Shown here piece after piece: positions 1-63,922 of a stretch of DNA of 63,922 bases (positions within the stretch are counted from its first letter, which is position 1; every line of letters starts with the position of its first letter). The notes under the pieces are model-generated. The model ran no database searches, was not told the origin of the DNA, and worked only from the letters and a program-made list of their open reading frames with translations. Where the stretch lies: IMG/VR virus record IMGVR_UViG_3300035670_000198, positions 1 through 63,922 of that record, one strand, 5' to 3'. This stretch comes from a virus (lineage: Duplodnaviria; Caudoviricetes). The position numbers were made by a program, and so were the translations under genes.

Positions 1-43
1 TGGACATAGATGTTATTTACTTTTTCAACAACGACGTGTTCTA

Positions 44-493
44 TCATCGAGCACCTTGAATGAACTTCTCCCAGCCCATGTACTCTTTCAACTGCCACGT
101 GCGATTGTTCAATTCCTTCATAACATTGGTGCAAAAACTTGCAGACTCTTCATGATAGGCTTTTTTGCGCTTGAGTTTGTTTAGATCATCATCGCCATCA
201 AGATAGACAGCAATGTCAGACTTCAATGTGAAACGAAATGGCTCCCAACCAAGTTTATCTAATTCATCTTGGTCTAACTTGCCATTGTAATACATCCACT
301 TGAGTTTCTTGAGTTTATCAAACTCTAATGCTGCACGACGAGCAGCAAGATTATGCAATGACAAATATTTGTTATACTTGTTATGCAACAATGGAATGCG
401 CAAAATCTCTTTGCCAGGTTCCGTGGTATCGACTTCGGAATCCTTTTCCCATTGCTGCATTAGTTCTTCGAGCGGAGGTGTTTCTATTTTCAT
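44..493 (-). CDS. uvsY: Recombination mediator protein UvsY
   Basis: 149 aa; WEKDSEVD...IPLLHNKY...KWMYYNGK...LKSDIAVYLDGD...LNNRTWQLK matches T4-like UvsY; usual position after gp3. Confidence 0.92.
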   Translation of the reverse strand: MKIETPPLEELMQQWEKDSEVDTTEPGKEILRIPLLHNKYNKYLSLHNLAARRAALEFDKLKKLKWMYYNGKLDQDELDKLGWEPFRFTLKSDIAVYLDGDDDLNKLKRKKAYHEESASFCTNVMKELNNRTWQLKEYMGWEKFIQGAR

Positions 494-499
494 GCATCA

Positions 500-528
500 A
501 TTATAAATCATTTCAAATCAAAAGACAA
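500..528 (-). promoter_or_regulatory. Sigma70-like promoter for uvsY
   Basis: TTGTCT-N17-TATAAT on the minus strand; uvsY ATG follows the -10 after 6 nt. Confidence 0.65.
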
Positions 529-541
529 GTCAAAGCAAGAG

Positions 542-570
542 TTGTCTTACAAGGATTGCACCAGTATAAT
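542..570 (+). promoter_or_regulatory. Sigma70-like promoter, divergent and antisense to gp3
   Basis: TTGTCT(542-547)-N17-TATAAT(565-570) on the plus strand. Confidence 0.5.
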
Positions 571-609
571 CAGTATGTCTGGTTTGATCGGGGATCTCAA
601 GAATAACTT

Positions 610-1152
610 CTAGATTCTTTCGTATTCATAGTAAGAGAATCTAAATGTTGCATCTGCTGTGACAATATTCTCTGCAGAGTCTTGGGAAGAAAATAGTATA
701 GTTGAAAGCGTCGTTGGAAACAAGTCAACGAATTTGACTCTGAAATTTGGATTATTTTTGTTTGTATAGACTGAAAGAATTGCATCGCTATACTGCGGCT
801 TAGATTTGTATTCTGCTCTGAATAATGGTGCGCGATCTAATCGTTTCAGATCCAAATACTCTTTGAATTCTGTTGGGAATGTGATTGCGCGAATCCAATC
901 ATGAATCTCAGTCCATGCTCGTAGATCTTCATCTACCAAGAAAGTGATATTGAATGTATCATACACGAGTTTTTCTCCAGGAACATATAGATCAACAAAT
1001 GGTGTTGGTCTCTGGATTTCTGTAAGAGAAACTCCAGGAAAGTTTGCAGTTTGACAAAAGAATGTAGTTCCTGGTAAACGATCAAACGTCACTCTAAATT
1101 TTGTACTCTGCAATAAGTCTTTATTGCTAGGTGCTCGTGTTTGTGCTGTCAT
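610..1152 (-). CDS. gp3: Tail completion / tube terminator protein
   Basis: FFCQTANFPGVSL...PGEKLVYDTFNITFLVDEDL..W.EIHDWI...FPTTLS...ADATFRF, typical of gp3. Confidence 0.9.
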   Translation of the reverse strand: MTAQTRAPSNKDLLQSTKFRVTFDRLPGTTFFCQTANFPGVSLTEIQRPTPFVDLYVPGEKLVYDTFNITFLVDEDLRAWTEIHDWIRAITFPTEFKEYLDLKRLDRAPLFRAEYKSKPQYSDAILSVYTNKNNPNFRVKFVDLFPTTLSTILFSSQDSAENIVTADATFRFSYYEYERI

Positions 1153-1345
1153 CTATAAGTTTCCGTAGATCTACAAGGTTTTCTTTCTCAATAAGATCAA
1201 TGATGAAGTTTGTGAGTTCAATTTCTTTTCGAATAAAAAACATTTTCTTATTCAATTCATCTAATCTCTCAGAGTAATATCTCAGCTCCTGCTCTTTTTG
1301 TTTGCGCAGGTCTTTTAGATCAGATAAAAGAATAATCTTCGCCAT
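1127..1345 (-). CDS. Small coiled-coil hypothetical protein
   Basis: 72 aa ORF directly behind a late-promoter motif; overlaps the gp3 start. Confidence 0.75.
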   Translation of the reverse strand: MAKIILLSDLKDLRKQKEQELRYYSERLDELNKKMFFIRKEIELTNFIIDLIEKENLVDLRKLIDDSTNTST

Positions 1346-1351
1346 ACCAAC

Positions 1352-1358
1352 TATTTAG
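1352..1358 (-). promoter_or_regulatory. T4-type late promoter variant (CTAAATA)
   Basis: CTAAATA-GTTGGT-ATG on the minus strand. Confidence 0.7.
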
Positions 1359-1360
1359 GG

Positions 1361-1392
1361 AAATAAAAAAGGGGGAGTCTTTCGACCCCCCC
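1361..1392 (-). terminator. Rho-independent terminator after gp23
   Basis: Minus strand GGGGGGTC-GAAA-GACTCCCCC followed by TTTTTTATTT. Confidence 0.88.
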
Positions 1393-1449
1393 TCAGTATT
1401 TTGCCTTATTGTTTTTATCAAGTCGGCAATAACTTTTCTAGCACATCAA

Positions 1450-2784
1450 TTATTGGTTGATGTTTAGGACTTGGAACTTACGATAGTAGTAGTTCGTGCC
1501 GTCTGCTAGAGCGCCTGTACCTGCGCCAGTTGCGAATGGGTTTGCAACGAGACCGTAACGAGTCTTGAAGCCAACTTTTGGTTGGTAAGTCGTTGGGTCG
1601 ATTGCGCGGACCATCTGCAATGGAACGTATGGGCAATAGAACAAGCCAGCGTCATAAGCATTTGAACCCTTATAACCGACTACGACGTAGTCTGAACCAG
1701 CGACAGAATATGGGTCAACATAAACTTTGACACGACCGAATAGTGTGCCAGCGAATGTGTTGCCTGTATCGTCAACTGTTAGGTTTGTGTTGTTGCTTAG
1801 AGCAGAATTGTAGTCAAGTAGACCAGTCATTGCTAGGGCTGATGCAACATCGGTTGAAACGATGAGCAAGTTACCCTTGCCGCGACGAGTGTCCTTGGCA
1901 ATCTTATTGGCTGCTTGTTCGATGCGGAACAATAGGCTCTTATACTTTTCTACCTGCCAGCGACCTGAAGTGCCACCATCTGCATCAGATATAGTTGATG
2001 AAGATAGGTTGACAACGTTTTGTGACACTGATGAGATACCAACGTTAGCTGTTGCATAGATCGTACGAACAACTTCGCGGTTGATTTCTGCAAGAATTTC
2101 AGTTGACAAAATATTTGTCAATTCTGTTTCTGCATCTAGACCGTGAATTGCCTTGAGATCTTGTGCAAGTTCTAGCGTGTAGGCTGCTTGCAAGCCACGT
2201 GACTTGGCTGTAACAGAAACGCGGTCGATCTGGAAGCCCATGTACTTCATGGTTAGATCTTCTGCGGTTGATGTTGCAAGACCAGCACCTGTGTTTGCTA
2301 GACCGAATGTTGCGCTATCTGCGTCGCCGAAGTTTACATCACTGTTTAGAGTGTGTGAACCACCACCAGAGTGTGCAGTATTGGCTTCGTTGTATAGAGC
2401 CTCACCGCCACGTGCTGTTGAAGAAGCATAGACTGAGCGCATTGCGAAAATCAAACCTGTTGGACCAGTCATTGGCTGAACGCCGCAGATGTCATAAGCC
2501 ATTAGGTTTGGAAGAGCACGACGAACCAAACCGATTAGGATTGGATCGAAGCCCTTGATTCCACCTTCGCTACCAACTACTGGAGACATACCGCCGCCAA
2601 CTGCGTTGGCTGGTGATGCTTCCCATAGGTTTTGCATGGAGCGTGATTCTTCCATTAGGGCGCGTTCTTGGTTCTCTAGAACAAGTGCAGTAACTGCACG
2701 CTTGTAAGGATCTGTGATCTTTGGGAGTTCTGAGTGATCAAGAACTGGAGCCCACTTCTTTGCATATGTTTCGTTTAGATACAT
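1450..2784 (-). CDS. gp23: Major capsid protein
   Basis: KWAPVL...LVRRALPNLMAYDICGVQPMTGPTGLIFAMR...ELAQDLKAIHGLDAE...FYCPYVPLQM...KTRYG. Confidence 0.99.
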   Translation of the reverse strand: MYLNETYAKKWAPVLDHSELPKITDPYKRAVTALVLENQERALMEESRSMQNLWEASPANAVGGGMSPVVGSEGGIKGFDPILIGLVRRALPNLMAYDICGVQPMTGPTGLIFAMRSVYASSTARGGEALYNEANTAHSGGGSHTLNSDVNFGDADSATFGLANTGAGLATSTAEDLTMKYMGFQIDRVSVTAKSRGLQAAYTLELAQDLKAIHGLDAETELTNILSTEILAEINREVVRTIYATANVGISSVSQNVVNLSSSTISDADGGTSGRWQVEKYKSLLFRIEQAANKIAKDTRRGKGNLLIVSTDVASALAMTGLLDYNSALSNNTNLTVDDTGNTFAGTLFGRVKVYVDPYSVAGSDYVVVGYKGSNAYDAGLFYCPYVPLQMVRAIDPTTYQPKVGFKTRYGLVANPFATGAGTGALADGTNYYYRKFQVLNINQ

Positions 2785-2811
2785 TTTATAACTCTCCTGA
2801 GTTCTTATTGA

Positions 2812-3972
2812 TTAGGCTTTTGGAGCCGTTTTTGTGATTGCATTTACATAATGTTTCATCAGACCTTGTACGTCTGCTACTTCTGGTTCTTCAACAGCTG
2901 TTTCTTGAAGAGCCTTGACCTCACTTGTCATTTTCTTGGCTGGGAAGTAGTTCTCGCGAATAGTTGCGAGCTTGCTATTAAACTCACCCTCTGTGGTGAA
3001 CTCCACGCCCTCTGCGAGCGAAATCATCTTAGCAATTTGTGTTTCAGTTAGACCTTCGCAAATCTTGCGAACTGCTTCATGTTTCTTAGCAACATTGAGT
3101 TCTTCAACCAATGCAGCCTTTTCAGCAGCAGCTGCAGATGCGGCTTCTTCAAGAGAAGCAACACGTGCGGCTAGTTCTTCTGCTACATCGACTTTCTCTT
3201 CAGGAATTTCGATGTAGTGTTCGTTGAATAGATTCTTGAGACCGTTGATGAAGTCTTCAGTCAATTCTGAACGTAGACCTGTTTCGATAGCAACCTTATT
3301 GTCTTCAACCCACTGCTCAACGACGTAGTTTAGATACTCGTCAACTTGTTCAGCCATTTGTGTTTGAAGTGCTTCGACTGCTTCGGCTAGAACTGATTCG
3401 TTTTCTGCCATTACGTCTTCAACAATCTTTTCAACACGTGATTGAACAGCAGCTTCGAAAATCGTAGTTGCTTTCGTGCGGAATTCTTCTGATAGTGATT
3501 CGCCATTGAAGAGAGCATCAACGTCTTCTGACATTGAACCCTTATGCTTCTTGACCATATCCTTCTTCCAGGCTTCCTTCATTTCTTTTTCGTCTTTCTC
3601 TTCTTCCTCGTCCTCGTCTTTTTCTTCTTCATCTTCGGACTTGGCTTCAGCGACGACTTCTTCTTCAGAAACTTCTTCAGCAGTTACAACTGATTGCTCT
3701 TCAGCAACTTCAGCAACAACTTCTGCTGTTTCGTCTGTTTCTGTCTCTTCCATAGCCTGAACTTTGACACCCTTTGCATCACCCTTGGTGGCTGGCTTTG
3801 GTGCTTCTGAAGCATCAGCAGCTGCCTTCTTACCAATATCGGTTGGTGCAGTTGTTGGTGTTTGACCACCAAGATCTTCCATCTCGGCTGGTAGTTTATG
3901 TGCTGGTTCCTTTGCGGCTGACATTGATGCCTTTAGGATTTCTGCAGCGGATTCTGATAATGTCTTAGTCAT
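2812..3972 (-). CDS. gp22: Prohead core scaffold protein
   Basis: Acidic and helical; LSEEFRTKATTIFEAAV...VDEYLNYVVEQW...GLKNLF.EHYI; lies between gp21 and gp23. Confidence 0.95.
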   Translation of the reverse strand: MTKTLSESAAEILKASMSAAKEPAHKLPAEMEDLGGQTPTTAPTDIGKKAAADASEAPKPATKGDAKGVKVQAMEETETDETAEVVAEVAEEQSVVTAEEVSEEEVVAEAKSEDEEEKDEDEEEEKDEKEMKEAWKKDMVKKHKGSMSEDVDALFNGESLSEEFRTKATTIFEAAVQSRVEKIVEDVMAENESVLAEAVEALQTQMAEQVDEYLNYVVEQWVEDNKVAIETGLRSELTEDFINGLKNLFNEHYIEIPEEKVDVAEELAARVASLEEAASAAAAEKAALVEELNVAKKHEAVRKICEGLTETQIAKMISLAEGVEFTTEGEFNSKLATIRENYFPAKKMTSEVKALQETAVEEPEVADVQGLMKHYVNAITKTAPKA

Positions 3973-3999
3973 TTGTTGTAACTCCTGAAGAAGTAATAT

Positions 4000-4007
4000 T
4001 ATTTATA
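4000..4007 (-). promoter_or_regulatory. T4 late promoter TATAAATA
   Basis: Exact consensus upstream of gp22 and its AGGAG SD. Confidence 0.88.
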
Positions 4008-4011
4008 AATT

Positions 4012-4656
4012 TTACAGTTTTGACAAGAAGTTCTCGAAGATTTTCAAGGAGATCTCGTCGATTTGCTTTTGTTTAGCAGTTTTTATTTGAGTATAGTATT
4101 CGTTGATGTCAATTTCTTTGACCTTACCGTTGTCCCATACCCACTCTTTACCTTCCATAATGCCTTGAACAAAAGCACCTGGTGCGGACGGATCCGCTAC
4201 AATATCAGCCGCTGTGGCTAGATAATAGTCATCTTGAACGACGTTGACACCGCCCTCGTTTTTGAGAGAGCCCATGCCACGGCATGACACACCAAGAATT
4301 GCACCACCTTCCATAAGTGATTTGGCGATTTTACCCATTGGTGTTTCAAGAATTTTTGCTTTACCAACCCAAACGTTACCTTCTTGTTTGAGATTGGTGA
4401 TAAGATGTGATACTCGATCTAGATTGATCGATGGTGAGTCTGGATGACCTAATTCACCGAATGCGCGATTTCTATCTACATATTCTTCGCTATAACGCTT
4501 GACTTCTTTTGCAAGCGTATCTACAGGATACACACGACCGTTGCGATTCTTTGTTTCAGCAACGAGAAATGGTCCTTGAATGTAAAGCGATTTCACACCG
4601 TTTTGTTCTTCGGTAAGAACCTTGACTTCTTCGATTGATTCTGTGATTAGTTTCAT
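4012..4656 (-). CDS. gp21: Prohead maturation protease
   Basis: NRNGRVYP...GELGHP...RVSH...GVSCRGMGSL...DIVADPSAP.AFV. Confidence 0.98.
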   Translation of the reverse strand: MKLITESIEEVKVLTEEQNGVKSLYIQGPFLVAETKNRNGRVYPVDTLAKEVKRYSEEYVDRNRAFGELGHPDSPSINLDRVSHLITNLKQEGNVWVGKAKILETPMGKIAKSLMEGGAILGVSCRGMGSLKNEGGVNVVQDDYYLATAADIVADPSAPGAFVQGIMEGKEWVWDNGKVKEIDINEYYTQIKTAKQKQIDEISLKIFENFLSKL

Positions 4657-4959
4657 TTACTTCAACCCCAGTGATGCGCGCTTTCTGAGAGAACGCTTTC
4701 TTTTGATAAGTGCTCGAGCCATTTTGGCTTTTCTTTTGATCTTAGCACGACGAGCTGCGAGCTTTCTCTTCATGCGTTCGCGCGGTGGGATGCGAACCAA
4801 TTTACCACCACGAATGGTATAGCCTGGAACTGCTGAAAGAACTTTGCGGCGCTGAACCTTACCACCACGCACTCTTGCGCGGATAAGTTTTTTGCGACCC
4901 ATGCGCTGAACGTTTGCTTCAGCGATAATCTCTCGTACAATTTCTGATACTAAACTCAT
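4657..4959 (-). CDS. Highly basic prohead core protein (gp68-like)
   Basis: 100 aa, Arg/Lys-rich, ends RKRSLRKRASLGL; immediately upstream of gp21. Confidence 0.75.
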   Translation of the reverse strand: MSLVSEIVREIIAEANVQRMGRKKLIRARVRGGKVQRRKVLSAVPGYTIRGGKLVRIPPRERMKRKLAARRAKIKRKAKMARALIKRKRSLRKRASLGLK

Positions 4960-5777
4960 TCTTCGTCACCGATTGTGAATTTGACTTTACTCAATGCAAA
5001 GTGTGCTGCTTTTTCGAATCCTTTTGGATGTGTAAGCATATCAGCAAACTTCTTTTTGTTCTCGTCGTTCAATGCGCCGTGGACCATATGAATGGCTTTT
5101 GCAGCACCATGACTGACTTTGAGTTTTGATCCGTCAGCAAATTTCATATGTTTTGAAGTTGCTTTTGGATTTTCCTCAGAAGCATATTTAGAAACTTGCT
5201 CCAAACTCTCAAGAATATCTTCGATCTCCGTCTCTTCCATCTGTACATTTGTTCCAGGAACAATCTCTCCTGGTGAACTTCCAGTTCCAGCATACGGAAT
5301 CGTAATGACAAGACCGAGTTGCTTGTTTTGATACATTGCAACCTTGCGTCCGTCTGGGAAAATACGAATACCCTTACGCTGCATAACGATTACAACTGGA
5401 GGATTATTCTCGTCTTTGAATCCACCAATGGCTTCGTTGAGTTCTTCACCAGTAACTTCAATCTCATTATGAGAAACAATGTTACGGCGAACTGCTTGAA
5501 ATGATTGTTGAGAACCAATAGCTGCTTTTGACGCTGAATCGTAGTATCTGGTTACAACATCACGATCTTTTCTTGATAATTTAGCAATATCACCAACTTG
5601 TGAGTGACGGCGCAGCGCAATCTTCAAACGTGGAAGATCGCTGGCTGGCATCATACCAGCACGAACTAGTGCGCTGATTCTTGTGTTATCAACCTGCGCT
5701 TGTTTCTGCTGCTGCTTCTGCTGATCCATCGCTGGATTCGCTTCCGACAACTTCGCTTTGATTTGCTTCAACTTCAT
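4956..5777 (-). CDS. Hypothetical protein, probable internal head protein
   Basis: 273 aa within the prohead core cluster; L/I-x-E-like sites (LSE, LNE, ILE). Confidence 0.7.
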   Translation of the reverse strand: MKLKQIKAKLSEANPAMDQQKQQQKQAQVDNTRISALVRAGMMPASDLPRLKIALRRHSQVGDIAKLSRKDRDVVTRYYDSASKAAIGSQQSFQAVRRNIVSHNEIEVTGEELNEAIGGFKDENNPPVVIVMQRKGIRIFPDGRKVAMYQNKQLGLVITIPYAGTGSSPGEIVPGTNVQMEETEIEDILESLEQVSKYASEENPKATSKHMKFADGSKLKVSHGAAKAIHMVHGALNDENKKKFADMLTHPKGFEKAAHFALSKVKFTIGDEE

Positions 5778-5943
5778 TTGTTTCTACTTCTGGTGTGAGT
5801 AAAGATGATGCTACTTCAACTTTTTTTACTTCAAGAGCATCTGATACTTTATTGGAAATCGTAGAGTTGAAAGCTGCTTCAAAACCAGCTTTGTCTCCCA
5901 TGATTGCCGCCTTTACCATATCAAGTGTCATTGGATTGTCCAT
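5689..5943 (-). CDS. Prohead core protein (gp67-like)
   Basis: Small acidic protein after the portal: F.AAFNSTISNKVSDALEVKKVEVASSLL; GGAG SD. Confidence 0.75.
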   Translation of the reverse strand: MDNPMTLDMVKAAIMGDKAGFEAAFNSTISNKVSDALEVKKVEVASSLLTPEVETNEVEANQSEVVGSESSDGSAEAAAETSAG

Positions 5944-5957
5944 GATGTCTCCATTAT

Positions 5958-7610
5958 TTACCTAACTTGTGAACTGAATGCTTGGTCAAGATTACTTGAA
6001 TTTGCTGTTTGCTGTTGTGGTGCTGCAGGTTGACCTTGCATAGCAGCCATGGCAGCATTTTGAGCAACAGCAGCATTTTGAGCAGATACTGATAGGCTAC
6101 CAATTCCCATTGCATCTGCGGCTGCTCTTTCTTCTTCAAGTTCTTGATCCATTCTCTCAATGCCTTCTTCATCGAAGTGAAGGACTTGTTTCTTGACCCA
6201 TGCTTTAGAGAAATATGTTCCAACGTATGGATCAACTTGATTCAAAAGTTGAAGTCTTGCTGTCATCAACTCTGATTCTTTCAACTCGGCAAAGTTGTTG
6301 TCTTTGAGGAAATCATAGTGAATCTTTTCTTTCAACTTTTCCCATTCATCAACAGAGCAAATGCCTTTGAGTGCAAGTTGACGTCTCATCAACTCGTCAA
6401 ACAACGTACTAAATTTAGCACGAACTCTTTCAATGAACTTTGTAAACTTCAATTCATCGCGAGTAATTTCTGTTGTACGACCAAGAGAGAATCCTTGATT
6501 CTGTTCTAAGCGAGAAATTGGGACGTTCAATGACTTGTATAGTTTTGATTCGAAGTATTTTACGTCAGACAATTCACCAAGATTTTGACCTGCTGGTAGA
6601 GTTGTGATTTCTGTTGACTTACCTTCACCGCGACGTGGAATCCAAAAGTCTTCCATCATTGACATAAACTTGCGATCGTCTTTGACTTCACCAGTAGAAC
6701 TATCGTAAACAACCTTGTTGCGGAACTTTGTCATGATATCACGAAGATATTGTTCTGCTTTGATTTTTGGCATGTTACCAACATCAATATAGAACACACG
6801 ACGTTCTGGAGCACGTGATAGACGATAGATTACAACAGCGTCCTCAACCATTCGGAGCTGGTTGAGTGGCTTGATTGCCTTGTGAAGGTAAGACAAAACC
6901 ATTTGACGTCTTGCGTCAAGAATACCTGAATTGATATTGATAATTGCGTCAGGAGCAATACGAACAGAGTTTGGTGAACTGACTGAAGTTACAATCTGTT
7001 GACCTTGTACTGATGCGCGCTCATTGAAGACGTAAAATTCTTCAATACCTGCAATTACATCAACTTTAGTTCTTGGATCTCTGTTCTTGATAATCGTACG
7101 AACTTTTTTGATCTTGCGTGGATCAATGTAAACCAATTCTTGAATACCAAGTTTTGGTTGCTTTTCGTCGATTAGAACCTGATAGAAAACGCGACCGTCG
7201 ATGTACCAGTTACGGAAAACATCTGCGCCGCGATTAGAGAAATCGAGCATACGAAGAACATTATCGAATTCTTCGCGGATCATTTCTTTGATTTTTTCTG
7301 GTTGCTCAAGATCATCGAGCATAATTGAAACGCTTTTGCCAGTTACATCGTGGACGATTGCTTCGTTGACAATTTCGTCAATGGCTGCTTCGAGTTCTGG
7401 CTGCATTGCCATTTCGCGATAGCGAGTAACAAGGTCGTTTTCGTTTTTGAAACTGGCTTCAAGATCTAGATACGTTCCAAAGTATCCGCCAGCATTGATA
7501 GCAAGAGCACCATCATCTGAAACAGGTGCAGTGATTTGAGGCTGAAGTTGTTGCGGACCTTCTTCGCCTTTCTTTCGTGTTATTTCGAATCCGAATAGAT
7601 TGATTGCCAT
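5958..7610 (-). CDS. gp20: Portal vertex protein
   Basis: SYLHKAIKPLNQLRMVEDAVVIYRLSRAPERRVFYIDVGNMPK...EDFWIPRRGEGKSTEITTLP. Confidence 0.99.
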   Translation of the reverse strand: MAINLFGFEITRKKGEEGPQQLQPQITAPVSDDGALAINAGGYFGTYLDLEASFKNENDLVTRYREMAMQPELEAAIDEIVNEAIVHDVTGKSVSIMLDDLEQPEKIKEMIREEFDNVLRMLDFSNRGADVFRNWYIDGRVFYQVLIDEKQPKLGIQELVYIDPRKIKKVRTIIKNRDPRTKVDVIAGIEEFYVFNERASVQGQQIVTSVSSPNSVRIAPDAIININSGILDARRQMVLSYLHKAIKPLNQLRMVEDAVVIYRLSRAPERRVFYIDVGNMPKIKAEQYLRDIMTKFRNKVVYDSSTGEVKDDRKFMSMMEDFWIPRRGEGKSTEITTLPAGQNLGELSDVKYFESKLYKSLNVPISRLEQNQGFSLGRTTEITRDELKFTKFIERVRAKFSTLFDELMRRQLALKGICSVDEWEKLKEKIHYDFLKDNNFAELKESELMTARLQLLNQVDPYVGTYFSKAWVKKQVLHFDEEGIERMDQELEEERAAADAMGIGSLSVSAQNAAVAQNAAMAAMQGQPAAPQQQTANSSNLDQAFSSQVR

Positions 7611-7630
7611 GCATTACCTCATAATAAATG

Positions 7631-7650
7631 GGGGGAGGATATCCTCCCCC
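7631..7650. terminator. GC-rich hairpin between gp19 and gp20 (probable terminator or attenuator)
   Basis: Perfect 20-bp palindrome GGGGGAGGATATCCTCCCCC; weak U-tract on the minus strand. Confidence 0.65.
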
Positions 7651-7663
7651 GATTCAATCGGCA

Positions 7664-8251
7664 TTAGGTGCCAAGTAGAGATTCAATTGGTGATCTCAAA
7701 CTTGAGAGACCGCCACGATCAACTGATTCCCAGTATTGATATGCGAAGTTTACTGTGTACTCTTCGATAGTATCATTTGAACCCCAGTCGAGATCGATCT
7801 GAGCAATATCTGTTGGGAACATGCCAACAAACTTGTATTTTTTCAATTGCTTACCATCTTTAGCAAACTGAATTACTTCAGCATCAACACCGTATGATTG
7901 TGACGTTCTTGCTCTTGATGAGCGCAGGTTAGAAACATTATCGTTGATTCCGCGGACCCATGATTCCATAGCATTACGGATCAAGAAGTCTTCGTCATTG
8001 ATAATTGTTACTGACCAGTCAGCAAAAGTACGATTGCCAGCAACCTTTACTTCGCGACCGAAGTAAGGCACTGTAACCATACCAACTGTTGAACCTGGAA
8101 GAGCCGCAGTCTTTACCATGAAGGAAGATTTGACAGACGCTGAAGCACCAAGTGATGCATAATTTGGGAACGTTAGTCGTACTTCAAACAGATTAGGACG
8201 TGCGCCATCACCAGTAAGTTGGGTACGGAATGAATTTACATTAAAAGCCAT
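7664..8251 (-). CDS. gp19: Tail tube protein
   Basis: GARPNLFEV...GREVKVAGNRTFADWSVTIINDEDF...FPTDIAQIDLDW...IEEYTVNFAYQYW. Confidence 0.97.
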   Translation of the reverse strand: MAFNVNSFRTQLTGDGARPNLFEVRLTFPNYASLGASASVKSSFMVKTAALPGSTVGMVTVPYFGREVKVAGNRTFADWSVTIINDEDFLIRNAMESWVRGINDNVSNLRSSRARTSQSYGVDAEVIQFAKDGKQLKKYKFVGMFPTDIAQIDLDWGSNDTIEEYTVNFAYQYWESVDRGGLSSLRSPIESLLGT

Positions 8252-8277
8252 TGTTTTCTCCTGACTTTATCCTAGTC

Positions 8278-8285
8278 TATTTATT
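8278..8285 (-). promoter_or_regulatory. Late promoter variant (AATAAATA)
   Basis: Overlaps the gp18 stop, upstream of gp19. Confidence 0.6.
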
Positions 8286-9972
8286 AGAAGCGACCAACGA
8301 TTTCGTCGAAGGCAACACCAGTACGGACAGCGACAAAGTTCAACTGGATAAAGTTGATGCTACGTGCTGGCTTGATGTAGATATCGCCTACAAACTCATT
8401 GCGGTCAATAACTTCTGGAGTATTGTTTGTTTCATCGCAAACAACACGGAAGTCATAGATACCGCGACGACCTTGTACCGTGCGAAGGAATGGCTCAACA
8501 AGATTTACGAAAGTCGCTCTTGTGAATTCATCGTTGAATTCAAAGAGACTTGACTTGGCTGCTCTTGCGATTGCCTTTTCTAGAACGATAAAGAGACGAC
8601 GTACATTGATACGATCAAATGCGCTTGGTCTTGCAAGCAACGTTTTATCACCATATAGAACCACACCTTCGCCTGGGAACGATACGATTGGGTTTACACC
8701 GTTCTTGTACAGTTCGTCGCGATTTGCTTGGCTTGGGTTATATGCCAACTTGATGACGTTCTTCAATTGACCGCGAGTAAATCCAGCTGGTGAGAACCAT
8801 GGATCGCGTTCTTCATCTGTGCGAGCGCAAAGACCAGCAACGTCACCATTACATGGAACCCAACGATAGGTATCGTTGTACTTGTCGTACATATACTTCC
8901 AGTTGCTATCCATTACAGCATATGATGATGAAGGTAGCGCGTCGCGATAGTTATTTACTGCAGCGACTGGATCAGGTGATGTTACGTTTGCATATGTTGG
9001 TGAAACGAAACCGACTGCATCGCGGCGTGAGCCAACAACAGCGATTACCTTCTCAGCAACTGCTTCACCATAACCACCAGTCATGATCAAAGAAACGTCA
9101 ACATTTTCTGTTGAAGTAAACTGATCATAGGCAATAATGACATTGCCGTCTGTTACTGTACCATCTGTACCACGCTCAAAAGAGATTGTTAGATTATCAC
9201 CTTCGAAGGCATGAGTTGAGTTAGCAGCAACGCCCCATGTTTCGTTATTTTGACCAAAACCAAAGACATAACGTGAATTGCGATAGAGAACATCTTTCCA
9301 GTAAATGCTATTACCAGATTCGTCTTTGGCGTTTGTTGCTTTTGAAACATAAGCAAAACGCTCGATAACGGTGTTTGGTGTTCCTGAGAACAATCCATCC
9401 TCGTCGACAACCGCGATGTGCATTTCGTCGTTTGCTAGGCTATTGTGATTTGCAGCAACCCAAGCTGATGTTCCAGGAACACCATCGAAGAACTCGTGGT
9501 ATGCAGCTGAACCGAACACAGAAGCATTGGCGTTTGCAATGATAGCGACCTTCAATGAGTTGCCGCGTGAACCAGGATAGCGAGCAGCGAAGGCAATATC
9601 TGTATTTGATGCATCGTGGTACGTCGTGAAGTAATGATCTTCATTCTTCATCTTGACGTTTGCGGCGCAAGAGAATGAATCGACATTCAATGCGACTGCA
9701 GAGTTGAGTGTTGCAGCATCAGCACGTGATACAAATAGGCTGTTGCTATATGATAGGAAGTTTGCTGCAGTGAAGAATGGTAGGTAAGTAGTGGCGTCTG
9801 GTTTGCCATATACTTCTACAAGTTCATCTTCGGAAGAAACTTGACGTAGAACGTCGACTGGACCCCACTGGAATGCGCCACCAATAGCGCCAGTGGCTGT
9901 TGAAACTGCTGGAACAACGGTTGTTGCATCAATTTCAGATACATTCACACCTGGTGATACTTGAAAAGCCAT
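8284..9972 (-). CDS. gp18: Tail sheath protein
   Basis: SPGVNVSEID...FQWGP...PWFSPAG...GDKT...SAFDRINVRRLF...FEFNDEFTR...KPARSINFIQLNF. Confidence 0.98.
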   Translation of the reverse strand: MAFQVSPGVNVSEIDATTVVPAVSTATGAIGGAFQWGPVDVLRQVSSEDELVEVYGKPDATTYLPFFTAANFLSYSNSLFVSRADAATLNSAVALNVDSFSCAANVKMKNEDHYFTTYHDASNTDIAFAARYPGSRGNSLKVAIIANANASVFGSAAYHEFFDGVPGTSAWVAANHNSLANDEMHIAVVDEDGLFSGTPNTVIERFAYVSKATNAKDESGNSIYWKDVLYRNSRYVFGFGQNNETWGVAANSTHAFEGDNLTISFERGTDGTVTDGNVIIAYDQFTSTENVDVSLIMTGGYGEAVAEKVIAVVGSRRDAVGFVSPTYANVTSPDPVAAVNNYRDALPSSSYAVMDSNWKYMYDKYNDTYRWVPCNGDVAGLCARTDEERDPWFSPAGFTRGQLKNVIKLAYNPSQANRDELYKNGVNPIVSFPGEGVVLYGDKTLLARPSAFDRINVRRLFIVLEKAIARAAKSSLFEFNDEFTRATFVNLVEPFLRTVQGRRGIYDFRVVCDETNNTPEVIDRNEFVGDIYIKPARSINFIQLNFVAVRTGVAFDEIVGRF

Positions 9973-10011
9973 GTTTTTGCTCCTGTCTTGGAGGATAAGA
10001 AATCTACTGAT

Positions 10012-10018
10012 TATTTAG
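10012..10018 (-). promoter_or_regulatory. Late promoter variant (CTAAATA)
   Basis: Intergenic, upstream of gp18. Confidence 0.7.
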
Positions 10019-10031
10019 TATTTTGGGGTTT

Positions 10032-11687
10032 CTACCGTTCAACATTAGACCAAACAGCACCATCTTCAACGAATGCAATTGGGCTTCCATGATCTACATC
10101 TAAATGTCCTGCTAAAATCGTATCCCCAATAGACTCTTCCTCGATCATTTTTAGATGTTCTTCATTGAGTTTTCTTCGGATATCGACGTTAGTCATATCT
10201 GAAAAGAACTTTTGATTAGTAAGCCAAGAGAAAAGAACCAAACACATGACAAGATCGTCATGGCTACCTTCTTCGGCTTCGAAAGTTACTCCATTACTCA
10301 CGAAAGTTGAGAGTTCAGAGATAATCTCGTAGTCTTGGATAATCAATTGCTCTCTTTCGATTAGATTTTTCAAGAGAGTGCAACCCAAACGTTTGACAGA
10401 CTTGGTTGTCTTGACGCCTCGACCGCTCTTTTGACCATAGCCAAAGTTGACCAAGAGTTTTTTATTGAGTTTAGACTTACCATGCTCGACTGTCGAGAGA
10501 ATATGTTCGTATTCGTAATCTTCGAACAGGATATCGGCAATCTGTTGACCGTTATCGTTTGTTTCAATCAACTGGTAAGCATTATTATAATACGTTCCAA
10601 CCTGTTTGAGAATTGCAGGATAGACAAGTGGACTAATCTCGTTGTCTTTATATGTTGCAACGACTTTGTATGGAAGCTCGGTTGAGTCGATTACTGTAAA
10701 CGCAGAATAGTCTAAACCCTTACCGCGAGATGTATCGACTGTTATAAAGTAAACTCTATTTGGTTTTGCTTCTTCATAAATGTTTAGATTCTCAATACCA
10801 GTCGTCATAATCGGCTTGATGAACGCCATTGCTCGAAGAGCACGAGCACTGATCAATGTACCTGATGAGCCGAGGAACTCGCATTCCATTTCCTGCATAA
10901 ACTTCTGATCGCCAAGAACACGGTACTGTTCGTCAGCCCATGCTTGATCACGACCTGGAACTTCACGCCAGTTTGCAGAGATATAAGTGAAACCGTTGTG
11001 CCCTTCAACAGCATCAGTCCACATCTTATAAAAGTGGTTCATGCCGTTTGGTGTCGAAGAAATTAGAATCTTAGAATCTTTACCAGAAGAAATGGTAGGA
11101 TATACAGAAGTGAAGAATTCGTCAGCAATATTCGTCGGGACGAATGCAAACTCGTCAAGGTATAGAAGCGAGATGGAGAAACCACGGATCGCGCTGGACG
11201 CTGTTGAGTTAGCAAGAATACGGCAACCGTTTTCTAATTCAATGTCGCCCTTGTTCCAGGTTTTGACGCCTTGCTGAATCCAAAGTGGCAATGCTTCATA
11301 TGCCAACTTGATACGATTCAAAATTTCGCGTGACGTTGCTGCTTTGTTTGCAAGAATAGCAACAGTTTTATCTTGATTGAATAGAACATACCAAAGAATG
11401 TAACCAACAACCATCGTGGTCTTACCAACCTGACGACCTGCTTTTACAATGATCTGGCGATTCTTATTGAACTTATCAATAGCGTCTTTTTGAAATGGAT
11501 ATAATCTAATTTGAGTAAAACCAGTGTCAAGCATAACGACCTTGACATAGTTCTCAATAAAATATGTTGGGCTTTCTGCGCACTTGAAGTATTCTCTGAC
11601 CTCATCTTCGGTCAGATTCAACGTCATATTGACTCGTTTTAGTCTTGGATTACCAAGATAATTTTTGATTCTACTTGGCAGATTCAT
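10032..11687 (-). CDS. gp17: Terminase large subunit
   Basis: Walker A GRQVGKTT, Walker B LYLDEFAF, STPNG, VDTSRGKGLDYS, HDDLVM. Confidence 0.98.
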   Translation of the reverse strand: MNLPSRIKNYLGNPRLKRVNMTLNLTEDEVREYFKCAESPTYFIENYVKVVMLDTGFTQIRLYPFQKDAIDKFNKNRQIIVKAGRQVGKTTMVVGYILWYVLFNQDKTVAILANKAATSREILNRIKLAYEALPLWIQQGVKTWNKGDIELENGCRILANSTASSAIRGFSISLLYLDEFAFVPTNIADEFFTSVYPTISSGKDSKILISSTPNGMNHFYKMWTDAVEGHNGFTYISANWREVPGRDQAWADEQYRVLGDQKFMQEMECEFLGSSGTLISARALRAMAFIKPIMTTGIENLNIYEEAKPNRVYFITVDTSRGKGLDYSAFTVIDSTELPYKVVATYKDNEISPLVYPAILKQVGTYYNNAYQLIETNDNGQQIADILFEDYEYEHILSTVEHGKSKLNKKLLVNFGYGQKSGRGVKTTKSVKRLGCTLLKNLIEREQLIIQDYEIISELSTFVSNGVTFEAEEGSHDDLVMCLVLFSWLTNQKFFSDMTNVDIRRKLNEEHLKMIEEESIGDTILAGHLDVDHGSPIAFVEDGAVWSNVER

Positions 11688-12084
11688 TCTTTAGTTGCTT
11701 CAATAACTCAGCAGTGCTTCCAACGAATACTGCTTTGTCTACATTGATATTTTGTGTTTGCGCTTGCTGTTCTTTTGGTATCAGATCTTTTTGCTGCTTT
11801 TGTAGGATCATCAACTTTTCTGTAACATCAGAGAGATTCTTGATCATATTAGCAGCAACTTCATACGCTCTTGGATGTTGCGATTCTCTCGCCACTTCAA
11901 GAATGCCATCCAAAGCCTCATTACCTTTTTCGATTAGATTATAATAGTTTGCGCGTGAATAATGCGCATCAGGGTTTTGTGATTCGTCCTGATGAATTGT
12001 AATGGGCTTATCTGATTTGTCGCTTACCACAGGAACATAATCAGTATTCAAAATGTCAGCAAGATTCTTATCTACATCACTCAT
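11671..12084 (-). CDS. gp16: Terminase small subunit
   Basis: ESQHPRAYEV...AVFVGSTAELLK; adjacent to gp17. Confidence 0.93.
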   Translation of the reverse strand: MSDVDKNLADILNTDYVPVVSDKSDKPITIHQDESQNPDAHYSRANYYNLIEKGNEALDGILEVARESQHPRAYEVAANMIKNLSDVTEKLMILQKQQKDLIPKEQQAQTQNINVDKAVFVGSTAELLKQLKNESAK

Positions 12085-12087
12085 ACA

Positions 12088-12855
12088 TTATAGTCCAAAT
12101 CGAGTTTTAGTTGCATTATAATTATCAGCAATTTGAGTTGTCGTCAATGCTGCATTATAAACGTATAGTGCACCAATATCTATATTAGCATAATCAGTGC
12201 CTTCTAGAATATCGCGACCAAAAACAAATGGCGCGTCAATACTTGGAATTCCTGACTCAGTATTATTTGCAGAAATGATTGCAGTTGAGTTGTCGTTTAC
12301 ATACACCAAACTTGGGCTACCAGCACCACCACCAAACCTTACAATCGCAGTGACAAATATCCATGTGTTCAAATTGAACACATTATTTCCACTATTATAT
12401 CCACCATTTACTGCTGAGCCATTCATTTGCAGTCTCAAGATGTTTCCAGTTTTTATTGCTAAACTATAACCATCATATGTTGGCGAACCATATTGTTTAC
12501 CCCAAATACCATCATTATCATCATAACTTTTGATACGAACCCAAGTTTGAATTGTTCTTGTTCCACCGACGGTTGCTCTCATATTTGCACTATCAGCAAT
12601 TTGAATCGTATCGTTCACACCATCAAATGAAAAATATCCGCCATTACTTGAGCTGAATGTTGGACCATTTATAGTTCCGTCATTTGATCCTTGTATATCC
12701 GTCCAAGTTGAACCTGATCCAGAGTAACTGCTGCTTTCACTTGCGTCTAGATAAGCCAACAATCCAGTGGTCAAAATTGAACCTGATGGTGGTGGCGCTA
12801 CTGCCACTTTCATCTTTCCAAATCTAAATGTGCCGCTAAATCCGCTGAACATCAT
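12088..12855 (-). CDS. LamG/concanavalin-like lectin domain protein (putative adhesin)
   Basis: GLLAYLDA...SYSGSGSTWTD...FSFDGVND...VYNAALT..QIADNYNATKTRFGL. Confidence 0.85.
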   Translation of the reverse strand: MMFSGFSGTFRFGKMKVAVAPPPSGSILTTGLLAYLDASESSSYSGSGSTWTDIQGSNDGTINGPTFSSSNGGYFSFDGVNDTIQIADSANMRATVGGTRTIQTWVRIKSYDDNDGIWGKQYGSPTYDGYSLAIKTGNILRLQMNGSAVNGGYNSGNNVFNLNTWIFVTAIVRFGGGAGSPSLVYVNDNSTAIISANNTESGIPSIDAPFVFGRDILEGTDYANIDIGALYVYNAALTTTQIADNYNATKTRFGL

Positions 12856-13382
12856 ATCCCCATCGTGCTAGAATTATAGAACGTGCGACCTGTTGTCGTC
12901 GGTGTTTTTGATATTGTTGGTGTTGAAAACTGGAATGTGCAAATATCGCCACCGCCCATTTCACCAAACTGAATTCTTATTGGATAGTATATCCCTGCGC
13001 TTAGAGCAATACTTCCGCTGACTTCAGTCGGACCATGTAAACCACCATTATTGATCAATGCATTTCCAGTGGTAAATCCAGAGATAGCATTTGATCCCAA
13101 CCACATATAAGACGCATCATCACTACTCAAATAAAAAGTATATGTTTCAGTTGTTGCTGGTCTAAAGTAACCCAACCACTGATAACTGAAATTGTCACCA
13201 TCTTCATTGGCTGATTCAGATATTGAATTGACTTGAATTGTAGTAGAAGATACTGGCTGCGTAGCAAACCACGCAACGTTGTCAGCAAAATAGCCGCCGT
13301 TGTATCTTCGCGCAACAATACCAGGCAGGTAGGAGAGTGACCTCCTACCAAATGACCTGGATCCAGTAAAAGAACTAAACAT
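12852..13382 (-). CDS. PA14/GLEYA carbohydrate-binding domain protein
   Basis: FSYQWLGYF...YTFYLSSDDASYMW...NNGGLHG...YYPIRIQFGE.GGG (PA14 DD motif). Confidence 0.88.
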   Translation of the reverse strand: MFSSFTGSRSFGRRSLSYLPGIVARRYNGGYFADNVAWFATQPVSSTTIQVNSISESANEDGDNFSYQWLGYFRPATTETYTFYLSSDDASYMWLGSNAISGFTTGNALINNGGLHGPTEVSGSIALSAGIYYPIRIQFGEMGGGDICTFQFSTPTISKTPTTTGRTFYNSSTMGI

Positions 13383-13385
13383 AGA

Positions 13386-16190
13386 TTATCCGAAGGTCGT
13401 CAATTGACCAAGAGTAATCCAAGTTCCGTTATCATTCACAACACTGAACGAGACAACATCTTTCTTGCTTGCGCTACCAGCTGGTTGCGTACCACCTTGC
13501 CATACAACAGTTTGTGCTTGACCACCAATTTGTACAGCAGTTGGAACATACGCAGGTGTGCCTTGATTCAACACTAGTGTTAGCGCAGTTGCAGTATTTG
13601 CAGGAATTGTTACATTCGTGAAGTTTGCAGTAAAGTTCGCACTGATGCTTGAGTGGACAAAGATATGACCAAGGCTGCAATCATGCGTCACAGTTCCAGT
13701 TGCGGCTGATAATGTGTTTGTTGTCTCAAACACTTGTTTGACGTTCAATGCGTTAGTTGTCACGCTAGTAAAGATAACAGGATCAGCAACATTCAATGAT
13801 TGATCATATCCTGCCCCAGCTGGACCAGTTGGACCTTGCGGACCTGTGGCACCAGTATCACCCCTGTCACCAGTACGAGCAAATGTGATCAACACATCTT
13901 CAGAGCCACTAAATGTCGAAGCACTACCAGAAACATAAGAACAATTTACTTCGAAGTAACTTGTCTTATCTGTTAGGCTATTGACAACAAACAAAGCAAA
14001 GTCACTTGGATCAGACTTATTGCTAATCTTGAAGTGTCCCTTGATTGTTGATGTTGAGTCATCAATCGTAGCAAGGAAGTTATAGATATTTGTACCATTG
14101 TCATCAAGGTAATCAATCCACAAACGATCTGCAGAAGTTACAGTTCCATTATTCAACTTCAACATACCTTGACCAGGATCACTATCGCTAGTGTCTGCAT
14201 CAAAAGTGAAGTCAAACGTTGCACCACCAAATCCACCAGTAGCGCCAGTTGGACCAGTTGGACCTTGTGGACCAACTTCGCCTTGAACGCCTTGTGGACC
14301 TTGTGGACCTTGAGGACCAGTATCACCAATCACACCTTGCGGACCCTGTGGACCCTGTGGACCTTCAACACCCTGTGGACCTTGAGGACCGACAACACCT
14401 TGCGGACCCTGAGGACCCTGTGGACCTTGCGGACCATCAACGCCTTGAGGACCCTGTGGACCCTGTGGACCAAGATCACCTTGTGGACCTTGTGGACCTT
14501 GTGGACCAGCAGCGCCAGTATCACCCTTGTCACCAGTACGAGCAAATGTGATCACAATATCTTCTGAGTCACTGAAGCTGCTTGCGCTACCTGAAACGTA
14601 TGCGCAATCGACTTCAAAGTAGCCAGTACGATCTGTCAATCCACTAATTGTATACAACGCAAAGTCGGCAGAATTATTCTTGTTGCTAATTCTGAAGTGA
14701 CCTTTGATTGTTGACGTTGAATCATCAATTGTTGTCAAGAAGTTTTGAACTTGTGTTCCGTTATCGTCAAGGTAATCAATCCACAATTTATCTGCGGCTG
14801 TGATTGTCGTATTGTTCAAACGGAGTTTGCCAGTGCCTGGATCGCCTTGGAAGTCATTTGCACTAAACGTATAGTCAAATGTTGCTCCACCAAAGTTACC
14901 TGTTGCACCAGTTGGTCCTTGTGGACCTTGTGGACCTTGCGGACCCTCAACACCCTGAGGACCTTGTGGACCTTGTGGACCTTGTGGACCCTCAACACCC
15001 TGTGGACCCTGCGGACCTTGCGGACCTTGTGGACCTTCTACGCCTTGTGGACCTTGAGGACCTTCTGGACCTTGTGGACCCTGTGGACCTTGAGGACCAG
15101 CAACGTTTGATACGCCAGATGGACCTTGAGGACCTTCAGGACCTTGCGGACCCTGTGGACCTTGTGGACCGCCTGAAGGACCAGATGGACCAGATGGACC
15201 TTGTGGACCAGTCTCGCCCTTGTCACCAGTACGAGCAAATGTAATTAGAATTTCTTCACCAGAATCGAAAGTCGATGCACTACCAGAAACAAATGCGCAG
15301 TCGACTTCAAAATATGAAGTCTTGTCAGTCAAGTTACTAATAGTGAATAGCGCAAAGTCTGATGAATTTGCTTTATTTGTGATGCGGAAGTGACCTTTGA
15401 TCAATGATGTTGAGTCATCGATTGTAGCAAGATAGTTTTGAATATCCGTACCGCTTTCATCAACATAATCAATCCAAAGTTTATCAGCAAGAGTAACAGA
15501 ACCATTGTTCAATTTCAATGAACTGTTGCCTGGATCTGTATCTGATGTATCAGTTTGGAAATTATATGCGAACGTTGCACCACCAAAGCCGCCTTGAGCA
15601 CCTGTTGGACCCTGTGGACCTTGCGGACCCTGTGGACCAACATCACCAGTTACACCTTGTGGACCTTGAGGACCTTCTGGACCTTGTGGACCTTCTGGAC
15701 CTTGCGGACCAACAACACCTTGAGGACCTTCTGGTCCTTGTGGACCTTCTGGACCTTGAGGACCAACATCGCCTTGTGGACCTTGAGGACCCTCAGGACC
15801 TTGCGGACCTTCTGGACCTTGTGGTCCAACGTCGCCTTGTGGACCTTGAGGACCTTCTGGACCAGTCGGACCTTCAGGACCTTGAGGACCTTCAGGACCT
15901 TGTGGACCTGGAACATTTGAAACGCCAGATGGACCTTGAGGACCTTCAGGACCTTGCGGACCTTCTGGACCTTGTGGACCAACAACGCCCTGTGGACCTT
16001 CTGGACCAGATGGACCTGATGGACCAACAATACCACCGTATGCTAGTAAATTCCAAGCAGTGACACCGTCACCGACTTTGAATTGGCTTGAGTCTGTTTC
16101 TAGACCAAATTCACCAATTGCTAGAACTGTATTTGCCGCAGCCCATTCTGCTGCTGTGCCGCGACGAAATTGAAGTTGAATATATGCCAT
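13386..16190 (-). CDS. Collagen-like fibre protein with Mtd-N/hyaluronidase-N-like anchor, three repeated globular domains and a C-terminal adaptor domain
   Basis: [13 protein letters not shown]...[15 protein letters not shown]; long GPQ runs; three GGATF...TFARTGD domains. Confidence 0.88.
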
Positions 16191-16191
16191 G

Positions 16192-17361
16192 TTAGGTTAC
16201 GCCTCCGCAATTGATATTTAGTCCTACGCTAAAGTCTGTATCTGGTCTGCCGCCATCATATACAACAGCACCGATTGGTCCTTGTGGTCCTTGTGGTCCA
16301 GTTTCACCATTGACGCCACTTGGTCCTTGTGGACCTTCTGGTCCTGTTGGTCCTTGTGGACCCGTTTCACCATTGACGCCACTTGGTCCTTGTGGACCTT
16401 CTGGTCCTGTTGGTCCTTGTGGACCAGAAGGACCTTGCGGACCCGTATCTCCATTAGCGCCACTTGGTCCTGGTGGACCAGGTAATCCAGTAGGACCTTG
16501 CGGACCTTCAGGACCAGTTGGACCAGCATCGCCAGTTGCGCCAGTTGGTCCTTGAGGACCAGTATCACCAGTTGATCCAGATGGTCCAGTTGGTCCTTGT
16601 GGACCTGTTGCGCCTGTGTCGCCACGATCACCAGTGCGTGCAAAAGTAATGATCACATCTTCACCGTTTTCAAATAATGTTCCAGTTAGATTGCCATCTC
16701 CTGAAACATATGCGCAACCTATTTCAAAATAGTCGCCATGATCAATTAGTGATGAAATAGTGTATAGAACAAATGAAGCGGTATTGGTTTTGTTTGCTAC
16801 TCTAAAGTGACCTTTGATTGCTGATGTTGAATCGTCGACCGTCAATAAAAAATTACTAATATCATTTCCACCATCATCTAATTCATGAATGGTCAATTCA
16901 TTAGCCAATGTCAAATTAGAAGCATTGAGTTTTAGTTTACCAGCTCCTGGATCAGTGCTGCTGGTATTGGTATCAAACGTATAGTCAAATGTTGCGCCGC
17001 CAAAATTTCCCGCCTCACCTTTTGGTCCTTGCGGACCTTGTGGACCTTGTGGACCATCGATACCAGCAGCACCGCTTGGTCCTTGCGGACCTAAATCACC
17101 AGCAACGCCTTGTGGACCTTGAGGACCTGTGTCACCAGTCACACCACTTGGTCCACTTGGTCCTTGAGGACCAATTTCTCCAGCAATACCTTGCGGACCA
17201 GTCGGACCTTGCGGACCCTGCGGACCTTGTGGACCTGTGTCGGCACCAGCACCAGCATACAAATCAGTGAAGTTTTCGTTTACTTTTTCAAACGCTTCAC
17301 GAATTGTATCGCCAGTTCCGTCATTAGGTGCTGCGCCAATATCGATTATTTGTTGTGTCAT
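16192..17361 (-). CDS. Short collagen-like fibre protein with gp9/gp10-like N-terminal anchor
   Basis: [26 protein letters not shown]; Gly-Pro-X runs; one GGATF...TFARTGD domain. Confidence 0.85.
16286..16412. repeat. Near-perfect 63-bp tandem duplication in collagen coding sequence
   Basis: [21 protein letters not shown] encoded twice with almost identical DNA; ends approximate. Confidence 0.8.
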
Positions 17362-17372
17362 CTCTTATTCTC

Positions 17373-18440
17373 TTAGAAATTGTCGTCAACTGTTTTATTT
17401 CCACTATCAACGCTGATAAGTGTACTATCAACTCTGTCATCAAAGAAGTATGGATACTCTTGTAATATTTCTGTAAATCCAAACGCTGTATCTGCATTTG
17501 CATTCATAGGATCTGGGTAGATAATTTGTCTTACTAGTTGTCTATCAGCAACGCTGAATGATGCGATATTCCAGGAAGCGTTGCTAACTGCGCCAGTCAT
17601 GTATCTACCCTCTCTTAGAATTCCATTTGTATCTACTACAATCATAGTGTTACTGTCTGAATTCCAAGAATGTACAAAGGCTGTTGCATTTGCAGAAGCC
17701 AAAGTTCTACCTTCATAAATCAGTTCGCCGACTTTGAATGTACCATTGCCAGCGCTGAATATAATCTCACGCTCATTGACTTGATTGAATGTACTATCGT
17801 ATGTATTTGCTGTTGCTTTACGAATAATCTTCGATTCAGTCGTAGCGCCATACATGTAACCTTTCGCTGTAAATGTGAGTGTCCAAATAATAATTCTCAC
17901 AGGATCTGGACCACCAACGTCATCAACATCTTGAGTAATTGAATTTAGAATAAACGGCACATCAATCTTTTCGCTTGGTATTCCAACCAAATCCATTGTT
18001 ACTGTATAATCTGGCGCGAAGTATGGCAAAATTTGTTCAATGATTTGAGTGCCATCTTCGACATTTCTTACATAAATGCTCAATGTAAAATCAAAGTTAT
18101 ATGGAGTTGATCTTACATTTTTTACTTTTGAGTTTGTTTCTCCGTTAGAAAAACTATTTGTGAAATTGCTGCGTTTGCGCAACGGATCATATGTGATGCC
18201 AGCAAGTTCAAAACTCATACGTGGCAGCGTCATCATTGTTTCTTTTGTCAACTCAGGATCTTGTGTGATGCGCTGATAGAATTTTTCTTTTTGAGAGTAC
18301 ATCAACGGAACATTGATACGTTCAATCTCTTGAGTTCCTGCTTTATTGTATCTCTTGAGCATGATGTTGTTGAACATCGTGCCAAAAGCAACGACCATCT
18401 TGCGAGTAATTCTGTGATAAAAATGAACGTTTGATAACAT
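17373..18440 (-). CDS. gp15: Tail sheath stabilizer / terminator
   Basis: HFYH...VAFGTMFNNI...VPLMY...TLPRMSFE...QIIEQILPYF.P. Confidence 0.95.
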   Translation of the reverse strand: MLSNVHFYHRITRKMVVAFGTMFNNIMLKRYNKAGTQEIERINVPLMYSQKEKFYQRITQDPELTKETMMTLPRMSFELAGITYDPLRKRSNFTNSFSNGETNSKVKNVRSTPYNFDFTLSIYVRNVEDGTQIIEQILPYFAPDYTVTMDLVGIPSEKIDVPFILNSITQDVDDVGGPDPVRIIIWTLTFTAKGYMYGATTESKIIRKATANTYDSTFNQVNEREIIFSAGNGTFKVGELIYEGRTLASANATAFVHSWNSDSNTMIVVDTNGILREGRYMTGAVSNASWNIASFSVADRQLVRQIIYPDPMNANADTAFGFTEILQEYPYFFDDRVDSTLISVDSGNKTVDDNF

Positions 18441-19327
18441 TATACTTCACCAAATGGATTTGCTTCGCTGAAGTCGAGAATATTATCTGCTTCTTGTTCA
18501 ATACGTTCGTTATCTTCAATATTCTCAAAGTTGGAGTTGCGCATTACATCGGCTTCGTTAGTAATATACCATTGTGCGCCGCTACTGTTTCCTTTGACAA
18601 CAGAACCAGTTACAAATGAGCCTTTGATATTTCGAAGTTTGAGTTTTCTAGATGGTTTGTCCCAATCAGCAACAACTGCTTTTGCCACAGCATCTTCAAG
18701 TGATGTTCCTTGGTATACCCATTCTAGATCAGTGAATGTTCCAGATCCACCAGAATCCATAGTAAAGTCGAGTGCATATGCTTGTACATTTGGAATGCGA
18801 TCAATTTCTGTGACACCCGTTTGTAAAAGTTCACCGTTATATTTGAATGCTTCCATCGTCAATCCATACATGTATGGATTTTTAGAGTCGCGACCCAATT
18901 GAAAGAAATTCTTCTCTTCTTCAACAAACTTGATTTCCATCAATTTGAATTGAACAGGTAGATAAACTAGATCACCTTCTTTAGGCACAATATGAGTTTC
19001 AGGAAACTGTCTAGTCACCAAACGTTCGAATGATCGGCGAGACATACAAAGGCGAGCTGTTTCTTGTAGTTCTAATCCAAACTTGCTAAAAAATTCTTGG
19101 TTTCCTTCATAGTTTTGAAATGTTTCAAGATACATCTCAATCTTGATCGCATGACGATAGCATTTGACGGGATCATCACCGAACAATTCATCTGTAGATG
19201 ATTGCGATTCTCTTGGAAGATAATAAACATCGATTCCGTGATTTCGGATAGACTCGATGATCAAATCTTCGAGCAGCTGCTGCTCAACAGTTGCTCTTTG
19301 ATTATTGAAATATACACTAGTTGGCAT
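18440..19327 (-). CDS. gp14: Neck protein
   Basis: EQQLLEDLIIESI..HGIDVYYLPRE...FFSKFGL...PKEGDLVY...FFQLG...DFSEANPFGE. Confidence 0.95.
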   Translation of the reverse strand: MPTSVYFNNQRATVEQQLLEDLIIESIRNHGIDVYYLPRESQSSTDELFGDDPVKCYRHAIKIEMYLETFQNYEGNQEFFSKFGLELQETARLCMSRRSFERLVTRQFPETHIVPKEGDLVYLPVQFKLMEIKFVEEEKNFFQLGRDSKNPYMYGLTMEAFKYNGELLQTGVTEIDRIPNVQAYALDFTMDSGGSGTFTDLEWVYQGTSLEDAVAKAVVADWDKPSRKLKLRNIKGSFVTGSVVKGNSSGAQWYITNEADVMRNSNFENIEDNERIEQEADNILDFSEANPFGEV

Positions 19328-19329
19328 TA

Positions 19330-20088
19330 TTATCCTACAATGAAGGGTGTTGGCTCTTCGTAAGTGTCGCGAAGTTTTTCTTCTAATTTCTCAACTTCAG
19401 CACTTGCCTCGTCATAAATTTGCTGACCATTGATTGTCAAACCACCTGGAAGAACATAGTTACCATATTTCTTTAGATTTGTGCCCCACTGCTGTTTGAA
19501 GAGAGCTGTGGTATAGTCTCTCATCCAACCGTCATTATAGATTTCAGTATAAACTTCTGGATTGGTAATTCTATGACATTCGAACGCAAGATATGCATTG
19601 TCTTTGAATTTATCCCAATCCATAAAAATTTTCAGCTGATTCACTTTCTTATTATAAGTGAATGGCGGCAATCCCGTAACAATCATATCAAGCATTGCAA
19701 GATGTTCGCGAGCAATCACATAATAGGTGTATGAAGAGGCGGTTAGATTGTAAAAGTCGTTCAAACGCAACTGATAGTTGATGTCGAACATATTGAAACC
19801 GCTCGAAGACGTCGAAGATTGAATTGCTCCAGAAAATGGAAACACTCGAGTGACGCCAATAATAGAATCTGCTAGAGTAATATAGGTGTTTGAAATGTCT
19901 GCTTCCGTCACCTGATATGACAAAAAGCAGCGTTCTGTTCCATCAAAATGGTAGTTTTTGTATAGATACAGCGCGTCATCGATACGATCTTCGAGTTGAT
20001 CGTCGTCGACATTGATATCGATAACTGGAAATCCTAATCTTCGAAGACAATAATCTTTGAGTTGCGCACGAGATGTTGGCTGAGACAT
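19330..20088 (-). CDS. gp13: Neck protein
   Basis: LKDYCLRRLGFPVIDINVDDDQ...QWGTNLKKY...LPGGLTING. Confidence 0.96.
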   Translation of the reverse strand: MSQPTSRAQLKDYCLRRLGFPVIDINVDDDQLEDRIDDALYLYKNYHFDGTERCFLSYQVTEADISNTYITLADSIIGVTRVFPFSGAIQSSTSSSGFNMFDINYQLRLNDFYNLTASSYTYYVIAREHLAMLDMIVTGLPPFTYNKKVNQLKIFMDWDKFKDNAYLAFECHRITNPEVYTEIYNDGWMRDYTTALFKQQWGTNLKKYGNYVLPGGLTINGQQIYDEASAEVEKLEEKLRDTYEEPTPFIVG

Positions 20089-20111
20089 GTAGAACCTCGC
20101 TAATTATTGTA

Positions 20112-20118
20112 TATTTAG
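20112..20118 (-). promoter_or_regulatory. Late promoter variant (CTAAATA)
   Basis: Upstream of gp13 and its GAGG SD. Confidence 0.65.
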
Positions 20119-20119
20119 T

Positions 20120-20866
20120 TTATGCGATAAGTGTCCCATCTCTCGAACTATAAACTTTGTCTGGATGCATATGGGCAAATTGTTCCCAGTTTGGTTCCCC
20201 TGGAAGGATTCTTCGACCCGTAGATTCTTCCCCAATATGCTCTATAATGTTCTTTCCTTGAGCGTTTTTTAGGATTGCAGAGTACATTTTCTCGAAAAAG
20301 TCGAGATAAACCATAATCATTCCTTCATTTATCGTAAACTTCCAGTATTCTCTAAATGGATAATTGATAATACTGCGGCGATAAAACGAGAAAATAATCG
20401 GAAATTGTTTCGTATTCTTGCTGTAATAATACTGTTTGATTGGAGTATCCGTTTCCTCAACCTGCGGTGGCTTCTCATGAAAATACCACTCTTGTCTCTG
20501 AAGAACGACAGACGCCATTTTAGGATCTGATTCTAGAATTTCGATCATATCATCGAGCCGAACTGGCTCTTTTAGGACAACATCGTCCTCTTGGTGAATG
20601 ATATAATCATAGTCGGTAGTCTTTAGATAATCGAAAAACTCGGTCCAAGTAACTGATAATCCTAGATTATCTTTATGTAAATTGAGTTTGAATCCGTGCG
20701 TTTTTCCGATCAGATCGAAAATATTATTGTTTCGAGTTCTTGGATAATCATCGATAATCAATCGATCGACCTGATGCCCACAATAATCTAGAAAGTGCAA
20801 TGATTCTAGACTCTTTGTAAGATACTGGAGCCGATTACAGGAAAAGATTACATGCAGGACTTTCAT
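20120..20866 (-). CDS. GT-A fold glycosyltransferase (GT2-like)
   Basis: VIFSCNRLQYL..SL...IIDD...NLGL...DYIIHQEDD...IEHIG. Confidence 0.8.
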   Translation of the reverse strand: MKVLHVIFSCNRLQYLTKSLESLHFLDYCGHQVDRLIIDDYPRTRNNNIFDLIGKTHGFKLNLHKDNLGLSVTWTEFFDYLKTTDYDYIIHQEDDVVLKEPVRLDDMIEILESDPKMASVVLQRQEWYFHEKPPQVEETDTPIKQYYYSKNTKQFPIIFSFYRRSIINYPFREYWKFTINEGMIMVYLDFFEKMYSAILKNAQGKNIIEHIGEESTGRRILPGEPNWEQFAHMHPDKVYSSRDGTLIA

Positions 20867-21414
20867 CAGTATTCAGTATTGAAGAAGAAAGTTTGAAACA
20901 AACGACCTGAGTGTAGCGTGCTACCGAAATAATCTAACGAAGCATGAAATAGATTACCGCGATAGAGAACGAGGCGATTATACTTGTTTGCGATATAATC
21001 GGTCATTTCCCATTTGGTATAATCGTATCCCTCATAGTCTTTCCCATCTCTCTCATATTGCCCACTTGCTTTATGACGATAGAGAGCAGTTCCTGAAGAC
21101 AGCGGAGCATCAGGAGTTAGATAGCAAACACCAGCCCAAGTATTATACTGATCAGCGTGGATCCAAGTTCTATCTTGGGCGGTGCAAATTTGAAAAGCGC
21201 CAGTATATCCTGAATCTTCAAACCAATAAGTCACTTCACCGCCAGCATAACGAACGATATCGCCGATCGTCTTTTTGGTATCTTCAGTGAGGAATGGTTT
21301 CGTGCGAAGTCCAGGATAGTTTCCAGAAACTTCAAACTTCTGGCTTAGAGCAAATTCTCTGACTGTATCTGGATTGCCGTAGAAATCGTCAATGATAATG
21401 GTTTTGATCTTCAT
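20866..21414 (-). CDS. 2OG-Fe(II) oxygenase-like protein (DUF6445-like)
   Basis: Start reassigned to MKIKTIIIDDFY (GAAGG SD); NYPGLRT, WIHAD (HxD), WAGVCYL, NRLVLY..NLFHAS, RLFQTFF. Confidence 0.8.
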   Translation of the reverse strand: MKIKTIIIDDFYGNPDTVREFALSQKFEVSGNYPGLRTKPFLTEDTKKTIGDIVRYAGGEVTYWFEDSGYTGAFQICTAQDRTWIHADQYNTWAGVCYLTPDAPLSSGTALYRHKASGQYERDGKDYEGYDYTKWEMTDYIANKYNRLVLYRGNLFHASLDYFGSTLHSGRLFQTFFFNTEY

Positions 21415-21424
21415 GATTGCACCT

Positions 21425-22177
21425 TCAGTAAAACATAAATCTTGCGGATGTTCCGTCCCATCCAGAAACTTTCCAGTCAACTTCAATTAGTTTGTCTTTA
21501 TATGGTCTTGTGAAGTAATATGATAGCGTTTCAATATCATAATGATACATCGGTGGTTGTTTGACTAGATGTATCGTGGCTTCATTGATGTCTATAAACT
21601 TATCTAGGTGTTCTGCTCCGAAGCCATAAAGTACGGTACAGTACTGATGTAAACGATTATTATTTTGCGCTGCGCGTTGATCTACAAATGAATACTTCCA
21701 AGAATCATTCCACTCAAAGTTCAGCGGCTTCTTGAAAAAGATTTTATCTTTATTTTCTTCTGTCAATAACTTATCGTTGAAGTCATAGTAGAAATATCGA
21801 CCAGTCGCCTTGAAGATAAAGTCATATTGTTTCAACTTATCTTTATAGTTCTTATAGATAATATTCAATAGAACACTTTCGCAGAGGCTTTTGTTCTGAT
21901 GCGTATTTACAATTTCAAAACACTGAGGCGCAATTTCTTTTACAGGAATAAACTCTACGTTCTTGAAATGTAAGAACGTTGAAGCATATTCTTTGTAATT
22001 ATCCGAAGAATCAATAATGATAATCTTGGCTTTGGGGAAAGCTGAGTGGATTGAACTTACTGTGAAAATTGTTTGTCTAAATCGCTCATGTGCACCGAAG
22101 ATTGATCGCTTATCACTGTAAGTAAATCGACCATCTCTTGGTTGAATAGAAGATGTTACGACAAAAACACTATTCAT
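21425..22177 (-). CDS. Hypothetical protein, possibly glycosyltransferase-related
   Basis: 250 aa; VFVVTSSI...IIIIDSS...IFKATGRY; coupled between GT4 and the oxygenase. Confidence 0.6.
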   Translation of the reverse strand: MNSVFVVTSSIQPRDGRFTYSDKRSIFGAHERFRQTIFTVSSIHSAFPKAKIIIIDSSDNYKEYASTFLHFKNVEFIPVKEIAPQCFEIVNTHQNKSLCESVLLNIIYKNYKDKLKQYDFIFKATGRYFYYDFNDKLLTEENKDKIFFKKPLNFEWNDSWKYSFVDQRAAQNNNRLHQYCTVLYGFGAEHLDKFIDINEATIHLVKQPPMYHYDIETLSYYFTRPYKDKLIEVDWKVSGWDGTSARFMFY

Positions 22178-23171
22178 AGAAATTATTCGACGCTACTCTG
22201 AGTAGATATTGACGATGAAGTTCATGAACTTTTTCGTCTGAGAATTGTAGTCCATGTTCTCGACAATCTGCTGAACTAATCTTACCTTCTTCTAGATTCT
22301 TCAGAGCTGTTACCAATTCACTAAAACTACGAACACGATATCCAGTTTTTCCCTCATGTACGATTTCAGGGAACGCACCCCAATCCGTAGAAATGACTGG
22401 TGTGCCTGATAGATTAGCCTCAATGATCATATTGCCGAATGGCTCAACATAGTATGTCAAGCCTAACAAACCTTTGGCTTTTTTCATCAATTGTTTACGT
22501 TGTTCTGCGTCTGCTACGCCAAAGACTTCAACGTGATCTGGAATCTTATTATAACCCATGGCTTGTAAAGATCCAGGACCAGCAACAATCAATTTCTTAC
22601 CAAGTTTCTCTGTTGCTTGAATGGCAAGATGAACACCTTTCTCCTCGCAGACGCGACCGAAGTAAAGATAGTAATCTTCTTTCTGATCGTCATATTCGAA
22701 TTCTTCAATTGTAAATGGATTTGGAATCACTGCGTCGAACCAGCTTGGGCTCATCAGCATTCCGCGTTCGCCATAAAACATATGCATATTAGCATATGAT
22801 GTGAACGCTCTATATGGCGCAAAGATACCGTTAGCGCGATAACCAATTGATGGTTCTACTGGCTTACAATTTTTATTTTTCTCGCAAGCAAGTTGATTGT
22901 CTACACCAAAAAAGCAAACGATAATATCACCGTCAGATGCGCGTCGGCGAATTTCATCGCCAGCAAATTCATTGAACAAGCGAATTTCTTTTGGTAGTGT
23001 TGGGATGTCGACATGCTCGCAGTCGACTTGTGCGCCAGGAATTCCATAATGAATCATTTCGAAATGTGGCGATAGATGCTTGATGTATTTGTAGCCGTGG
23101 ACCGCAAATGGGTCAACACGATTCATCAACCCTGTTGGATTGCGCGGATTTACAAGAACATGTACTTTCAT
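22170..23171 (-). CDS. Glycosyltransferase family 4 (GT-B)
   Basis: YLYFGRVCEEKGVHLAI...EPFGNMIIEANLSGTPVISTDWGAFPEIV..GKTGY. Confidence 0.93.
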   Translation of the reverse strand: MKVHVLVNPRNPTGLMNRVDPFAVHGYKYIKHLSPHFEMIHYGIPGAQVDCEHVDIPTLPKEIRLFNEFAGDEIRRRASDGDIIVCFFGVDNQLACEKNKNCKPVEPSIGYRANGIFAPYRAFTSYANMHMFYGERGMLMSPSWFDAVIPNPFTIEEFEYDDQKEDYYLYFGRVCEEKGVHLAIQATEKLGKKLIVAGPGSLQAMGYNKIPDHVEVFGVADAEQRKQLMKKAKGLLGLTYYVEPFGNMIIEANLSGTPVISTDWGAFPEIVHEGKTGYRVRSFSELVTALKNLEEGKISSADCREHGLQFSDEKVHELHRQYLLRVASNNFYE

Positions 23172-23199
23172 AATATACTCACAAAAAAATAATCTATTC

Positions 23200-23206
23200 T
23201 ATTTAG
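23200..23206 (-). promoter_or_regulatory. Late promoter variant (CTAAATA) for the glycosyltransferase cluster
   Basis: Overlaps the stop of the 1883-aa gene. Confidence 0.6.
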
Positions 23207-26200
23207 CGCACGTCCTTCATAGTCAACGTACCCCAATACGTCGTGCCGCCATCATAAGTGATAAATGTCCACAAGTCGCGAGCATTTGCAGCAGTTGTAG
23301 CAGGAGGAATTGCTCCACCAGCCCAATATACTGTATTCGCAAACGTTGGGAATCTACCACCAGTGCCATCATTGAGCAATAGTAGTGAGAACATTTGCGC
23401 AGTTCCAGAACTTGGAGCGTTCGTAAATGTAAACGTTGTATTGCCTGTCAATGTATGGCGGAAGTAGTTAGCGTTTGACAAGTCGACAGTATTCGCTGTT
23501 GAGGTTGATGTATTGACAACCATAAAGTCTTTACTTGACTTCAACGTTGCTGTCAAATTACCGCTCATCGTCACAGAATTGTTTGATACGTTTGCAACAA
23601 GAGTTGAAGAACCAACAGTGAATACATTTCGAGTTAGATTGAACGTTAGATTGGCTGATCCACCAGTGCTTCCATTATTGTTGAAAAACACTTGAGTGTT
23701 TGATCCACCAATTGGTCCAGTTGGTCCTTGCGGTCCAGTAACACCTTGCGGTCCTTGCGGACCAGTAACACCTTGTGGACCCTGAGGACCAGTTGATCCT
23801 GCTGGACCTTGAGGACCTGCAACGCCTTGAGGACCTTGAGGACCAGCAACACCTTGCGGTCCTTGTGGACCAGGGACATTAGAAACTCCACTTGGTCCTT
23901 GTGGACCTTGTGGTCCGAATACACCTTGAGGACCTTGTGGTCCTTGTGGTCCTTGTGGTCCTTGAGGACCAACGTCGCCCTTATCACCTGTCACAGCAAA
24001 TGTGATAACAACATTTGCATTATCCGCAAACTGAGTAGTTACACCAGAGTTGTATGCAATTGGAATGTCAAAGTGATCGTTATGATCAATGTGATTTGCG
24101 ATGATAGAGAAGAATACAAAGTTTGCACTATTGGCTTCTTCTGTGATTTTGATAGTCCCTTTGATTGAACTCGTTGAGTCGTCAATCGTTTGGATAAATG
24201 ATGCAATATTTGAATCGCTTCTATCGATCACAGAAATACTCATTGTATTTGCTAATGAGAAATTAGTGTTTTCGACAACCACATAGCCATTGGCAACATT
24301 TTCTACATCAGTATCAGTATCAAACTTGTAATAGAATGACGCGCCACCAAAGTTACCAGTCTCACCTTTTGGTCCTTGAGGACCCTGCGGACCTTGTGGA
24401 CCAACGACACCCTGAGGACCTTGCGGACCAGTTGCACCTGTTGGTCCTTGTGGACCCTCAACACCCTGTGGACCCTGTGGTCCTGTATTTCCTTGTGGAC
24501 CAGATGGACCTGTTGGACCAGAGTTTACTGCAACTTTGATTACAGCTGATGAGTTGGCAACATAATATGTTTTACCAGTTGATTCGTTATGAACAAAGCG
24601 ACCAATACCAATATCCGTCCAAATGTCTCTGCTACCACTAATAATCCATGAGCCATTGTTTAGCGTATACAAGTCACCATTTCTAATATCAAAAATATCA
24701 TTTGTATCAGAAGTGAAGCCCAACACGGTGAATGTTGAACTTGCTTGAGAATATACACTAAATCCGTATGGGCTCTCACCCTTGAACTTATCGAGAATTG
24801 GATTGCTGTCCAAATCTAGCGTTAGAGTTGTGGCAGCATCAAGAGTTGTGTTACCAAGTTGTGTTGTAACAAACGTAAATTCATTACCAGTACGAGTTGC
24901 TTGAATTGTTACACCGTCTGGATAACTTGACCAACCGCCAGTAAAGGTGACATTTGCAGAACCATCAACTAATTTTACTGCATCTGATCTGAGGTAGTTG
25001 TACCAAATTTCCCAGCCAGTGATTGTACCGCCAGTATCGCGCAAGGCAGACAATGTATACTCGCGTCCAGTGTCTGGATCAACATACCAACCAACAAGAA
25101 TACCGATTGTGTCATTGTCAGCATTAGTTGATGCAAGTTTTGCCGTCAACGTATAGTCTGAATATGATTCTGGTGAAACAAATCCAAGATAAGTTCCGCT
25201 ATTTGTGGTGCTAGTGATGACGCCAGTATTTGCATCAAATGACCATGCGCTCAATTCACCAGAATTCGCTGGTTGATTTTCAGTAGCGTCGTGAGAGAAT
25301 CTTGTCCAAGTATTGAAGATCGTTGCATAATCTGTCAAAGTATTTTGAGCAGCACTCAATTCACCATTTGTTTCAATGAAGTATCCTTTGACAAGAGTAT
25401 AATCATTTTCTCTTTCGTAAGTTGCCGTGTTCGCCAAGAAAGATACTTGACCCTCAAGACCAACTGGTGCAACATTAGCAAGTTGTTGACCGTCAAGCAA
25501 GTCAGCATCAAGAGTAGACAAATGACCATCATTGCCAGCATGCCATACAGTATTACGATTGATCATCACACCATTGGCGCTGACGACATCAAAGTTGATT
25601 CTGTCATCAGCATCATTTGTCATGGTGAACGTCATTTCTGTCGCTTCACCACCAAGTGGATTCAATAACTTGATTGTTGCAGTATCGCTGCCACCACCAA
25701 ATGCGTCATTAGGGAATCTAATACCACCATTTGCTCCTGAAGCAACATTCAAGCTGCTTACATTTGCGTTATGAGTGCTGAAGAGTCTTGCCGTTGAGTC
25801 AAATGTAAGATCAGTACATCCAACTGCCGTCATGCTGCTATTATAAATGATTTGTTTGTCAGCGCCAGCAACAGGACCTGTTGGACCTTGTGGACCCAAC
25901 TCACCAGTTGAGCCGATTGCGCCTTGAGGACCCTGAGGACCTTGAGGACCTTCAACTCCCTGCGGACCTTGTGGACCCTGTGGACCTTGCGGACCATCAA
26001 CACCCTGTGGTCCTTGAGGACCCTCTGGTCCTTGTGGTCCTTGTGGACCAAATAATCCTTGTGGACCTTGAGGTCCTTGTGGACCAAACACACCTTGCGG
26101 ACCTTGAGGACCAAACAAGCCTTGTGGACCTTGTGGACCTTCTGGACCCTGTGGACCTTGTGGACCCTCAGCGCCTTGTGGACCCTGAGGACCATCAACG

Positions 26201-28854
26201 CCTTGCGGACCTTGTGGACCAACACTACCCCTATCGCCAGTTCTGCCAAATGAAACTAGAATTGCTTGATCGTTTACAAATGAACTTGAAGAACCAGTGA
26301 TGTGCGTTACATCAATCTCATAGTATCCAGTTAGATCAGTGAGATCATTGATGTTATAAAGTTCAAATGTACCAGCATTTGTCTTATCAAAGATTTTCAA
26401 ATAACCTTTGATTGTACTTGTACTATCATCAAATGCTGTCAAGAAGGTTAGAATATTTGAACCATCAGCATCAACGTTGTCAATATAAACTTTGGTTGTA
26501 AGTGTTGGAACAACATTATTGAACTTGAGTTTACCAACACCAGGGTCAGTACTTGTAACTTCATCATTGAATTCATAAGCAAAACTGATTCCACCATATG
26601 CGCCTTGCACACCTGATGGACCTGATGGACCCATTGGTCCTTGAGGACCTTGTGGTCCACGTGCACCAATCGCACCTTGTGGACCCTGTGGACCTTGTGG
26701 ACCAACTTCACCAGTAACACCTTGCGGACCTTGTGGTCCAGTTTCGCCTTGTGCTCCCTGCGGACCTTGTGGACCCTGTGGACCCTGTGGACCTTGAGGA
26801 CCTTGTGGACCAAACACGCCTTGTGGACCTTGTGGACCAACAATTAGACCAGCATCAACCCATTGTACAAGATCATCGTTATAGACATAAAGATGTCCAA
26901 TGCTTGTTACAACATAAGCGTCAGCATCATTTGCTGAGCCAGGAAGATCAGTAACATCAATTACTGTACCAAGTACATTGATGCCACCACCAGGAACACC
27001 CTGTGGACCTTGCGGACCTTCTGGACCCTGTGGACCTTGTGGTCCGAATACACCTTGAGGACCTTGTGGTCCTTGTGGTCCAACTACACCTTGTGGTCCT
27101 TGCGGACCATCAACACCTTGCGGACCTTGCGGACCTTGTGGACCAATGAATGGACCAGCATCAACCCAAACAGCTGGATGCGGACAATCGTCCCAAACAT
27201 ATAGATGACCGTCAGCGATTACAATATATGCATCGCCAGCAGTTTGGTCAGTAATTGAATTGATTAGAATTTCATAAGTTGGTACAGTGCCAACAAGACG
27301 AATGCCAGCGCCAGGAATACCTTGAGCACCACTTGGTCCTTGTGGACCTTGCGGACCAATTGCACCTTGAGCGCCACTTGGTCCTTGTGGACCTTGTGGT
27401 CCTGTGAAACCACGATCACCTTTGACGCCTTGTGGACCTTGCGGACCTGTTGGTCCACGTGAACCTTGTGGACCACGACGACCTGTTGTAGCAGTAACTT
27501 CCCAAGTCATACCGTTGTAAATGAATTCAACAGTAACGCCTCGGAGATCAAGTCTTACAATTTGATCGCTACCTTCAATGGTATTATCTAATGATTGGAT
27601 GAAGAGATTATTTGCGCCCCAATCATCACCGTCAGTAACTTGAACATAGCCACCAAGAACTGGAGTGTTTGGTAGTGTGATTGTGAATGGACCATTGACT
27701 GTTGTGTTAGCAACAATACGATCGCCATCAACTGCTGTGTAATCCAATGAGTGAACTGACCAGTGTTGTAGCGCACCGCTTGCACCTTGTGGACCTGTTG
27801 GACCAGCAACACCTTGCGGACCACGTGGACCAGCAACACCTTGAATACCTGATGGACCTGTTGGTCCCTGTGGACCAGATGGACCAGAAGCACCAACTAA
27901 ACCTTGCGGACCAGTAGGACCCTGTGGACCAGCAAAACCTCGAGGACCAGATGGACCTTGTGGACCAATGTCACCTTGCGCACCTTGAGGACCAGCAACG
28001 CCAGATGGACCTTGCGGACCAGCAACACCACGTGGACCCGTTGCACCAGATGGACCAGCCTCACCTTGTTCACCTTGCGCGCCCGACGGACCAGATGGAC
28101 CAGTAGGACCAACAGCACCAGTTGCGCCAGATGGACCTTGTGGACCACGCGCACCGCTTGGACCAGATGGACCTTGTGGACCTTCATCACCAACAGCACC
28201 AGATGGACCAATAGGACCTTGAGGACCTGCAGCACCAACCAAACCACGTGGACCTGAAGGACCTGATGGTCCAGCAAAACCTTGAAGACCTTGTGCACCT
28301 GATGGACCTTCTGGACCCTGTGGACCAGCAACACCTTGAGGACCTGATGGACCTTGAGGACCAGCAACACCACGTGGACCGCTTACGCCTTGCGGACCTT
28401 GTGGACCAGCATCACCCTTTACGCCTTGTGGACCAGAAGGACCTGATGGTCCAGATGGACCTTGCGCGCCAGCAACACCTTGTGGACCGCGAGCGCCTGC
28501 AGGACCACTTGGACCCTGTGGACCAATCTCGCCCTGAGCACCTTGTGGACCAGATGGTCCTGTGGGACCGCGACTACCAACAGGACCAGATGGACCAGAT
28601 GGACCAGAAGCACCGCGAGGACCAGAAGGACCAGAGACACCTTGTGGTCCTTGAGGACCAGCAGCACCTGAAGGACCTTGTGGACCGCCTGACGGACCTG
28701 TAGGACCGAGTCCACCTTGAGGACCTGATGGACCTTGTGGTCCTTGAGGACCAGCAGGACCACCTGCGCCGCGACCAGTTGAAACTTTTACAACTGGTTT
28801 TTGAGTTGAAACTTTGATTGTCTGGCCAATAGCCGTGCTGACATTCGCTGACAT
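23203..28854 (-). CDS. Giant collagen-like fibre protein (1883 aa), multidomain
   Basis: Extensive Gly-Pro-X runs; gp9/10-like beta domain ([20 protein letters not shown]); [16 protein letters not shown] fibre motif; lectin-like domain; C-terminal adaptor domain. Confidence 0.9.
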
Positions 28855-28855
28855 A

Positions 28856-29191
28856 TTACTGAGTTACCTGAGGGAGAACTGTAATGATTCCTTCGACGAT
28901 TCTTGTAGTTAGATTCGCAGTATCCTTTTGTTTCACATCAAATAAGTAACGTCCAGCCTTTATATTGGAAGTTGTAGCAGAATTCATGGTAAGAGTGACA
29001 TTGCCATTCGCTGAGTCTACTATCGTGACAGTCAAATTGGCTGTCACATTTGCTGAATAGTATGATTTACGAATTGACGACGTAAAAAGATAGCCTGTTA
29101 TATTTAGAGGGCTTCCGTCGTCTTGGGTCAGATCGAGGTTATAGGAGAGATCTGTTCCCTGGTCAAGATCTAATTCTACAAATTGCGCCAT
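28856..29191 (-). CDS. Small virion Ig-like protein (BppU N-terminal-like)
   Basis: LDQGTD...IRKSY...GNVTLTM...KAGRYLFDV...[14 protein letters not shown]. Confidence 0.75.
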
Positions 29192-29215
29192 TTAGGATTC
29201 CCCATTTTATTTTCT

Positions 29216-29223
29216 TATTTATA
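29216..29223 (-). promoter_or_regulatory. T4 late promoter TATAAATA
   Basis: Exact consensus upstream of the 111-aa and 1883-aa genes. Confidence 0.85.
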
Positions 29224-29248
29224 AAACGAGGAATCCACTTCTGCAAGA

Positions 29249-30055
29249 TCAATCCCCTGTATATCTCTCCAATTTGAACTTTTTCTTGATCATATAATAC
29301 TTACGATACCAGTTCCCTTCGTAAAATTTCTTCGGCGATTTATGAGAATCTAATTGTTCAATAGTGCCTGGACCATAAGAAGCAGAAAAATCTTCAGTTG
29401 TTTTGATTGGGATAACTTGCAGCAATGGAGTTCCTGCTGGGATGGTAATATCTAATCTTCTTTTTGGGGAAAAGATCACATTTGCAGTCGTGAACTCTCT
29501 ATAATCTACAACTCCAGGATAGAGATATAGATCCTCAAGATATGGGCAGTGATAGAAAGCAGGAAGCAATAACGCAGAAACGTTTCTCTTTCCGTAGATT
29601 TTCCATGGACCTGGCATATTCCATGCAGTTGGTTTGATATCATCTTTGAATGTGAACAAACCATTTGTAACATCAGTAGCCATTGGAAATGGTTCTCTTA
29701 CTGGAAGTTCTGGTGGATGAATTTCCATTGGATTTGAGAATGGATGTGGTTTCGGTTTTGCTGCCTTATCGCCTGATGACGATCCATATCGAATCACAGT
29801 GCCTGCTTTATTTGATTTGATATGAATATCAATCCATGCTGTGATCAGATAACCCATGCGAGAGTAATCATGCATTCCAGGGCATCCTGGGAAATTATAA
29901 TTACCCTGTTCTTTTTCTTGAAACTCTTTGAAAAATGGTTTTACATCTTTCGCAAGAAGAATTGGGTAATGTGTATAGACCTGTCGACTCGAGTCAACAA
30001 ATTCTAGATCAGGAGTTTCTTTTGAAAAGAAATTGAATAACTTATTCATCTTCAT
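29249..30055 (-). CDS. DUF6065-like protein (paralog 2)
   Basis: GCPGMHDYSRMGYLI...PWKI...PGVVD...IPAGTPLLQVIPI. Confidence 0.7.
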   Translation of the reverse strand: MKMNKLFNFFSKETPDLEFVDSSRQVYTHYPILLAKDVKPFFKEFQEKEQGNYNFPGCPGMHDYSRMGYLITAWIDIHIKSNKAGTVIRYGSSSGDKAAKPKPHPFSNPMEIHPPELPVREPFPMATDVTNGLFTFKDDIKPTAWNMPGPWKIYGKRNVSALLLPAFYHCPYLEDLYLYPGVVDYREFTTANVIFSPKRRLDITIPAGTPLLQVIPIKTTEDFSASYGPGTIEQLDSHKSPKKFYEGNWYRKYYMIKKKFKLERYTGD

Positions 30056-30788
30056 GTTTTCTCTTTCTCAATTCCCAAGTATAATGATGAGTGCGTGTGT
30101 GCTGAGCCTTTTGAATCTTTTCAATGTGCTTCTTCTCAGCCATTGACATTGGACGAACTTTTGGTTTACGATTATTGAATGAACCACGCTTGACTGGAAT
30201 TGCCGTTACTAGTGGTGTTCCTGCAGGCAGACTTCCGTCAAAGTCAGGAACTAACCAAGCCGCAGGAAAATTCACTTCCTTTGGATATGCATCAGTATCA
30301 ACATATCCAGCAAGGCATCGGAAAGGTTGATCAAAATGATTCATTGGCGGGATAAACAAGGTTGACCAACCTGGCTTTGTTTTGATTACCCAACGATTGA
30401 TAAACTTGACAGGATTGCCATGCTTGAATCCCAGCGCAGCCTTACCACCAACCTGACCTGCGTCGTGGAACTCAGCAACCGTAAGTCCTGGAGGATTTAT
30501 AATCTCAATTTGTGTACAGTTGTGATTTGTTGCAACATGAAGATCGCCAGCAAGTGGAATTGTAAACCCAAGAGACATAGCGTCGAGCATCGGTAAACAC
30601 TTCTTTGCTGTCATAGTTGGATTGCCAAAAACATCTCGTTTACCAGGATCAAATGTTGGCGCAAGGTCTTTGAACCATTTCGGAAGATATTTTACAGCAG
30701 GGCGAGGTTCTGGAATTACACCATCGAAATCTGGATGACAATAAAATTCCATTACATCATTGCCCCAAAACTTGAGCAAATTTTTCAT
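30042..30788 (-). CDS. DUF6065-like protein (paralog 1)
   Basis: P.WFK...KKCLPMLDAMSLGFTIP...WVIKTKPGWSTLFIPPMNH...GYVDTD...AGTPLVTAIP. Confidence 0.78.
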   Translation of the reverse strand: MKNLLKFWGNDVMEFYCHPDFDGVIPEPRPAVKYLPKWFKDLAPTFDPGKRDVFGNPTMTAKKCLPMLDAMSLGFTIPLAGDLHVATNHNCTQIEIINPPGLTVAEFHDAGQVGGKAALGFKHGNPVKFINRWVIKTKPGWSTLFIPPMNHFDQPFRCLAGYVDTDAYPKEVNFPAAWLVPDFDGSLPAGTPLVTAIPVKRGSFNNRKPKVRPMSMAEKKHIEKIQKAQHTRTHHYTWELRKRKHEDE

Positions 30789-30789
30789 A

Positions 30790-31392
30790 TCAATGAGTCC
30801 TCTCGCCCATAACCCAGCATACTAACGATTTACGAACACCAGAGGTGACAGGCGCAACACGATGTGGCATAAATGAAGAGAAGAAAATAACTTCACCACG
30901 TTTTGGTTTTAGGACTAGTGGTTCGTTGACTCTGCCATGTGGAACTAATTGAAACTCACCACCGCCATAATCATCTGGATCAGTGAGCATGATACTAGCA
31001 CTAATTTTACGAATGTAATTGGTACTGCCAATGTCCATGTCCATGTGCCAATCATAATGTTGTTTTGTTCTGGCTTTATAGACGGTATACTGAAAATTAT
31101 CGAAACCGTCAATATTATACATGAAGTGGTCGTAATTTACTTGAGAAAGCAAACCACCAAATTTTTGAAAAATCCAGTCTGAGTTTTGATCGTGCATAAG
31201 CCACATGATATCACTATCGCGCGCTTTTTTATTCACGGATCCTGTGCTTGTGGTGCCACCGATCTGACCTCGTTGAAACTTTTGTAAGTCTTCAAGATCA
31301 ATAATCTTGTCGCATTCTTCGTCGGTGAATATTTGGTTTGTGATGCAATACTGATCTAGTTTTTTTGCATACCTTTGCACTTTGAATGGCAT
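30790..31392 (-). CDS. 2OG-Fe(II) oxygenase, prolyl-hydroxylase-like
   Basis: FTDEEC...FQYTVY...YDWHMD...RKISASIML...YGGGEF...MPHRVAPVTSGVRKSLVCW (HxD...H...RxS intact). Confidence 0.92.
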   Translation of the reverse strand: MPFKVQRYAKKLDQYCITNQIFTDEECDKIIDLEDLQKFQRGQIGGTTSTGSVNKKARDSDIMWLMHDQNSDWIFQKFGGLLSQVNYDHFMYNIDGFDNFQYTVYKARTKQHYDWHMDMDIGSTNYIRKISASIMLTDPDDYGGGEFQLVPHGRVNEPLVLKPKRGEVIFFSSFMPHRVAPVTSGVRKSLVCWVMGERTH

Positions 31393-31429
31393 AACAACTC
31401 CACATTTTGCAGAATAAACAATTATACTA

Positions 31430-31436
31430 TATTTAG
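31430..31436 (-). promoter_or_regulatory. Late promoter variant (CTAAATA) for the oxygenase/DUF6065 genes
   Basis: Overlaps the stop of the 884-aa gene; GGAG SD downstream. Confidence 0.6.
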
Positions 31437-34087
31437 TCGATCTTTACAACTATTTGACCGCCTGTAGGTACAACTACTGGGTAGTTGGCAGAGTCAGGAT
31501 ACACATATGTATCTACTGGTGTTGGTGGAACATATGGTGCTGGTTCTCCAGCATTGTATCCTGCAATATTTCCTGGAGCATTATAGTTTGCGCTTGCGCC
31601 AGCACCACCTGGGAAATAAACACCAAGAACATTTGTTGGGCTTCCTGCTGTACCAAGAATTGGTGGGTTATACGTTGCAGGATTGCCAGCATTATATGAT
31701 GCGGCTGTATTACCTGAATAAGTTGCTACGTTTCTTGGATTATAAGTTGCAGGATTACCAGCATTGTATGAAGCAATATTATTGCCAGTAAATGTTGCAG
31801 GTGAAGGTGGATTATAACTTGCTGGATTGCCAGCGTTGTAATTAGCAAGATTGTTGCCAGTATAAGTTGCAGGATTTCCAGCATTGTATGAAGCAGCGCT
31901 GCCAGCATTATAATTGGCAAGAGTGTTTCCTGAATAAGAAGCAATGCTTCCAGGATTGTAAGATGCGACATTTCCTGCGTTATATCCAGAAACATTGTTG
32001 CCAGTATAACTTGCAGCAGAGCCAGCATTATACACAGCAGACCCAGGATTATATGCTGCTATGTTTCTTGGATTATACGTCGCTGTTGTGCCAGCGTTGT
32101 AGTTAGCGTTGTTGCCAACATAACCAGAAATATTTGTTGGATTATATGATGCTGGTGATCCAGAATTATAATTTGCTGATCCAGGATTATAACCAGAAAC
32201 GTTTCTTGGATTATATGAAGCAACAGTTCCAGGATTATAGTTTGCACTATTGCCAGAATATCCAGAAACATTGTTGCCAGTATAAGAAGCAGGTGAACCT
32301 GTGTTGTAATTAGCAGAACCTGGATTATAATTTGCTACTGTCGGTGGATTGTATGAAGCAACAGTTCCAGGATTATAGTTAGCAGATCCAGGATTATAGT
32401 TTGCTACTGTTGGTGGGTTGTAACTTGCTGGAGTTCCAGCATTGTAATTCGCTGATCCTGGATTATAGCTGGCAACATTTCTTGGATTATAAGTTGCAAC
32501 TGTTCCAGCGTTATAGTTTGCTGTACCTGGATTGTAATTCGCAATAGTTCTTGGATTATAAGTTGCTACAGTACCAGCATTATAGTTCGCAGTTCCTGTG
32601 TTATAATTTGCCACTGTTGGTGGGTTATATGACGCTGGGTTTCCAGGATTATAATTTGCTACACCTGGATTGTATCCGCCAGTCGCGTTTCCAGGTGATC
32701 CTGGAATTGATGAGTAATAAATGTAGACATACAAATTGATTGCTTCGTGCGGACCTGCTGCTGGATTACCATATGCATCGGTTGGGGCTGGAGCTGGTCC
32801 TGATCCAGATTGCGGATAATATTGAAATCCAATTTGAACAGGATCTTCATAGAAGAAATAATCAAATCCAAAATCATGAACATAGAATGTTCCAAACCAG
32901 TTTGTTGCTGTCGGTGGATTATATACTTGAGTGTTGCTAGAATAGCCAGCAATGTTTCTTGTATTATAAGTTGCGGGATTTCCAGGAGTAAAGTTGGCGT
33001 TGTTACCAGAATATCCAGCAACGTTTCTTGGATTATAAGTCGCCGCCGTTCCAGGATTATAGTTTGCTGTGTTACCAGAATACCCAGCAACGTTTCTTGG
33101 ATTATATGTTGCTGCAGTGCCAGGATTGTAATTTGCAGTATTTCCTGAGTATCCTGCTACGTTGCGAGGATTATATGATGCTGGATTGCCTGGAGTGAAG
33201 TTGGCATTGTTACCAGAATATCCAGCAACGTTACGAGGATTATATGTTGCAGCGTTTCCTGGAGTAAAGTTGGCGTTGTTACCAGAATATCCAGAAACAT
33301 TTGTAGGATTATAACTTGCTGGAGAACCAGTATTGTAGTTAGCCGAGCCAGGATTATAACCAGAAACGTTTCGCGGATTATATGATGCTACATTGCCCGC
33401 ATTATAATTTGCACTATTCCCAGAATATCCAGCAATATTGTTGCCAGTATAAGATGCTGGAGAACCTGTGTTATATGTCGCGCTTCCCGCGTTATATCCT
33501 GCTACGTTTCTTGGATTGTAAGTAGCAGGAGTGCCAGCATTATAGTTGGCATTGTTGCCAGTAAATCCAGAAACGTTTGTCGGATTATATGATGCGATGT
33601 TACCAGTGTTATAACCAGCAACGTTGCGAGGATTGTAACTGGCAATATTATTGCCAGAATAAGACGCTGCGCTTCCTGAGTTATAATTTGCATTGTTGCC
33701 ACTATATGAGGCGACATTGTTGCCAGAATAGGAAGCAGGATTCCCAGAATTATAGTTGGCATTGTTGCCAGTATAAGATGCTGGGACTGGCGGATTGTAA
33801 CTTGCTGGGTTGCCAGCGTTATAGGTCGCAGCATTATTGCCAGAATAAGATGCCGTGGTTCCAGCGTTATATGTTGCAGGGCTACCTGAATTGTAGGTTG
33901 CTGCGCTGTTTCCTGTATATGTGGCTGGTGTTCCTGGAGTTGCGTTAGTACCTGTGCCTGCGCGTCCAGAGACTGAAGCATTGAATCGACCGTATGGGAT
34001 CGTTATGCTGGATGTATTATTGAAAGTGGTTGTGTTTCGAAATGCCGAACCGATCCAGCTTTTCAACAGGTCTGTGTGTATGGGCAT
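31433..34087 (-). CDS. Tyr/Asn/Gly/Pro 7-8-mer repeat protein (884 aa) with a central non-repeat domain
   Basis: N-cap IPYGR..VSGRAG; 44 repeat units, ~70-aa insert, 44 units; C-cap GVYFPGG...VPTGGQIVVKID. Confidence 0.9.
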   Translation of the reverse strand: MPIHTDLLKSWIGSAFRNTTTFNNTSSITIPYGRFNASVSGRAGTGTNATPGTPATYTGNSAATYNSGSPATYNAGTTASYSGNNAATYNAGNPASYNPPVPASYTGNNANYNSGNPASYSGNNVASYSGNNANYNSGSAASYSGNNIASYNPRNVAGYNTGNIASYNPTNVSGFTGNNANYNAGTPATYNPRNVAGYNAGSATYNTGSPASYTGNNIAGYSGNSANYNAGNVASYNPRNVSGYNPGSANYNTGSPASYNPTNVSGYSGNNANFTPGNAATYNPRNVAGYSGNNANFTPGNPASYNPRNVAGYSGNTANYNPGTAATYNPRNVAGYSGNTANYNPGTAATYNPRNVAGYSGNNANFTPGNPATYNTRNIAGYSSNTQVYNPPTATNWFGTFYVHDFGFDYFFYEDPVQIGFQYYPQSGSGPAPAPTDAYGNPAAGPHEAINLYVYIYYSSIPGSPGNATGGYNPGVANYNPGNPASYNPPTVANYNTGTANYNAGTVATYNPRTIANYNPGTANYNAGTVATYNPRNVASYNPGSANYNAGTPASYNPPTVANYNPGSANYNPGTVASYNPPTVANYNPGSANYNTGSPASYTGNNVSGYSGNSANYNPGTVASYNPRNVSGYNPGSANYNSGSPASYNPTNISGYVGNNANYNAGTTATYNPRNIAAYNPGSAVYNAGSAASYTGNNVSGYNAGNVASYNPGSIASYSGNTLANYNAGSAASYNAGNPATYTGNNLANYNAGNPASYNPPSPATFTGNNIASYNAGNPATYNPRNVATYSGNTAASYNAGNPATYNPPILGTAGSPTNVLGVYFPGGAGASANYNAPGNIAGYNAGEPAPYVPPTPVDTYVYPDSANYPVVVPTGGQIVVKID

Positions 34088-34115
34088 CTATACCAAAATC
34101 CATTGCTAGTTTGGA

Positions 34116-34129
34116 TATTTAGTATTTAC
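34116..34129 (-). promoter_or_regulatory. Tandem late promoter variants (GTAAATA-CTAAATA)
   Basis: Intergenic, upstream of the 884-aa gene. Confidence 0.65.
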
Positions 34130-34133
34130 CGAA

Positions 34134-35102
34134 TCAATCGTATCGATCAGGAATTTCCCAGTCATTGACCACATCTGGAGGGAGAAGAATACTCCTCGAG
34201 ATGGCTCTATTTTCCAGTTTTCGATTGATATAATCGACGCCAGAATACTTACGATATTCTTCGAAGAACTCGTCGCTGAAACTATCCAAGAAATTGCGAA
34301 ATTCTTTTCTAGATTTTTCTCGATTTCTATTGAGTTGTTCGTGCGAGACAACCTGATTCACATCTTGTTTAGTGATATATCGGTGTGTATCTGTCAAGTG
34401 ATAGCAATGAATTCTTCTTGGAGCGCAAAGTTTATATCCAGCCGCAAATGAAGCCAGCGTCATATATTGTTCTTCGCCCTCAAAGAAAATGCGAGGATTC
34501 ATCCCAACGTTTCTCAACCAATCACTATGTGTGAAGAAGTTTCCAGCAAATAAGTGAATGGTTGGGTGTAGATGATCTTGTGTCGCTTCTCGAAACTCTC
34601 CGTGAGCGCCAAGAATATAATTCTCATGGAAAGACCAATATCCTGCTTTGACAGTAATATTGCCATGACGATCAAGGAATGGCGTTCCATCCTCTTGCAT
34701 TCTAAATGAACCACAATTCGCGTCAATGATGATTCGATCAGTTTGATGCTGTTGCATTCCAAGTTTGAAATCATTGATCAAATAGCGATCCCAATTCTTA
34801 TCAAAAAGCATATGAGAGTCTACTTGATAGTAGAACTCTTCATCATCGAGTTGAATCGAATTTAGATGTCTTGCCCAACCAACGCCATCTGAGAATTTGG
34901 CATCAATTCTTTTATATCGAACATTTTTATTTTGAGCAAGATCTGGATATTTGGCTTCTAGGCTATCAGCATAGTCAGTTTGTTCAAAGACGCCATAAGT
35001 TATTTTTGTCAGTTGAGATTGCATCTCCATCATATTGCGTAGAGTTTGGTGGAGAAGCGGATCTCTATATGAGACGATACTGACAAAAATTTTCATTAGC
35101 AA
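34134..35102 (-). CDS. GT60-family GlcNAc transferase ([Skp1]-hydroxyproline N-acetylglucosaminyltransferase-like)
   Basis: IFVSIVSYRD...GVFEQ...GVGWAR...EEFYYQVDSHMLFDKNWD...FAGNFF...FFEGEE...AGY...YH. Confidence 0.88.
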   Translation of the reverse strand: MLMKIFVSIVSYRDPLLHQTLRNMMEMQSQLTKITYGVFEQTDYADSLEAKYPDLAQNKNVRYKRIDAKFSDGVGWARHLNSIQLDDEEFYYQVDSHMLFDKNWDRYLINDFKLGMQQHQTDRIIIDANCGSFRMQEDGTPFLDRHGNITVKAGYWSFHENYILGAHGEFREATQDHLHPTIHLFAGNFFTHSDWLRNVGMNPRIFFEGEEQYMTLASFAAGYKLCAPRRIHCYHLTDTHRYITKQDVNQVVSHEQLNRNREKSRKEFRNFLDSFSDEFFEEYRKYSGVDYINRKLENRAISRSILLPPDVVNDWEIPDRYD

Positions 35103-35671
35103 CCCCTCTTACCCATTACCCATACGTTCAATGACTTTCTCGTTCCAGAAGTGATTGGTACGATTCTTGACGGCATCCATGGAGCATAAAATACTACGCT
35201 ACCAAGATTTGGTTTGATTGGCATGACTTCATTCGGATCGCCAGTATTCATGATCTCAATTTCACCCCCCAAATATTCTTCTGGGTCAGTAAGCATAATC
35301 GATGCGCAGATCTTTCGTTCCCAATTTAGAAACGCGAAGTCAACATCGTAATGCCAACCATATTCTTGATTCTTTTTATATTTGGCATATTGAAATGCAT
35401 CGAAGCCGTCGATATCATACATGAAGAAATCGATATTGATACGACCAATAAGTCCAGAAAACTTATCAAAAAGCCACTGAGTGTCTTGATTTGGCGGTAG
35501 GACTGCTAGATCTGCTTGATTCTTGCCATTTGTTTGTTCTTTAGAAAACATAAGTTTCTTTTCTAAAGAAGTTACTTTATCGACTTCTTCTTGCGTCAGA
35601 AAGTCTGAAACAACAGCAAATTTAGAGAGGATACGATTGTATTTGACAACTTGAGGCATAACGAACTCCAC
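35096..35671 (-). CDS. 2OG-Fe(II) oxygenase paralog lacking the distal His
   Basis: IDGFDAFQY...YGWHYD...RKICASIMLTDP...MPSRIVPITSGTRKSL; clear paralog of 30790..31392. Confidence 0.88.
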   Translation of the reverse strand: MEFVMPQVVKYNRILSKFAVVSDFLTQEEVDKVTSLEKKLMFSKEQTNGKNQADLAVLPPNQDTQWLFDKFSGLIGRINIDFFMYDIDGFDAFQYAKYKKNQEYGWHYDVDFAFLNWERKICASIMLTDPEEYLGGEIEIMNTGDPNEVMPIKPNLGSVVFYAPWMPSRIVPITSGTRKSLNVWVMGKRGC

Positions 35672-35695
35672 TATTCATGATCAACTATTATAACC

Positions 35696-35703
35696 TATTT
35701 ATT
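35696..35703 (-). promoter_or_regulatory. Late promoter variant (AATAAATA)
   Basis: Overlaps the stop of the 538-aa gene; GGAG SD downstream. Confidence 0.55.
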
Positions 35704-37315
35704 CGATTCTTACAACTATTTGTCCACCTGATGGAACTTCAATTGCGTGATTTCGATAATCAATTTCTTGGTTCTCAAAGTAATAACTAATCTCTTGCTC
35801 ATTGACATAAACGCCAGGAGCGCAAACACCACCACCTGGGAAGTAAACACCAAACGCATATCCAGGTTCTCCAGGAGTTCCTGGGATTGGGAAGTTATAA
35901 GTGCTTGCACTTCCTGGATTATACGTTGCTACAAAGTTTCCAGTGTAACTTGCAATATTGTTGCCAGTATATGTTGCTGGATTACCAGAGTTATAACCAG
36001 AAACAAAGTTAGAAGTGTAAGACGCTGGGTTGCCAATATTATATGATGGAGGTGGTGCTGGATTGTATCCACTAATTGTGTTGCCAGTATATGTTGCTGG
36101 GCTACCAGAATTGTAGTTGGCATTGTTGCCAGTATATCCACTGATCGTATTTCCAGAGAAACCGCCCACAAACGTTTCATTATATGTTGCTGGACTTCCA
36201 GCGTTATAATTGGCATTATTTCCAGTATATGCACCAATTACATTTCCAGAGAAACCACCAACAAACGTTGGATTGTATGTGGCTGGATTACCTTCATTGT
36301 ATGTTGCTGGATTGCCGCCAGGGGCAAATCCAGCAGAGAAGTTTCCTGTGTAATTTCCAGCATTACCTGTATTATAATTTACATTGTTGCCTGAATAGTT
36401 ACCAACAGTAGAAGGATTATAGTTTGCTATGTTACCAATATAATCCGCAACGTTTCCTGGATTATAGTTGGCAGGTGGGCTTGCTGATGGCGTACACTCG
36501 TAATTGGTAACTGTATATTCAATAATTTCTGGAGTTCCAGGAGGTGGACCATAAAAACTTGTTGGAGTTGGGCAGCTTGGATCGCTTCCGCTTCCATAAT
36601 AAGTGCCGCTACCAATTGGGCTACCATCAAACGCAAATACGATTGAATAATTTGTAGTAGAGTTCCAAGTCACACCACCAGCAGCAGGATTATACCCTGC
36701 AACACTTGTTGGGTTATAACCTGAAATGTTTGTTGGGTTGTATGTAGCAACATTTCTTGGGTTGTATGATGCAATGTTTCCAGGAACATAGAAAGCATTT
36801 CCTGGAGTAAATTCTAGAGGATTATACCCAGTGATTGTTGGTTCATTATATGTCGCAGGATTACCGCCAGAAAGAACTGGATTGTATGTTGCATTGTTAC
36901 CAATGTAACCATCTAACGTGCCAGCATTATATTCAGCAGTTGCAGTTCCAGAAGTTCCAGGCTCATTACTTATTACACTGTATGTAATATAAATGTTTTG
37001 ACCAATAGCCTCATGCGGACCTGCTGCTGGATTGGCGTAAACATTTACTGGATCAGGCAGCGTGGGCGTTGTCAAAAATTGAGGATAGTATTGAAATCCA
37101 ATTTGTACTGGATCATCGAAGAAAAACTCAAGCTGTCCATTGTCATTACTAAAAAATGATGCGCTCCAATACACCAATCCACCGCCTGATGGTGGATTAT
37201 ATACCTGCACGTTTCCAGTATACGAAGCAACACCTTCGTTATAACCTGCAAGATTTCCTCCAGTACTTGGATTATATGTCGCAGGATTTCCTGGTTCGTA
37301 GATAGCAGTAGACAT
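35699..37315 (-). CDS. Tyr/Asn/Gly/Pro repeat protein, C-terminal half of a split paralog
   Basis: Starts MSTAIYEPG; two non-repeat inserts; C-cap GVYFPGG...VPSGGQIVVRIE homologous to the 884-aa C-cap; no N-cap. Confidence 0.88.
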   Translation of the reverse strand: MSTAIYEPGNPATYNPSTGGNLAGYNEGVASYTGNVQVYNPPSGGGLVYWSASFFSNDNGQLEFFFDDPVQIGFQYYPQFLTTPTLPDPVNVYANPAAGPHEAIGQNIYITYSVISNEPGTSGTATAEYNAGTLDGYIGNNATYNPVLSGGNPATYNEPTITGYNPLEFTPGNAFYVPGNIASYNPRNVATYNPTNISGYNPTSVAGYNPAAGGVTWNSTTNYSIVFAFDGSPIGSGTYYGSGSDPSCPTPTSFYGPPPGTPEIIEYTVTNYECTPSASPPANYNPGNVADYIGNIANYNPSTVGNYSGNNVNYNTGNAGNYTGNFSAGFAPGGNPATYNEGNPATYNPTFVGGFSGNVIGAYTGNNANYNAGSPATYNETFVGGFSGNTISGYTGNNANYNSGSPATYTGNTISGYNPAPPPSYNIGNPASYTSNFVSGYNSGNPATYTGNNIASYTGNFVATYNPGSASTYNFPIPGTPGEPGYAFGVYFPGGGVCAPGVYVNEQEISYYFENQEIDYRNHAIEVPSGGQIVVRIE

Positions 37316-39645
37316 TAGTAAGTTAGAACCCCATTAGCATAGAAATTTGGGCTAGACTTATACTTATTATTGAATGTATAGACCGTATATGGATAGTTGA
37401 TTGAAACAATCGCATTGATTCGAACTGCGTTGCCATTCTTATCAACAAAACTATCGCCCACTTGTACCTTCGCCACATCACCCAAAGATCTATATCCTTG
37501 CATTGTCAAGTTTGGATTCATAGAAGCATAACCCTTTCCAATGACGAAGAATGGGTGATCATCAGACGCTCTGACAGAAATGCTATTTTCTAGAATGTAT
37601 TCAAACATCACTCTGTTCACGCGAGTGATAATCTCTGAAACTTCGTTTGTTTCATGCTCGCCTGTATCTGGGTTATACGACAAGATTTGATCACCAACTT
37701 GAATTGTTTCAATTGCCTTGGTTGAACCATCAGCCATTGAGATGAGCGTGTCACCAGCAAAGCAGCAACCACCGCCACCAATTGGTGTTGGCTCATTATA
37801 ACCACCAATTGTTGGTTCGTTATACGTCGCCACTGTGCCTTCGTTGTATGTTGCAGCAGTGCCTTCGTTGTATAGTGCAGTTCCTGCGTTATAAACCTCA
37901 GTGCTTCCACTTGGATTATATCCTGAAATAGTATTTCCAGTGTAACTTCCTACTGTGCCTGGATTATAATTTGCGATATTTCCAGCAACATAATTTGCAA
38001 TTGAGCCTTCGTTATAAATTCCTGTGGCGTTATTGCTGATGTAATTAGCAATGGTTCCCTCATTATAAATTTGTGCACCAGGAGTATTGAATGTTGCGGT
38101 AAAGTTTCCAGTATAAGTTGCAGGATTACCTGTATTATAATCCGCAATTCCTGGATTATACACAGCATTACCGCTATTGTATCCAGCAACACTAGTTGGA
38201 TTATATGTTGCTGGACTTCCAGTATTATAATCACCAACCCCTGTATTGTACAACGCATTACCGCTATTGTAGCCACCAATATTGGTTGGAGTGAATGACG
38301 CTGGATTGCCAGTATTATAGTTTGGATCAGCAGATCCAGGTGGATTATATCCAGAAATTGTAGCAAAGGAGCAGTCAGTGAATGGAGTGCCTGGAGTAAA
38401 TACTGCTGAATTGCCAACAAAGCTGTTTATATTACCAGCATTATAGATAGCAGTGCCTTGATTATAATTGGCATTATTATCTGCATAAGTAATTGCATTA
38501 CCAGCAGTAAATCCTGAAGGGTTGCCAGTATTATAATTCGCATTGTTTCCAGTATATCCACCAATGATATTGCCACCATAAGTGGCTGGTGTTCCAACAT
38601 TATATGCGCTTGCTGTTCCTGGATTATATCCAGAAATATTTGTTGCATTATAACTGCTTGGATTGCCAGTATTATAGTTTGCACTGTTGCCAGTATATGT
38701 TGCAGGATTTCCTGGAACTGCTGGAGAGCAATCGTAGTAGATGATATAAGAATAAACTTGTGCTCCACCACCAACCACGAATCCTGGGAAATTTGGAAAA
38801 TTGCTTGGTGTTACAACAGTCGTTGAGTCTCTCAGAGGACATCCAACAGAAGTCCCCGTACCCTCAAAGGCGAGTTGCTCATAATAGAAATAATCTTCGT
38901 CGAAAATTGTTTCAATAATAACACCATACCAGTTTACAGTGGCTGGATTATATGTGAGTGGACTACCTGCGTTATATCCTGAAATTGTATTACCAGTAAA
39001 CCCAACAGGATTGCCAGTATTATAATTCGCATTATTGCCTGAATAAGCAGAGATACTATTTGAACCGTTGACATATGTTGCAGGATTTCCTGGAGTATAC
39101 GTCGCAGTTCCAGTATTATATCCATTGATATTTCTTACATTATAACCACCAGGTGTAGCGGCATTATAAGTTGTGCCGACACCAACGTTATAACCTGCAA
39201 CATTTGTTGCGTTATATCCAGAAATGTTGCCAGCATTATATTGAGCGCCACCTGCGCTTCCTGAGTTATATCCTGTTATGACTGCTGGGTTGAATCCAGT
39301 CCCACAAGGATTATAGATTGCGTTGTTACCACCACTAGCTGGAATTTCAGTATTTCCAGTATATGACGCAGGATTACCAAAATTATAATTAGCACTGTTA
39401 CCAGTATATGAGGCAGTGAATCCTGGATTATATGTTGCAGCAACGCCAGAGTTATATGAGGCTGCGCTGTTGCCAGTGTAAGTTGCAATGTTTCCAGGAA
39501 CTGGACAGTTACCTGATCCACCACGACCTGAAACGTAAAGACGATTTCGACCATATGGAACAAACATATTTCCATATGTGTTGAATACAGTGGAACCGCG
39601 TGTAGCGGTCCATGTTTTTTCTAATTCATCAATACGCTTTGGCAT
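37315..39645 (-). CDS. Tyr/Asn/Gly/Pro repeat protein, N-terminal half of a split paralog, with C-terminal Hint domain
   Basis: N-cap VPYGR..VSGRGG homologous to the 884-aa N-cap; ends in a Hint domain; no C-cap. Confidence 0.9.
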   Translation of the reverse strand: MPKRIDELEKTWTATRGSTVFNTYGNMFVPYGRNRLYVSGRGGSGNCPVPGNIATYTGNSAASYNSGVAATYNPGFTASYTGNSANYNFGNPASYTGNTEIPASGGNNAIYNPCGTGFNPAVITGYNSGSAGGAQYNAGNISGYNATNVAGYNVGVGTTYNAATPGGYNVRNINGYNTGTATYTPGNPATYVNGSNSISAYSGNNANYNTGNPVGFTGNTISGYNAGSPLTYNPATVNWYGVIIETIFDEDYFYYEQLAFEGTGTSVGCPLRDSTTVVTPSNFPNFPGFVVGGGAQVYSYIIYYDCSPAVPGNPATYTGNSANYNTGNPSSYNATNISGYNPGTASAYNVGTPATYGGNIIGGYTGNNANYNTGNPSGFTAGNAITYADNNANYNQGTAIYNAGNINSFVGNSAVFTPGTPFTDCSFATISGYNPPGSADPNYNTGNPASFTPTNIGGYNSGNALYNTGVGDYNTGSPATYNPTSVAGYNSGNAVYNPGIADYNTGNPATYTGNFTATFNTPGAQIYNEGTIANYISNNATGIYNEGSIANYVAGNIANYNPGTVGSYTGNTISGYNPSGSTEVYNAGTALYNEGTAATYNEGTVATYNEPTIGGYNEPTPIGGGGCCFAGDTLISMADGSTKAIETIQVGDQILSYNPDTGEHETNEVSEIITRVNRVMFEYILENSISVRASDDHPFFVIGKGYASMNPNLTMQGYRSLGDVAKVQVGDSFVDKNGNAVRINAIVSINYPYTVYTFNNKYKSSPNFYANGVLTY
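37318..37764 (-). other. Hint (Hedgehog/intein) domain, 149 aa, no endonuclease, no terminal His-Asn
   Basis: GGGGC|CFAGDTLISMADGSTKAIETIQVGD...SDDHPF...VGD...VYTF...NFYANGVLTY*. Confidence 0.9.
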
Positions 39646-39651
39646 CTTTTA

Positions 39652-40860
39652 TTATCTGAAGTCTTTTACAGCCAAAGTACCAACGTATGTTGATCCACCG
39701 TCATATGATGTAAATGTCCATAGATCTTTGCTGCTTGATCCAGTTGTCGATGGTGGAATTGCGCCACCAGACCAATAAACAGTATTAGCAAAAGAATAGG
39801 TTCTTCCACCAGAACCGTCTTGAATTACGATGAGCGAGAATGTCACAGCAAGACCATTAGATGGTGCATTGACAAAGGTAAAGGTCGTTGGTCCATTCAA
39901 TGTATACTTGAACCAGTTTGATGAACTCAAGTCTACACTTACTGCACCTGATACAGTGCTTGACGAAATGAAATCTTTTGTTGCTTTGAAGTTTGCTGTT
40001 ACGTTGCCCATGACAACGTTGGCTGGAAGATTATTATACTCGAGTGACCATGTATTTTCTGATTCGTCCCAATGCAAATCAGCATTTGCTGTTCCCGCAG
40101 TTTGTCCGCGACGAACTCGGAAGTATCCATCTCCGCCACCAGTAGCAGAGAATCTCAATGAGTATACGTCTGCATCCGTAACAGCAGGAGCAAGGATAGG
40201 ATCTGTAACAGAAAGTGTTCTCACATATGCTGTGATGATGTTTGCGTTGTCAATATTAGCAAGATTACGGACAATTAGATTACCTGTTGCAGTGTTACTT
40301 GCAACATTTAGATTATATGCAAAGACATTATTCGTAACATTCAGCGTGCCAGTAACATTTACATTCGCAAAGATAAAGGTATTTGGATGAATGTTCAGTG
40401 TTGCGAACTGTTCTGTGTTTGCGATATTCACTGTTCCAGCATTGATCGATACAGTTACCACATTGACATTGATAATACCATGAGAGACATTCGTGAAACT
40501 AATATTAGAACCATAGAAAGCCGTGTTTGTATTTACAGTGAATAGATCTGTTTCACCCATTCTTCTAAACTCAATATCACCAGCATCGACATAAACATGA
40601 TTCGTAGAATTGTCAACTTCGATATTGTGAACAGTTAGAGTTCCATCGATATTCGTGTCGTCTTTGACGTCAAGGATTACTCCGCCAGCAGAGTTTGCGA
40701 TGCGAACGTAACCCTCTGAGATCACAACGTTGCCAAAATGCTTGACGAAGTCGCCGCGACAAATTTCGTTCACGTCGTTTGCCACGAGGTTGTCGTTGAT
40801 ACGCCATTGATTGAACGTATTTGACACCGTTGTTAGGTAAACATTTATTGTATTTGCCAT
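39652..40860 (-). CDS. Beta-rich fibre/spike protein with C-terminal adaptor domain
   Basis: N-terminal NTFNQWRI anchor; Asn/Val beta repeats; C-terminus homologous to that of the 1883-aa protein. Confidence 0.8.
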   Translation of the reverse strand: MANTINVYLTTVSNTFNQWRINDNLVANDVNEICRGDFVKHFGNVVISEGYVRIANSAGGVILDVKDDTNIDGTLTVHNIEVDNSTNHVYVDAGDIEFRRMGETDLFTVNTNTAFYGSNISFTNVSHGIINVNVVTVSINAGTVNIANTEQFATLNIHPNTFIFANVNVTGTLNVTNNVFAYNLNVASNTATGNLIVRNLANIDNANIITAYVRTLSVTDPILAPAVTDADVYSLRFSATGGGDGYFRVRRGQTAGTANADLHWDESENTWSLEYNNLPANVVMGNVTANFKATKDFISSSTVSGAVSVDLSSSNWFKYTLNGPTTFTFVNAPSNGLAVTFSLIVIQDGSGGRTYSFANTVYWSGGAIPPSTTGSSSKDLWTFTSYDGGSTYVGTLAVKDFR

Positions 40861-40861
40861 G

Positions 40862-41110
40862 TTATTTCTCGCCGCCGACCGCTTTTAGTATTTGATTGAG
40901 CATAGACTTGATGTCAGAGACTTCTGACTTCAGATTATTTATTTCTTCCTCGACCATCTTCGTTCGCTTCAACTCAGCCATTTTCTGCTGATGTTTTGCG
41001 ACTGCAGATTTGTTTGTGTTCAAGATCGCAAAATTATTCAAATCTTTCACATAGTTTAGATTGTCACTCACTTTTGCTTTTTCTCTCATATCAACCCTCT
41101 GGAACAGCAC
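40862..41110 (-). CDS. Small coiled-coil hypothetical protein
   Basis: YVKD...AILNTN...EINNLKSEVSDIKSML; typical follower of the large structural gene in T4-like phages. Confidence 0.75.
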   Translation of the reverse strand: MLFQRVDMREKAKVSDNLNYVKDLNNFAILNTNKSAVAKHQQKMAELKRTKMVEEEINNLKSEVSDIKSMLNQILKAVGGEK

Positions 41111-44100
41111 TGATTCTAAGATTTTTCACTCTAGGTATCAACGATTGATCTGTAGTAATCATACAAACTTTGATTTGGAAATTCTTGAACGTTCCACCGA
41201 TAGGGTATGAAATACCATTTTCGATATAACTAATTCTATTCTCATCTAGAGATGGACGGAATTCCAACCCAATAAATGTATTAGGATTTCTTGAATAATC
41301 ATCCTTGACTTTACTCATCAACTTCCAGCTCTTATCTGAAATTCTTTCTGGATCATCTGCAGATAGAACCTTATAATAGACAAGAATATCTGTACCTGTT
41401 GGACGAACTGCATCCATAAACACACGCAAGTCGCCAGATTCGAATCCATCTTCAAGAACGATTTCGCGAGTGATATACTTAGATAGGATGTTACCACCAG
41501 ACTTACCATCTTCACCAGAAACAACAGCAGCTGCTGTTGAGCCGCCAGTTGTACCGCCGAAGGTTGGAGCCTGAATAGCAACAGTTGGTGTCGTTGTATA
41601 TCCACTACCGATATGCGATAGAACGATTGAACTGACTGTATTACTTCCATCTGTGTTTGCAACAGCAAAACCAGCAGCGCTGGTGCCATTACCACCAGTG
41701 ATCGTCAACGCATACAAACCAACATTATATGCTGGATATGGATAGTATGTGTTTCTGAAAGAAATAGCCGCAGTATTCACAGCAGTATTTGTACTTCCGT
41801 GGACAGTGATTGATCCTAGAGGATCTGCTGAAGAAGTATTTGAGCAAATATATTTCGAGCCGAAGTTTGTAATGGCAATTTTAGTATTTGACAAACCAGC
41901 GTTATTGATAAGGAACGTTGCTGCTGTCAAAGACAATCTTTCAAGATTTACAATTGGAGAAACGTCAGCGTCTGAAGATGACATATCAGCAGTCAACACA
42001 AAGCTGTTAGCGTTACCCTGAACAAGTCGGCGACGATTGATTGAGTTCTTTGATGACTTATCAGAGATTGTTCCGAACTCAATAGTCTTGAATGGATCTA
42101 GATCAATACCATTCGTTTCTTGAGCAAGAGTTGCTGAGTATACACCCTTCAATGAGTAGTCAACCAATCCAACTGGGAATTTGAGGTCAGCAGAGGTCAA
42201 CATAACACGATCAAGGTCAATGTTTGCTACTGGTGGAGCATCAAGAGCAAATCGTACAGTACCAGAGGTATCAAAGGCTGCTTTGTTTAGAACAAACATC
42301 AAATCTTGATTTTGATATGGTGTCCAGGTTGATGAGTTTTGTGAGCGGAAGAATGAACCAGCATATGGCTGCTCAGAAATTCTAACTGTTGTAGTAGTTG
42401 AAGAACCGAGAACATCTGTTCCGAGTTCAGCAACAAACAACTCATAGTCAGGTGAGTCTGAACCGATAACGATAGCATACTCGCGATTTGGTTCCAAATA
42501 TACAGGATCATCGAAAGTAAACTTTGTTGCTGTCAATGGATCATTTACGCTTGGAATATCAGAAACGTTTACGTCTTTGGCGCTCACGCTCTTAGAAGCA
42601 AGATAGTTCTTGGTTGGGAATCCATTCTGTACTTCTGCAATTTTCACTGTAACTGGAAGTTGTAGACTTCCGCGTGTGAGTGTCTTTGAGTTCTTGAAGT
42701 ACGTTGAAACAGATGGCTTACTCTTGAAGAACAAATCAACAGAAGTGCAGTAGATACCATAATCTTGTTTATTTGAGTTTGGCTTTGGAGTAAAGAATGT
42801 TTGAGCCATACCATCGCCAAGAGGAATTCTTGGGATAGTAGAGGCTGTTGATCCAGTTACTGGTGGCTTGACAGGAGTTCCAACTGCAGGGCGATCTGTT
42901 GGTGCTGCAGGAACAACGAGTGAACTGCCGTCTGTTTCTGATACAGGTGGTAGAACTGGCGTTGTTTGAATTCTCTGCGTAGTTTGTAGAATACCAGAAG
43001 CAGAATACGTCGCACAAGCGCGCATTCCATAATCTGGATCATTATAACGAGCAGTATCCGTGATCGTGAATAGACGATTACCAGTCTTGAACTTGAATCC
43101 AGCGTAAGATGGAATATGGAAAAGTCCAGCAACCGTTCCGTAATTGTCTACATCGTGATTGCCGACCGTATACTTTGTCGTAGAATCAGGAGAGAAACTC
43201 AATGCGCTATTGAGTGCTAGATTTGCTCCATCCACAGAGAGAACTCTCTTGATTTCACCAACACCTGTACCGCTTACGAAGTAAATTAGATTGGCGTCAG
43301 ATGGATTGTTTCCATTATTCGAATTGACATGAATAAAGTCTGTCGCACCATATGTGTTAGCAACTACACCAGAACGATGGATGTATGATGTTACAGCAAT
43401 GTTTACAGCAGCATTTTGAATACTCTGAATTGTATTCCCAGAAGAGAATGTTAGAGTATGGATTTTATTTGCATAGAGTGCTTCTGCACTTGGCAAAGAA
43501 GCATTCCAAATTTTACAAGGATCTGTATTGCTTGAGTTTTGTGTAAATGAACCTTGGATAGGCTCAATTGCTAACATGCCCTGTCCACTAGTATGGAAAT
43601 AACGAACGATGCCACGGAATGTTGCAAGGTCGTATCTTTGTGAACCATCAGCCGTTTGATAGACAATATCGCCTGGTTTATACTTTCCAGCAACAACAGT
43701 TAGCGAAACACCAACTGGGAAAACGTTAGCGTTCAAATAATTTTGCTTTAGATAAACTAGATTTGGACCAGAGATCGAGATAACTGTTGCATATGCATTA
43801 CCTAATTGAGGAGAGATAACACCCTCGCCTGCATAGTATCTATCTGCTGTATCAGAATCAACTACAGAAACAACATTTGAGTTTGAATATGTGATCGTTG
43901 TTTTTACATTTTGGAAGTACAACTGAGCATTTTCATCTAGATCACCATCCAATTGACGAATGGTTACTGTTCTGTTGGTTGAGTCATAAGATTGAACCAA
44001 ACCATTGAAAGTATTGACTGTTGCACTAGTTCCTTGCCATAGGATATCTCCAGGATAAACTTGCGCAGCATTATTCCGATCAACCTCAACGATCTTTTTA

Positions 44101-44282
44101 GCATCAATGACAACTCTGTTACCTGCTTGACAGAAACCATTTACAGCCACATCGTCAAAAAAGATACGTGAGATTTTGTATGGCTTCAAGTTATTAGCCA
44201 CAAATTCTACTTCTCGCCCACGAATATATGGGACAAGATTTGTATCTACGACAACTTTACCAGATTGTGTTGTAATCGCCAT
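41091..44282 (-). CDS. Large virion structural protein (C-terminal part of the VrlC/DUF4815-like family)
   Basis: VPYIRGREVEF...LKP...FFD; AQTF; TSVDLFF; ATKFTFDDPVYL; QPYAGSFFRSQNSSTW..Q.QDLMF; KYITR; FQIKV. Confidence 0.85.
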   Translation of the reverse strand: MAITTQSGKVVVDTNLVPYIRGREVEFVANNLKPYKISRIFFDDVAVNGFCQAGNRVVIDAKKIVEVDRNNAAQVYPGDILWQGTSATVNTFNGLVQSYDSTNRTVTIRQLDGDLDENAQLYFQNVKTTITYSNSNVVSVVDSDTADRYYAGEGVISPQLGNAYATVISISGPNLVYLKQNYLNANVFPVGVSLTVVAGKYKPGDIVYQTADGSQRYDLATFRGIVRYFHTSGQGMLAIEPIQGSFTQNSSNTDPCKIWNASLPSAEALYANKIHTLTFSSGNTIQSIQNAAVNIAVTSYIHRSGVVANTYGATDFIHVNSNNGNNPSDANLIYFVSGTGVGEIKRVLSVDGANLALNSALSFSPDSTTKYTVGNHDVDNYGTVAGLFHIPSYAGFKFKTGNRLFTITDTARYNDPDYGMRACATYSASGILQTTQRIQTTPVLPPVSETDGSSLVVPAAPTDRPAVGTPVKPPVTGSTASTIPRIPLGDGMAQTFFTPKPNSNKQDYGIYCTSVDLFFKSKPSVSTYFKNSKTLTRGSLQLPVTVKIAEVQNGFPTKNYLASKSVSAKDVNVSDIPSVNDPLTATKFTFDDPVYLEPNREYAIVIGSDSPDYELFVAELGTDVLGSSTTTTVRISEQPYAGSFFRSQNSSTWTPYQNQDLMFVLNKAAFDTSGTVRFALDAPPVANIDLDRVMLTSADLKFPVGLVDYSLKGVYSATLAQETNGIDLDPFKTIEFGTISDKSSKNSINRRRLVQGNANSFVLTADMSSSDADVSPIVNLERLSLTAATFLINNAGLSNTKIAITNFGSKYICSNTSSADPLGSITVHGSTNTAVNTAAISFRNTYYPYPAYNVGLYALTITGGNGTSAAGFAVANTDGSNTVSSIVLSHIGSGYTTTPTVAIQAPTFGGTTGGSTAAAVVSGEDGKSGGNILSKYITREIVLEDGFESGDLRVFMDAVRPTGTDILVYYKVLSADDPERISDKSWKLMSKVKDDYSRNPNTFIGLEFRPSLDENRISYIENGISYPIGGTFKNFQIKVCMITTDQSLIPRVKNLRISAVPEG

Positions 44283-44302
44283 ATTTTATCTCTTACCTAA
44301 AG

Positions 44303-47300
44303 TTAGTTTCTATCATAGTTGAATTCTAGCAAATCATCTATAGATCTGCCGCCACCGCCACCACTTTCTGCGCCTCTGCCGCCATTGGCAAGCACGATTT
44401 GTGGTGTTGTGGTTGGATTGGTTGATTCGTAGATTGGTTCTGGATCAACAAATGTCGTAAACTCAGTTGTTGCTGGAACCCACTTAGAATCATCAAATAG
44501 TCCACCATTGGTAAACATATCACCAAGTGAATATGATGTTGCACCGAATGTGAAATTTACACCAAAGTTGATTGGCGAAATTCTGAACCATGGATCATAT
44601 TCTAGAATAAATTCTGGGAATGGTTCTGGTTCTTCAACTATTCCTGGAGGTGGAGCTGGTTCCTCTGGGATAACAGGGCGATCTGGTCCAACTGGAACAA
44701 CAACTACGATGTCATCGTCTGTTGCAGGTGGTGGATCAGTACCTGGATCTTCAACGATCACCACGTCAGCATTTGCTTTTGGTGGCGGTAACGTTGTAGG
44801 TGGTAGAGGCTCAATGACCTTCTCACGAATAACCGTTACAGTTTCAACGATTCTTTCTGGAACCGTGATGACTTCTGGCTTCAACGTCTCAGATACCCAA
44901 ACGTCTGTTTCTGGTGTCAAAGTAATTGAACCATTGAACTGACCAAACAAGAATGGTTGCACGGAAACAGATTTATCAGAAGCAAGACCTTGAGTGATTG
45001 CTGGAACTTCAGTATAACTCAAGCAAACAGTTTTCTTATTGACCGTGGTGTTTTCTTTATCGATTGGCTTCAAGCCAAGTGAGTAAACTTTCATTGCAGG
45101 GATCATGAATCCACCTTCAAGCGCAACGTTGAAATCTGTGCTCTTGTAGTCTGCAATGTTGAAGTTTAGGAAGTTTTCACCAACTAGACCATACTTCTCT
45201 TTCTCAGTGCCATCTTCATATTGAGTCTTGTCGCCCATTGCCAACTTTTCAACATTGTTCAACGAAGTGAAGAACTCAACTCTCTCAAGACGCTTGTCCA
45301 TACGAGAAATATCTTTCATCGTATAACGCTTGTTCTCGTTATACTTTAGACGAACTTCACGAACATCTGCCACATAAGGTGGGAGATATAGTGTGTAAAG
45401 TGTCATTGCGTCATCAGAATCAGCAGGTGGGAGTGGCTGTGGAGCAGCCTTACCCTTGATGACTCTAAATTCTTTATCTTTTGACAATACAAGTTTATCA
45501 ATACGTGGTAGATAATAATCGTATGACAACTCTGTTGTCTCGTCAGGAGATGAAATGGCTGGAACGATATATTTCTTGTCACCATCACCTAGAATCTGAG
45601 TTGGTCTAAAGTCTAAGCAATCTCTTAGATTGTAGACAGTGCCTGTTGATGAGGTGTAGACAGGAATCGTTCCGTTTTCATATTCTTCTTGAGCATATGA
45701 ATCAACAGAGAAGAACGAAACGTTTGTGCCAGTTGCGTAGATATGCTGATAGAAGTCAACATGCACAAGAAGTTTTGCGCTTGGAGAATCGTATCCATCT
45801 TTTAGAATCAATTTAGCGTGTTCATAGCGATCGTCTTTCTGACCATAATCGATATAGAAGTGATCAGTGATATCAGTGTATACGGTCGCGTTTGGTAACA
45901 TTGTAGAGTTACCTGCAATGACCTTACGAACACGAACTACGTCTGGAACATATAGTGAAATGGCATCGCCTGGACGAACTGTCGTATACTCAGTATTTGA
46001 AACAAACACTAGACCATTAGCCATGTCAACATTACCATAAGGAATGTTGGCGGTTGGGCTAACTCTCAATTCAATGTTTGTATTAGCGTTTGTTGTAGTC
46101 GTTGGATAGTTGAATGACGTGAGCGTATACTCTGTATTGCTGTGCAACACTTTTCTACGAATCTTATCTTCAGCATCGTTTTGTTTTACAAAGACAATAA
46201 TGTCGACTGAATTCAATCCAGTTAGACCAGTATCAATTGTCAAAGAGTCGTTTGTTTTCGTGATATTTCCAGCATCTAGTTGGAGAATATCACCGTTTGA
46301 CACGCCAGTCTCAGAGCCTTTGTCTCTTACGACTACGATTAGATTATCTTGAACTGCAGAGGTTGAATCTGCCCATGGAAGAGTTTCGAATGTAGTTGTA
46401 AGACCCTGACCACCTGCGATTTCGAATATACCGCTTCCAGGTGATGTTGGCGGACGATCAGAAATAATCTTATTGTGAACATAATCGCAGTTGTTGATCG
46501 AACCGCGTTTTGCATATGTTCTTGGTAGTCTGAATACCAAACTTTGCTTCAATGTGTCTTCAGTTGAAGTTTCTCCAGTTGTGTACTTGGAGTATGCAGA
46601 AACATTCATAGAAGAATTTGACACAACAGCTTGATTGTTTGCTACAATCGGACCTGCAATGAAAGCCTCAGCATGATCAATCTTGAAGTTCAATTGAACT
46701 ACGCTTGTTCCATTCGGAACTGCACCACCAACTTTTGCGCCATCATCAAATTCACGATCTAGCGTTGCCTTTTTACTTGAACCATCATAGTCTGTAATCA
46801 AGCGCGTTTGATTTGTTACGTTTGAGGAATATGCAGTTTGTTTGAATACTTGTAGAGGGAATGCTGCAGAAGTTGACAAGAACGTACTTGTAAACTCAGT
46901 ATTGACTAAGAATGTATTGTTGTTTGGTACGTTTACAACTTCTCTAACTTCGTTATTGATGCGAATAATATCACCAACATTGACCTTTGTGACTCCACCA
47001 TCATCGAGTAGGTCACTTCCAACATGAACTTCGAATGTATTCACATTGATATTTGCTCTAGAGATTCCTGACAACGCATCAAGGCGAACAGGAAGAATCG
47101 TAACAGCAACATTCACATAAGCATCATTCAAGGCAGAGAAACTAGTTGGTAGACTGATTGATTTGGCATTATCAGATGCTGCAGCGACCGTTGTTACGAT
47201 TGGTCTCATGTTGATATCTGACAGATACAACTTGAAAGCACCGTTTGAATCTGTATCAGAATTGAATGGATCAGCACCGTAACGAACAAAATTCTTTACT

Positions 47301-48526
47301 CTTGCTGTACCGATCTTTGTATTTTGATAGGTGTTGGCGTCAGCGCCAGTACCTAATCCAACAGCAATCTTAGAAGAATCAACGCAGTGAACGTCAACTT
47401 TTTCTAGTGCGGCGATATTGATGAAACCGTTGCTGCTTCCGCGCAACCCAGTGACATAGATTGAATTTCCGTAAGAAATATCAACATCAGTTTCAACCAA
47501 ACGTTTTACGTCGGCTTCGCTGCGCGGCTTCTCGACATTGAGTTTCATCGTACCGATGGTTTCAAACTCAAATCCTTTGACGTATGCTTTTCCTGGCTCG
47601 ATCACAATCGTATATTCGTCGTTGTCGACACCATCAACCAGCGATGCGCGGAATGGTCTAACTGTGTAATCGCCAGACTCATCGAATGTACGACGAGCAA
47701 GAGTTTTTTCTAGTTCAGCATAGACTGGATACTTGACTTGTTTTGTAATTAGTCCGTTCTCAACTCTCATCAACTCGAAGAACTTAGATTCATCAACCAC
47801 AGTATCAAGTGGGCGAGTCGTTAGAACAAGACTAAATTGAAAACGATCAGCACCTGGAGCCTGATAGTTGAATGAAGACTGGGCTGGATCAAGTAGAGTT
47901 GTATCAATTTCGCTATCAACAATTTCTTCGTTGATTTCAAGACCGATTTTTACGTTTGCTGAAGATGAGTATGGCGATACAACCGCAGTTTGATCGAGAA
48001 CCTTTACGAAGTAGCCGTCTGCATAGAACACACCCTCGTTGATAGAAACGATTGTTCCAAGACCGCTTGAGTTTGAACTATTAGCCTGAGCCTCTGTTGT
48101 CTCGCCAGCAACCTTGATGATGTCGCTGTTGGTAAATTCATTACCAGTAACATAACGAACCATAAGAGTTGGTTCGCCATCGAATGGATAGTACGTTGCA
48201 AGAACTTTAGCCTGAACATTGCCAGAGGAATTGCGGATAACGCGATCTTCGAAATCAGCAACATCAATATCGATACTATTGTATGTCTTTTCGAGTTTCA
48301 GCCACTTGCACTTATTGTCAAGAGTCATATTACCGCCGATGACTGGAGAGCCATCTTGGAAGACATGATCGCCGAACTGCTTGATTTGATTTTGTAGGAT
48401 AGACTGAATCTGCGTAAGTTCACGAGCCTGAACCGCTCTTCCAGGCTTGAAGAGAACCTTCACATAGTTGTTATCTAATGCGTTCTCTTTGAAATCGTCG
48501 TAATATGGGTCAATGTTGAATTCCAT
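44303..48526 (-). CDS. Large virion structural protein (VrlC/DUF4815-like, N-terminal part)
   Basis: PYYDDF...VLFKPGRAVQARELTQIQSILQNQI...APGADR...LARRTFDESGDY...PGKAYVKG...YYLPRIDK...NKRYTMKDI. Confidence 0.9.
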   Translation of the reverse strand: MEFNIDPYYDDFKENALDNNYVKVLFKPGRAVQARELTQIQSILQNQIKQFGDHVFQDGSPVIGGNMTLDNKCKWLKLEKTYNSIDIDVADFEDRVIRNSSGNVQAKVLATYYPFDGEPTLMVRYVTGNEFTNSDIIKVAGETTEAQANSSNSSGLGTIVSINEGVFYADGYFVKVLDQTAVVSPYSSSANVKIGLEINEEIVDSEIDTTLLDPAQSSFNYQAPGADRFQFSLVLTTRPLDTVVDESKFFELMRVENGLITKQVKYPVYAELEKTLARRTFDESGDYTVRPFRASLVDGVDNDEYTIVIEPGKAYVKGFEFETIGTMKLNVEKPRSEADVKRLVETDVDISYGNSIYVTGLRGSSNGFINIAALEKVDVHCVDSSKIAVGLGTGADANTYQNTKIGTARVKNFVRYGADPFNSDTDSNGAFKLYLSDINMRPIVTTVAAASDNAKSISLPTSFSALNDAYVNVAVTILPVRLDALSGISRANINVNTFEVHVGSDLLDDGGVTKVNVGDIIRINNEVREVVNVPNNNTFLVNTEFTSTFLSTSAAFPLQVFKQTAYSSNVTNQTRLITDYDGSSKKATLDREFDDGAKVGGAVPNGTSVVQLNFKIDHAEAFIAGPIVANNQAVVSNSSMNVSAYSKYTTGETSTEDTLKQSLVFRLPRTYAKRGSINNCDYVHNKIISDRPPTSPGSGIFEIAGGQGLTTTFETLPWADSTSAVQDNLIVVVRDKGSETGVSNGDILQLDAGNITKTNDSLTIDTGLTGLNSVDIIVFVKQNDAEDKIRRKVLHSNTEYTLTSFNYPTTTTNANTNIELRVSPTANIPYGNVDMANGLVFVSNTEYTTVRPGDAISLYVPDVVRVRKVIAGNSTMLPNATVYTDITDHFYIDYGQKDDRYEHAKLILKDGYDSPSAKLLVHVDFYQHIYATGTNVSFFSVDSYAQEEYENGTIPVYTSSTGTVYNLRDCLDFRPTQILGDGDKKYIVPAISSPDETTELSYDYYLPRIDKLVLSKDKEFRVIKGKAAPQPLPPADSDDAMTLYTLYLPPYVADVREVRLKYNENKRYTMKDISRMDKRLERVEFFTSLNNVEKLAMGDKTQYEDGTEKEKYGLVGENFLNFNIADYKSTDFNVALEGGFMIPAMKVYSLGLKPIDKENTTVNKKTVCLSYTEVPAITQGLASDKSVSVQPFLFGQFNGSITLTPETDVWVSETLKPEVITVPERIVETVTVIREKVIEPLPPTTLPPPKANADVVIVEDPGTDPPPATDDDIVVVVPVGPDRPVIPEEPAPPPGIVEEPEPFPEFILEYDPWFRISPINFGVNFTFGATSYSLGDMFTNGGLFDDSKWVPATTEFTTFVDPEPIYESTNPTTTPQIVLANGGRGAESGGGGGRSIDDLLEFNYDRN

Positions 48527-48536
48527 GAACTTCTAC

Positions 48537-50570
48537 CTAGAATGAAAGTACAATTTTGATTTGATCAATCTGATTATCTACACGAGTAATATTCGTTCTA
48601 TTTTCCATATAAATCAAGTCTCCTGTGAAAGGCTTGATTTCGGAATTAGAAATTCCCAAAATAGGAGTCGATATTCCAGAAACCGTGCTCTTTATCGGAG
48701 AAGAGACTGTAAACGTCCCTGTGATATTATTTATGTAAAGAAAATTATCCCCTGCAGACCAGTGGGCTACATTTGCCACTGCAGTTGCCGATTCTATTTC
48801 ACTTCCGATATAAACCGTTTCGCCATTTACAAAATTTGCCGTCACAGGATCGCTCACCAATAGGCGAGTCGTAGTTCTATAGTTTGTTAGATTTGCAAAC
48901 CAAGCACTATTAGCAATGAGAGGATTGACGAGCAATCCGACCTGATTGAACTTGAACATGTTCGTTGAATCGCTAATTGGAATCTTCGTTCCATCCGTGT
49001 CGTCGTTCAACTCTACGCAAATCATTAGACTATGTGCGCGGAGCTCTTTGGCTGGATTGGATCCATGACCACCAGTAGGACCAATTTGAATGTCAAACTC
49101 AGCATTTGAGCGTTCGACAAACATCGTCTGACTATTTGCTGCGTGGATAAATGGAGTATTTACAGATAGGCTGGTGTTATTGATCACAGAAACGACATTT
49201 CTTGATGCGCCGTTGATTGTGACAATATCATTCACATAAACGTTACCGAAGAATAAATTAGCATTCGATGCAGTATTTGCATACACAAGAGTGGAACCAT
49301 CGATATTCACAGTACCAGAAAGAGTTGCAGTTTGTGGAAGTCTATCAGCAAGTTGGTTATTAGCTGTTATCGTTCCGCGAGTATAGTTGTTACCGCCGAT
49401 TTGTACAGAAACAGAGGTAATGTTACCATTTGAAACTCTTGCTAAAAGTTTGGCAGAACTTCCGTCTGTGTTTGTGATTGAGAGGAAACTTCCAGTGTTG
49501 GTGTTACCACCCCCAGCATATCCTGAACCACCCCACAAAACACGAACGATATCGACTCGCCCATCTTCAGTAGCAGCCAATACAGCGTTGTCTGTCACGA
49601 CAGGCATCCACTGAGACGTGAAGAATTTTTGCTTCAAACCAGGTGGGATTGTATACATATACTTCCAGCGATATCCATCGCCAGTTACAATGAACGGATC
49701 TTCTGGGAGCTGACCGTCGATATCAATTGTTGGTTCAATCGTCGACGGAGAGTTATTTCCGTTGAATAAGCACTTGAATACTTGATCTCGATTATTACGA
49801 ACATAGAAAGTATTTGCGACCTGAGGATAAGTATTATCTCTTCTTTGAACTGTCACATTAGTATTGCTATATGCAGCATTAGCATTCAGAGAAATAACTT
49901 TGTTACTACGGACAGAAACAACTTCTCTTGCGTCTTCGCCAATAACGATAACGTTTCCTGTTCCAACATTACCGACAAAATTTGCAGTATTGCCGATAAC
50001 AATGAGACTATTACCGAGTAGAGTTAGAGACTGAGAAGAATTTGTATTTGAGAATACACTATTCACAACCAATAGCGTATTATTTGTGACAGAAACAACG
50101 CTCTTAGTTGTGTTGTTTACAGAGATTAGATCTCCAGGGAAAACATATGATGTGAATGTTGTTCCGAGTCCAGTTACTACATTTGAATTTGATGATACTG
50201 AAACAGTCCCACTCAAAATAGTATTAGCGTTTGAGTTTGCTGTACCAAGATTATGGTAGTCAACATATGAGAAAATTTCAATATGATCTTCATATGTGTC
50301 ATACGTTCTTCCGCTCGCCCAGTCTACTCTTGAGATAACTGGCTGCATATCGGATTCGAAGACTTTCTTCATACCAACCATGCTATAGTAGAATTCGTTC
50401 TTGCTATTTGTCGTGTAGATTACATTATCCACATTTGATGGGTCTGACCCAGTAAATGCTGGTGAGCGACCAATCGTGACGTAAGTATTGCTTGTTTCTG
50501 TATTGGACAAATCTTTCTTTAGGCGATCAATTATAAAATTGCTAAAGAGTGGAGTTATGAGCGATTTCAT
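48537..50570 (-). CDS. gp8: Baseplate wedge subunit with inserted repeats
   Basis: RVDWASG..YD.Y...FYVRN...VFKCLFN...DGYRWKYMYTI...GGHGSNPAKEL...YMENR..I.R...Q.DQIKIVL. Confidence 0.9.
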   Translation of the reverse strand: MKSLITPLFSNFIIDRLKKDLSNTETSNTYVTIGRSPAFTGSDPSNVDNVIYTTNSKNEFYYSMVGMKKVFESDMQPVISRVDWASGRTYDTYEDHIEIFSYVDYHNLGTANSNANTILSGTVSVSSNSNVVTGLGTTFTSYVFPGDLISVNNTTKSVVSVTNNTLLVVNSVFSNTNSSQSLTLLGNSLIVIGNTANFVGNVGTGNVIVIGEDAREVVSVRSNKVISLNANAAYSNTNVTVQRRDNTYPQVANTFYVRNNRDQVFKCLFNGNNSPSTIEPTIDIDGQLPEDPFIVTGDGYRWKYMYTIPPGLKQKFFTSQWMPVVTDNAVLAATEDGRVDIVRVLWGGSGYAGGGNTNTGSFLSITNTDGSSAKLLARVSNGNITSVSVQIGGNNYTRGTITANNQLADRLPQTATLSGTVNIDGSTLVYANTASNANLFFGNVYVNDIVTINGASRNVVSVINNTSLSVNTPFIHAANSQTMFVERSNAEFDIQIGPTGGHGSNPAKELRAHSLMICVELNDDTDGTKIPISDSTNMFKFNQVGLLVNPLIANSAWFANLTNYRTTTRLLVSDPVTANFVNGETVYIGSEIESATAVANVAHWSAGDNFLYINNITGTFTVSSPIKSTVSGISTPILGISNSEIKPFTGDLIYMENRTNITRVDNQIDQIKIVLSF

Positions 50571-50577
50571 TTATTCT

Positions 50578-53500
50578 TTAGTTCCCTGTAAGTGTCACGA
50601 TTTTGAATTTGAGACCACCACCAGCCAAGTTAGGTACAACGTGATATACTGCATTCGTTGTATTGCCATAATATGCTAGATTGATATCGATATAGTTAGA
50701 AATGACAGCATTTACTCTAGCGTTTTGAGACGTTGCTCTCTTCAAGTAAATGACTCCAGATGCATTAGAAGTATATGGAGAGTCGACACTCAATACTGTA
50801 GCATTCGAGATATTTATCACTTGTCTAACCTGGTTTGCGACCATGATGTAGTCGTTAGCCATAAGTTGCGTATCAAAGAGAGTGTTTGTTCCGATGACTG
50901 TTCCGTTATTTGTGAATATCTCAACTGTTCCTGTTTGAGCAGTGTAAACATTAGCAGTTACAATATTCAACGAAACATTATCTCCAGCTCTGACAATTTC
51001 AGAAAGAGTATTCGTATTGCCAGCAACAACTAGGCGAGTATTCGACAAAACTTCCAATGCTTGGATTGTTGAATCACTAGTGAAATTACTATTCACAACG
51101 AAATGCGTACCGTTCGTCACAGAGATAACTTCTCTGACGTCGCTGCCGACGCGAATAATATTATTTTGAGATATAACTGGCTGTTCTGGGTTTGGTGCCA
51201 AGTTTCCTGGATACAATCCATCATATCGCGAATTTGGTAGAGCCATCACTTGATTTCCCGTCGTATTAGACGCACCAAGAATACGAAGGAAGATCGTGTT
51301 ACTTGAAACTAGACCCTGACCTCTATAGACAAAGTCTCCGTAAACTTCTAGTTCTGTGTTACTGTTGATCTTAGAGATCACACCGCTAATTGGCAATCTA
51401 AGCACCTCAGGAACAACGATATCATCTGGATCATCATCCATAATAATCAAGTCGCCGACGTTGACTCTCGTATTAGCATAAAGAGAGACATTGTTTGGAT
51501 CTGGATCCCAAGTTGTAAATGTTCCTGTGACGACGTTTGATCTAGAATTTGCTACTGCAACAGTAGCGGCTGCAGCACCCTCAGTTCTATTTCTAGAAAG
51601 AATTGCAGTCACATTTGAAGAGTACTCAGTGACTCTTTCAATATCGTTTCTTGAAAGAGTTTTCGAAATCATTGCCATTCCCGCAGGGTGAGCAATGTTT
51701 CTAATTGTTGTTTCGTAATCGACTAGATTCTTTTCTGATTCAATGACGTAAGAGAAGTTGTGATAAATCTTACCGTCTTGAAGAACCTTATCAGCGCTGA
51801 CAAAACCATCTGTGTTTAGATAGAATCCATTGAACTCAATCAAACCGTTTGCAAAGAATGCTTTAGCCTTCGCCAAACCGTTACCGTAACGCATTGGATT
51901 TGGTAGACCGTCTGCAATAACTTGAGGTGGATATTGTTCAGGCGCAGGAACATTCATTGAAACATTTGAATTGCAATACACACCATTGGCGCTGATCAAA
52001 TCTGTTGTATTGCTGAATGCTCCAGAATAATCATAAAGTCGTAGAACACCTGTTTCTCTATTGTAAGACTTTACGTTTGCTCTAAATGTAGAGTTAGCAA
52101 TGCTATCTCCTTGATAGACATATTCTGTCTCAGTAAAGACATTTGCTTCTGGGATTGGATTGATCACTGTATCCAAAATCTTCAACGAGACATTTGGAGT
52201 TGCAACGTAATCATAACCTCTATAGATCAATCTCAAATCTTTGATTCTACCGATAGCAGAAGCATTTACAATATTTTCTACTCCATCACCGAACAAATAT
52301 CCGATCAATACAGGCTCAACACCGCTTTGTTTTTCTATAGTTGTGTCAGTTGCAGTTGTTTTGAATTCACTATTGACATATAAATGAGTATTGTTGATAA
52401 CACTCACAACTCTACGAATTTCATTATTGACTCTAATCAATTGACGATTATTAGCCGCAGCGCTACCAGCAAAAGCTGTTCCTGTTCCAATCACTAAATT
52501 GCTACCGACTTGAATATTTGCTGTGCCGCTGAGAGTAGTATATGTTGGAGATTGTCTTGTGACATGAAGATCAGGTCTTGCCAGATAACCCTCACCACGA
52601 TCAGTAATCGCGATTGATGTAATTCTTCCGCCAGAGCCAACTGATTGTACAACTGCAGATCCACCATATCCACGACCATCAAAAGAAATTGTATCACCTA
52701 CAGAATAACCTCTACCACCATCAACAATTCGAATTTGAGCAATCAAGCCTAGATCTTTGAATGTTTGCCAGTGAGTTTTCTTCAACTCTTTTTCATCTTC
52801 GTAACTATACAAAGAAGATAGTTGAGTGTCATAATGAGACTCAATACCTAGTGCTGGTGCTTGTCTAAATCCTGCGCCTCCATTGATCACAGAAATCAAT
52901 GCGATACCACCAGTATTTTCTGTGACATAGTCAAAACATTGGATTAGTTGGCTTTGTGAGTTTGCTGGAACTTGATCATTGACAATTGAGTTGACAATGA
53001 ATACTTTATCCGTGTTCTTAGTTTGCAATTGTGAGCCGCTGAGTGCAGTTGCAACACTATCAACACCCTGAAGTTTGACATCATAAATCAGAATTTCGCC
53101 AGTATTTGCAGAAACGCCACCAACACCGAAAAGGGTATTGTTTGGCGTTGCAACTTTACCAGAGAATCGAGCATCTAGGAAGTTAGTTCCATTTGCCCAA
53201 ATTTGCTCTCCGTTTGCATAGAAATCATCTTTATCTGTTTCTGTGACATTCAATATAACGTTACGATTATTTTGCGTAAACACATCATAATCTGTATCAC
53301 TAATAACAGTATCAGCCATATAATCGATAACGCTGCGATCATATGTAATTGGAATCAAGAAATCTCTTTGGCTATTTGATGATGAGTCTGTTTGATTGAG
53401 AACAGTAACCTGCAAATCAGTGAATAGATTTGCGCGTGGATCATCACCAACGCCACGATAAACAATAACCTCAGTATTTGAATAGAGGCGATATCCGTAT

Positions 53501-54396
53501 CCTGGGAATCTGGTTGTTACCGATTCAATAGAACCGAGCGTAACATTCCCAACAATCGCAACAGCATCATTCGCATCGCCTGTAATACCAAGACCTCCAG
53601 TCATTACAACTGGATCGCCGATATTATAATATAAACCACGTCGTCTTTGTGTTGGATCTGTTTTGATATTAGAATCAATACGGATATTAGAAATTGTGCC
53701 GATAATTCTTTCTAGGAATACACGTTCAACACCGAATTGATCAACATAATCAATACGAATACGTTCGCCGTTATTGAAATATTGTTTTACGTTTGAAACA
53801 TAAATTTCAATAATCTCTTTCCCGTTTGTTTTATCGATAGTTCTATTTGCCGATTCAACTACGCAAGTTGCACCTGATTCAGTGCCAACAATCAAACGTT
53901 TTTCTAATAGATTTACGTCGACGCTTTTATTACTTTCGCTAACTGTAATTCTAAATGCTTTTGGTTTAGCCCACTTGCCGTCTGATGCAATGAGAATTTC
54001 TTCTTTTGGATAAAGAACTTCAATATCCTCAGCGAACAATGCTCTGAATAACCACTTGAGTGATTCGTCGCTGCCTTTTTTGCTATAATATTCTCTTGCG
54101 CTTTTGAGAATCTTTTCTGTACTGAGAGCAGTATTCTCTGGGAAATATGGCAGTATTTCTTGTTTGAAATAACGAATAAACTCATCTGGAGTTTCGTCAA
54201 TATCACGATAGGTATCAATGTTCATTGCATGGTAAACGGTGTTACCTGCTGTGTTAGAAATTCCTGAAGGATTATTGTTTTCTAACCATTGATAATACAA
54301 CTCAACGAAGCGTTGAAACTTCGGATGATCTGCTCTGATGAAATCAGGCAGCTGCGCCTCAATAAGAGCTGATAATGTTTTTTCAGAAACAGCCAT
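50578..54396 (-). CDS. gp7: Baseplate wedge initiator
   Basis: QLPDFIRADHPKF..FVELYYQWLE...YSKKGS..S...LFR...SDGKW...LQDGKIYHNFSYVI...HPAG. Confidence 0.88.
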   Translation of the reverse strand: MAVSEKTLSALIEAQLPDFIRADHPKFQRFVELYYQWLENNNPSGISNTAGNTVYHAMNIDTYRDIDETPDEFIRYFKQEILPYFPENTALSTEKILKSAREYYSKKGSDESLKWLFRALFAEDIEVLYPKEEILIASDGKWAKPKAFRITVSESNKSVDVNLLEKRLIVGTESGATCVVESANRTIDKTNGKEIIEIYVSNVKQYFNNGERIRIDYVDQFGVERVFLERIIGTISNIRIDSNIKTDPTQRRRGLYYNIGDPVVMTGGLGITGDANDAVAIVGNVTLGSIESVTTRFPGYGYRLYSNTEVIVYRGVGDDPRANLFTDLQVTVLNQTDSSSNSQRDFLIPITYDRSVIDYMADTVISDTDYDVFTQNNRNVILNVTETDKDDFYANGEQIWANGTNFLDARFSGKVATPNNTLFGVGGVSANTGEILIYDVKLQGVDSVATALSGSQLQTKNTDKVFIVNSIVNDQVPANSQSQLIQCFDYVTENTGGIALISVINGGAGFRQAPALGIESHYDTQLSSLYSYEDEKELKKTHWQTFKDLGLIAQIRIVDGGRGYSVGDTISFDGRGYGGSAVVQSVGSGGRITSIAITDRGEGYLARPDLHVTRQSPTYTTLSGTANIQVGSNLVIGTGTAFAGSAAANNRQLIRVNNEIRRVVSVINNTHLYVNSEFKTTATDTTIEKQSGVEPVLIGYLFGDGVENIVNASAIGRIKDLRLIYRGYDYVATPNVSLKILDTVINPIPEANVFTETEYVYQGDSIANSTFRANVKSYNRETGVLRLYDYSGAFSNTTDLISANGVYCNSNVSMNVPAPEQYPPQVIADGLPNPMRYGNGLAKAKAFFANGLIEFNGFYLNTDGFVSADKVLQDGKIYHNFSYVIESEKNLVDYETTIRNIAHPAGMAMISKTLSRNDIERVTEYSSNVTAILSRNRTEGAAAATVAVANSRSNVVTGTFTTWDPDPNNVSLYANTRVNVGDLIIMDDDPDDIVVPEVLRLPISGVISKINSNTELEVYGDFVYRGQGLVSSNTIFLRILGASNTTGNQVMALPNSRYDGLYPGNLAPNPEQPVISQNNIIRVGSDVREVISVTNGTHFVVNSNFTSDSTIQALEVLSNTRLVVAGNTNTLSEIVRAGDNVSLNIVTANVYTAQTGTVEIFTNNGTVIGTNTLFDTQLMANDYIMVANQVRQVINISNATVLSVDSPYTSNASGVIYLKRATSQNARVNAVISNYIDINLAYYGNTTNAVYHVVPNLAGGGLKFKIVTLTGN

Positions 54397-54399
54397 AGA

Positions 54400-56469
54400 T
54401 TAGTCTACTACTGGATTGATGATTGTTGCGATACTTGCAGGATCTGTTAGGTCCATCGTTATAATTCTATTTTGTGAAGAGGCAAACACTTTCTTCGAAG
54501 GAGTTGCATGCACGACCATAGTACCAAATGGATCAGAAACAGAAACTGGTTGGAAGTTATTGATTGTAACTTGTCCAGTTAGATAGTCAATTGTTCCAAC
54601 ATTGTCATTGATAGTTTTCTTTACTGGTGAAACATCGTCATAATAATAAATTTTCAAACGACCAGTGCGACCTTCTAGACTTACTCTAAGTTCAGCACCG
54701 ACGCCACCACCATCAACGATTCTTGCACTAGCTGATGTGTAGTTTGCACCTGGATCTGTTACAACAATTTTTCTAATCTGACCGTTTACGATGACAGCCT
54801 CTGCTGTTGCACCATTACCATCACCCTCAATTACAACTTGAGGTGTTGTAACATATCCATTACCAGGAGAAACAACTTCAATTGATTCTACGCCTGTGTA
54901 AGATTGAATAACCTCTTCAATGTAGCAGTCTCTCAAAACGCCAGCAGTATCGAAGTATTGGAATGATGGCGTCACTTTGATATGATTTGCATTCGTTCCT
55001 TGCAACAATTCAGTATTGAAATTTAGAGTATATGATAAAGCGCGTGTGCTGTCTGCAAAGAAACGTTTTTCAAGAGAAACAAACACATCATTACTTACGA
55101 TAGAATTATCGCAGTCATCAATTGCGCGTGAAACCTGAGAAATTCTAAAGATAGAATTGAAACTGTTTAGGTTTTGATTAGCAAAGTTTCGAATAGCAGA
55201 GATAACAGCAGCATCAACTTCGCTTTGCGTCTTATTAGTCTTGGTTGGATCGTACCAAACCTCAGCCTTCACATTGACGTAATTATAATCAGCTGGAACA
55301 TATTCTGGTGTTATAGTAAGAACGCTAAATGGTTTGATGATGTTTTTCTTGACATTTTCAATCTCAGAAGCAGTAATCTCATATCCACCGAGCGGTTTGG
55401 CTGAGAAAAACACTTTACCATAAACTGGTGGAACATTTTCTTCTCCACCCCAAACATTGACTGCTTCAAAATATGGATAATCGCGATTGATCAATGCGAT
55501 ATAATCGTTCTTTGTAACAGCACGATTTTGAGAAATATATGCTTTTGGTGCAGTGAATCTAATTCCCTCAATATCTTCTGCAAGTGCTCCAGAAGAAGAT
55601 TCATTGACTAATGTAATTGCTGTATTTGTTCTAGATAAAATTGTATCTAAAAGTTTGAAGTTTCTGATGCCATTACCACCAGTACCATTGGTAACAATAT
55701 ATGAAACAACTACAATGTTTCCATTAGTAAGTTTTTTTCCAATTACACCATCACCAAAATAAATCTGATACTTTCCGTTCTTATTTTCTTCAAGGTAATA
55801 TACGAGAGCGTCAGAATCTACATCTGTCGCATCTTGAGATAGAATATACGATTCTTGATTTGCGTTCTCTGCAGAAACCTGAACCGAGACTTGAAGTGTT
55901 GTTGTATCAATGTTGGTATCTGGAAGTTCGAAATATTGACGTGGATTAGTTTGTTGGTCGTAAGTGAAGGTCAATCCTGTTGGCAACCCTTCTTTGATTT
56001 CTAAATTCTCCACAGTTATCAAACCAGTCTCAGTATTTTTTCTAGCAACACGACTAGATGGTGTAACAAAAACATAGTTTACTCCATCTTTAGTTTCAGA
56101 AACAAAGCGAGTAAATCTTGGAATTACCACAGCACTATTTGCGTCGTTTTCAACTGGAGTGATGGTGAGATTAATAACAGCGCGAGGCGCAACACGAGAG
56201 CGTGGAGTATAACCTAAAAGTTTAGCATGAGACACGACAGATTTACGAGTCAATGCAGTATCAATGAACATTTCGTTGGCTACCATATTCAAATAGTAAC
56301 CCATGTAATGTGTATTGTATGCTAGAAGATCGAGTAGAACAGACATACCCGAACCTTCAAAATTATAATCGCTAAACTCAGATTGAGATCTTAGATATGA
56401 GCGAAGATTTTCTTTGATTAGATCAAAGTCTAGTTCAGCAACTTTGAGTTTTGCGTCGACATTTGCCAT
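54400..56469 (-). CDS. gp6: Baseplate wedge subunit
   Basis: LDFDLIKENL...FSDYNFEGSGMSVLLDLLAYNTHY...SVVSHAKLLGY...QNRAVTKNDY...WGGEEN.PP.YGKVF. Confidence 0.96.
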   Translation of the reverse strand: MANVDAKLKVAELDFDLIKENLRSYLRSQSEFSDYNFEGSGMSVLLDLLAYNTHYMGYYLNMVANEMFIDTALTRKSVVSHAKLLGYTPRSRVAPRAVINLTITPVENDANSAVVIPRFTRFVSETKDGVNYVFVTPSSRVARKNTETGLITVENLEIKEGLPTGLTFTYDQQTNPRQYFELPDTNIDTTTLQVSVQVSAENANQESYILSQDATDVDSDALVYYLEENKNGKYQIYFGDGVIGKKLTNGNIVVVSYIVTNGTGGNGIRNFKLLDTILSRTNTAITLVNESSSGALAEDIEGIRFTAPKAYISQNRAVTKNDYIALINRDYPYFEAVNVWGGEENVPPVYGKVFFSAKPLGGYEITASEIENVKKNIIKPFSVLTITPEYVPADYNYVNVKAEVWYDPTKTNKTQSEVDAAVISAIRNFANQNLNSFNSIFRISQVSRAIDDCDNSIVSNDVFVSLEKRFFADSTRALSYTLNFNTELLQGTNANHIKVTPSFQYFDTAGVLRDCYIEEVIQSYTGVESIEVVSPGNGYVTTPQVVIEGDGNGATAEAVIVNGQIRKIVVTDPGANYTSASARIVDGGGVGAELRVSLEGRTGRLKIYYYDDVSPVKKTINDNVGTIDYLTGQVTINNFQPVSVSDPFGTMVVHATPSKKVFASSQNRIITMDLTDPASIATIINPVVD

Positions 56470-56862
56470 TTAGCGTACTCTTTCTAAGAAGAATGTTATT
56501 GAGAGAGGTTCTAGAGAATTTCTCAAGAAAAATTTTATAGTTACATCATATCGGTTATCTTCAAAATTCGGAGTTGCAGTCACCTGTTGGACATCAACTC
56601 TAGGTTCGTAATTTCTAAGAGTAAATAAAATCGACTCTTGAATGAGTGATGTACTAATGGTATCCATAGGCTCAAATAGAAATTTCTTCAGATTTGACCC
56701 TAGATCTGGGTTGAATGGTCGTTCATAATGAGAGGTGAGAAGAAGATTACGAATAGATTGGGCAATCGCGTTCTCATTTAGTTTTTTCGACACATCTTTC
56801 GTGACTGGATGAGCCTCGAAATCCAGATCAAAATCGGAATATTTTCTAGTAATAAGAGACAT
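56470..56862 (-). CDS. gp25: Baseplate wedge / sheath initiator
   Basis: HPVTKDV...AIAQSIRNLLLT...ERPFNPDLGS...LFEP...YEPRV. Confidence 0.95.
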   Translation of the reverse strand: MSLITRKYSDFDLDFEAHPVTKDVSKKLNENAIAQSIRNLLLTSHYERPFNPDLGSNLKKFLFEPMDTISTSLIQESILFTLRNYEPRVDVQQVTATPNFEDNRYDVTIKFFLRNSLEPLSITFFLERVR

Positions 56863-56890
56863 CTGTACTCGCGCGCCTTTGGTTATTGAT

Positions 56891-56898
56891 TATTTATG
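56891..56898 (-). promoter_or_regulatory. Late promoter variant (CATAAATA)
   Basis: Upstream of gp25. Confidence 0.6.
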
Positions 56899-58108
56899 CT
56901 GGATCGGGGAGCTCTCCAACAACTCCAGGATATGGATCCACGTAGTTATTTTCGAGATTTTTAGTTACGGATATGCCTGAAAACGAAACATCGAAGTCGA
57001 AAGATATCGTGGTTGGAAATCCGATCAATTTCAAGAATTTGCAAAAATCCATAGTAAACCACTGGAACAGAGCATCTAACCCAATCAACTTGAAAAACTT
57101 ATTGATTTTTGCCATAAACTTCTTTAGAAGATACATTGGCCATTGTTCTGCAAAATGCTGAGCGGCTTCTACATTACGATGAATCTTTTCCTCGTAACTT
57201 GTAACAAATTCGTCTATATCTCCACCAATCAAGTCTAAAAGGGAATACCCGAAAATTTCAATACTCTCGAGTTTCTTTACTATCTCTTTTCGAATTTCGT
57301 TCTTCAATTCTGCAGGGGCATTTTGTATTCTTCGAACCTGCTCATCGATGGCTGATTGAATGATCGATTGAACATCTAGCGTCAAGAGAACTGGAAGAGG
57401 CGGTAGCCCTAAAGTTTCCCAGATGGTATTGAATTTATCGATCAGTTTAGCGATCGCATCGTAGATTATAAGCATAGCAGCATTCTGAAGTCTCGCCATA
57501 ATATAAGAAAATATAATCTCGGCTCTAATCGCTTTAGAATTGACTCCATACCTCAATCCATCGTAAAGCTGGTATGCAGTCGGAAGAATTGAGAATAGAG
57601 GATCCACCTTTTCTACAATTTGCGCTTTCAGTTCTGCTCTGTATGCAGGATTTGAAAACAGCTGTATAATATCGATAGAAATTCCAAGAACTGGGATCGT
57701 AAACGTCAACGGTATAACATTACTGATAATCTCGATAATTTTCGCTTGAATGAATAGATGGTACTCTTGACAAAGTGCGGTGATCCTTCTTTCCCATTCT
57801 TTGTCTGGAATACTCACGCCTTTATAAACTGGATTAGATACAGAGACAGGATAGTTCCCTAAAATTTTTTCTATACTTCTAATGATCGATCGAACCTGTT
57901 CGATTCTCTTTTGTATCGGTTCTATTTGTTCTAAAATTCTTCTTCGCGCCTCATCCTCGGCTTGAAGTGCAGCTTCTCTTACTAGTTTTTCTATTTCAAC
58001 CTGAAGAACAGATGGAAGATTGGCGACTTGAACAAACAAGTTAGTCAGTGCCGCTTTCGTTGGCAGCATTGTACCTTCACATGGAATGGATAAACTAATC
58101 GCCATCAC
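56894..58108 (-). CDS. Hypothetical helical protein (404 aa)
   Basis: Long ORF coupled to gp5; no recognised motif. Confidence 0.75.
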   Translation of the reverse strand: MMAISLSIPCEGTMLPTKAALTNLFVQVANLPSVLQVEIEKLVREAALQAEDEARRRILEQIEPIQKRIEQVRSIIRSIEKILGNYPVSVSNPVYKGVSIPDKEWERRITALCQEYHLFIQAKIIEIISNVIPLTFTIPVLGISIDIIQLFSNPAYRAELKAQIVEKVDPLFSILPTAYQLYDGLRYGVNSKAIRAEIIFSYIMARLQNAAMLIIYDAIAKLIDKFNTIWETLGLPPLPVLLTLDVQSIIQSAIDEQVRRIQNAPAELKNEIRKEIVKKLESIEIFGYSLLDLIGGDIDEFVTSYEEKIHRNVEAAQHFAEQWPMYLLKKFMAKINKFFKLIGLDALFQWFTMDFCKFLKLIGFPTTISFDFDVSFSGISVTKNLENNYVDPYPGVVGELPDPA

Positions 58109-59703
58109 TAACCACCAGAAGTATTAGAACTGGTTCTTTGTGAAGTAATTTGTACTTCTTGTAGAGTTTCGGTTTTCGGGAATATTCGTTTACCAATAGT
58201 TGTAACGATTTCTCTCACTTTACTTGCTGCTTTCAGATCTGGATCAACATTGAATTCAATATTTTTCTCAGCAGACTTCTCTGCAACTATATCAATTTTA
58301 CCAATTAGATTATCCTTCAAGTCAGTTCGAAGATTCAAGATCTCTCCTTTCTTCTCATTGATACTTACTTCGAAATCAGCGACCTTTTGAGCCAATTCGC
58401 CAAGTGGCAGTTTATCAGTAAATCCTGAAATAACTTTGTCTGCCATCTGACCCAAGTTTTTGAATGTGTTACCGAGAGACGATGTAATGCCGCTCAGCGC
58501 CTTACCAAGACCTGAGCCGCTGGTATCAATTTTTCTACCTGTTACAGTCACTTCCTCAAGTCCATCAGATACTGCCATGGAAGTTGATGTTGCGGCATTT
58601 GTATTTGCTGCTTCTGATGCATCTTCGGTAGATGGTGCTGAACCGCCACCAGACAAACCAGTGCCAGAGGCTGATGTGGCAGAACCAGATTGCATATTGA
58701 TCTGAGCAGCAGGAATATCAACAACGTCACCTTGAAGCGCAGCAGTCGCACCTTTCAAACTCAACTTCTTATTGGCTGTTAGGTTTGCAACACCCAAGGC
58801 ATTGATGTTCATATCAGAAGTCGACTCAGCATAGAACTTCTTGCTCTTCATACGAATATCGCCAGTTACAGAAAGATTATAATTTCCTGCAACCTCGATG
58901 TTCATATTGCCGCCAACTTTTAGATTACAATCACCGCCTACTGTGACTGAACACTTACCGTCGATGTAAACGTAATCTGAACCCATGATCACAGTGTAAT
59001 GATCTTTCTGGACTCTTTCTACGCGATTACCATCGGCATCAATCTCGAGATAAGATCCATTTCTGTGGGCGAGATGTACTCGTTCTTTTCCTGGCGTATC
59101 GTCAAACTCTAAAGCATGTCCTGATTCAGTTTCGAGAGCATTGTTGTAAGGATACTTCGGACTGAATGATGATGGCGGCTCGCTCCAAGTCACACCGCCA
59201 GCAGATTTGATATTCTTCTTTAGATTTTTCTTTCTTGTGGCTATGATCGTCGCGTCGGCTCTGCCTCTAGCCAATCTACTTGTCGTTGGTTCTTTTAGAT
59301 ACTTTGATTTTGGATATGTTTCTTCAGCATCGTCTGGTTTCTTCGGACGACCACTCAAGTTTCCAGGATCACTGAATCCAAATTGACCATTTGGTTTCTT
59401 GTCGGGTTTTCCTGGAAGAACGCCCATGATCGCAGGGTTTTGTGCGTTGTCGCCGTCAATAAAGAATCCAAAGACCATATCACCTTCTTTTGGTGTATAT
59501 GAATTAGGATTATTGATCGGAATGACTGGGTGTGCCCAAGGTAGAGCGTCAGTCGGAATCTTTTCTTTCTTTTCTGTGTGCCAGCCGAAGCAGCGAACAC
59601 GGACACGACCAAGTTGCTCTGGATCATTGCGGTCTTCAACAACCCCAATCCACCAGATAAAACCCTCAAGTCCAATAAAATTTTTCTTTGCTCCTGGCAT
59701 CAC
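58108..59703 (-). CDS. gp5: Baseplate hub / central spike, without lysozyme domain
   Basis: WWIGVVEDRNDP..LGRVRVR...LPWA (OB fold); YPYN...ESGH..EFDDTPGKER...H..G; beta-helix repeats. Confidence 0.93.
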   Translation of the reverse strand: MMPGAKKNFIGLEGFIWWIGVVEDRNDPEQLGRVRVRCFGWHTEKKEKIPTDALPWAHPVIPINNPNSYTPKEGDMVFGFFIDGDNAQNPAIMGVLPGKPDKKPNGQFGFSDPGNLSGRPKKPDDAEETYPKSKYLKEPTTSRLARGRADATIIATRKKNLKKNIKSAGGVTWSEPPSSFSPKYPYNNALETESGHALEFDDTPGKERVHLAHRNGSYLEIDADGNRVERVQKDHYTVIMGSDYVYIDGKCSVTVGGDCNLKVGGNMNIEVAGNYNLSVTGDIRMKSKKFYAESTSDMNINALGVANLTANKKLSLKGATAALQGDVVDIPAAQINMQSGSATSASGTGLSGGGSAPSTEDASEAANTNAATSTSMAVSDGLEEVTVTGRKIDTSGSGLGKALSGITSSLGNTFKNLGQMADKVISGFTDKLPLGELAQKVADFEVSINEKKGEILNLRTDLKDNLIGKIDIVAEKSAEKNIEFNVDPDLKAASKVREIVTTIGKRIFPKTETLQEVQITSQRTSSNTSGG

Positions 59704-61004
59704 TTACCCTTCTTTGATAATCTATTCAACCCTTCCTTGGCACCTGGAACTTCCTCAGCATAAGAATCAGAGACCAATTCAGCAATTGTTTCAAACACAT
59801 CTTCTGAAAATTTATGGTTTACTGCTGCAACAAGATATCTACCTGTTCGTTTTTTATCTAATTTTTTACCTTGCTTTGATGCAGACTCAAACATAGGGAA
59901 CTCATAATTCACAATATCTCCAGCTTTCATTTCAATATCACCTGGAAGTGTTACTCTAATTCTAAAGTGATTGAGCATAATCATATGCATTGCTCGTGGT
60001 AACATCCAGTTTTTTATATCGTTACTTTTCTCGGATGCAGTATCATTGATTGCCAAATGAGTTCTAAAAAATGAGTCTTTTGATTGGAATAATGTTTGAT
60101 TTTTAGAATTTCTGAAACTGTTTACTGGCTTATGTTTGTTGATCAGATTTTGTTGGGCTTCTGCAACAGTCAAATCATAATCTGCAAAACTAAAGTTTTG
60201 ATTGAATAAATCAATCATCAACAAACGAGAGGCAAATGCTCCATTTGAAATAGAGTTCAACATATCAAAATCATTTATAATATCTAAGTTATCGATAGAG
60301 TCTTTGTTGTTTGCTGGATCTCTATCTGAATTTTTCAATTCATATTTTAGAGTTTTATATGGCTTTTGTTTGATTAGAGTTTGCAAAGAAGTCAAATTGA
60401 AACCGTTCTTATTTTCGAAGAAGAAATAACAGAACTTCTTTTGATCATACGCTCTTGCAGTCACCCATTGTATTGCTTCGAGTGGTCTGTAATTTGGGAT
60501 AATAAAATCAAAACTGCCAGAAGTTTGTTCTAGAGAGGCAATTCTACTTGGTTCTGTTACAAGTTCTTTGAGAAGAATATCGGCTACCACATCTCTAACT
60601 TTGACAGACTTGTATGATTTACTAACCAAGATTTGCTGAGAAGAGATCATCTCATCTGAGCAGAAGTGTAAGAGATACGTTTGACCAGAATCGGTTGACG
60701 GAGCTCTTTTAGATGCTTTGAATATGCGAAATATTCTTTCAAGAGGTCTATTGAGACCTGGTTTATCAACGCTAATTTTTAGATACTCATTACCCACCAA
60801 ATAAAAATTACAAAACACATCATTACCATCATTGATGAGTATCTCGCCATACATGACGCTAGAATACAGATCTTGGAATATTTGTAATTCAACAAATATT
60901 TTTCGTAGATCTAAAGTTTGTCCGCCTGAATTTATTAGTTCTAAAGAATTGAATTTGAAATCTTTAGAACCAAACATTCCATCAGCATTACTGAGTTCAG
61001 CCAT
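59700..61004 (-). CDS. Baseplate hub protein (gp27-like)
   Basis: IFQDLYS..MYGEILIND...FIIPNYRP..AI...FFFEN..GFN...LPGD..M.AGD...TGRYLV..VNH; between gp53 and gp5. Confidence 0.75.
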   Translation of the reverse strand: MAELSNADGMFGSKDFKFNSLELINSGGQTLDLRKIFVELQIFQDLYSSVMYGEILINDGNDVFCNFYLVGNEYLKISVDKPGLNRPLERIFRIFKASKRAPSTDSGQTYLLHFCSDEMISSQQILVSKSYKSVKVRDVVADILLKELVTEPSRIASLEQTSGSFDFIIPNYRPLEAIQWVTARAYDQKKFCYFFFENKNGFNLTSLQTLIKQKPYKTLKYELKNSDRDPANNKDSIDNLDIINDFDMLNSISNGAFASRLLMIDLFNQNFSFADYDLTVAEAQQNLINKHKPVNSFRNSKNQTLFQSKDSFFRTHLAINDTASEKSNDIKNWMLPRAMHMIMLNHFRIRVTLPGDIEMKAGDIVNYEFPMFESASKQGKKLDKKRTGRYLVAAVNHKFSEDVFETIAELVSDSYAEEVPGAKEGLNRLSKKGK

Positions 61005-61674
61005 CGTTCATTAGTGCTCTAAATTCGCGTTCTACACGATCAATATAAACAGGGTCTAACAATCTTATAGTTCGTTTTTTCTCATTTTCTTCAAATTCAA
61101 ACGTATAAATTGATACTGCTTTATTTTTCGTGACAACAGATAAAACATAATCAGGGTATGTCGCAGTTTTTGATTCAATTGTAAGAGATGAATCTGCTTC
61201 AGTTGGAAGCGAAACCTGCGGAGTCAATTCGTTTGTTGCGTAATCAACTTCATATTCGCTAATTATGGAACTTTCTTTAGTTTCATTCAGAATAACCCCA
61301 TTGAATACAGAAGTTGTAGTGGTCTCTTTTTCATAATGATGAACAATACTTTTTGCTTCTTGTACACTGATTCCATATTTACTTTCAATGTATTTGTTTA
61401 GTGCAAAATCTTTCAATGGCCAATCATAATTTGGATTCAAAATGTTATTGAATAGAAGAATCACCCAACTTCTATATGGATCGCCATATACTTTACTTGC
61501 AAGAACATCAGGTGTGTCAGAGTCTTTTATGATATACTCATAAGACAAATTGACATTATCAAGAATATCTCTAAGAAAGGTGTTTCTGGCTAAAATATCT
61601 GTGACTGCATTCACATTGATAGTATTTTTATCGAATGTATACAATAATTTTGGAAAACTTTCGAAGTATTTCAT
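60997..61674 (-). CDS. gp53: Baseplate wedge subunit
   Basis: YFESFP...DTPDVLASKVYGD...WVILLFNNI..P..DWP...HHYE...ENEKKR.I.LL. Confidence 0.92.
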   Translation of the reverse strand: MKYFESFPKLLYTFDKNTINVNAVTDILARNTFLRDILDNVNLSYEYIIKDSDTPDVLASKVYGDPYRSWVILLFNNILNPNYDWPLKDFALNKYIESKYGISVQEAKSIVHHYEKETTTTSVFNGVILNETKESSIISEYEVDYATNELTPQVSLPTEADSSLTIESKTATYPDYVLSVVTKNKAVSIYTFEFEENEKKRTIRLLDPVYIDRVEREFRALMNDG

Positions 61675-62897
61675 TAGTATCCCTGAGCGATAAGTTCTTT
61701 ATGCATAATCTCAACTTCTTTGAATCGCAATTGCATTGAAACTTCTACTGGCGCGCCATCTTTAAAGGCAGACCATTGGCCAGTACTTCCATAATTGACA
61801 TCAATTCCTTGGAGCACACAGGTTGATAATTTCGGCAAGTATGGATTTCGCCCCCCACCAACTGAAAATTCAATCTCAAATTCTGATGGTGGAATAAAAT
61901 AACGACCGCTATTTGTTGTTGGCACTTCTGGTGCTGCAAAAAAGCGAATAGTTTTTATAATTTCATGAATTGTATCTGTTTCTTGTTGATTGCGGGGAGC
62001 AAATTTGAAATCAAACATAAATTCTCTGTTTTGAATATTCTTGAACAGCAATTCAACTTGAGGGTTGAGCGCAACGCCCGCAGAAAACAAAAGAACATCA
62101 GTTATTCCTGCACCAAAGTTTCCTGTTTTCTCAGCAATTGCTCCACCAGCTTCAGCAAGTGCACCAGCCTTTGTATCTGCTGAAGCAACGCCACCTCCAC
62201 CCAATCCCAGATTGCCACCGTTTTTAGCAATTCCGATAGCGTCTGCAATCGACTCACCAGCAGAAGCAACTAAACCTGCTCTACCTAAAGCCGCCGTCAA
62301 ACTAACTTGGTCATAATCATTCACTTGTTGCATTGTGACTGTATCTGGCATATACAATGTTATAGATGCTGCGGCTCTTTTTGTCTTACGACCAAGGTTG
62401 ATCGAACTTACAATTGCGCCAGAAGCGATGCCGCCCAACGCAGAGCCGAAGGCACCAGCTGCAGCCTGTCCACCCTCTCTATAGGCACCTCTTATATCTC
62501 CCTCCGCCAATTCTCCAATAATTCCTCCAGCGGCGTCTGCAAACTTTTCGATTCCACCCAACAGAGCTAGTCCTGCTGCGACTCCAAAAGAACCTCCAGC
62601 TGAAAATGGATCAATACTACCTGCACCACTTCTAGAGGCGCGGTTCTGGTCAGCAGTAGATTGACCTGCCGCACCGACTGCAGTCTGAACTTGATACGAA
62701 GATTTCTGCTGTATACATGGAGTCAACTTTATATAATGTAGTCTTTTTCCACTATTACCAACTTCTGATGGGAATCTTAGATCTTTAAAATCATAATTAC
62801 TACTTTCTAATTTTCTTTGCTCACCACTTGGATCTCTGGTGATCACTGGTTGCGCATTTCTTTTTGCGTCTGTTGGAGATGCTTGTTGATTTGCCAT
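61674..62897 (-). CDS. gp48: Baseplate tail tube cap
   Basis: ITLYMPD...NPQVELLF...REFMFDFKFAPRN..E...F..PSEF...CVL..IDVNY...DGAPV...L.FKE. Confidence 0.9.
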   Translation of the reverse strand: MANQQASPTDAKRNAQPVITRDPSGEQRKLESSNYDFKDLRFPSEVGNSGKRLHYIKLTPCIQQKSSYQVQTAVGAAGQSTADQNRASRSGAGSIDPFSAGGSFGVAAGLALLGGIEKFADAAGGIIGELAEGDIRGAYREGGQAAAGAFGSALGGIASGAIVSSINLGRKTKRAAASITLYMPDTVTMQQVNDYDQVSLTAALGRAGLVASAGESIADAIGIAKNGGNLGLGGGGVASADTKAGALAEAGGAIAEKTGNFGAGITDVLLFSAGVALNPQVELLFKNIQNREFMFDFKFAPRNQQETDTIHEIIKTIRFFAAPEVPTTNSGRYFIPPSEFEIEFSVGGGRNPYLPKLSTCVLQGIDVNYGSTGQWSAFKDGAPVEVSMQLRFKEVEIMHKELIAQGY

Positions 62898-62907
62898 CGA
62901 GTAGCCC

Positions 62908-62915
62908 TATAAATA
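62908..62915 (+). promoter_or_regulatory. T4 late promoter TATAAATA
   Basis: Exact consensus, 5 nt before the gp4 ATG. Confidence 0.85.
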
Positions 62916-62920
62916 GTTGT

Positions 62921-63355
62921 ATGGCTTATAGTGGTAAATTTAGTCCTAAAAATACCAATAAATATTTAGGTGACCCAACGAACATCTGGTATCGTAGTCT
63001 GTGGGAGCGCCGAGTTATGGTGCACCTAGACGAAAATCCAAATGTAGTTGAATGGTCTAATGAAGAAATTGTAATACCATATTTATCACCTGTCGACAAT
63101 CGCTGGCATCGCTATTTCCCAGACTTCTTTGTTCGTGTTTTGAATAGAAATGGAATGAAAGAGGCGATGATTCTAGAAGTAAAACCTAAGAGTCAGTCTC
63201 AGCCTCCCGTGAAAAAGTCTAAAATCACTCGGAAGTATATCAACGAAGTAATGACTTGGGGTGTGAATGAGGCGAAATGGAAAGCAGCCGACGTATATTG
63301 TAACGAAAGGGGATGGAAGTTTAGAGTCATCACCGAGGAACATCTAGGAATCTAA
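62921..63355 (+). CDS. gp4: Head completion protein (TnsA-like nuclease fold)
   Basis: Start reassigned to MAYSGKF; KY.GD..NI.YRSLWE...WSNEE..IPY...HRYFPDF...EVKP..Q...N.AKW.AA. Confidence 0.95.
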   Translation: MAYSGKFSPKNTNKYLGDPTNIWYRSLWERRVMVHLDENPNVVEWSNEEIVIPYLSPVDNRWHRYFPDFFVRVLNRNGMKEAMILEVKPKSQSQPPVKKSKITRKYINEVMTWGVNEAKWKAADVYCNERGWKFRVITEEHLGI

Positions 63356-63906
63356 TGTCAACTTCTCTTTTTGATAAGGTCTCCTCTCAACTTCGAGCCC
63401 AAGGCATTCAGCCAAGAACATCTGCGGCTCAGGCTTGGCTTCGAGAGAAGATCACAGCCCTACGAATTCCGACCAATCGTTCTAATATCCTCAACGATGC
63501 AAAGAGAGTTTCAGGTAAAACTTTCGTTGGTAGAATGTATTTCTACCACTACGAGCCCAAACTGAAGGACGTCTTACCTGTATGGGACAAGTTTCCTCTC
63601 GTGATTCCGATGGAGACGTACTCTGATGGCTTCCTAGCCATGAACCTACACTACCTGGATCCATACAATCGATTGGCTCTTCTCAACAGACTCTACGATT
63701 TCGCAAACAACGATAAATATGATGACACGACTCGCCTAAATTTGTCATATGATCTGCTGGCGTCGTCGAGACGATACAAGTTATTTGAACCTTGCATAAA
63801 GCGATATCTTTTGAGTCACATTCGTTCTTCTATCATTTATATCGAGCCAGATAACTGGGAAACTGCTATATTCCTACCAACCGAAAAGATGATCTATAAG
63901 AAATAA
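63355..63906 (+). CDS. gp2: DNA end protector protein
   Basis: GRMYFY.YEPK.K..LP.WDKFPLV...GFLAMNLHYL...CIKRYL..HIRS...W..A.FLP. Confidence 0.95.
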   Translation: MSTSLFDKVSSQLRAQGIQPRTSAAQAWLREKITALRIPTNRSNILNDAKRVSGKTFVGRMYFYHYEPKLKDVLPVWDKFPLVIPMETYSDGFLAMNLHYLDPYNRLALLNRLYDFANNDKYDDTTRLNLSYDLLASSRRYKLFEPCIKRYLLSHIRSSIIYIEPDNWETAIFLPTEKMIYKK

Positions 63907-63922
63907 TGTTCAAAGTATCCGA

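What the first reader, a model, noticed from the sequence alone, without database searches (positions are those of the whole stretch)
31433..34087. A protein stem-loop: repeat arms obey an antiparallel complementarity code
SEEN (hand parse): the 884-aa protein has 44 aromatic-anchored 7/8-mer units, a ~70-aa unique domain at the ORF centre (~32700-32905), then 44 more units. I classed units as G (Gly at aromatic+3: YNxG, FTPG) or non-G (YxGN, YNPR, YNPT, YNPP). Pairing N-arm unit i with C-arm unit 44-i gives G opposite non-G in 42 of 43 pairs. The one exception is symmetric (SYNPPVPA opposite SYNPPSPA). The pattern is aperiodic and polarity swaps are compensated: N25 GYNPGSA faces C19 GYSGNSA, while N22 GYSGNSA faces C22 GYNPGSA. 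All ten C-arm 7-mers face 7-mers, and all three NFTPG units face YNPP. INFERENCE: the chain folds back into a long, register-specific two-stranded hairpin, with N- and C-caps forming one basal Gly-rich domain and the insert displayed at the tip. I know of no described family with such a base-pair-like code.
Basis: partly seen in the sequence, partly recalled or inferred. Interest (0 to 1): 0.95.

Follow-up and report, generated by a model that had tools for sequence, protein, structure and literature searches.

The report
Phage fibre protein with mirror-paired arms
This phage tail-fibre-region protein has two long repeat arms whose units match in mirror order and change together in related phages, as if the chain folds back on itself like an RNA stem-loop, a design not described before for this kind of repeat.

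Summary
ORF 31433..34087(-) encodes 884 aa: N-cap, 44 units, ~75-aa insert, 44 units, C-cap. Pairing N(i) with C(44-i) gives 42 of 43 unlike pairs.

"Aperiodic" is wrong. Both arms carry a 23-aa (8+8+7) period that alone gives 36 of 43. The excess is modest in this protein alone: 25 of 20000 coil shuffles reach it.

The comparative test decides. The protein belongs to an unannotated two-cap family: 121 of 202 held proteins have both caps. Among 116 single-insert members, arm lengths of about 40-360 aa stay equal (Spearman 0.91).

Fifteen orthologues, with 10 distinct pair ladders of 35-43 pairs, each show 0-2 like pairs antiparallel against 8-18 parallel. Their differences are paired indels and two-sided polarity swaps.

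A second subfamily mirrors unit lengths, and 22-mers always face 23-mers. No DNA palindrome explains this.

Best reading: a register-specific antiparallel stalk, probably an intrachain fold-back, carrying a swappable tip domain. It sits in a conserved cassette with a prolyl-hydroxylase-like enzyme.

No structure prediction could be obtained.

The parts
33920..34087 (-). N-cap, residues 1-56 (MPIHTDLLKSWIG...PYGRF..VSGRAG...)
   Evidence: A profile built from 16 family members matches residues 1-47. The cap is 86-93% identical between the window protein and its five first-found orthologues. No Pfam match.
32900..33919 (-). N arm, residues 57-396: 44 aromatic-anchored 7/8-residue units, mostly (7 non-G, 8 G, 8 non-G) coils of 23 aa
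   Evidence: Unit parse. 69-nt tandem arrays at 32932-33321 and 33647-33775.
32675..32899 (-). Central non-repeat insert, residues 397-471, the proposed tip domain
   Evidence: Self-similarity segmentation puts the only non-repeat segment here, giving arms of 350 and 361 aa. Inserts are only 24-52% identical between orthologue groups, while arms are 75-84% and caps 77-93%.
31649..32674 (-). C arm, residues 472-813: 44 units, mostly (7 G, 8 G, 8 non-G) coils, then all 8-mers
   Evidence: Unit parse. 69-nt arrays at 32120-32629 and 72-nt arrays at 31663-32016. It pairs with the N arm at i+j=44 with 42 of 43 unlike pairs.
31433..31648 (-). C-cap, residues 814-884 plus stop (..NVLGVYFPGG...YPVVVPTGGQIVVKID)
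   Evidence: The family profile matches residues 820-883. No Pfam family at threshold.
30790..31392 (-). 2OG-Fe(II) oxygenase, prolyl-4-hydroxylase-like, directly downstream
   Evidence: PF13640 at 1.8e-15. Best solved relatives are prolyl 4-hydroxylases 5c5t, 3itq and 5hv0. The gene right after a two-cap gene is this oxygenase in 59 cases and another two-cap gene in 13.
29249..30788 (-). Two DUF6065 genes (30042..30788 and 29249..30055), conserved cassette members
   Evidence: PF19541 and phrog_7084. Homologues of the oxygenase and DUF6065 lie within 6 kb of the two-cap gene in 73 of 75 loci, in the order CAP-oxy-duf-duf(-gt).
34134..35102 (-). GlcNAc-type glycosyltransferase, directly upstream
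   Evidence: PF11397 at 4.4e-30. A homologue is present in 57 of 75 loci.
35096..35671 (-). Second 2OG-Fe(II) oxygenase paralogue
   Evidence: ORF list. It is recognised as an oxygenase homologue in the cassette scan.
35699..39645 (-). Paralogous pair. The 776-aa protein (37315..39645) has an N-cap, repeats, an insert and a C-terminal Hint domain. The 538-aa protein (35699..37315) has no N-cap, has repeats and two inserts, and ends in a C-cap-like tail. The stop of the first overlaps the start of the second.
   Evidence: The same coupled pair occurs in 2 further contigs. PF01079 (Hint) is precomputed for the 776-aa cluster.

Best explanation
The 884-aa protein belongs to an undescribed family of two-cap proteins from uncultured T4-like phages. 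The layout is N-cap, repeat arm, variable central domain, repeat arm, C-cap.

The two arms are held together antiparallel and in register, unit against unit. Each pair holds one YNxG-type unit and one non-G unit (YxGN or YNPx). Most likely each chain folds back on itself. The caps then meet at the base and the central domain sits at the distal tip, giving a protein stem-loop.

Length changes only by adding or removing a coil (3 units, 23 aa) on both arms. Unit polarity changes only by swapping both partners.

Functionally I read it as a length-tunable stalk in the host-recognition (tail-fibre) module. It displays an exchangeable tip domain, and its proline-rich repeats are probably hydroxylated and glycosylated by the enzymes encoded next to it.

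Shown: the mirror complementarity, its conservation through compensated changes, equal arm lengths across the family, the gene cassette, and the variability of the insert.

Inferred: physical contact, intrachain rather than interchain pairing, tip display, receptor binding, and the modifications.
For: Window alone: 42 of 43 unlike pairs at i+j=44. The next-best registers give 34/37 and 36/40. Coil shuffles reach 42 in 25 of 20000.

Family: 121 of 202 held proteins carry both caps. Among 116 distinct single-insert members, arm lengths run from about 40 to 360 aa and correlate (Pearson 0.89, Spearman 0.91). N/(N+C) is 0.48 +/- 0.06. Uniform placement of the insert reaches the observed centring in 0 of 10000 trials. 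Among 27 sister pairs, the four largest length changes hit both arms alike: 62/102, -196/-201, 74/60 and 76/104 aa.

Orthologues: six proteins with 35-45 units per arm each show 1 like pair, in 35-43 pairs, at one antiparallel register. The best parallel register gives 8-17. With the metagenome orthologues there are 15 proteins and 10 distinct ladders: 575 pairs with 16 like, or 386 pairs with 10 like among distinct ladders. Nine of those 10 are the same conserved YNPP:YNPP pair.

Compensated changes:
- L040 against L039 adds one 23-aa coil to both arms next to the insert.
- L039 against L035 has two pairs with both partners swapped.
- The window against L107 (83.5% identical) has pair 22 swapped on both sides: YSGNSAN/YNPGSAN becomes YNPGTAN/YSGNNAN.
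- A GGG run in the N arm faces an nnn run in the C arm, and L108 has the reverse.

Cognate arms give 1 mismatch. Non-cognate arms give 2-12, except among near-identical relatives.

Finer code: all 21 F-start G units face a unit with Pro at +3, 3 of them in the reverse orientation. Only 1 of 355 other G units does.

Second subfamily (W-anchored units of 18-27 aa): N-arm unit lengths equal the reversed C-arm lengths within 1 aa in 8 of 11 distinct series (12/12, 12/12, 11/11, 10/10, 9/9, 9/9, 6/6, 6/6). 22-mers face 23-mers 21 times, and no 22:22 or 23:23 pair occurs. The long half of one unit faces the long half of its partner in 163 of 172 comparisons.

Context: the gene lies in the tail-fibre and baseplate module. 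The cassette is conserved. Inserts are 24-52% identical between orthologue groups, against 75-93% for arms and caps.
Against: No structure is available. Both AlphaFold jobs failed and the complex job returned nothing. The ESM Atlas models of two small members are unconfident, with pLDDT 0.30 and 0.31.

Most of the window's own score comes from a 3-unit period. Parallel registers of the window reach 0.86.

The arms share directly repeated blocks (N19-28 resembles C16-25, and N5-7 resembles C37-39, read). In several small members the arms are direct duplicates. Some equality of length could therefore come from descent or gene conversion.

The orthologues are related, so the shuffle p-values are not independent.

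Three of 11 W-type series do not mirror cleanly: 6/9, 4/8 and 4/8.

Twelve of 116 members fall outside 0.40-0.60. Among 27 sister pairs, the sign of change agrees in only 13 of the 22 that changed by 8 aa or more. This is partly noise in placing the insert boundary.

The paralogues in the window (538 and 776 aa) have unequal arms and no clean code.

An antiparallel dimer would give the same sequence signals.
Confidence: 0.6

Rival explanations
1. Antiparallel homo-oligomer. The arms pair in the same mirror register, but the N arm of one chain lies against the C arm of another. Each end of the rod then carries one N-cap and one C-cap, and the inserts meet in the middle.
For: Every sequence signal found here is equally predicted: mirror complementarity, equal arms and compensated changes. 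SMC proteins were first read this way from the same kind of symmetry (PMC2141774, abstract and passages read).
Against: A two-fold symmetric rod has no distinct base and tip. That fits poorly with a fibre that must attach to a baseplate by one end. The insert is the most variable part, as expected for an exposed tip rather than a buried mid-rod junction. Insert-less members with inner regions of only 64-77 aa exist. A tight turn is a simple reading for those. All of this is inference. Nothing run here separates the two readings.
Confidence: 0.2
2. Ordinary beta-solenoid or other fibre with only local contacts. On this view the 23-aa period reflects three sides per coil, the insert is a mid-shaft knob, and the mirror pattern is a by-product of periodicity, shared duplicated blocks and chance.
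For: The 8+8+7 period suits a three-sided coil. Periodicity alone gives 36 of 43 in the window. Shared direct blocks explain the two 'compensated swaps' inside the window (read). Arms of small members are direct duplicates.
Against: It does not predict the following:
- equal arm lengths over a nine-fold range in 104 of 116 members;
- paired coil indels and two-sided swaps among 10 distinct ladders, with only one non-conserved like pair;
- cognate arms pairing better than non-cognate arms;
- 12-18 mismatches in the best parallel register of the orthologues;
- the 22:23 length rule in the other subfamily.
Confidence: 0.1
3. A nucleic-acid constraint. On this view the two arm-coding regions form a long DNA or RNA hairpin, and the protein pattern merely reflects base pairing.
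For: Antiparallel complementarity with compensatory change is the hallmark of nucleic-acid stems.
Against: No inverted repeat of 45 nt or more exists in the gene. With an 8-nt seed, only 20 short pairs (16-34 nt, 70-94% complementary) appear, and their arm positions are not collinear with the mirror register. Swaps replace whole 7-residue units by the other unit type. They do not exchange complementary bases.
Confidence: 0.03

Closest known systems
Distal tip ('needle', domains D10-D11) of the phage T4 long tail fibre protein gp37
   Same: It is a phage fibre protein of the tail-fibre module whose chain runs out to a tip and comes back. Domain D10 is made of residues 811-881 plus 1010-1026, with the needle between them (PMC6957217, passage read). 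Motifs on the outgoing and returning segments lie at matching heights. It is a trimer with a receptor-binding tip.
   Different: The fold-back there is roughly 130 residues in all. Here it reaches about 350 residues per arm. gp37 is built on His-x-His iron sites (same paper), and the window protein has no HxH (sequence). A family profile finds no sequence similarity to any solved chain. No unit-pair code or paired indels are described for gp37.
SMC / MukB / Rad50-type fold-back coiled coils
   Same: The topology matches: an N-terminal and a C-terminal domain, two long arms of equal length separated by a central hinge, and arms paired antiparallel so that the terminal domains meet (PMC2141774, abstract and passages; PMC5526789, search listing only).
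   Different: Those arms are alpha-helical heptad coiled coils, the heads are ABC ATPases, and the function is chromosomal. Here the arms are Tyr/Asn/Gly/Pro 7/8-residue units that cannot be coiled coil. The caps have no Pfam family, and the setting is a phage fibre module.
Beta-solenoid and triple beta-helix fibres, e.g. the VxGxxxxx octapeptide beta-helix of T4 gp5 and tailspike beta-helices
   Same: Short Gly-containing repeats of about 8 residues, three per turn (23 aa here), in phage tail proteins.
   Different: In those folds, neighbouring coils of the same direction stack locally. Nothing couples a repeat to a partner hundreds of residues away in mirror order. The covariation seen here is not expected.
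Prolyl-4-hydroxylase plus GlcNAc-transferase modification of a protein substrate, as for Skp1 in Dictyostelium or viral collagen-like proteins (pathway recalled)
   Same: A P4H-like 2OG oxygenase and a PF11397 'Glycosyltransferase (GlcNAc)' are encoded beside Pro-rich repeat proteins, in a conserved order.
   Different: No evidence here that the repeats are the substrate. Two DUF6065 genes of unknown role are also part of the cassette. The repeats are not collagen (no Gly-X-Y period).

Membership tests
Two-cap repeat-arm family (defined here; no public name) | An N-cap (about 48 aa) at the N terminus and a C-cap (about 50 aa, GVxFPGG ... GGxIxVxIE) at the C terminus of the same protein | tested here: met
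   Profiles of both caps match residues 1-47 and 820-883 of the window protein. 121 of 202 held proteins carry both.
Two-cap repeat-arm family (defined here; no public name) | Two repeat arms of equal length around a central non-repeat segment | tested here: met
   The window arms are 350/361 aa by segmentation and 348/342 aa by unit runs. In the family, 104 of 116 members lie within 0.40-0.60.
Two-cap repeat-arm family (defined here; no public name) | Mirror (antiparallel) complementarity of the arm units | tested here: met
   42/43 in the window. 0-2 like pairs in each of 15 orthologues. Mirror unit lengths in 8 of 11 W-type series. Not tested in the other subfamilies.
Two-cap repeat-arm family (defined here; no public name) | Gene followed by a 2OG oxygenase and two DUF6065 genes | tested here: met
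   The window order is 884-aa gene, oxygenase, DUF6065, DUF6065. The oxygenase and DUF6065 are present in 73 of 75 loci. For the order.
T4 gp37-type needle | His-x-His iron-binding repeats along the needle | tested here: not met
   The 884-aa sequence has no HxH motif.
T4 gp37-type needle | Sequence or profile similarity to gp37, gp12 or gp10 collar and needle chains | tested here: not met
   The family profile against all PDB chains gives only one chance-level hit, E = 0.38, to an unrelated deacetylase. No PHROG family matches.
T4 gp37-type needle | Homotrimer whose chains go to the tip and return | not testable with these tools
   The structure and complex predictions gave no result.
SMC / Rad50 fold-back coiled coil | ABC ATPase head formed from the N- and C-terminal domains | tested here: not met
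   No Pfam family on the whole protein or on the caps.
SMC / Rad50 fold-back coiled coil | Heptad alpha-helical arms | tested here: not met
   The arms are 7/8-residue units rich in Gly, Asn, Pro and Tyr. That composition is incompatible with a coiled coil, judged by direct reading.
Parallel beta-solenoid / triple beta-helix fibre | Tandem coils of constant length | tested here: met
   A 69-nt (23-aa) period in both arms.
Parallel beta-solenoid / triple beta-helix fibre | Only local (neighbouring-coil) constraints, so no coupling between distant repeats | tested here: not met
   Paired indels and two-sided swaps occur between arms 300-700 residues apart.
Collagen-like phage fibre | Gly-X-Y triplet period | tested here: not met
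   Aromatic spacing is 7/8 with one Gly per unit. There is no 9-nt period in the TRF output.

The most novel reading that the evidence does not exclude
A whole family of phage fibre proteins is built as protein stem-loops. Two non-helical repeat arms pair antiparallel through a small alphabet of unlike units:
- YNxG with YxGN or YNPx;
- FTPG specifically with YNxP;
- in another subfamily, long aromatic half-units with long proline half-units.

On this reading, evolution lengthens, shortens or re-polarises the stalk only by compensated two-arm changes, exactly as in RNA helices. The tip domain is swapped as a cassette, and the stalk is hydroxylated and glycosylated by a dedicated operon.

That would be a new fibrous fold principle. 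Its three-dimensional contacts could be read from repeat-level covariation alone.
Probability: 0.5. Interest if true: 0.92.

Novelty: new variant of a known kind. Interest (0 to 1): 0.85.

Why it matters
If the arms really pair unit by unit, this is a new way to build a long protein rod. It would be a non-helical, register-specific fold-back whose length is set by the number of paired coils and whose partner rules can be read directly from sequence.

It would give four things:
- a structural model for an unannotated family that sits in the host-recognition region of uncultured T4-like phages.
- a handle on how such phages vary fibre length and swap receptor-binding tips;
- a rare case in which compensatory covariation, the classic proof of RNA helices, works at the level of protein repeat units;
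- a candidate scaffold for designing rods of programmable length.

The conserved hydroxylase, DUF6065 and glycosyltransferase cassette also points to proline hydroxylation and glycosylation of a bacteriophage virion protein. I found no report of this in the searches.

Tried and rejected
Structure:
- It then accepted two jobs: the small homologue P0084 with alignment A2, and the window protein with alignment A3.
- Complex prediction was sent with N-cap + N1-N10 against C34-C44 + C-cap. It met a full queue eight times. It then gave 'no usable answer' three times, and after that the cap was declared used. No verdict exists.
- The ESM Atlas models of two small members are unconfident (pTM 0.15 and 0.17, pLDDT 0.30 and 0.31), and their neighbours all have TM below 0.5. 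They were not used.

Homology:
- No Pfam or PHROG family for the three repeat proteins.
- No PDB relative by profile.
- No match in 50,697 phage records by tblastn or megablast. The low-complexity filter may hide the arms.
- No relative in representative prokaryote genomes with the C-cap as query, a search that reaches close relatives only.

Ideas dropped:
- The idea that non-G units are the reversed sequence of G units. G7 against reversed GN7 scores 0.45, but G7 against its own reverse scores 0.44, so the test does not discriminate.
- A DNA or RNA palindrome.
- The idea that the 776-aa (N-cap...Hint) and 538-aa (...C-cap) paralogues form a split version of the same stalk. Their unit strings are irregular, arm counts match in the window (about 24 against 24) but not in the other two contigs, and the G/non-G complement is not clean. 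This is left open.
- A vocabulary-free test counting coincident aromatic positions. Mirror beat parallel in 42 of 74 proteins, lost in 15 and tied in 17. It is crude and the proteins are not independent, so it counts only as weak support.

Literature: four searches found no paper on this family, on DUF6065, or on hydroxyproline in phage fibres. Supplementary files were not consulted.

Full report
WHAT IS THERE. The window is a 63.9-kb viral contig, estimated 36% complete. It carries the structural module of a T4-like myovirus: tail sheath, terminase, baseplate hub and wedge, and collagen-like tail fibres. Its tail sheath is only about 50-56% identical to those of isolated phages such as Pelagibacter phage HTVC008M.

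ORF 31433..34087 on the minus strand encodes 884 aa. Aromatic residues spaced 7 or 8 apart define 44 units from Y57 to Y389 and 44 units from Y472 to Y806. These flank about 75 non-repeat residues. A 56-aa N-terminal cap and a 71-aa C-terminal cap complete the protein.

No Pfam, PHROG or PDB family matches it. No record in the phage-isolate collection matches it either.

CHECK OF THE OBSERVATION. Call a unit G if Gly stands at aromatic+3. The arms then read:
- N arm: nGGnGnnGnnGnnGnnGnGGnnGnGGnnGnnGnnGnnGnnGnnn
- C arm: GGnGGnGGnGGnGGnGGnnGnGGnnGnGGnGGnGGnGnnGnnGn

Pairing N(i) with C(44-i) gives 42 unlike pairs of 43. Ten 7-mers face 7-mers. The single like pair is YNPPVPAS/YNPPSPAT, and every FTPG unit faces a YNPP unit.

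The statement that the pattern is aperiodic is not right. Both arms contain 69-nt (8+8+7 residue) tandem arrays. Every third register therefore scores 0.73-0.92 antiparallel and 0.76-0.86 parallel.

- Free shuffles never reach 42 (0 of 20000).
- Shuffles that keep whole coils have their mode at 36 of 43. They reach 42 in 25 of 20000 at the fixed register and 56 of 20000 at the best register.
- A block shuffle with register optimisation reaches the observed single mismatch in 76 of 5000.

The two 'compensated swaps' inside this protein come from one 10-unit block present in both arms in direct order (N19-28 and C16-25, read). The 7-mer classes of that block alternate. Taken alone, then, the window gives a real but modest signal.

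THE FAMILY. Sequence searches recovered a family. Profiles of the two caps find both caps in 121 of the 202 proteins held.

An objective segmentation marked the non-repeat segment as the part lacking 8-mer self-similarity. It found one insert in 86 of 120 proteins, none in 25 and several in 9. Adding ORFs from 75 viral loci gives 116 distinct single-insert proteins.

Across these, the arms range from about 40 to about 360 aa:
- N- and C-arm lengths correlate (Pearson 0.89, Spearman 0.91).
- N/(N+C) is 0.48 +/- 0.06.
- 104 of 116 lie within 0.40-0.60.
- Uniform placement of the insert reaches this in 0 of 10000 trials.
- Twelve outliers remain. Several appear to have more than one insert.

On a tree of the caps there are 27 sister pairs, and the differences in the two arms correlate (Pearson 0.88, Spearman 0.41). 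Four of the five changes above 40 aa affect both arms by similar amounts. Among the 22 pairs with a change of 8 aa or more, the sign agrees in only 13. Much of that disagreement is noise in placing the insert boundary.

ORTHOLOGUES: THE DECISIVE TEST. Five viral contigs carry orthologues with the same unit vocabulary. Their caps are 77-93% and their arms 75-84% identical to the window protein. Unit counts are 39/39, 41/42, 38/39, 38/39 and 35/36.

Each has one antiparallel register with a single like pair: 37/38, 40/41, 37/38, 37/38 and 34/35 unlike. The next-best in-phase registers give 0.75-0.85. The best parallel register gives 14-17 mismatches. Block shuffles reach the observed value in 4 to 25 of 5000. 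These p-values are not independent, because the proteins are related.

The changes between the proteins are what counts:
- L040 differs from L039 by one extra 23-aa coil in each arm, both next to the insert.
- L035 and L027 differ in the same way.
- L029 lacks three pairs at the base and has three more in the middle.
- L039 and L035 differ at two pairs where both partners have changed class.
- An irregular GGG run in the N arm faces an nnn run in the C arm.

As a control I paired the N arm of one protein with the C arm of another. That gives 2-12 mismatches, against 1 for cognate arms, except between near-identical relatives.

A second viral scan and one metagenome scan added more orthologues. 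In all there are 15 proteins with 10 distinct pair ladders. They hold 575 pairs with 16 like, or 386 pairs with 10 like among the distinct ladders. Nine of those ten are the conserved YNPP:YNPP pair.
- L108 has 0 like pairs of 38 and carries the nnn/GGG irregularity in the opposite orientation.
- L107 is 83.5% identical to the window protein. It differs in the ladder at exactly one pair, N22/C22, where YSGNSAN/YNPGSAN has become YNPGTAN/YSGNNAN.

Ten distinct ladders need at least nine changes between them. At most two of those involve a like pair. The others altered both arms together.

A FINER CODE. Among 376 unlike pairs of the ten ladders:
- All 21 G units that start with F face a unit with Pro at +3 (YNPP, YNSP or YNAP). 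Three of these are in the reverse arm orientation. Only 1 of the other 355 G units does so.
- G units with Thr at +4 face YNP[RQ].
- G units with Ser at +4 face YxGN or YNPT.
- YNxGNP faces YxGN.

These counts are inflated by tandem duplication and shared ancestry. They still show more than a binary rule.

A SECOND SUBFAMILY. Other two-cap proteins are built from W-anchored units of 18-27 aa. Each unit has an aromatic half (WTINYN[TNYN]VAYP) and a proline half (IANQP[EAARP]xTA).

In 8 of 11 distinct length series, N-arm unit lengths equal the reversed C-arm lengths within one residue at every position: 12/12, 12/12, 11/11, 10/10, 9/9, 9/9, 6/6 and 6/6. Shuffled C arms reach this in 0-3 of 2000 for the long series. 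Three series fail (6/9, 4/8 and 4/8), at least one because of a parsing error.

The pair types are 27:27, 22:23, 23:24, 18:18 and so on. No 22:22 or 23:23 pair occurs. A 22-mer has a long aromatic half and a short proline half. A 23-mer is the converse. So the long half of one unit always faces the long half of its partner: 163 of 172 comparisons over all series, and 130 of 130 in the eight clean ones. The selection of clean ladders for the second count should be noted.

That is what local length matching in an antiparallel duplex requires. It is not what direct duplication gives.

ALTERNATIVES.
- A nucleic-acid palindrome is excluded. There is no inverted repeat of 45 nt or more, and the short ones are not collinear with the mirror register.
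- A plain solenoid with local contacts explains the 23-aa period, but not the cross-arm covariation.
- An antiparallel homo-oligomer explains everything found here equally well. I rank it second only on general grounds: the polarity of a fibre, a variable insert as an exposed tip, and very short insert-less members.
- Whether paired units lie side by side in a ribbon, as in a trimeric needle, or stack as alternating coils cannot be told from sequence. Both demand that 7-mers face 7-mers and that coils are gained or lost in pairs.

CONTEXT AND LIKELY ROLE. The gene lies in the tail-fibre region, between a collagen-like 1883-aa fibre gene with a small fibre-assembly-like gene and the baseplate wedge genes. 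This matches the hypervariable 'host recognition cluster' described for related marine myophages (PMC7029224, passages read).

In 73 of 75 viral loci, homologues of the window's 2OG oxygenase and DUF6065 genes lie within 6 kb of the two-cap gene. A GlcNAc-type glycosyltransferase is present in 57 of 75. Many of these loci are near-duplicates.

The commonest order is two-cap gene(s), oxygenase, DUF6065, DUF6065, glycosyltransferase, all on one strand. The oxygenase is the gene directly downstream in 59 cases, and another two-cap gene in 13. The oxygenase's best solved relatives are prolyl 4-hydroxylases.

Between orthologue groups the insert is only 24-52% identical and falls into three or four types, while caps and arms stay 75-93% identical.

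I therefore read the protein as a length-tunable stalk presenting an exchangeable, probably receptor-binding, tip. Its proline-bearing repeats are likely hydroxylated and glycosylated. Those functional steps are inference.

COMPARISON WITH WHAT IS KNOWN.
- Topology has precedents. In T4 gp37 the chain runs to the tip and returns, so one domain is made of residues 811-881 plus 1010-1026 (PMC6957217). In SMC and MukB, two roughly 300-residue arms pair antiparallel between terminal domains and a central hinge (PMC2141774).
- The window protein is a member of neither. It has no HxH sites, no ATPase head, no coiled-coil composition and no sequence similarity.
- The non-helical 7/8-residue units, the unlike-partner rule and its compensated evolution are not described in anything I found. 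Supplementary files were not read.
- I rate it a new variant of a known kind (a fold-back stalk) carried by a new family. The pairing code itself is the novel element.

WHAT COULD NOT BE DONE. Both AlphaFold jobs were interrupted, and the complex job never returned a verdict. The Atlas models of two small members are unconfident. Physical pairing, intrachain topology, oligomeric state and contact between the caps therefore rest on comparative inference only.

VERDICT.
- Confidence that the arms are coupled antiparallel in register: about 0.8.
- Confidence that this is an intrachain fold-back with the insert at the tip: about 0.6.

Noticed in passing
window 29249..35671 and loci L008-L082: There is a conserved co-directional cassette. 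Its order is two-cap gene(s), P4H-like 2OG oxygenase, two DUF6065 genes, then often a PF11397 GlcNAc-type glycosyltransferase. Oxygenase plus DUF6065 occur in 73 of 75 loci and the glycosyltransferase in 57 of 75. The oxygenase is the next gene downstream in 59 cases. This suggests hydroxylation and glycosylation, or assisted folding, of the repeat proteins.
   Followed up: partly
window 35699..39645; L149 6035-9831; L151 6062-9666: In three contigs, an N-cap repeat protein is followed by a cap-less repeat protein that ends in a C-cap-like tail. The stop of the first overlaps the start of the second. In two of the three, the first protein ends in a Hint (Hedgehog/intein-like) domain after a GGGG-CC motif. 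The cap-less proteins of this kind printed start with MS, except two that start MA (P0022 and the L151 protein). Possible readings are a split two-cap protein joined or released by Hint autoprocessing, or a self-cleaving C-terminal assembly domain. A G/non-G complement between the two partners was not clean.
   Followed up: partly
window 32675..32899 and orthologues L027, L029, L035, L039, L040: The central insert is exchanged as a cassette. There are three or four unrelated or distantly related insert types (24-52% identity) in otherwise 75-93% identical proteins. The L029 insert resembles the insert of the window's 776-aa paralogue (my reading).
   Followed up: partly
window 13386..16190, 16192..17361 and 23203..28854: Three ORFs (934, 389 and 1883 aa) give very strong, multi-stretch PHROG matches to tail-fibre and collagen-like minor-tail families. 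The phage therefore carries several long repetitive fibre genes besides the two-cap proteins.
   Followed up: no
window 28856..29191: A 111-aa ORF just downstream of the DUF6065 genes matches phrog_3304, 'L-shaped tail fiber protein assembly' (1.4e-17). It may be a fibre chaperone.
   Followed up: no
proteins P0030, P0031, P0154 (159-173 aa): Minimal family members have both caps and only 64-77 inner residues with no insert. In P0031 the eight units read a b b b a a a b (YNT-type against YPY-type). That string is its own reverse complement. These are the best candidates for a first structure.
   Followed up: partly

What the first reader, a model, noticed from the sequence alone, without database searches (positions are those of the whole stretch)
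35699..39645. The same code predicts two separate genes zip into a branched, cloverleaf-like heterodimer
SEEN: the 776-aa protein has only the N-cap and the 538-aa protein only the C-cap of the 884-aa paralog. Applying the G/non-G rule by hand gives three inter-gene stems. The first 6 units of 776 match the 6 units preceding the final TYNFPIPG of 538 (6/6). The 776 run after GSADP (NYNTG...SYTGN) matches the 538 run after its second insert (16/16, with irregular FNTPG opposite FAPGG excluded). The last 5 units before the Hint domain match the 538 run FTPG...GYNPT (5/5). Intra-gene side stems close insert 1 in 776 (about 12-13 of 14) and the first insert of 538. Junctions coincide with Pro/Gly-rich irregular units. 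INFERENCE: a tree-shaped fibre with three tip domains, assembled from two polypeptides by sequence-complementary zipping.
Basis: partly seen in the sequence, partly recalled or inferred. Interest (0 to 1): 0.93.

Follow-up and report, generated by a model that had tools for sequence, protein, structure and literature searches.

The report
Split fold-back phage fibre with coded arms
Two neighbouring phage genes seem to encode the two halves of a folded-back fibre protein whose repeat arms carry mirror-image glycine/non-glycine patterns, so the two products probably zip together in register, which would be an undescribed way to build a branched fibre.

Summary
The side stems are weaker, 12/15 and 3/5.

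In the window alone the signal is moderate. The 17-unit run has P about 0.007-0.04. Free folding of the strings gives z -3.4, but only -0.7 to -2.3 in four related gene pairs.

The support comes from elsewhere:
- Six single-chain paralogs are near-perfect mirror complements (z -8 to -10). Each N-arm fits its own C-arm best.
- The paired inter-gene segments have equal unit numbers in the window and L009/L010 lineages (23/23, 19/19) and 18/17 in the third, and stay 94-100% complementary.
- Cysteines occur in partner units or caps only in the split forms.
- 159-173-residue relatives contain little more than the two caps.

Structure prediction adds little: arms pLDDT 38, and cap-cap complex score 0.45 against 0.02 for the best control, which the tool rates as weak.

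My reading, at about 60%, is a two-chain, nicked version of a fold-back fibre. It has one long side branch, and a self-cleaving Hint domain sits at the nick. No Pfam, PHROG, PDB or literature match covers the arms or caps. The physical fold is unknown.

The parts
39493..39645 (-). 776-aa protein, N-cap (residues 1-51), with Cys47
   Evidence: Aligns with the N-terminus of the 884-aa paralog and of 17 relatives (A4). A Cys in the GGSGNC motif is present in 12 of 12 rows for split N-cap proteins and in 0 of 6 single-chain paralogs.
39352..39492 (-). 776: stem 1 strand, units 1-6 (residues 52-98), pattern nGGnGn
   Evidence: 6/6 complementary to units at residues 421-468 of 538. The same six-unit pair occurs in L009, L010, L011, L024 and L027.
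38941..39351 (-). 776: outgoing strand of the side branch (residues 99-235), starting with the Cys114 unit
   Evidence: 12/15 units are complementary to the returning strand when counted from the insert. By my hand count of that register from the units, Cys114 and Cys425 both lie in the 15th unit from the insert. Both are present in 12 of 12 776-like rows.
38710..38940 (-). 776: insert 1 (residues 236-312), a small non-repeat domain with Cys269 and Cys306
   Evidence: Break in the unit series. The Cys pair is conserved.
38338..38709 (-). 776: returning strand of the side branch (residues 313-436), ending with the Cys425 unit
   Evidence: The constrained fold recovers this hairpin.
37933..38337 (-). 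776: stem 2 strand, 17 units (residues 437-571)
   Evidence: 17/17 contiguous complement of residues 282-412 of 538. Recovered by both folding programs.
37789..37932 (-). 776: one unpaired unit plus the stem 3 strand of 5 units (residues 572-619)
   Evidence: 5/5 complement of residues 168-203 of 538.
37318..37788 (-). 776: Gly run followed by a C-terminal Hint (intein-like) domain, residues 620-776; the protein ends at the last Hint residue
   Evidence: Pfam: AXH 42.1 bits (cut-off 33); Hint 25.4 (cut-off 29.7); PT-HINT and Hom_end_hint weak. The best solved relative is a bacterial intein-like domain, 2lwy, E 1.2e-7. The stop overlaps the next start as TAATG.
37190..37315 (-). 538-aa protein: N-terminal arm of 5 units (residues 1-42)
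   Evidence: Only 3/5 complementary to the 5 units after insert A. L024/L027 have 3 units before insert A and 2 regular units plus one assumed degenerate unit after it.
36944..37189 (-). 538: insert A (residues 43-124), homologous to the tip domain of the 884-aa paralog
   Evidence: The stretch of 538 that holds this insert (residues 7-211) matches 884 at 52% identity over window 32411-32989.
36815..36943 (-). 538: 5 units after insert A (residues 125-167)
36683..36814 (-). 538: stem 3 strand (residues 168-203) plus one unit next to insert B (204-211)
   Evidence: The unit beside the insert is the single mismatch in the 22/23 duplex.
36473..36682 (-). 538: insert B (residues 212-281), with Cys248 and Cys274; a bulge on the main duplex
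   Evidence: The units on both sides pair with consecutive units of 776.
36080..36472 (-). 538: stem 2 strand, 17 units (residues 282-412)
35912..36079 (-). 538: spacer unit plus the stem 1 strand of 6 units (residues 413-468)
35702..35911 (-). 538: last unit and C-cap (residues 469-538), with Cys498
   Evidence: Aligns with the C-terminus of 884 and 18 relatives (A5). A Cys in the VC[AS]PG motif is present in 17 of 17 rows for split C-cap proteins and in 0 of 6 single-chain paralogs.
31433..34087 (-). 884-aa single-chain paralog: N-cap, 44-unit arm, tip domain, 44-unit arm, C-cap. This is the reference for the rule.
   Evidence: 42 of the 43 facing unit pairs are complementary. Fold z is -9.9 and 0 of 300 shuffles reach it. 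The contiguous run of 37 starts at the tip.

Best explanation
The 776-aa and 538-aa proteins are the two chains of a nicked version of a fold-back fibre family of a T4-like phage.

In the single-chain form (884 aa), the chain leaves a basal domain and runs out as an arm of 7-8-residue units. It forms a small tip domain, returns antiparallel along the first arm, and completes the basal domain with its C-terminus. Each rung holds one unit ending in Gly and one unit that does not.

In the split form:
- Six rungs follow.
- 776 makes its own 15-rung side branch, capped by insert 1.
- 776 then zips for 22 of 23 rungs against 538. Insert B of 538 bulges from this duplex.
- 538 ends in a short hairpin capped by insert A.
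- Cysteines in the two caps, and in some lineages in facing arm units, would staple the chains.
- The Hint domain sits exactly at the nick, after a Gly run. It most likely cuts itself off through a thioester at its first Cys.

What is shown: the unit patterns, their covariation, the cysteine distribution, the domain matches and the gene order.

What is inferred: physical pairing, a 1:1 closed heterodimer, the disulfides, Hint cleavage, the steric meaning of Gly against non-Gly, and a role as a virion fibre (taken from the neighbouring baseplate and fibre genes).
For: 1. Single-chain paralogs. In six proteins the N- and C-arms are mirror complements. Contiguous runs are 37, 35, 32, 32, 29 and 35 units, against 15-24 when the N-arm of one protein is set against the C-arm of another. 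The exception is the near-identical L009/L010 pair, at 32. Wrong-orientation controls give 12-18. Folding was done for five of the six (L009_820 was not folded) and gives z -8.0 to -9.9, with 0 of 300 shuffles reaching each. Local breaks in the 3-unit period are mirrored, and 3-unit indels near the tip are matched in both arms. DNA palindromes are not the cause: there are only 3 short inverted repeats of 17-34 nt.

2. Two-gene sets. The comparison is anchored at the junction and ungapped. In the two lineages where the 776-like protein has Hint (window, L009/L010) the segment ends at Hint. Cognate or same-lineage pairs give 22/23, 18/19, 18/19, 15/16 and 16/16. Pairs between lineages give 11-13 of 17-19. 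P from shuffling the partner is 2e-5 to 5e-4. Segment lengths are 23/23, 19/19, 19/19 and 18/17.

3. A three-gene relative (L011) shows a 13/13 run between its second and third proteins, starting next to the stem 1 landmark.

4. Cysteines (counts are rows of that table). A cap Cys is present in 12 of 12 rows for split N-cap proteins, 17 of 17 rows for split C-cap proteins and 0 of 6 single-chain paralogs. Some rows repeat one protein: L028 is the L024 contig, and P0002 is letter for letter the 758-aa protein of L009 and L010. Arm cysteines occur as one per partner in L024/L027 and in L011. By my hand pairing of the units, both cases have the same relative geometry in the G/n register.

5. Caps. 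Relatives of 159-173 aa consist of the two caps plus a few units. AlphaFold2 of one of them gives pLDDT 84-95 for both caps and pTM 0.61.

6. Cap-plus-stem-1 complex (ESMFold2): ipSAE 0.45, 0.05 and 0.50, median 0.45. Best of 3 controls 0.02. Partner pLDDT at least 40; the runs agree in at least 32% of contacts. The tool's verdict is 'weak support'. Its mark was reached by 58 of 80 solved complexes and 2 of 110 mismatched pairs, but scores of 0.60 or under were seen in only 7 of those 80.

7. Gene order. The two genes are adjacent with a 1-nt overlap in the window and in 4 other contigs.
Against: - Free folding of the G/n strings beats shuffles clearly only in the window (z -3.4, 1 of 500 shuffles). 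For L009, L010, L027 and L024, z is -2.25, -1.74, -1.17 and -0.66, with 8, 13, 38 and 64 of 300 shuffles reaching the score.
- With fold-backs restricted to inserts, 0, 20, 12, 2 and 10 of 120 shuffles reach the observed score.
- The free fold of the window pair recovers stems 2 and 3 but replaces stem 1 and the side branch with another pairing.
- An unanchored run/score matrix does not favour cognate pairs. For example, L009_758 against the window's 538 gives 17, against 15 for its own partner.
- I chose the landmarks of the anchored test after seeing the pattern. One 15-residue spacing in L024/L027 was counted as a degenerate unit.
- The lineages share ancestry, so independent events are few: one 4-unit indel and one further length change.
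- The hairpin around insert A obeys the rule at only 3/5.
- Distant relatives (P0029, and P0030 whose two arms are direct repeats) do not obey the G/non-G rule.
- AlphaFold2 of the 884-aa protein gave pLDDT 37.6, with a 23-residue strand periodicity that looks more like a solenoid than a hairpin.
- There is no experimental datum of any kind.
Confidence: 0.6

Rival explanations
1. The arms do pair antiparallel, but not as a closed 1:1 heterodimer. As in most phage fibres, the unit is a higher oligomer, for example a trimer of hairpins. An arm may then lie against the complementary arm of a neighbouring copy.
For: Mirror complementarity cannot tell pairing within a chain from pairing between copies. 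Phage fibres are usually trimers, and the T4 gp37 tip is a six-stranded fold-back needle made of three chains (recalled, not looked up).
Against: Relatives of 159-173 aa, with both caps confidently modelled in one chain, favour closure within one chain. The cap cysteines occur only in split forms, which fits a defined 776-538 contact.
Confidence: 0.15
2. 776 and 538 are separate fibres or fibre segments. The apparent stems are what periodic, compositionally biased G/n strings give once junction units may be skipped.
For: In 4 of 5 gene pairs, shuffled strings fold about as well. The unanchored matrix is not specific. The 17-unit run in the window has P of only 0.007-0.04.
Against: This does not explain several observations. 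The paired segments have equal lengths in the window and L009/L010 lineages (18 against 17 units in the third), with 94-100% complementarity, against 58-76% between lineages. Cysteines are paired. The mirror symmetry of the single-chain paralogs has z -8 to -10. Each protein carries only one of the two caps.
Confidence: 0.1
3. Each arm folds on its own into a beta-solenoid rod with three or four units per coil. Two rods of equal length lie side by side. The Gly/non-Gly pattern reflects rod-to-rod packing or coil geometry, not rung-by-rung zipping.
For: 884 has a 3-unit (23-residue) super-period, and stem 2 has a 4-unit period. The low-confidence AlphaFold2 model shows strands every 23 residues.
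Against: Every unit obeys the complementarity, not only one in three. Phase slips in one arm are mirrored at the same distance from the tip in the other. A finer class rule also holds: 8-residue G units face xGN units 81 times, and 7-residue G units face NPx units 75 times, against 31 cross cases.
Confidence: 0.1
4. The Hint domain does not merely cut itself off. Its thioester is attacked by the N-terminal residue or amine of 538, which the model places beside it. The two chains would then be ligated into one branched-fold polypeptide.
For: By the unit book-keeping, the last unit of 776 pairs with the unit that follows the N-terminal hairpin of 538, so the two chain ends meet. All five Hint-bearing pairs have the partner gene starting at the stop. 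Most partners begin Met-Ser. Middle pieces in three-piece sets also end in Hint (P0005-P0009 and P0028).
Against: The L024/L027 partners begin Met-Ala. L011 has no Hint but keeps the split. No C-terminal Asn or C-intein is present. No fused protein longer than 1358 aa was found, which the tool itself calls weak evidence.
Confidence: 0.1

Closest known systems
Receptor-binding tip (needle) of the T4 long tail fibre protein gp37 (recalled, not looked up here)
   Same: It is a phage fibre in which the chain runs to the tip and folds back. Outgoing and returning strands lie antiparallel, and the distal domain is encoded in the middle of the sequence.
   Different: There is no sequence or Pfam relation. 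gp37 is one gene. I know of no unit-by-unit Gly/non-Gly complementarity, branch or Hint domain in it.
Antigen I/II adhesins of streptococci (A3VP1 stalk)
   Same: Two repeat regions flanking a central domain intertwine into a long fibrillar stalk (passage read in PMC3707005). That the repeat numbers on the two sides match is recalled.
   Different: That stalk is an alpha-helix wound with a polyproline II helix. Here both arms are Tyr/Asn/Gly-rich octapeptides. It is a single gene and is not a phage protein.
SMC/Rad50-type fold-back proteins (recalled)
   Same: N- and C-terminal segments jointly form one head domain. Two antiparallel arms of matched length, with mirrored interruptions, carry a tip domain.
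   Different: Those arms are coiled coils, and the proteins are ATPases acting on DNA. There is no homology.
Bacterial intein-like (BIL) and Hedgehog-type Hint domains
   Same: The C-terminal 150 residues of 776 start with Cys after a Gly run, carry the conserved Asp-His-Pro block, and end in an ...ANGVL... block. The best solved relative is a BIL domain, 2lwy, E 1.2e-7.
   Different: The domain is the very end of the protein and has no terminal Asn, so only cleavage or transfer at its N-terminal side is possible. I found no report of this placement at the end of a fibre repeat arm next to the partner gene.
Self-cleaving C-terminal chaperone domains of tailspikes and fibres (peptidase S74 type; recalled)
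   Same: A C-terminal module of a phage fibre protein that removes itself after assembly.
   Different: The fold and chemistry differ (a Ser-Lys dyad there, a Cys thioester here). There is no Pfam match to that family.

Membership tests
Hint superfamily (intein / Hedgehog / BIL) | Nucleophilic Cys, Ser or Thr as the first residue of the domain | tested here: met
   A Gly run followed by Cys-Cys-Phe at residues 623-629. C627 and C628 are invariant in 10 of 10 aligned proteins.
Hint superfamily (intein / Hedgehog / BIL) | Conserved His of the second block (that the motif is Thr-x-x-His is recalled) | tested here: met
   D695, D696, H697 and P698 are invariant in alignment A2. They align with the Asp-His-Pro-Phe of the BIL domain 2lwy.
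Hint superfamily (intein / Hedgehog / BIL) | Significant profile or sequence match | tested here: inconclusive
   Pfam Hint scores 25.4 bits, below its cut-off of 29.7. PT-HINT, Hom_end_hint and Intein_splicing are also below cut-off. AXH scores 42.1, above its cut-off of 33. PDB: BIL domain E 1.2e-7 and Hint-containing chains at 1.6e-5.
Splicing intein or split intein | C-terminal Asn (or Gln/Asp) followed by a Cys, Ser or Thr extein residue in the same chain, or a C-intein at the start of the partner | tested here: not met
   The domain ends ...GVLTY followed by a stop. 538 starts directly with a repeat unit, with no intein block.
Fold-back fibre (gp37-needle-like architecture) | Outgoing and returning halves of the chain lie antiparallel, with the tip encoded mid-sequence | tested here: inconclusive
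   This is indicated by mirror complementarity and covariation and by minimal cap-only relatives. No usable 3-D model of the arms was obtained.
Fold-back fibre (gp37-needle-like architecture) | Homology to gp37 or another solved fibre | tested here: not met
   No PDB sequence match for the 884-aa protein at E <= 1. No Pfam or PHROG family for 538 or 884. The cap model has no fold match (best E 0.64 in PDB, 0.12 in BFVD).
Phage tail fibre / virion fibre | Presence in the virion, attached to the baseplate or tail | not testable with these tools
   Context only. The genes lie between gp8-like, baseplate-wedge, VrlC-like and tail-fibre genes on one side and a collagen-repeat protein on the other.

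The most novel reading that the evidence does not exclude
The octapeptide arms carry a rung-by-rung pairing code: Gly-ending units face non-Gly units, and a finer four-class rule also holds. This code acts for a protein fibre as base pairing does for RNA. It would let these phages build nested, branched fibres from one, two or three polypeptides that are nicked at junctions. The Hint domain, or in some phages a poly-Pro/poly-Gly tail, placed at each nick would use its thioester to join, or to check, the neighbouring chain end that the fold brings beside it.
Probability: 0.2. Interest if true: 0.95.

Novelty: new variant of a known kind. Interest (0 to 1): 0.8.

Why it matters
If the pairing is physical, this is a fibrous protein whose register is written in a simple sequence code and can be read from it. 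It tolerates being cut into separate genes and allows side branches. That would give a new design principle for fibres and for modular receptor-binding tips of phages.

It would also be a rare case where contacts between proteins can be predicted by covariation of repeat units, much as RNA helices are. In addition, it places a Hint domain in a new role at the junction of two fibre chains.

The family is rare: 81 proteins at E <= 0.001 among 1.84 billion representatives. It has no Pfam, PHROG or PDB counterpart for arms or caps.

Tried and rejected
- DNA and protein searches of the phage collection with the region and with 776 found nothing. Low-complexity masking and exclusion of the window's own record may both play a part.
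- AlphaFold2 of the 884-aa paralog with a 4-row alignment gave pLDDT 37.6 and was unusable.
The long stems were not tested, because the full pair exceeds the size limit. The result was 'weak support'.
- The search for fused forms longer than 1358 aa returned none at E <= 0.001 among 7998 scored candidates. The tool calls this weak evidence.
- The unanchored cognate/non-cognate matrix of the two-gene sets was not informative.
- DNA-level inverted repeats as a cause of the mirror pattern were rejected.
- Split intein was rejected: the Hint domain is complete and there is no C-intein.
- A pure-periodicity explanation for the 884 family was rejected, because high-order Markov nulls give P <= 0.004 and the irregularities are mirrored. 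That script stopped with an error on its fourth protein. The remaining proteins were handled.
- The ESM Atlas holds 538 but has no model and no usable hit.
- Fold searches of the cap model in PDB and BFVD gave no significant match. Weak leads to phage 'glycine-rich domain' proteins and an S-PM2 virion protein had E 0.12-0.6.
- Literature searches listed no paper on this family or on Hint domains at fibre ends. Only the listings were seen. Supplements are closed.

Full report
WHAT IS THERE

The window is a 63.9-kb fragment of a virus record. It carries T4-type baseplate genes: gp8-like, baseplate wedge, VrlC-like proteins, and a 402-aa tail-fibre protein. Directly downstream on the minus strand lie, in order:
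- the 776-aa gene (37315-39645);
- the 538-aa gene (35699-37315; stop and start overlap as TAATG);
- a 2OG-Fe(II) oxygenase;
- a GlcNAc-transferase (PF11397);
- the 884-aa paralog (31433-34087);
- a second oxygenase;
- two paralogous proteins of unknown function;
- a 1883-aa collagen-repeat protein.

All three repeat proteins are built of 7-8-residue units centred on Tyr or Phe.
- 884 has an N-terminal cap, a 44-unit arm, a non-repeat tip domain, a 44-unit arm and a C-terminal cap.
- 776 has the N-cap (58% identical to that of 884), one insert and a C-terminal Hint domain.
- 538 has no N-cap, two inserts and the C-cap (48% identical).

The rule was not spelled out in the finding, so I reconstructed it. 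A unit is class G if the residue three positions after the aromatic is Gly, and class n otherwise. In antiparallel order, G faces n.

- 6/6 for stem 1;
- 16/16 for stem 2, where the two irregular units are also complementary, giving 17 contiguous pairs;
- 5/5 for stem 3.

The side stem around the insert of 776 is 12/15. The one around the first insert of 538 is only 3/5.

Stems 2 and 3 are consecutive on 776. On 538 they are separated only by insert B and one mismatched unit. They therefore form one duplex of 22/23 rungs with a bulged domain.

The unit book-keeping closes:
- 776: 6 + 16 + 16 + 23 = 61 units.
- 538: 5 + 5 + 23 + 1 + 6 + 1 = 41 units.

IS THE WINDOW PAIR BEYOND CHANCE?

Moderately.
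- The 17-unit run compares with 11, 11 and 8 in the parallel or identity controls. It has P = 0.007 under shuffling and 0.009-0.037 under Markov chains of order 1-4.
G units were mapped to G, non-G units to C and inserts to unpairable loops, and the strings were folded with ViennaRNA. The window pair gives -93.3 against -78.7 +- 4.3 (z -3.4, 1 of 500 shuffles). Reversing either chain gives -75 to -77.
- This free fold recovers stems 2 and 3 exactly. It replaces stem 1 and the side branch with another pairing.
It scores 28.5 against 19.6 +- 2.9, with 0 of 120 shuffles reaching it.
- For the four related gene pairs the same tests are weak. Free folding gives z -2.25, -1.74, -1.17 and -0.66. In the constrained test 20, 12, 2 and 10 of 120 shuffles reach the score.

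On the binary code alone, then, random strings often do about as well.

THE SINGLE-CHAIN PARALOGS SHOW THAT THE RULE IS REAL

Six full-length proteins were compared: the window's 884 plus five from related viral contigs.
- The C-arm is the reverse complement of the N-arm, starting at the tip. Contiguous runs are 37, 35, 32, 32, 29 and 35 units.
- The N-arm of one protein against the C-arm of another gives 15-24, except for the near-identical L009/L010 pair.
- Wrong-orientation controls give 12-18. Markov nulls of order 3-5, which keep the 3-unit period, give P <= 0.004 for the three proteins tested.
- Folding was done for five of the six (L009_820 was not folded). It gives z of -8.0 to -9.9, with 0 of 300 shuffles reaching each. 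In 884, 42 of the 43 facing pairs are complementary.
- The places where the 3-unit period slips (nn, GGG/nnn) differ between proteins. In each protein they are mirrored at the same distance from the tip. Three-unit length differences near the tip occur in both arms.
- A finer rule also appears. Eight-residue G units face units ending Gly-Asn (81 rungs). Seven-residue G units face Asn-Pro-x units (75 rungs). The crossed combinations occur on 31 rungs. These counts are not independent across homologs.
- DNA palindromes do not explain this: only three short inverted repeats are present.

COVARIATION BETWEEN THE TWO GENES

The gene pair recurs with the same 1-nt overlap in four other contigs that fall into two further lineages. 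I compared two segments:
- on the 776-like protein, the segment from its junction to the last unit before the Gly run (followed by Hint in the window and L009/L010; the motif scan did not mark a Hint in L024/L027, whose proteins carry only the Cys-Cys-Phe motif there);
- on the partner, the segment from the base of its N-terminal hairpin to the spacer before stem 1.

These have 23/23, 19/19, 19/19 and 18/17 units. Anchored and ungapped, same-lineage pairs are complementary at 22/23, 18/19, 18/19, 15/16 and 16/16. Pairs between lineages give 11-13 of 17-19. Shuffling the partner gives P of 2e-5 to 5e-4. A 4-unit GGGn block present in the window's 776 but absent in L009/L010 is matched by a 4-unit nnnG block in 538.

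Caveats:
- I chose the landmarks after seeing the pattern.
- One long spacing in L024/L027 was counted as a degenerate unit.
- The number of independent events is small.
- An unanchored matrix is not specific.

In a three-gene relative (L011), the second and third proteins show a 13/13 run that starts next to the stem 1 landmark. By eye it extends over three further 7-residue Gly-ending units that lack the aromatic anchor.

CYSTEINES

The six single-chain paralogs have no cysteine in caps or arms. In contrast:
- All 12 rows for split N-cap proteins have one Cys just before the first unit.
- All 17 rows for split C-cap proteins have one Cys in the cap. (Some rows repeat one protein: L028 is the L024 contig, and P0002 is letter for letter the 758-aa protein of L009 and L010.)
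- All 12 776-like rows also have Cys114 and Cys425. By my hand count of the G/n register of the side branch (units), both fall in the 15th unit from the insert, at the base of the branch.
- L024/L027 carry one arm Cys in each partner, and so do the second and third proteins of L011. In both cases, by my hand pairing of the units, the Cys-bearing unit pairs with the unit just before the partner's Cys-bearing unit, and the Cys is at position 2 of its unit.

Disulfides are inferred, not shown.

THE CAPS

The representative search (81 proteins at E <= 0.001, 14 at <= 1e-10, in 1.84 billion) includes proteins of 159-173 aa that contain little more than the two caps and a few units.

AlphaFold2 of one of them (P0034, 15-row alignment) gives pLDDT 84-95 for residues 11-50 and 100-159, below 50 for the units, and pTM 0.61. 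I take this to mean that the caps form one beta domain, but the tool gives no contact list. The model has no significant fold match.

For 776 residues 1-100 plus 538 residues 405-538, ESMFold2 gave ipSAE 0.45, 0.05 and 0.50 (median 0.45), against 0.02 for the best of three controls. Partner pLDDT was at least 40, and the runs agreed in at least 32% of contacts. The tool's verdict is weak support. Its mark was reached by 58 of 80 solved complexes and 2 of 110 mismatches, but scores of 0.60 or under came from only 7 of the 80.

AlphaFold2 of the whole 884-aa protein failed, with pLDDT 37.6.

THE HINT DOMAIN

Residues 627-776 of 776 begin Cys-Cys-Phe after a Gly run. They keep the Asp-Asp-His-Pro block and end at the stop with an ...ANGVLTY block.
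- Pfam's Hint models score below their cut-offs, while AXH passes.
- The best solved relative is a bacterial intein-like domain, E 1.2e-7.
- There is no terminal Asn and nothing follows the domain, so splicing in cis is excluded. Cleavage or transfer at the Gly-Cys bond is the expected chemistry; this is established for Hedgehog and BIL domains, and I state it from recall.
- In the model the domain sits at the nick, next to the N-terminus of 538.
- Other pieces without an N-cap also end in Hint (P0005-P0009, P0028).
- In L011 the pieces end instead in poly-Pro, poly-Gly and a 7-residue tail.
- No fused form longer than 1358 aa was found.

COMPARISON AND NOVELTY

The arms and caps match no Pfam or PHROG family, no PDB sequence and no Atlas cluster. 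Four literature searches listed nothing on this family (listings only).

The architecture resembles fold-back proteins:
- the T4 gp37 needle and SMC/Rad50 (both recalled);
- the antigen I/II stalk (passage in PMC3707005).

What is new is the octapeptide arm with rung-wise Gly/non-Gly complementarity, the side branch, the split into two or three genes, and the Hint domain at the nick.

The rule is not universal in the wider family. P0029 and P0030 do not obey it.

VERDICT

The zipper between the two gene products is the best-supported reading, at about 0.6. It rests on covariation rather than on the window's strings alone. The 'cloverleaf' should be redrawn as a main duplex with one long branch, one bulged domain and one short, weakly supported terminal hairpin. 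The physical fold, the oligomeric state and the role of Hint remain open.

Noticed in passing
L011:8001-11635 (viral contig): Here the same system is cut into three genes of 642, 265 and 299 aa. The first two have no Hint domain and end in long poly-Pro, a run of 12-13 Gly and a conserved 7-residue acidic tail. The third begins with a basic 25-residue segment and a Gly run.
   Followed up: partly
L014:6398-7453, L016:6434-7453, L013:703-1722: In other related phages, a 339-351-aa protein without octapeptide arms also ends in the same kind of Hint domain (65% identical). It lies directly after a 581-720-aa fibre-like protein. A terminal Hint therefore seems to be a recurrent feature of these fibre loci.
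   Followed up: no
window 30790-31392, 34134-35102, 35096-35671 and 23203-28854 (all minus strand): Two 2OG-Fe(II) oxygenases (PF13640) and a GlcNAc-transferase (PF11397) are interleaved with the repeat genes. A 1883-aa collagen-repeat protein lies nearby. I recall PF11397 as the family that modifies hydroxyproline on Skp1. Proline hydroxylation and glycosylation of the Asn-Pro units or of the collagen repeats is possible.
   Followed up: no
window 29249-30055 and 30042-30788 (minus strand): Two adjacent paralogous proteins (phrog_7084; one matches DUF6065) are conserved downstream of the 884-like gene in all five related viral contigs whose held stretch reaches that far (L009, L010, L011, L027, L029). 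Function unknown.
   Followed up: no
P0033, P0034, P0076 (159-173 aa); P0029, P0030, P0087, P0099: The cap pair is the conserved core of a wider, rare family. Its arms use quite different repeat units, for example an 18-residue Asn-Tyr/Pro-rich unit. In P0030 the two arms are direct repeats of one another rather than mirror complements.
   Followed up: partly
window 37950-38420, 38427-38774, 35929-36237, 32659-33090 and others: Long open frames in other frames and on the opposite strand lie inside the repeat genes. They have repetitive Leu/Ile/Gln-rich translations. They look like by-products of the repeat composition rather than genes.
   Followed up: no
884-like proteins; window 31433-34087: Beyond Gly/non-Gly there is a four-class regularity. 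Eight-residue Gly-ending units face units ending Gly-Asn. Seven-residue Gly-ending units face Asn-Pro-x units. Each rung therefore holds 15 or 16 residues.
   Followed up: partly
L012:9092-10195: In one metagenome contig, the gene after the 779-aa Hint-bearing protein starts with a Gly- and Pro-rich segment instead of a repeat unit. The contig ends before its C-terminus.
   Followed up: no

Follow-up and report, generated by a model that had tools for sequence, protein, structure and literature searches.

The locus described here lies within the window, i.e. the whole stretch of 63,922 nucleotides of phage DNA that was analysed, and all genes at this locus are on the minus strand. Its features are as follows.

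31433..34087, minus: 884-aa paralogue in a single piece, with an N-terminus like that of the 776-aa protein and C-terminal 545 residues like the 538-aa protein.
34134-35102, minus: glycosyltransferase, between the fibre genes.
35096-35671, minus: 2OG-Fe(II) oxygenase, between the fibre genes (the pair spans 34134..35671).
35699..37315, minus: 538-aa ORF beginning M-S-T-A-I-Y-E-P-G-N, with the repeat unit from its very start and a C-terminal domain common with the 884-aa paralogue.
37313..37317, minus: TAATG, in which the TAA of the 776-aa ORF (37315-37317) and the ATG of the 538-aa ORF (37313-37315) overlap by one base.
37315..39645, minus: 776-aa ORF, with an N-terminal anchor (MPKRIDELEKTW...), NYN-type repeats, a globular insert, repeats again, a Gly4 linker and a C-terminal HINT domain.
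37318..37344, minus: block-G-like end FYANGVLTY, in which Tyr776 (37318-37320) occupies the penultimate-His position of HN-type relatives and Asn is lacking.
37318..37764, minus: HINT domain, Cys628-Tyr776, 149 aa, from a profile match, an AlphaFold2 model and Foldseek.
37555..37566, minus: block-B motif S694-D-D-H697, whose His, like the Pro after it, does not vary among the 42 family members aligned.
37762..37767, minus: Cys627 (37765-37767; position -1) and Cys628 (37762-37764; HINT Cys1), with the predicted scissile/thioester bond between the two; Phe629 is at 37759-37761.
37768..37779, minus: linker Gly623-Gly626, read from the sequence, directly N-terminal of the scissile bond.

The 538-aa ORF is read in a different frame from the 776-aa ORF, whose protein ends in ...NFYANGVLTY. 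The overlap of the stop with the start of a Met-Ser-Thr protein, to which the first-pass annotation had drawn attention, is confirmed, and two other IMG/VR contigs (L002 and L003) have an identical ...ANGVLTY-TAATG-MSTEIY layout. The same annotation had allowed for an assembly error at this point. However, Logan contigs from the runs X4, X5 and X6 as well as X1 (three studies in all) bridge positions 37311-37320 with zero indels, where the check was made on assembled contigs and not raw reads and X1 is possibly the source sample of this DNA; the TAA stop and the restart are thus real. The suggestion that the two proteins represent the halves of a split fibre holds in part. Residues 340-884 of the paralogue align with the entire 538-aa protein and its N-terminal part with the 776-aa protein, but the latter has in addition about 400 residues of its own. 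The oxygenase and glycosyltransferase genes are conserved as a pair in L002 and in a further phage, L044, and in L003 there are ORFs matching this pair in size and position (an untranslated comparison). The fibre-segment proteins of the 538-aa type begin with Met1-Ser2 in 10/10 cases.

The 776-aa protein ends in a complete HINT domain, and the evidence for this is far beyond what can be expected by chance. Seven Pfam families match this protein at E<=0.1, and on the HINT stretch the sole model exceeding its cut-off is AXH (PF08517; E 1.4e-10, 42.1 bits versus a cut-off of 33). The same stretch is matched below the cut-off by Hint (E 1.2e-5), Hom_end_hint (whose profile position 1 aligns with residue 628), PT-HINT, Intein_splicing, Vint and Hint_2, the last of which (E 0.03, 15.1 bits versus 28.4) we take to be a model of the B-type bacterial intein-like (BIL) domains. 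When a profile made from eight family members was compared with PDB, the BIL2 domain of BUBL1 from Tetrahymena thermophila (6y75/6tmm) was matched over the whole length with an E value of 3.4e-13, whereas the AXH structures 1v06 and 3qve matched 27 residues (E 0.008-0.009), and we read the Pfam result for AXH as a cross-hit among related folds. The AlphaFold2 model of the domain has a mean pLDDT of 93.1, and in Foldseek it gave 65 matches at E<=0.001, with BIL2 first (TM 0.81/0.87), then the BIL domain 2lwy of C. thermocellum and inteins, and with Hedgehog also among the top matches. The domain has the horseshoe fold of the HINT superfamily, the nucleophile Cys628 and the block-B motif ending in His697. 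The first-pass description of a 149-aa domain with Cys1 and SDDH, ending in NFYANGVLTY, is thus borne out, as is the absence from it of the terminal His-Asn while the N-terminal nucleophile and the block-B (S/T)xxH are kept; due to this, N-terminal thioester chemistry alone is possible.

The placement of this domain is clarified by a survey of 159 database proteins. In 44 of these the HINT domain reaches the final residue, which is Tyr in all cases (44/44) and aligns with the penultimate His of the HN-type relatives. At the 39 complete loci TAA directly follows the last residue (39/39), this residue being Tyr in 37 and Ala in two. Among 42 aligned family members, which share 32-83% identity, Cys13, Phe14, Thr18, Asp81, His82 and Pro83 (P0001 numbering) are invariant or at least 90% conserved, and 37 of 42 countable starts read CC, with a Cys at -1. 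At the linker position there are either Gly runs of 3-10 residues or a CPxC motif. The block-F His position is occupied by His in 0/44 terminal domains versus 83/173 HN-type domains, and its absence from the terminal domains is consistent with a loss confined to the C-terminal cleavage apparatus. Further, the +1 residue of the HN-type relatives is Lys in 99/148 and Ser, Thr or Cys in 8/148, indicating that the clade is BIL-like and not intein-like.

As a module, the terminal HINT caps N-terminal proteins that are unrelated to one another (viz. MPKR-type fibres, to which the 776-aa protein belongs, MSANY/MSAIF-type fibre segments, ~300-aa MTLQSSGAISMSQINAEFGG proteins, S8 proteases and Gly-rich proteins), and NYN-repeat fibre segments and small fibre-like proteins are also among the phage proteins capped by it. 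The genes downstream are likewise varied. TAATG overlaps recur at the complete loci with unrelated downstream genes, and the second residue is Ser or Thr in 4 of 11 distinct types of downstream ORF, the others starting with MY, MA, MK, MI or MN. At 9 of the 39 loci no same-strand ORF of at least 60 aa begins within 150 nt downstream of the HINT gene, and in L019, the closest MPKR-type relative beyond the immediate group, the next protein begins MTVPTDQNELNPGGGG, a start unlike that of the 538-aa protein. In contrast, proteins with the MPKR N-terminus retain the HINT domain in 4/4 database proteins, and since a premature stop in the linker would suffice to remove the domain, its retention argues for selection. 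The family is widespread and uncharacterised, and the HINT in it is always at the extreme C-terminus. In the literature searchable here, no Tyr-ending terminal HINT family capping phage fibres was found, only ordinary phage inteins.

A further indication comes from the phage L044, in which an unrelated-looking second HINT-fold domain replaces the CCF-type HINT on an orthologous fibre segment. The first ~190 residues of P0016 (332 aa, with a CCF-type HINT) and of a 340-aa protein of L044 are nearly identical (BLASTP, 59% identity over 313 aligned positions), and C-terminal of the poly-Gly run the L044 protein has a different domain, for which there is no Pfam model. The predicted structure of this domain (pLDDT 73.6) has as its top Foldseek matches exclusively inteins, BIL and Hedgehog domains (TM 0.62-0.72). 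It carries the pattern Ser-Val-Ser...THN, and in 36/36 relatives ...THN is followed by a tail of 3-23 residues. What the two kinds of domain visibly share is the HINT fold and end motifs linked to processing and not a conserved surface sequence, and the outcome common to both may well be excision of the HINT.

Of the known HINT domains, BIL2 (6tmm, 6y75) is the best match to the phage domain both by profile and by structure. As in the phage domain, its Cys thioester is N-terminal and comes after a Gly-rich N-extein end, and its block G is of the form ...NFFANGVL, but its terminal Asn is still present (it was crystallised as C1A-N143A) and a C-extein follows, whereas the phage domain ends one residue earlier with Tyr and has Cys at -1. 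Further, according to PMC8616854, BIL2 lies between ubiquitin-like domains and conjugates them, whereas the phage domain caps proteins of virion type. The BIL domains (2lwy) share the HINT fold and are second-best in both structure and sequence; in PMC7664689 and PMC7765530 they are described as occurring in variable, non-conserved proteins without a +1 nucleophile and as carrying out mainly cleavage. A-type BILs are characterised by a conserved His-Asn and the lack of a +1 nucleophile, and the phage domain, having neither the His nor the Asn, is not of this type, although an A-type-like pattern (HN, then mostly Lys) is seen in its nearest HN-type relatives. The B-type BILs have the intein motifs except for the C-terminal one (PMC7765530), and the phage pattern fits this description, the comparison being with the description only. 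The Hedgehog (Hog) domain (1at0) resembles the phage domain in being C-terminal, in carrying out no reaction beyond the N-S acyl shift, which takes place at a Gly-rich/Cys-Phe junction and frees the N-terminal domain, and in lacking Asn and splicing. However, Hog has after its HINT a sterol- or adduct-recognition region (as stated in PMC7765530), whereas the phage protein ends at block G, the last HINT strand; Hog also transfers its N-terminal domain to cholesterol, and its structural match is weaker (TM 0.65). Canonical and split inteins share with the phage domain the fold, the block A Cys and the block B (S/T)xxH, but the latter is without His-Asn, an in-frame +1 nucleophile and a C-extein, and its host protein is not conserved. 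A class 1 intein is rejected, as Tyr stands in place of His, Asn is absent in 44/44 and TAA follows directly in 39/39, and a split intein is rejected, as the entire fold is in the 776-aa ORF and the 538-aa ORF, which begins with a fibre repeat, has no Pfam match. In terms of function, a possible analogy is with the intramolecular chaperones of Peptidase S74 type, C-terminal domains of fibres and tailspikes which remove themselves after assembly, although in fold and chemistry these are unrelated to the phage HINT. Peptidase S74 acts by a Ser-Lys dyad, and no match to Peptidase S74/ICA is present among the Pfam families matching the 776-aa protein at E<=0.1.

Based on these observations, the most likely explanation, which we hold with moderate confidence, is that the HINT is a removable C-terminal cap, or maturation module, of phage fibre segments, acting by an N-S acyl shift followed by self-cleavage. 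The steps proposed are drawn from HINT chemistry in general and the residues conserved here. The fibre part would fold first, after which Cys628, assisted by the block-B His697, would attack the carbonyl of Cys627, and the resulting thioester would be resolved by water or a small nucleophile. The products would be the ~16-kDa HINT and a mature ~627-residue fibre segment with the C-terminus ...PIGGGGC-COOH, which the 538-aa protein, made by TAATG-coupled translation, would join non-covalently. Neither C-terminal cleavage nor cis-splicing is possible, since His-Asn and a C-extein are both absent. In favour of a self-cleaving cap are the whole-length match to BIL2 together with the confident model and its Foldseek neighbours, the uniform Tyr end and TAA, the conserved catalytic residues, the modular hosts, the domain swap in L044 and the persistence of the HINT in all MPKR proteins. 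However, plain hydrolysis leaves unexplained the near-invariant Cys at -1 and the invariant terminal Tyr, the fibre-segment partners all start with Met-Ser, and BIL2, the closest solved relative, spends its thioester on conjugation and not on hydrolysis. To our knowledge, no HINT domain has been described before as a cap or chaperone.

The strongest competing explanation, although rather unlikely, is that in place of water an amine or hydroxyl belonging to a second protein reacts with the Cys627~Cys628 thioester, and that the fibre segment thereby becomes covalently attached to this partner. The partner could be the alpha-amine/Ser2 of the co-translated 538-aa protein, as the first-pass annotation proposed, or else a virion-protein Lys or a group on the host surface. 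Section 2.4 of PMC8616854 describes BIL2 as forming an isopeptide between a Lys epsilon-amine and a C-terminus and conjugating its N-extein to other proteins, and a title in the reference list of PMC7664689 names BIL-mediated ligation without nucleophilic side chains. Ligation is also consistent with the open site facing Cys1 that results from the absence of a C-extein in the family, the flexible Gly run N-terminal of the scissile bond, the co-synthesis of the two proteins implied by TAATG coupling, the invariant M1 and S2 of the 538-type proteins and the presence of HINT on every MPKR-type protein. However, the downstream gene is not conserved, often lacks Ser or Thr at its second position and at some loci has no counterpart nearby on the same strand; the protein following in L019 does not start like the 538-aa protein; the S8 protease fusions have no obvious partner; L044 has at the equivalent junction a HINT that brings its own HN and tail; and no conserved acceptor was identified. 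With the cap being modular as well, templated trans-ligation to the downstream Ser2 is unsupported. Its full form, in which a Met-Ser segment docked via the shared repeat attacks the Cys627 thioester, the HINT is released and a covalent fibre of ~1164 residues results, appears improbable, and this applies also to the broader form, a thioester 'harpoon' fixing the fibre to a virion-protein Lys or a host surface group.

It is similarly improbable that the HINT is a non-catalytic structural domain, remaining as a knob or adaptor at the end of the proximal fibre segment in the manner of an AXH-like binding module. Such a role could be suggested by AXH being the sole Pfam model above its cut-off and by the need of fibre segments for docking surfaces, but Cys1 and the block-B His are retained in members down to 32% identity, the AXH structures cover only a small part of what BIL2 matches in full, and the very different HINT on the orthologue has in common with this one the fold and processing motifs. 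Slightly less probable still is a selfish or neutral cassette which recombines among hypervariable fibre genes and is tolerated through self-removal without any role for the phage. The occurrence of BIL domains in hypervariable regions of non-conserved proteins (PMC7765530), the sharp module boundaries at the Gly run, the uniform TAA and the overlaps with unrelated downstream genes could all be interpreted in this manner. However, any stop arising in the linker could rid the protein of a terminal passenger, and still the HINT is kept in the MPKR-type proteins and in many diverged hosts with its catalytic residues conserved, and no homing endonuclease is associated with it. An artefact or remnant (an assembly error, a decayed cis intein, a split intein with its C-half in the 538-aa ORF, or a frameshift or readthrough fusion) is very improbable, for although the HINT lies between two halves jointly resembling the one-piece paralogue, the stop is identical in L002 and L003 and a TAA is found at all complete loci, the junction is bridged without indels in three studies, the fold is complete within the 776-aa ORF with no HINT match in the 538-aa protein, the HN-type relatives favour Lys at +1, and among proteins of 426-1358 aa no fused form was found.

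HINT domains are familiar from three settings, namely inteins, Hedgehog processing and the bacterial intein-like domains. Should the phage domain do no more than cleave, it would amount to a small C-terminal tag that cuts itself off in a single turnover. If instead it ligates, it would be an ATP-free protein ligase occurring in nature and of interest to biotechnology, and if the proteins ligated are fibre segments, this would be natural template-directed protein ligation during virion assembly. Further, the presence of two HINT-fold families at an equivalent position suggests that phages may quite generally use self-removing HINT caps when assembling their receptor-binding fibres.

The C-terminal 149 residues (Cys628-Tyr776) of the 776-aa fibre-like protein constitute a real and complete HINT, i.e. 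intein-like, domain, and the sequence elements listed in the first-pass annotation (the Cys-Cys pair, SDDH, the NFYANGVLTY end, the TAATG overlap and the domain length) are all correct as read from the sequence. The entry to the domain reads P-I-G-G-G-G-C627-C628-F-A-G-D-T-L-I, its block-B stretch is A-S694-D-D-H697-P-F-F, and the protein ends ...S-P-N-F-Y-A-N-G-V-L-T-Y776. It is one of three paralogous large proteins encoded in the window, which share a YN.G..A.Y repeat and globular inserts (e.g. DPVQIGFQYYPQ); in the 776-aa protein the repeat is of an eight-residue type, ...YN.G..A.Y..., and forms long arrays. The relevant features are:

31433-34087, minus strand: 884-aa paralogue, in one piece
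35699-37315, minus strand: 538-aa ORF directly downstream of the 776-aa ORF, a paralogous repeat protein
37313-37315, minus strand: ATG of the 538-aa ORF, protein start MSTAIYEPGNPATYNP
37315-37317, minus strand: TAA stop of the 776-aa ORF, its last base common to the next ATG
37315-39645, minus strand: 776-aa ORF, with N-terminal region MPKRIDELEKTW..., repeats, globular insert, more repeats and HINT

All window genes are on the minus strand and they include a T4-like myophage structural module (major head protein, portal, sheath, large terminase, baseplate wedge and hub); the record fragment (63.9 kb) represents 36% of the full genome by the CheckV estimate. Outside the HINT, no Pfam or PHROG match is seen in any of the three repeat proteins, and the repeat seems to represent a kind of fibre repeat not described before. 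Searches with the whole 776-aa protein (tblastn) and with positions 35000-40000 (megablast) gave no match in 50,697 GenBank phage records, to which the low-complexity filter, and possibly a lack of near-identical records in this set, may contribute. Between the repeat-fibre genes (34134-35671, minus strand) are genes for a 2OG-Fe(II) oxygenase and a glycosyltransferase, which may modify the Asn/Pro-rich repeats by hydroxylation and glycosylation; this pair recurs in the contigs L002 and L044, and L003 has ORFs that match in size and position. Upstream of the 776-aa gene lies one for a 402-aa protein (39652-40860, minus strand), whose C-terminus matches tail-fibre PHROGs (phrog_9017, 9.1e-14); the protein is kept in L002 and L019, and an ORF of equal size and position is present in L003. 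None of the public sequencing runs listed with the window stretch is recorded as RNA, which says nothing on expression.

Seven related Pfam models fall on residues 626-750, of which AXH passes its cut-off, while Hint, Hom_end_hint, PT-HINT, Intein_splicing, Vint and Hint_2 each fall short of their own. A profile built from eight family members matches, over the full domain length, the BIL2 (bacterial intein-like) domain of the Tetrahymena thermophila BUBL1 locus with an E value of 3.4e-13, followed by a Clostridium thermocellum BIL domain (3.7e-9) and then by inteins. The AlphaFold2 model based on a 42-sequence alignment (mean pLDDT 93.1) likewise has BIL2 as its top Foldseek match (TM 0.81 by query and 0.87 by target), ahead of 2lwy and the DnaB, gp41-1 and DnaE inteins, with Hedgehog 1at0 lower. 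As the whole fold is inside the 776-aa ORF and the 538-aa protein has no Pfam match, a split intein is ruled out. When the HINT alone was compared by tblastn with GenBank phage records, 59 records were found, none of them reaching 60% identity and most being ordinary inteins of RNR, UvsX/RecA, terminase and polymerase genes; in the single one inspected, a Ruminococcus phage (H2), the match is internal to a hypothetical protein and not terminal.

A word-indexed protein search identified eleven database proteins (P0002-P0012), in which the HINT is C-terminal, with the ending ...G(V/M)L(T/V)Y, and a twelfth match of an ordinary intein-like kind. Exhaustive searching of 1.84 billion cluster representatives with phmmer returned 6333 matches at E<=1e-3, including 46 at E<=1e-30, and the scoring of 159 proteins with the family profile separated two classes of domains, terminal and internal. 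The 44 terminal domains all reach the last residue of the protein and all end in Tyr, which occupies the same profile position as the His of His-Asn in the internal class; His is present at the block-F His position in none of them. A Cys-Cys start is seen in 37 of the 42 countable terminal domains, the exceptions being four register shifts around CPxCC and one Thr-Cys (P0029). The internal class comprises 173 domain copies, often in tandem, with as many as seven in one protein, and His-Asn follows 148 of these. Since Asn is followed by Lys in 99 of these 148 copies and by Ser, Thr or Cys in only 8, the whole clade is BIL-like rather than intein-like. Proteins P0014, P0015, P0020, P0026, P0030 and others have 2-7 tandem HINTs with junctions of the form ...LVHN-K-(G)-C-F. 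The window-type HINT is a derived form, from which His-Asn and everything beyond it have been lost.

At the DNA level, 41 loci were available, namely the window, 15 loci from viral and 25 from metagenomic sequences (a few are one contig in two collections), and two of the 41 run off the contig. In all 39 remaining loci the last residue (Tyr in 37 loci, Ala in two) is directly followed by TAA. The overlap TAC-TAA-TG recurs before unrelated genes (MST.., MKNLT.., M(E/K)xKEV.., MSVPT.. and MNVR..) and it may belong to the module boundary. The terminal HINT is found on five kinds of N-terminal protein, to which a Gly run or CPxC motif links it:

MPKR-type repeat fibres, like the 776-aa protein: HINT in 4/4 database proteins with that N-terminus
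Repeat proteins starting MSANYTPGN... or MSAIFEPGN...: start resembling that of the 538-aa protein
Proteins of ~300 aa: start MTLQSSGAISMSQINAEFGRGNN...
Subtilisin-type S8 proteases: 680-717 aa
Gly-rich proteins: ~550 aa

In the small-protein branch (loci L008-L016 and L022-L034, proteins P0012, P0033, P0038 etc.), C-P-x-C immediately precedes Cys1 (CPxCCF), and this thioredoxin-like CxxC beside the catalytic Cys might put the reaction under redox or metal control.

Passages of PMC7664689 and PMC7765530 indicate that a HINT lacking His-Asn can carry out the N-S acyl shift and is incapable of its own C-terminal cleavage or of splicing. An N-S acyl shift at the Cys627-Cys628 bond would yield a thioester, and its resolution by water or a small nucleophile would presumably release a fibre segment ending ...GGGGC and a free HINT of ~16 kDa; in this way the HINT would be a removable cap or maturation device on the fibre protein. 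On the basis of the conserved residues and HINT chemistry, self-cleavage in this role is the reading towards which we lean. It leaves unexplained why Cys is nearly invariant at position -1 and why the terminal Tyr is invariant. In the proposed cap role the domain is similar in function to the self-cleaving C-terminal chaperone domains of tailspikes; however, the domains are unrelated.

The thioester could instead be used for ligation to another protein, which we consider unlikely, and about half of this limited likelihood belongs to the version in the first-pass annotation, where the 776-aa part is joined in trans to Ser2 of the 538-aa protein. Section 2.4 of PMC8616854 describes that the BIL2 thioester is converted to an isopeptide bond, conjugating the N-extein to other proteins without ATP, and as BIL2 is the closest solved relative of the HINT, trans-ligation would not be exotic chemistry. 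The open C-terminal side of the terminal family, the Gly linker ahead of the scissile bond, and the translational coupling of the 776-aa and 538-aa genes also suit ligation, as does the start of the segment proteins: ten aligned proteins of the 538 and segment types all begin with Met1 and Ser2 and continue with Y..PGN, a sequence pattern which makes the fibre group more suggestive of ligation than the family as a whole. However, the comparative data oppose ligation as the general function of the terminal family. If the thioester were meant to react with the N-terminus of the following gene product, that gene should travel with the HINT, and it does not: there are 11 different types of downstream ORF, and 9 of the 39 loci are without a same-strand ORF of at least 60 aa starting within 150 nt. 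Ser or Thr follows Met in 4 of the 11 types (MST.., MTVPT.., MSEIY.., MSVPT..), too few and too near ordinary usage for meaning; the other starts are MYAELTIDQ/MASYVELTIDQ/MAQYVELSMDQ, MKNLT, M(E/K)xKEV, MAGV, MI(E/D)W, MNVR and a doubtful TTG. The original interpretation is partly supported: the capacity of the HINT to form an N-terminal thioester is upheld by fold, residues and HINT chemistry, but the dedicated downstream partner is not. Complex prediction for the HINT with residues 2-125 of the 538-aa protein gave no answer (score 0.00 in both runs) and counts neither way. A conserved ORF of ~110 aa starting M(Y/A)xxEL(T/S)(I/M)DQG directly follows many small-protein-type HINT genes (L006, L010/L011/L031, L023, L028-L030, L034), and its product could be a partner or assembly factor.

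The related proposal that the two ORFs are halves of a split protein is partly right in that the 884-aa paralogue resembles both: its residues 340-884 are colinear with the 538-aa protein over its full length (41% identity, E 5e-85) and its N-terminal part aligns with that of the 776-aa protein (E 1e-72). The pair therefore looks like an elongated, two-gene form of the paralogue with the HINT at the break; however, the 776-aa protein has ~400 residues of its own (repeats and insert).

Among 42 sequences extending down to 32% identity, His82 and Pro83 (P0001 numbering) are invariant and Cys13, Phe14, Thr18 and Asp81 are conserved in at least 90%; a purely structural role of the HINT is improbable, and its being a neutral passenger somewhat more so. 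To artefact or remnant explanations of the stop and restart we give almost no credence: the ...ANGVLTY-TAATG-MSTEIY... junction and the gene order are repeated in two other IMG/VR contigs, and positions 37311-37320, checked for an assembly error, are bridged without indels or listed substitution by public-run sequences from three studies, which are assembled contigs, not raw reads, one run possibly being the source sample. A fusion by frameshift or readthrough was rejected, as the 538-aa frame is offset and no slippery site is visible by eye at TAC-TAA-TG; such a fusion would also remain without His-Asn.

A DNA pattern for the MSANYTPGN start led to one further viral contig, L044, with the gene order of the window (oxygenase, glycosyltransferase and then an 818-aa paralogue). 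Its 340-aa segment protein (MSAIFEPGN...) continues after ten Gly with SVSIAAFMP...FCENQCYAAGD...YIFTHN-TGVGKS, and a copy of this SVS...THN domain is also present in the preceding ORF. The domain (Gly run, SVS..AFMP, FCENQCY, ...(I/W)THN and a tail) is seen in:

L044, 7083-7523, minus strand: second HINT-fold domain
L044, 8125-8847, minus strand: second HINT-fold domain
L046, 3624-5402, plus strand: second HINT-fold domain

The L044 domain matches no Pfam model and no PDB sequence, and three lines point to a predicted HINT fold: its nearest protein-language-model neighbours include, just behind two unannotated bacterial clusters, viral Hint/AXH clusters (a lead only), the AlphaFold2 model from three sequences (pLDDT 73.6) has this fold, and the top Foldseek matches are all inteins, BIL domains or Hedgehog (TM 0.62-0.72). 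In all 36 retrieved database relatives the C-terminus is ...THN followed by 3-23 further residues, a tail with Lys near its end in most. N-terminal types carrying this domain include MTLQTSG... and MSAIYEPGN..., which are shared with the Cys-Cys-Phe HINT. Over roughly the first 190 residues, protein P0016 (332 aa) hardly differs from the L044 340-aa protein, but its C-terminus is a Cys-Cys-Phe...Tyr HINT in place of the L044 domain; therefore, two very different HINTs can replace each other at the end of an orthologous fibre segment.

Literature searches, in which the key BIL papers were covered by title, yielded for phages only ordinary inteins and nothing on terminal HINTs of fibre proteins. 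The window HINT represents an Asn-less, Tyr-terminated and always-terminal branch of BIL-like HINTs, specialised on phage fibre-type proteins, and the second, unannotated HINT-fold family is a sister phenomenon of this terminal cap. Judged from their sequences, the outcome common to both domains would be the excision of the HINT from the fibre C-terminus.
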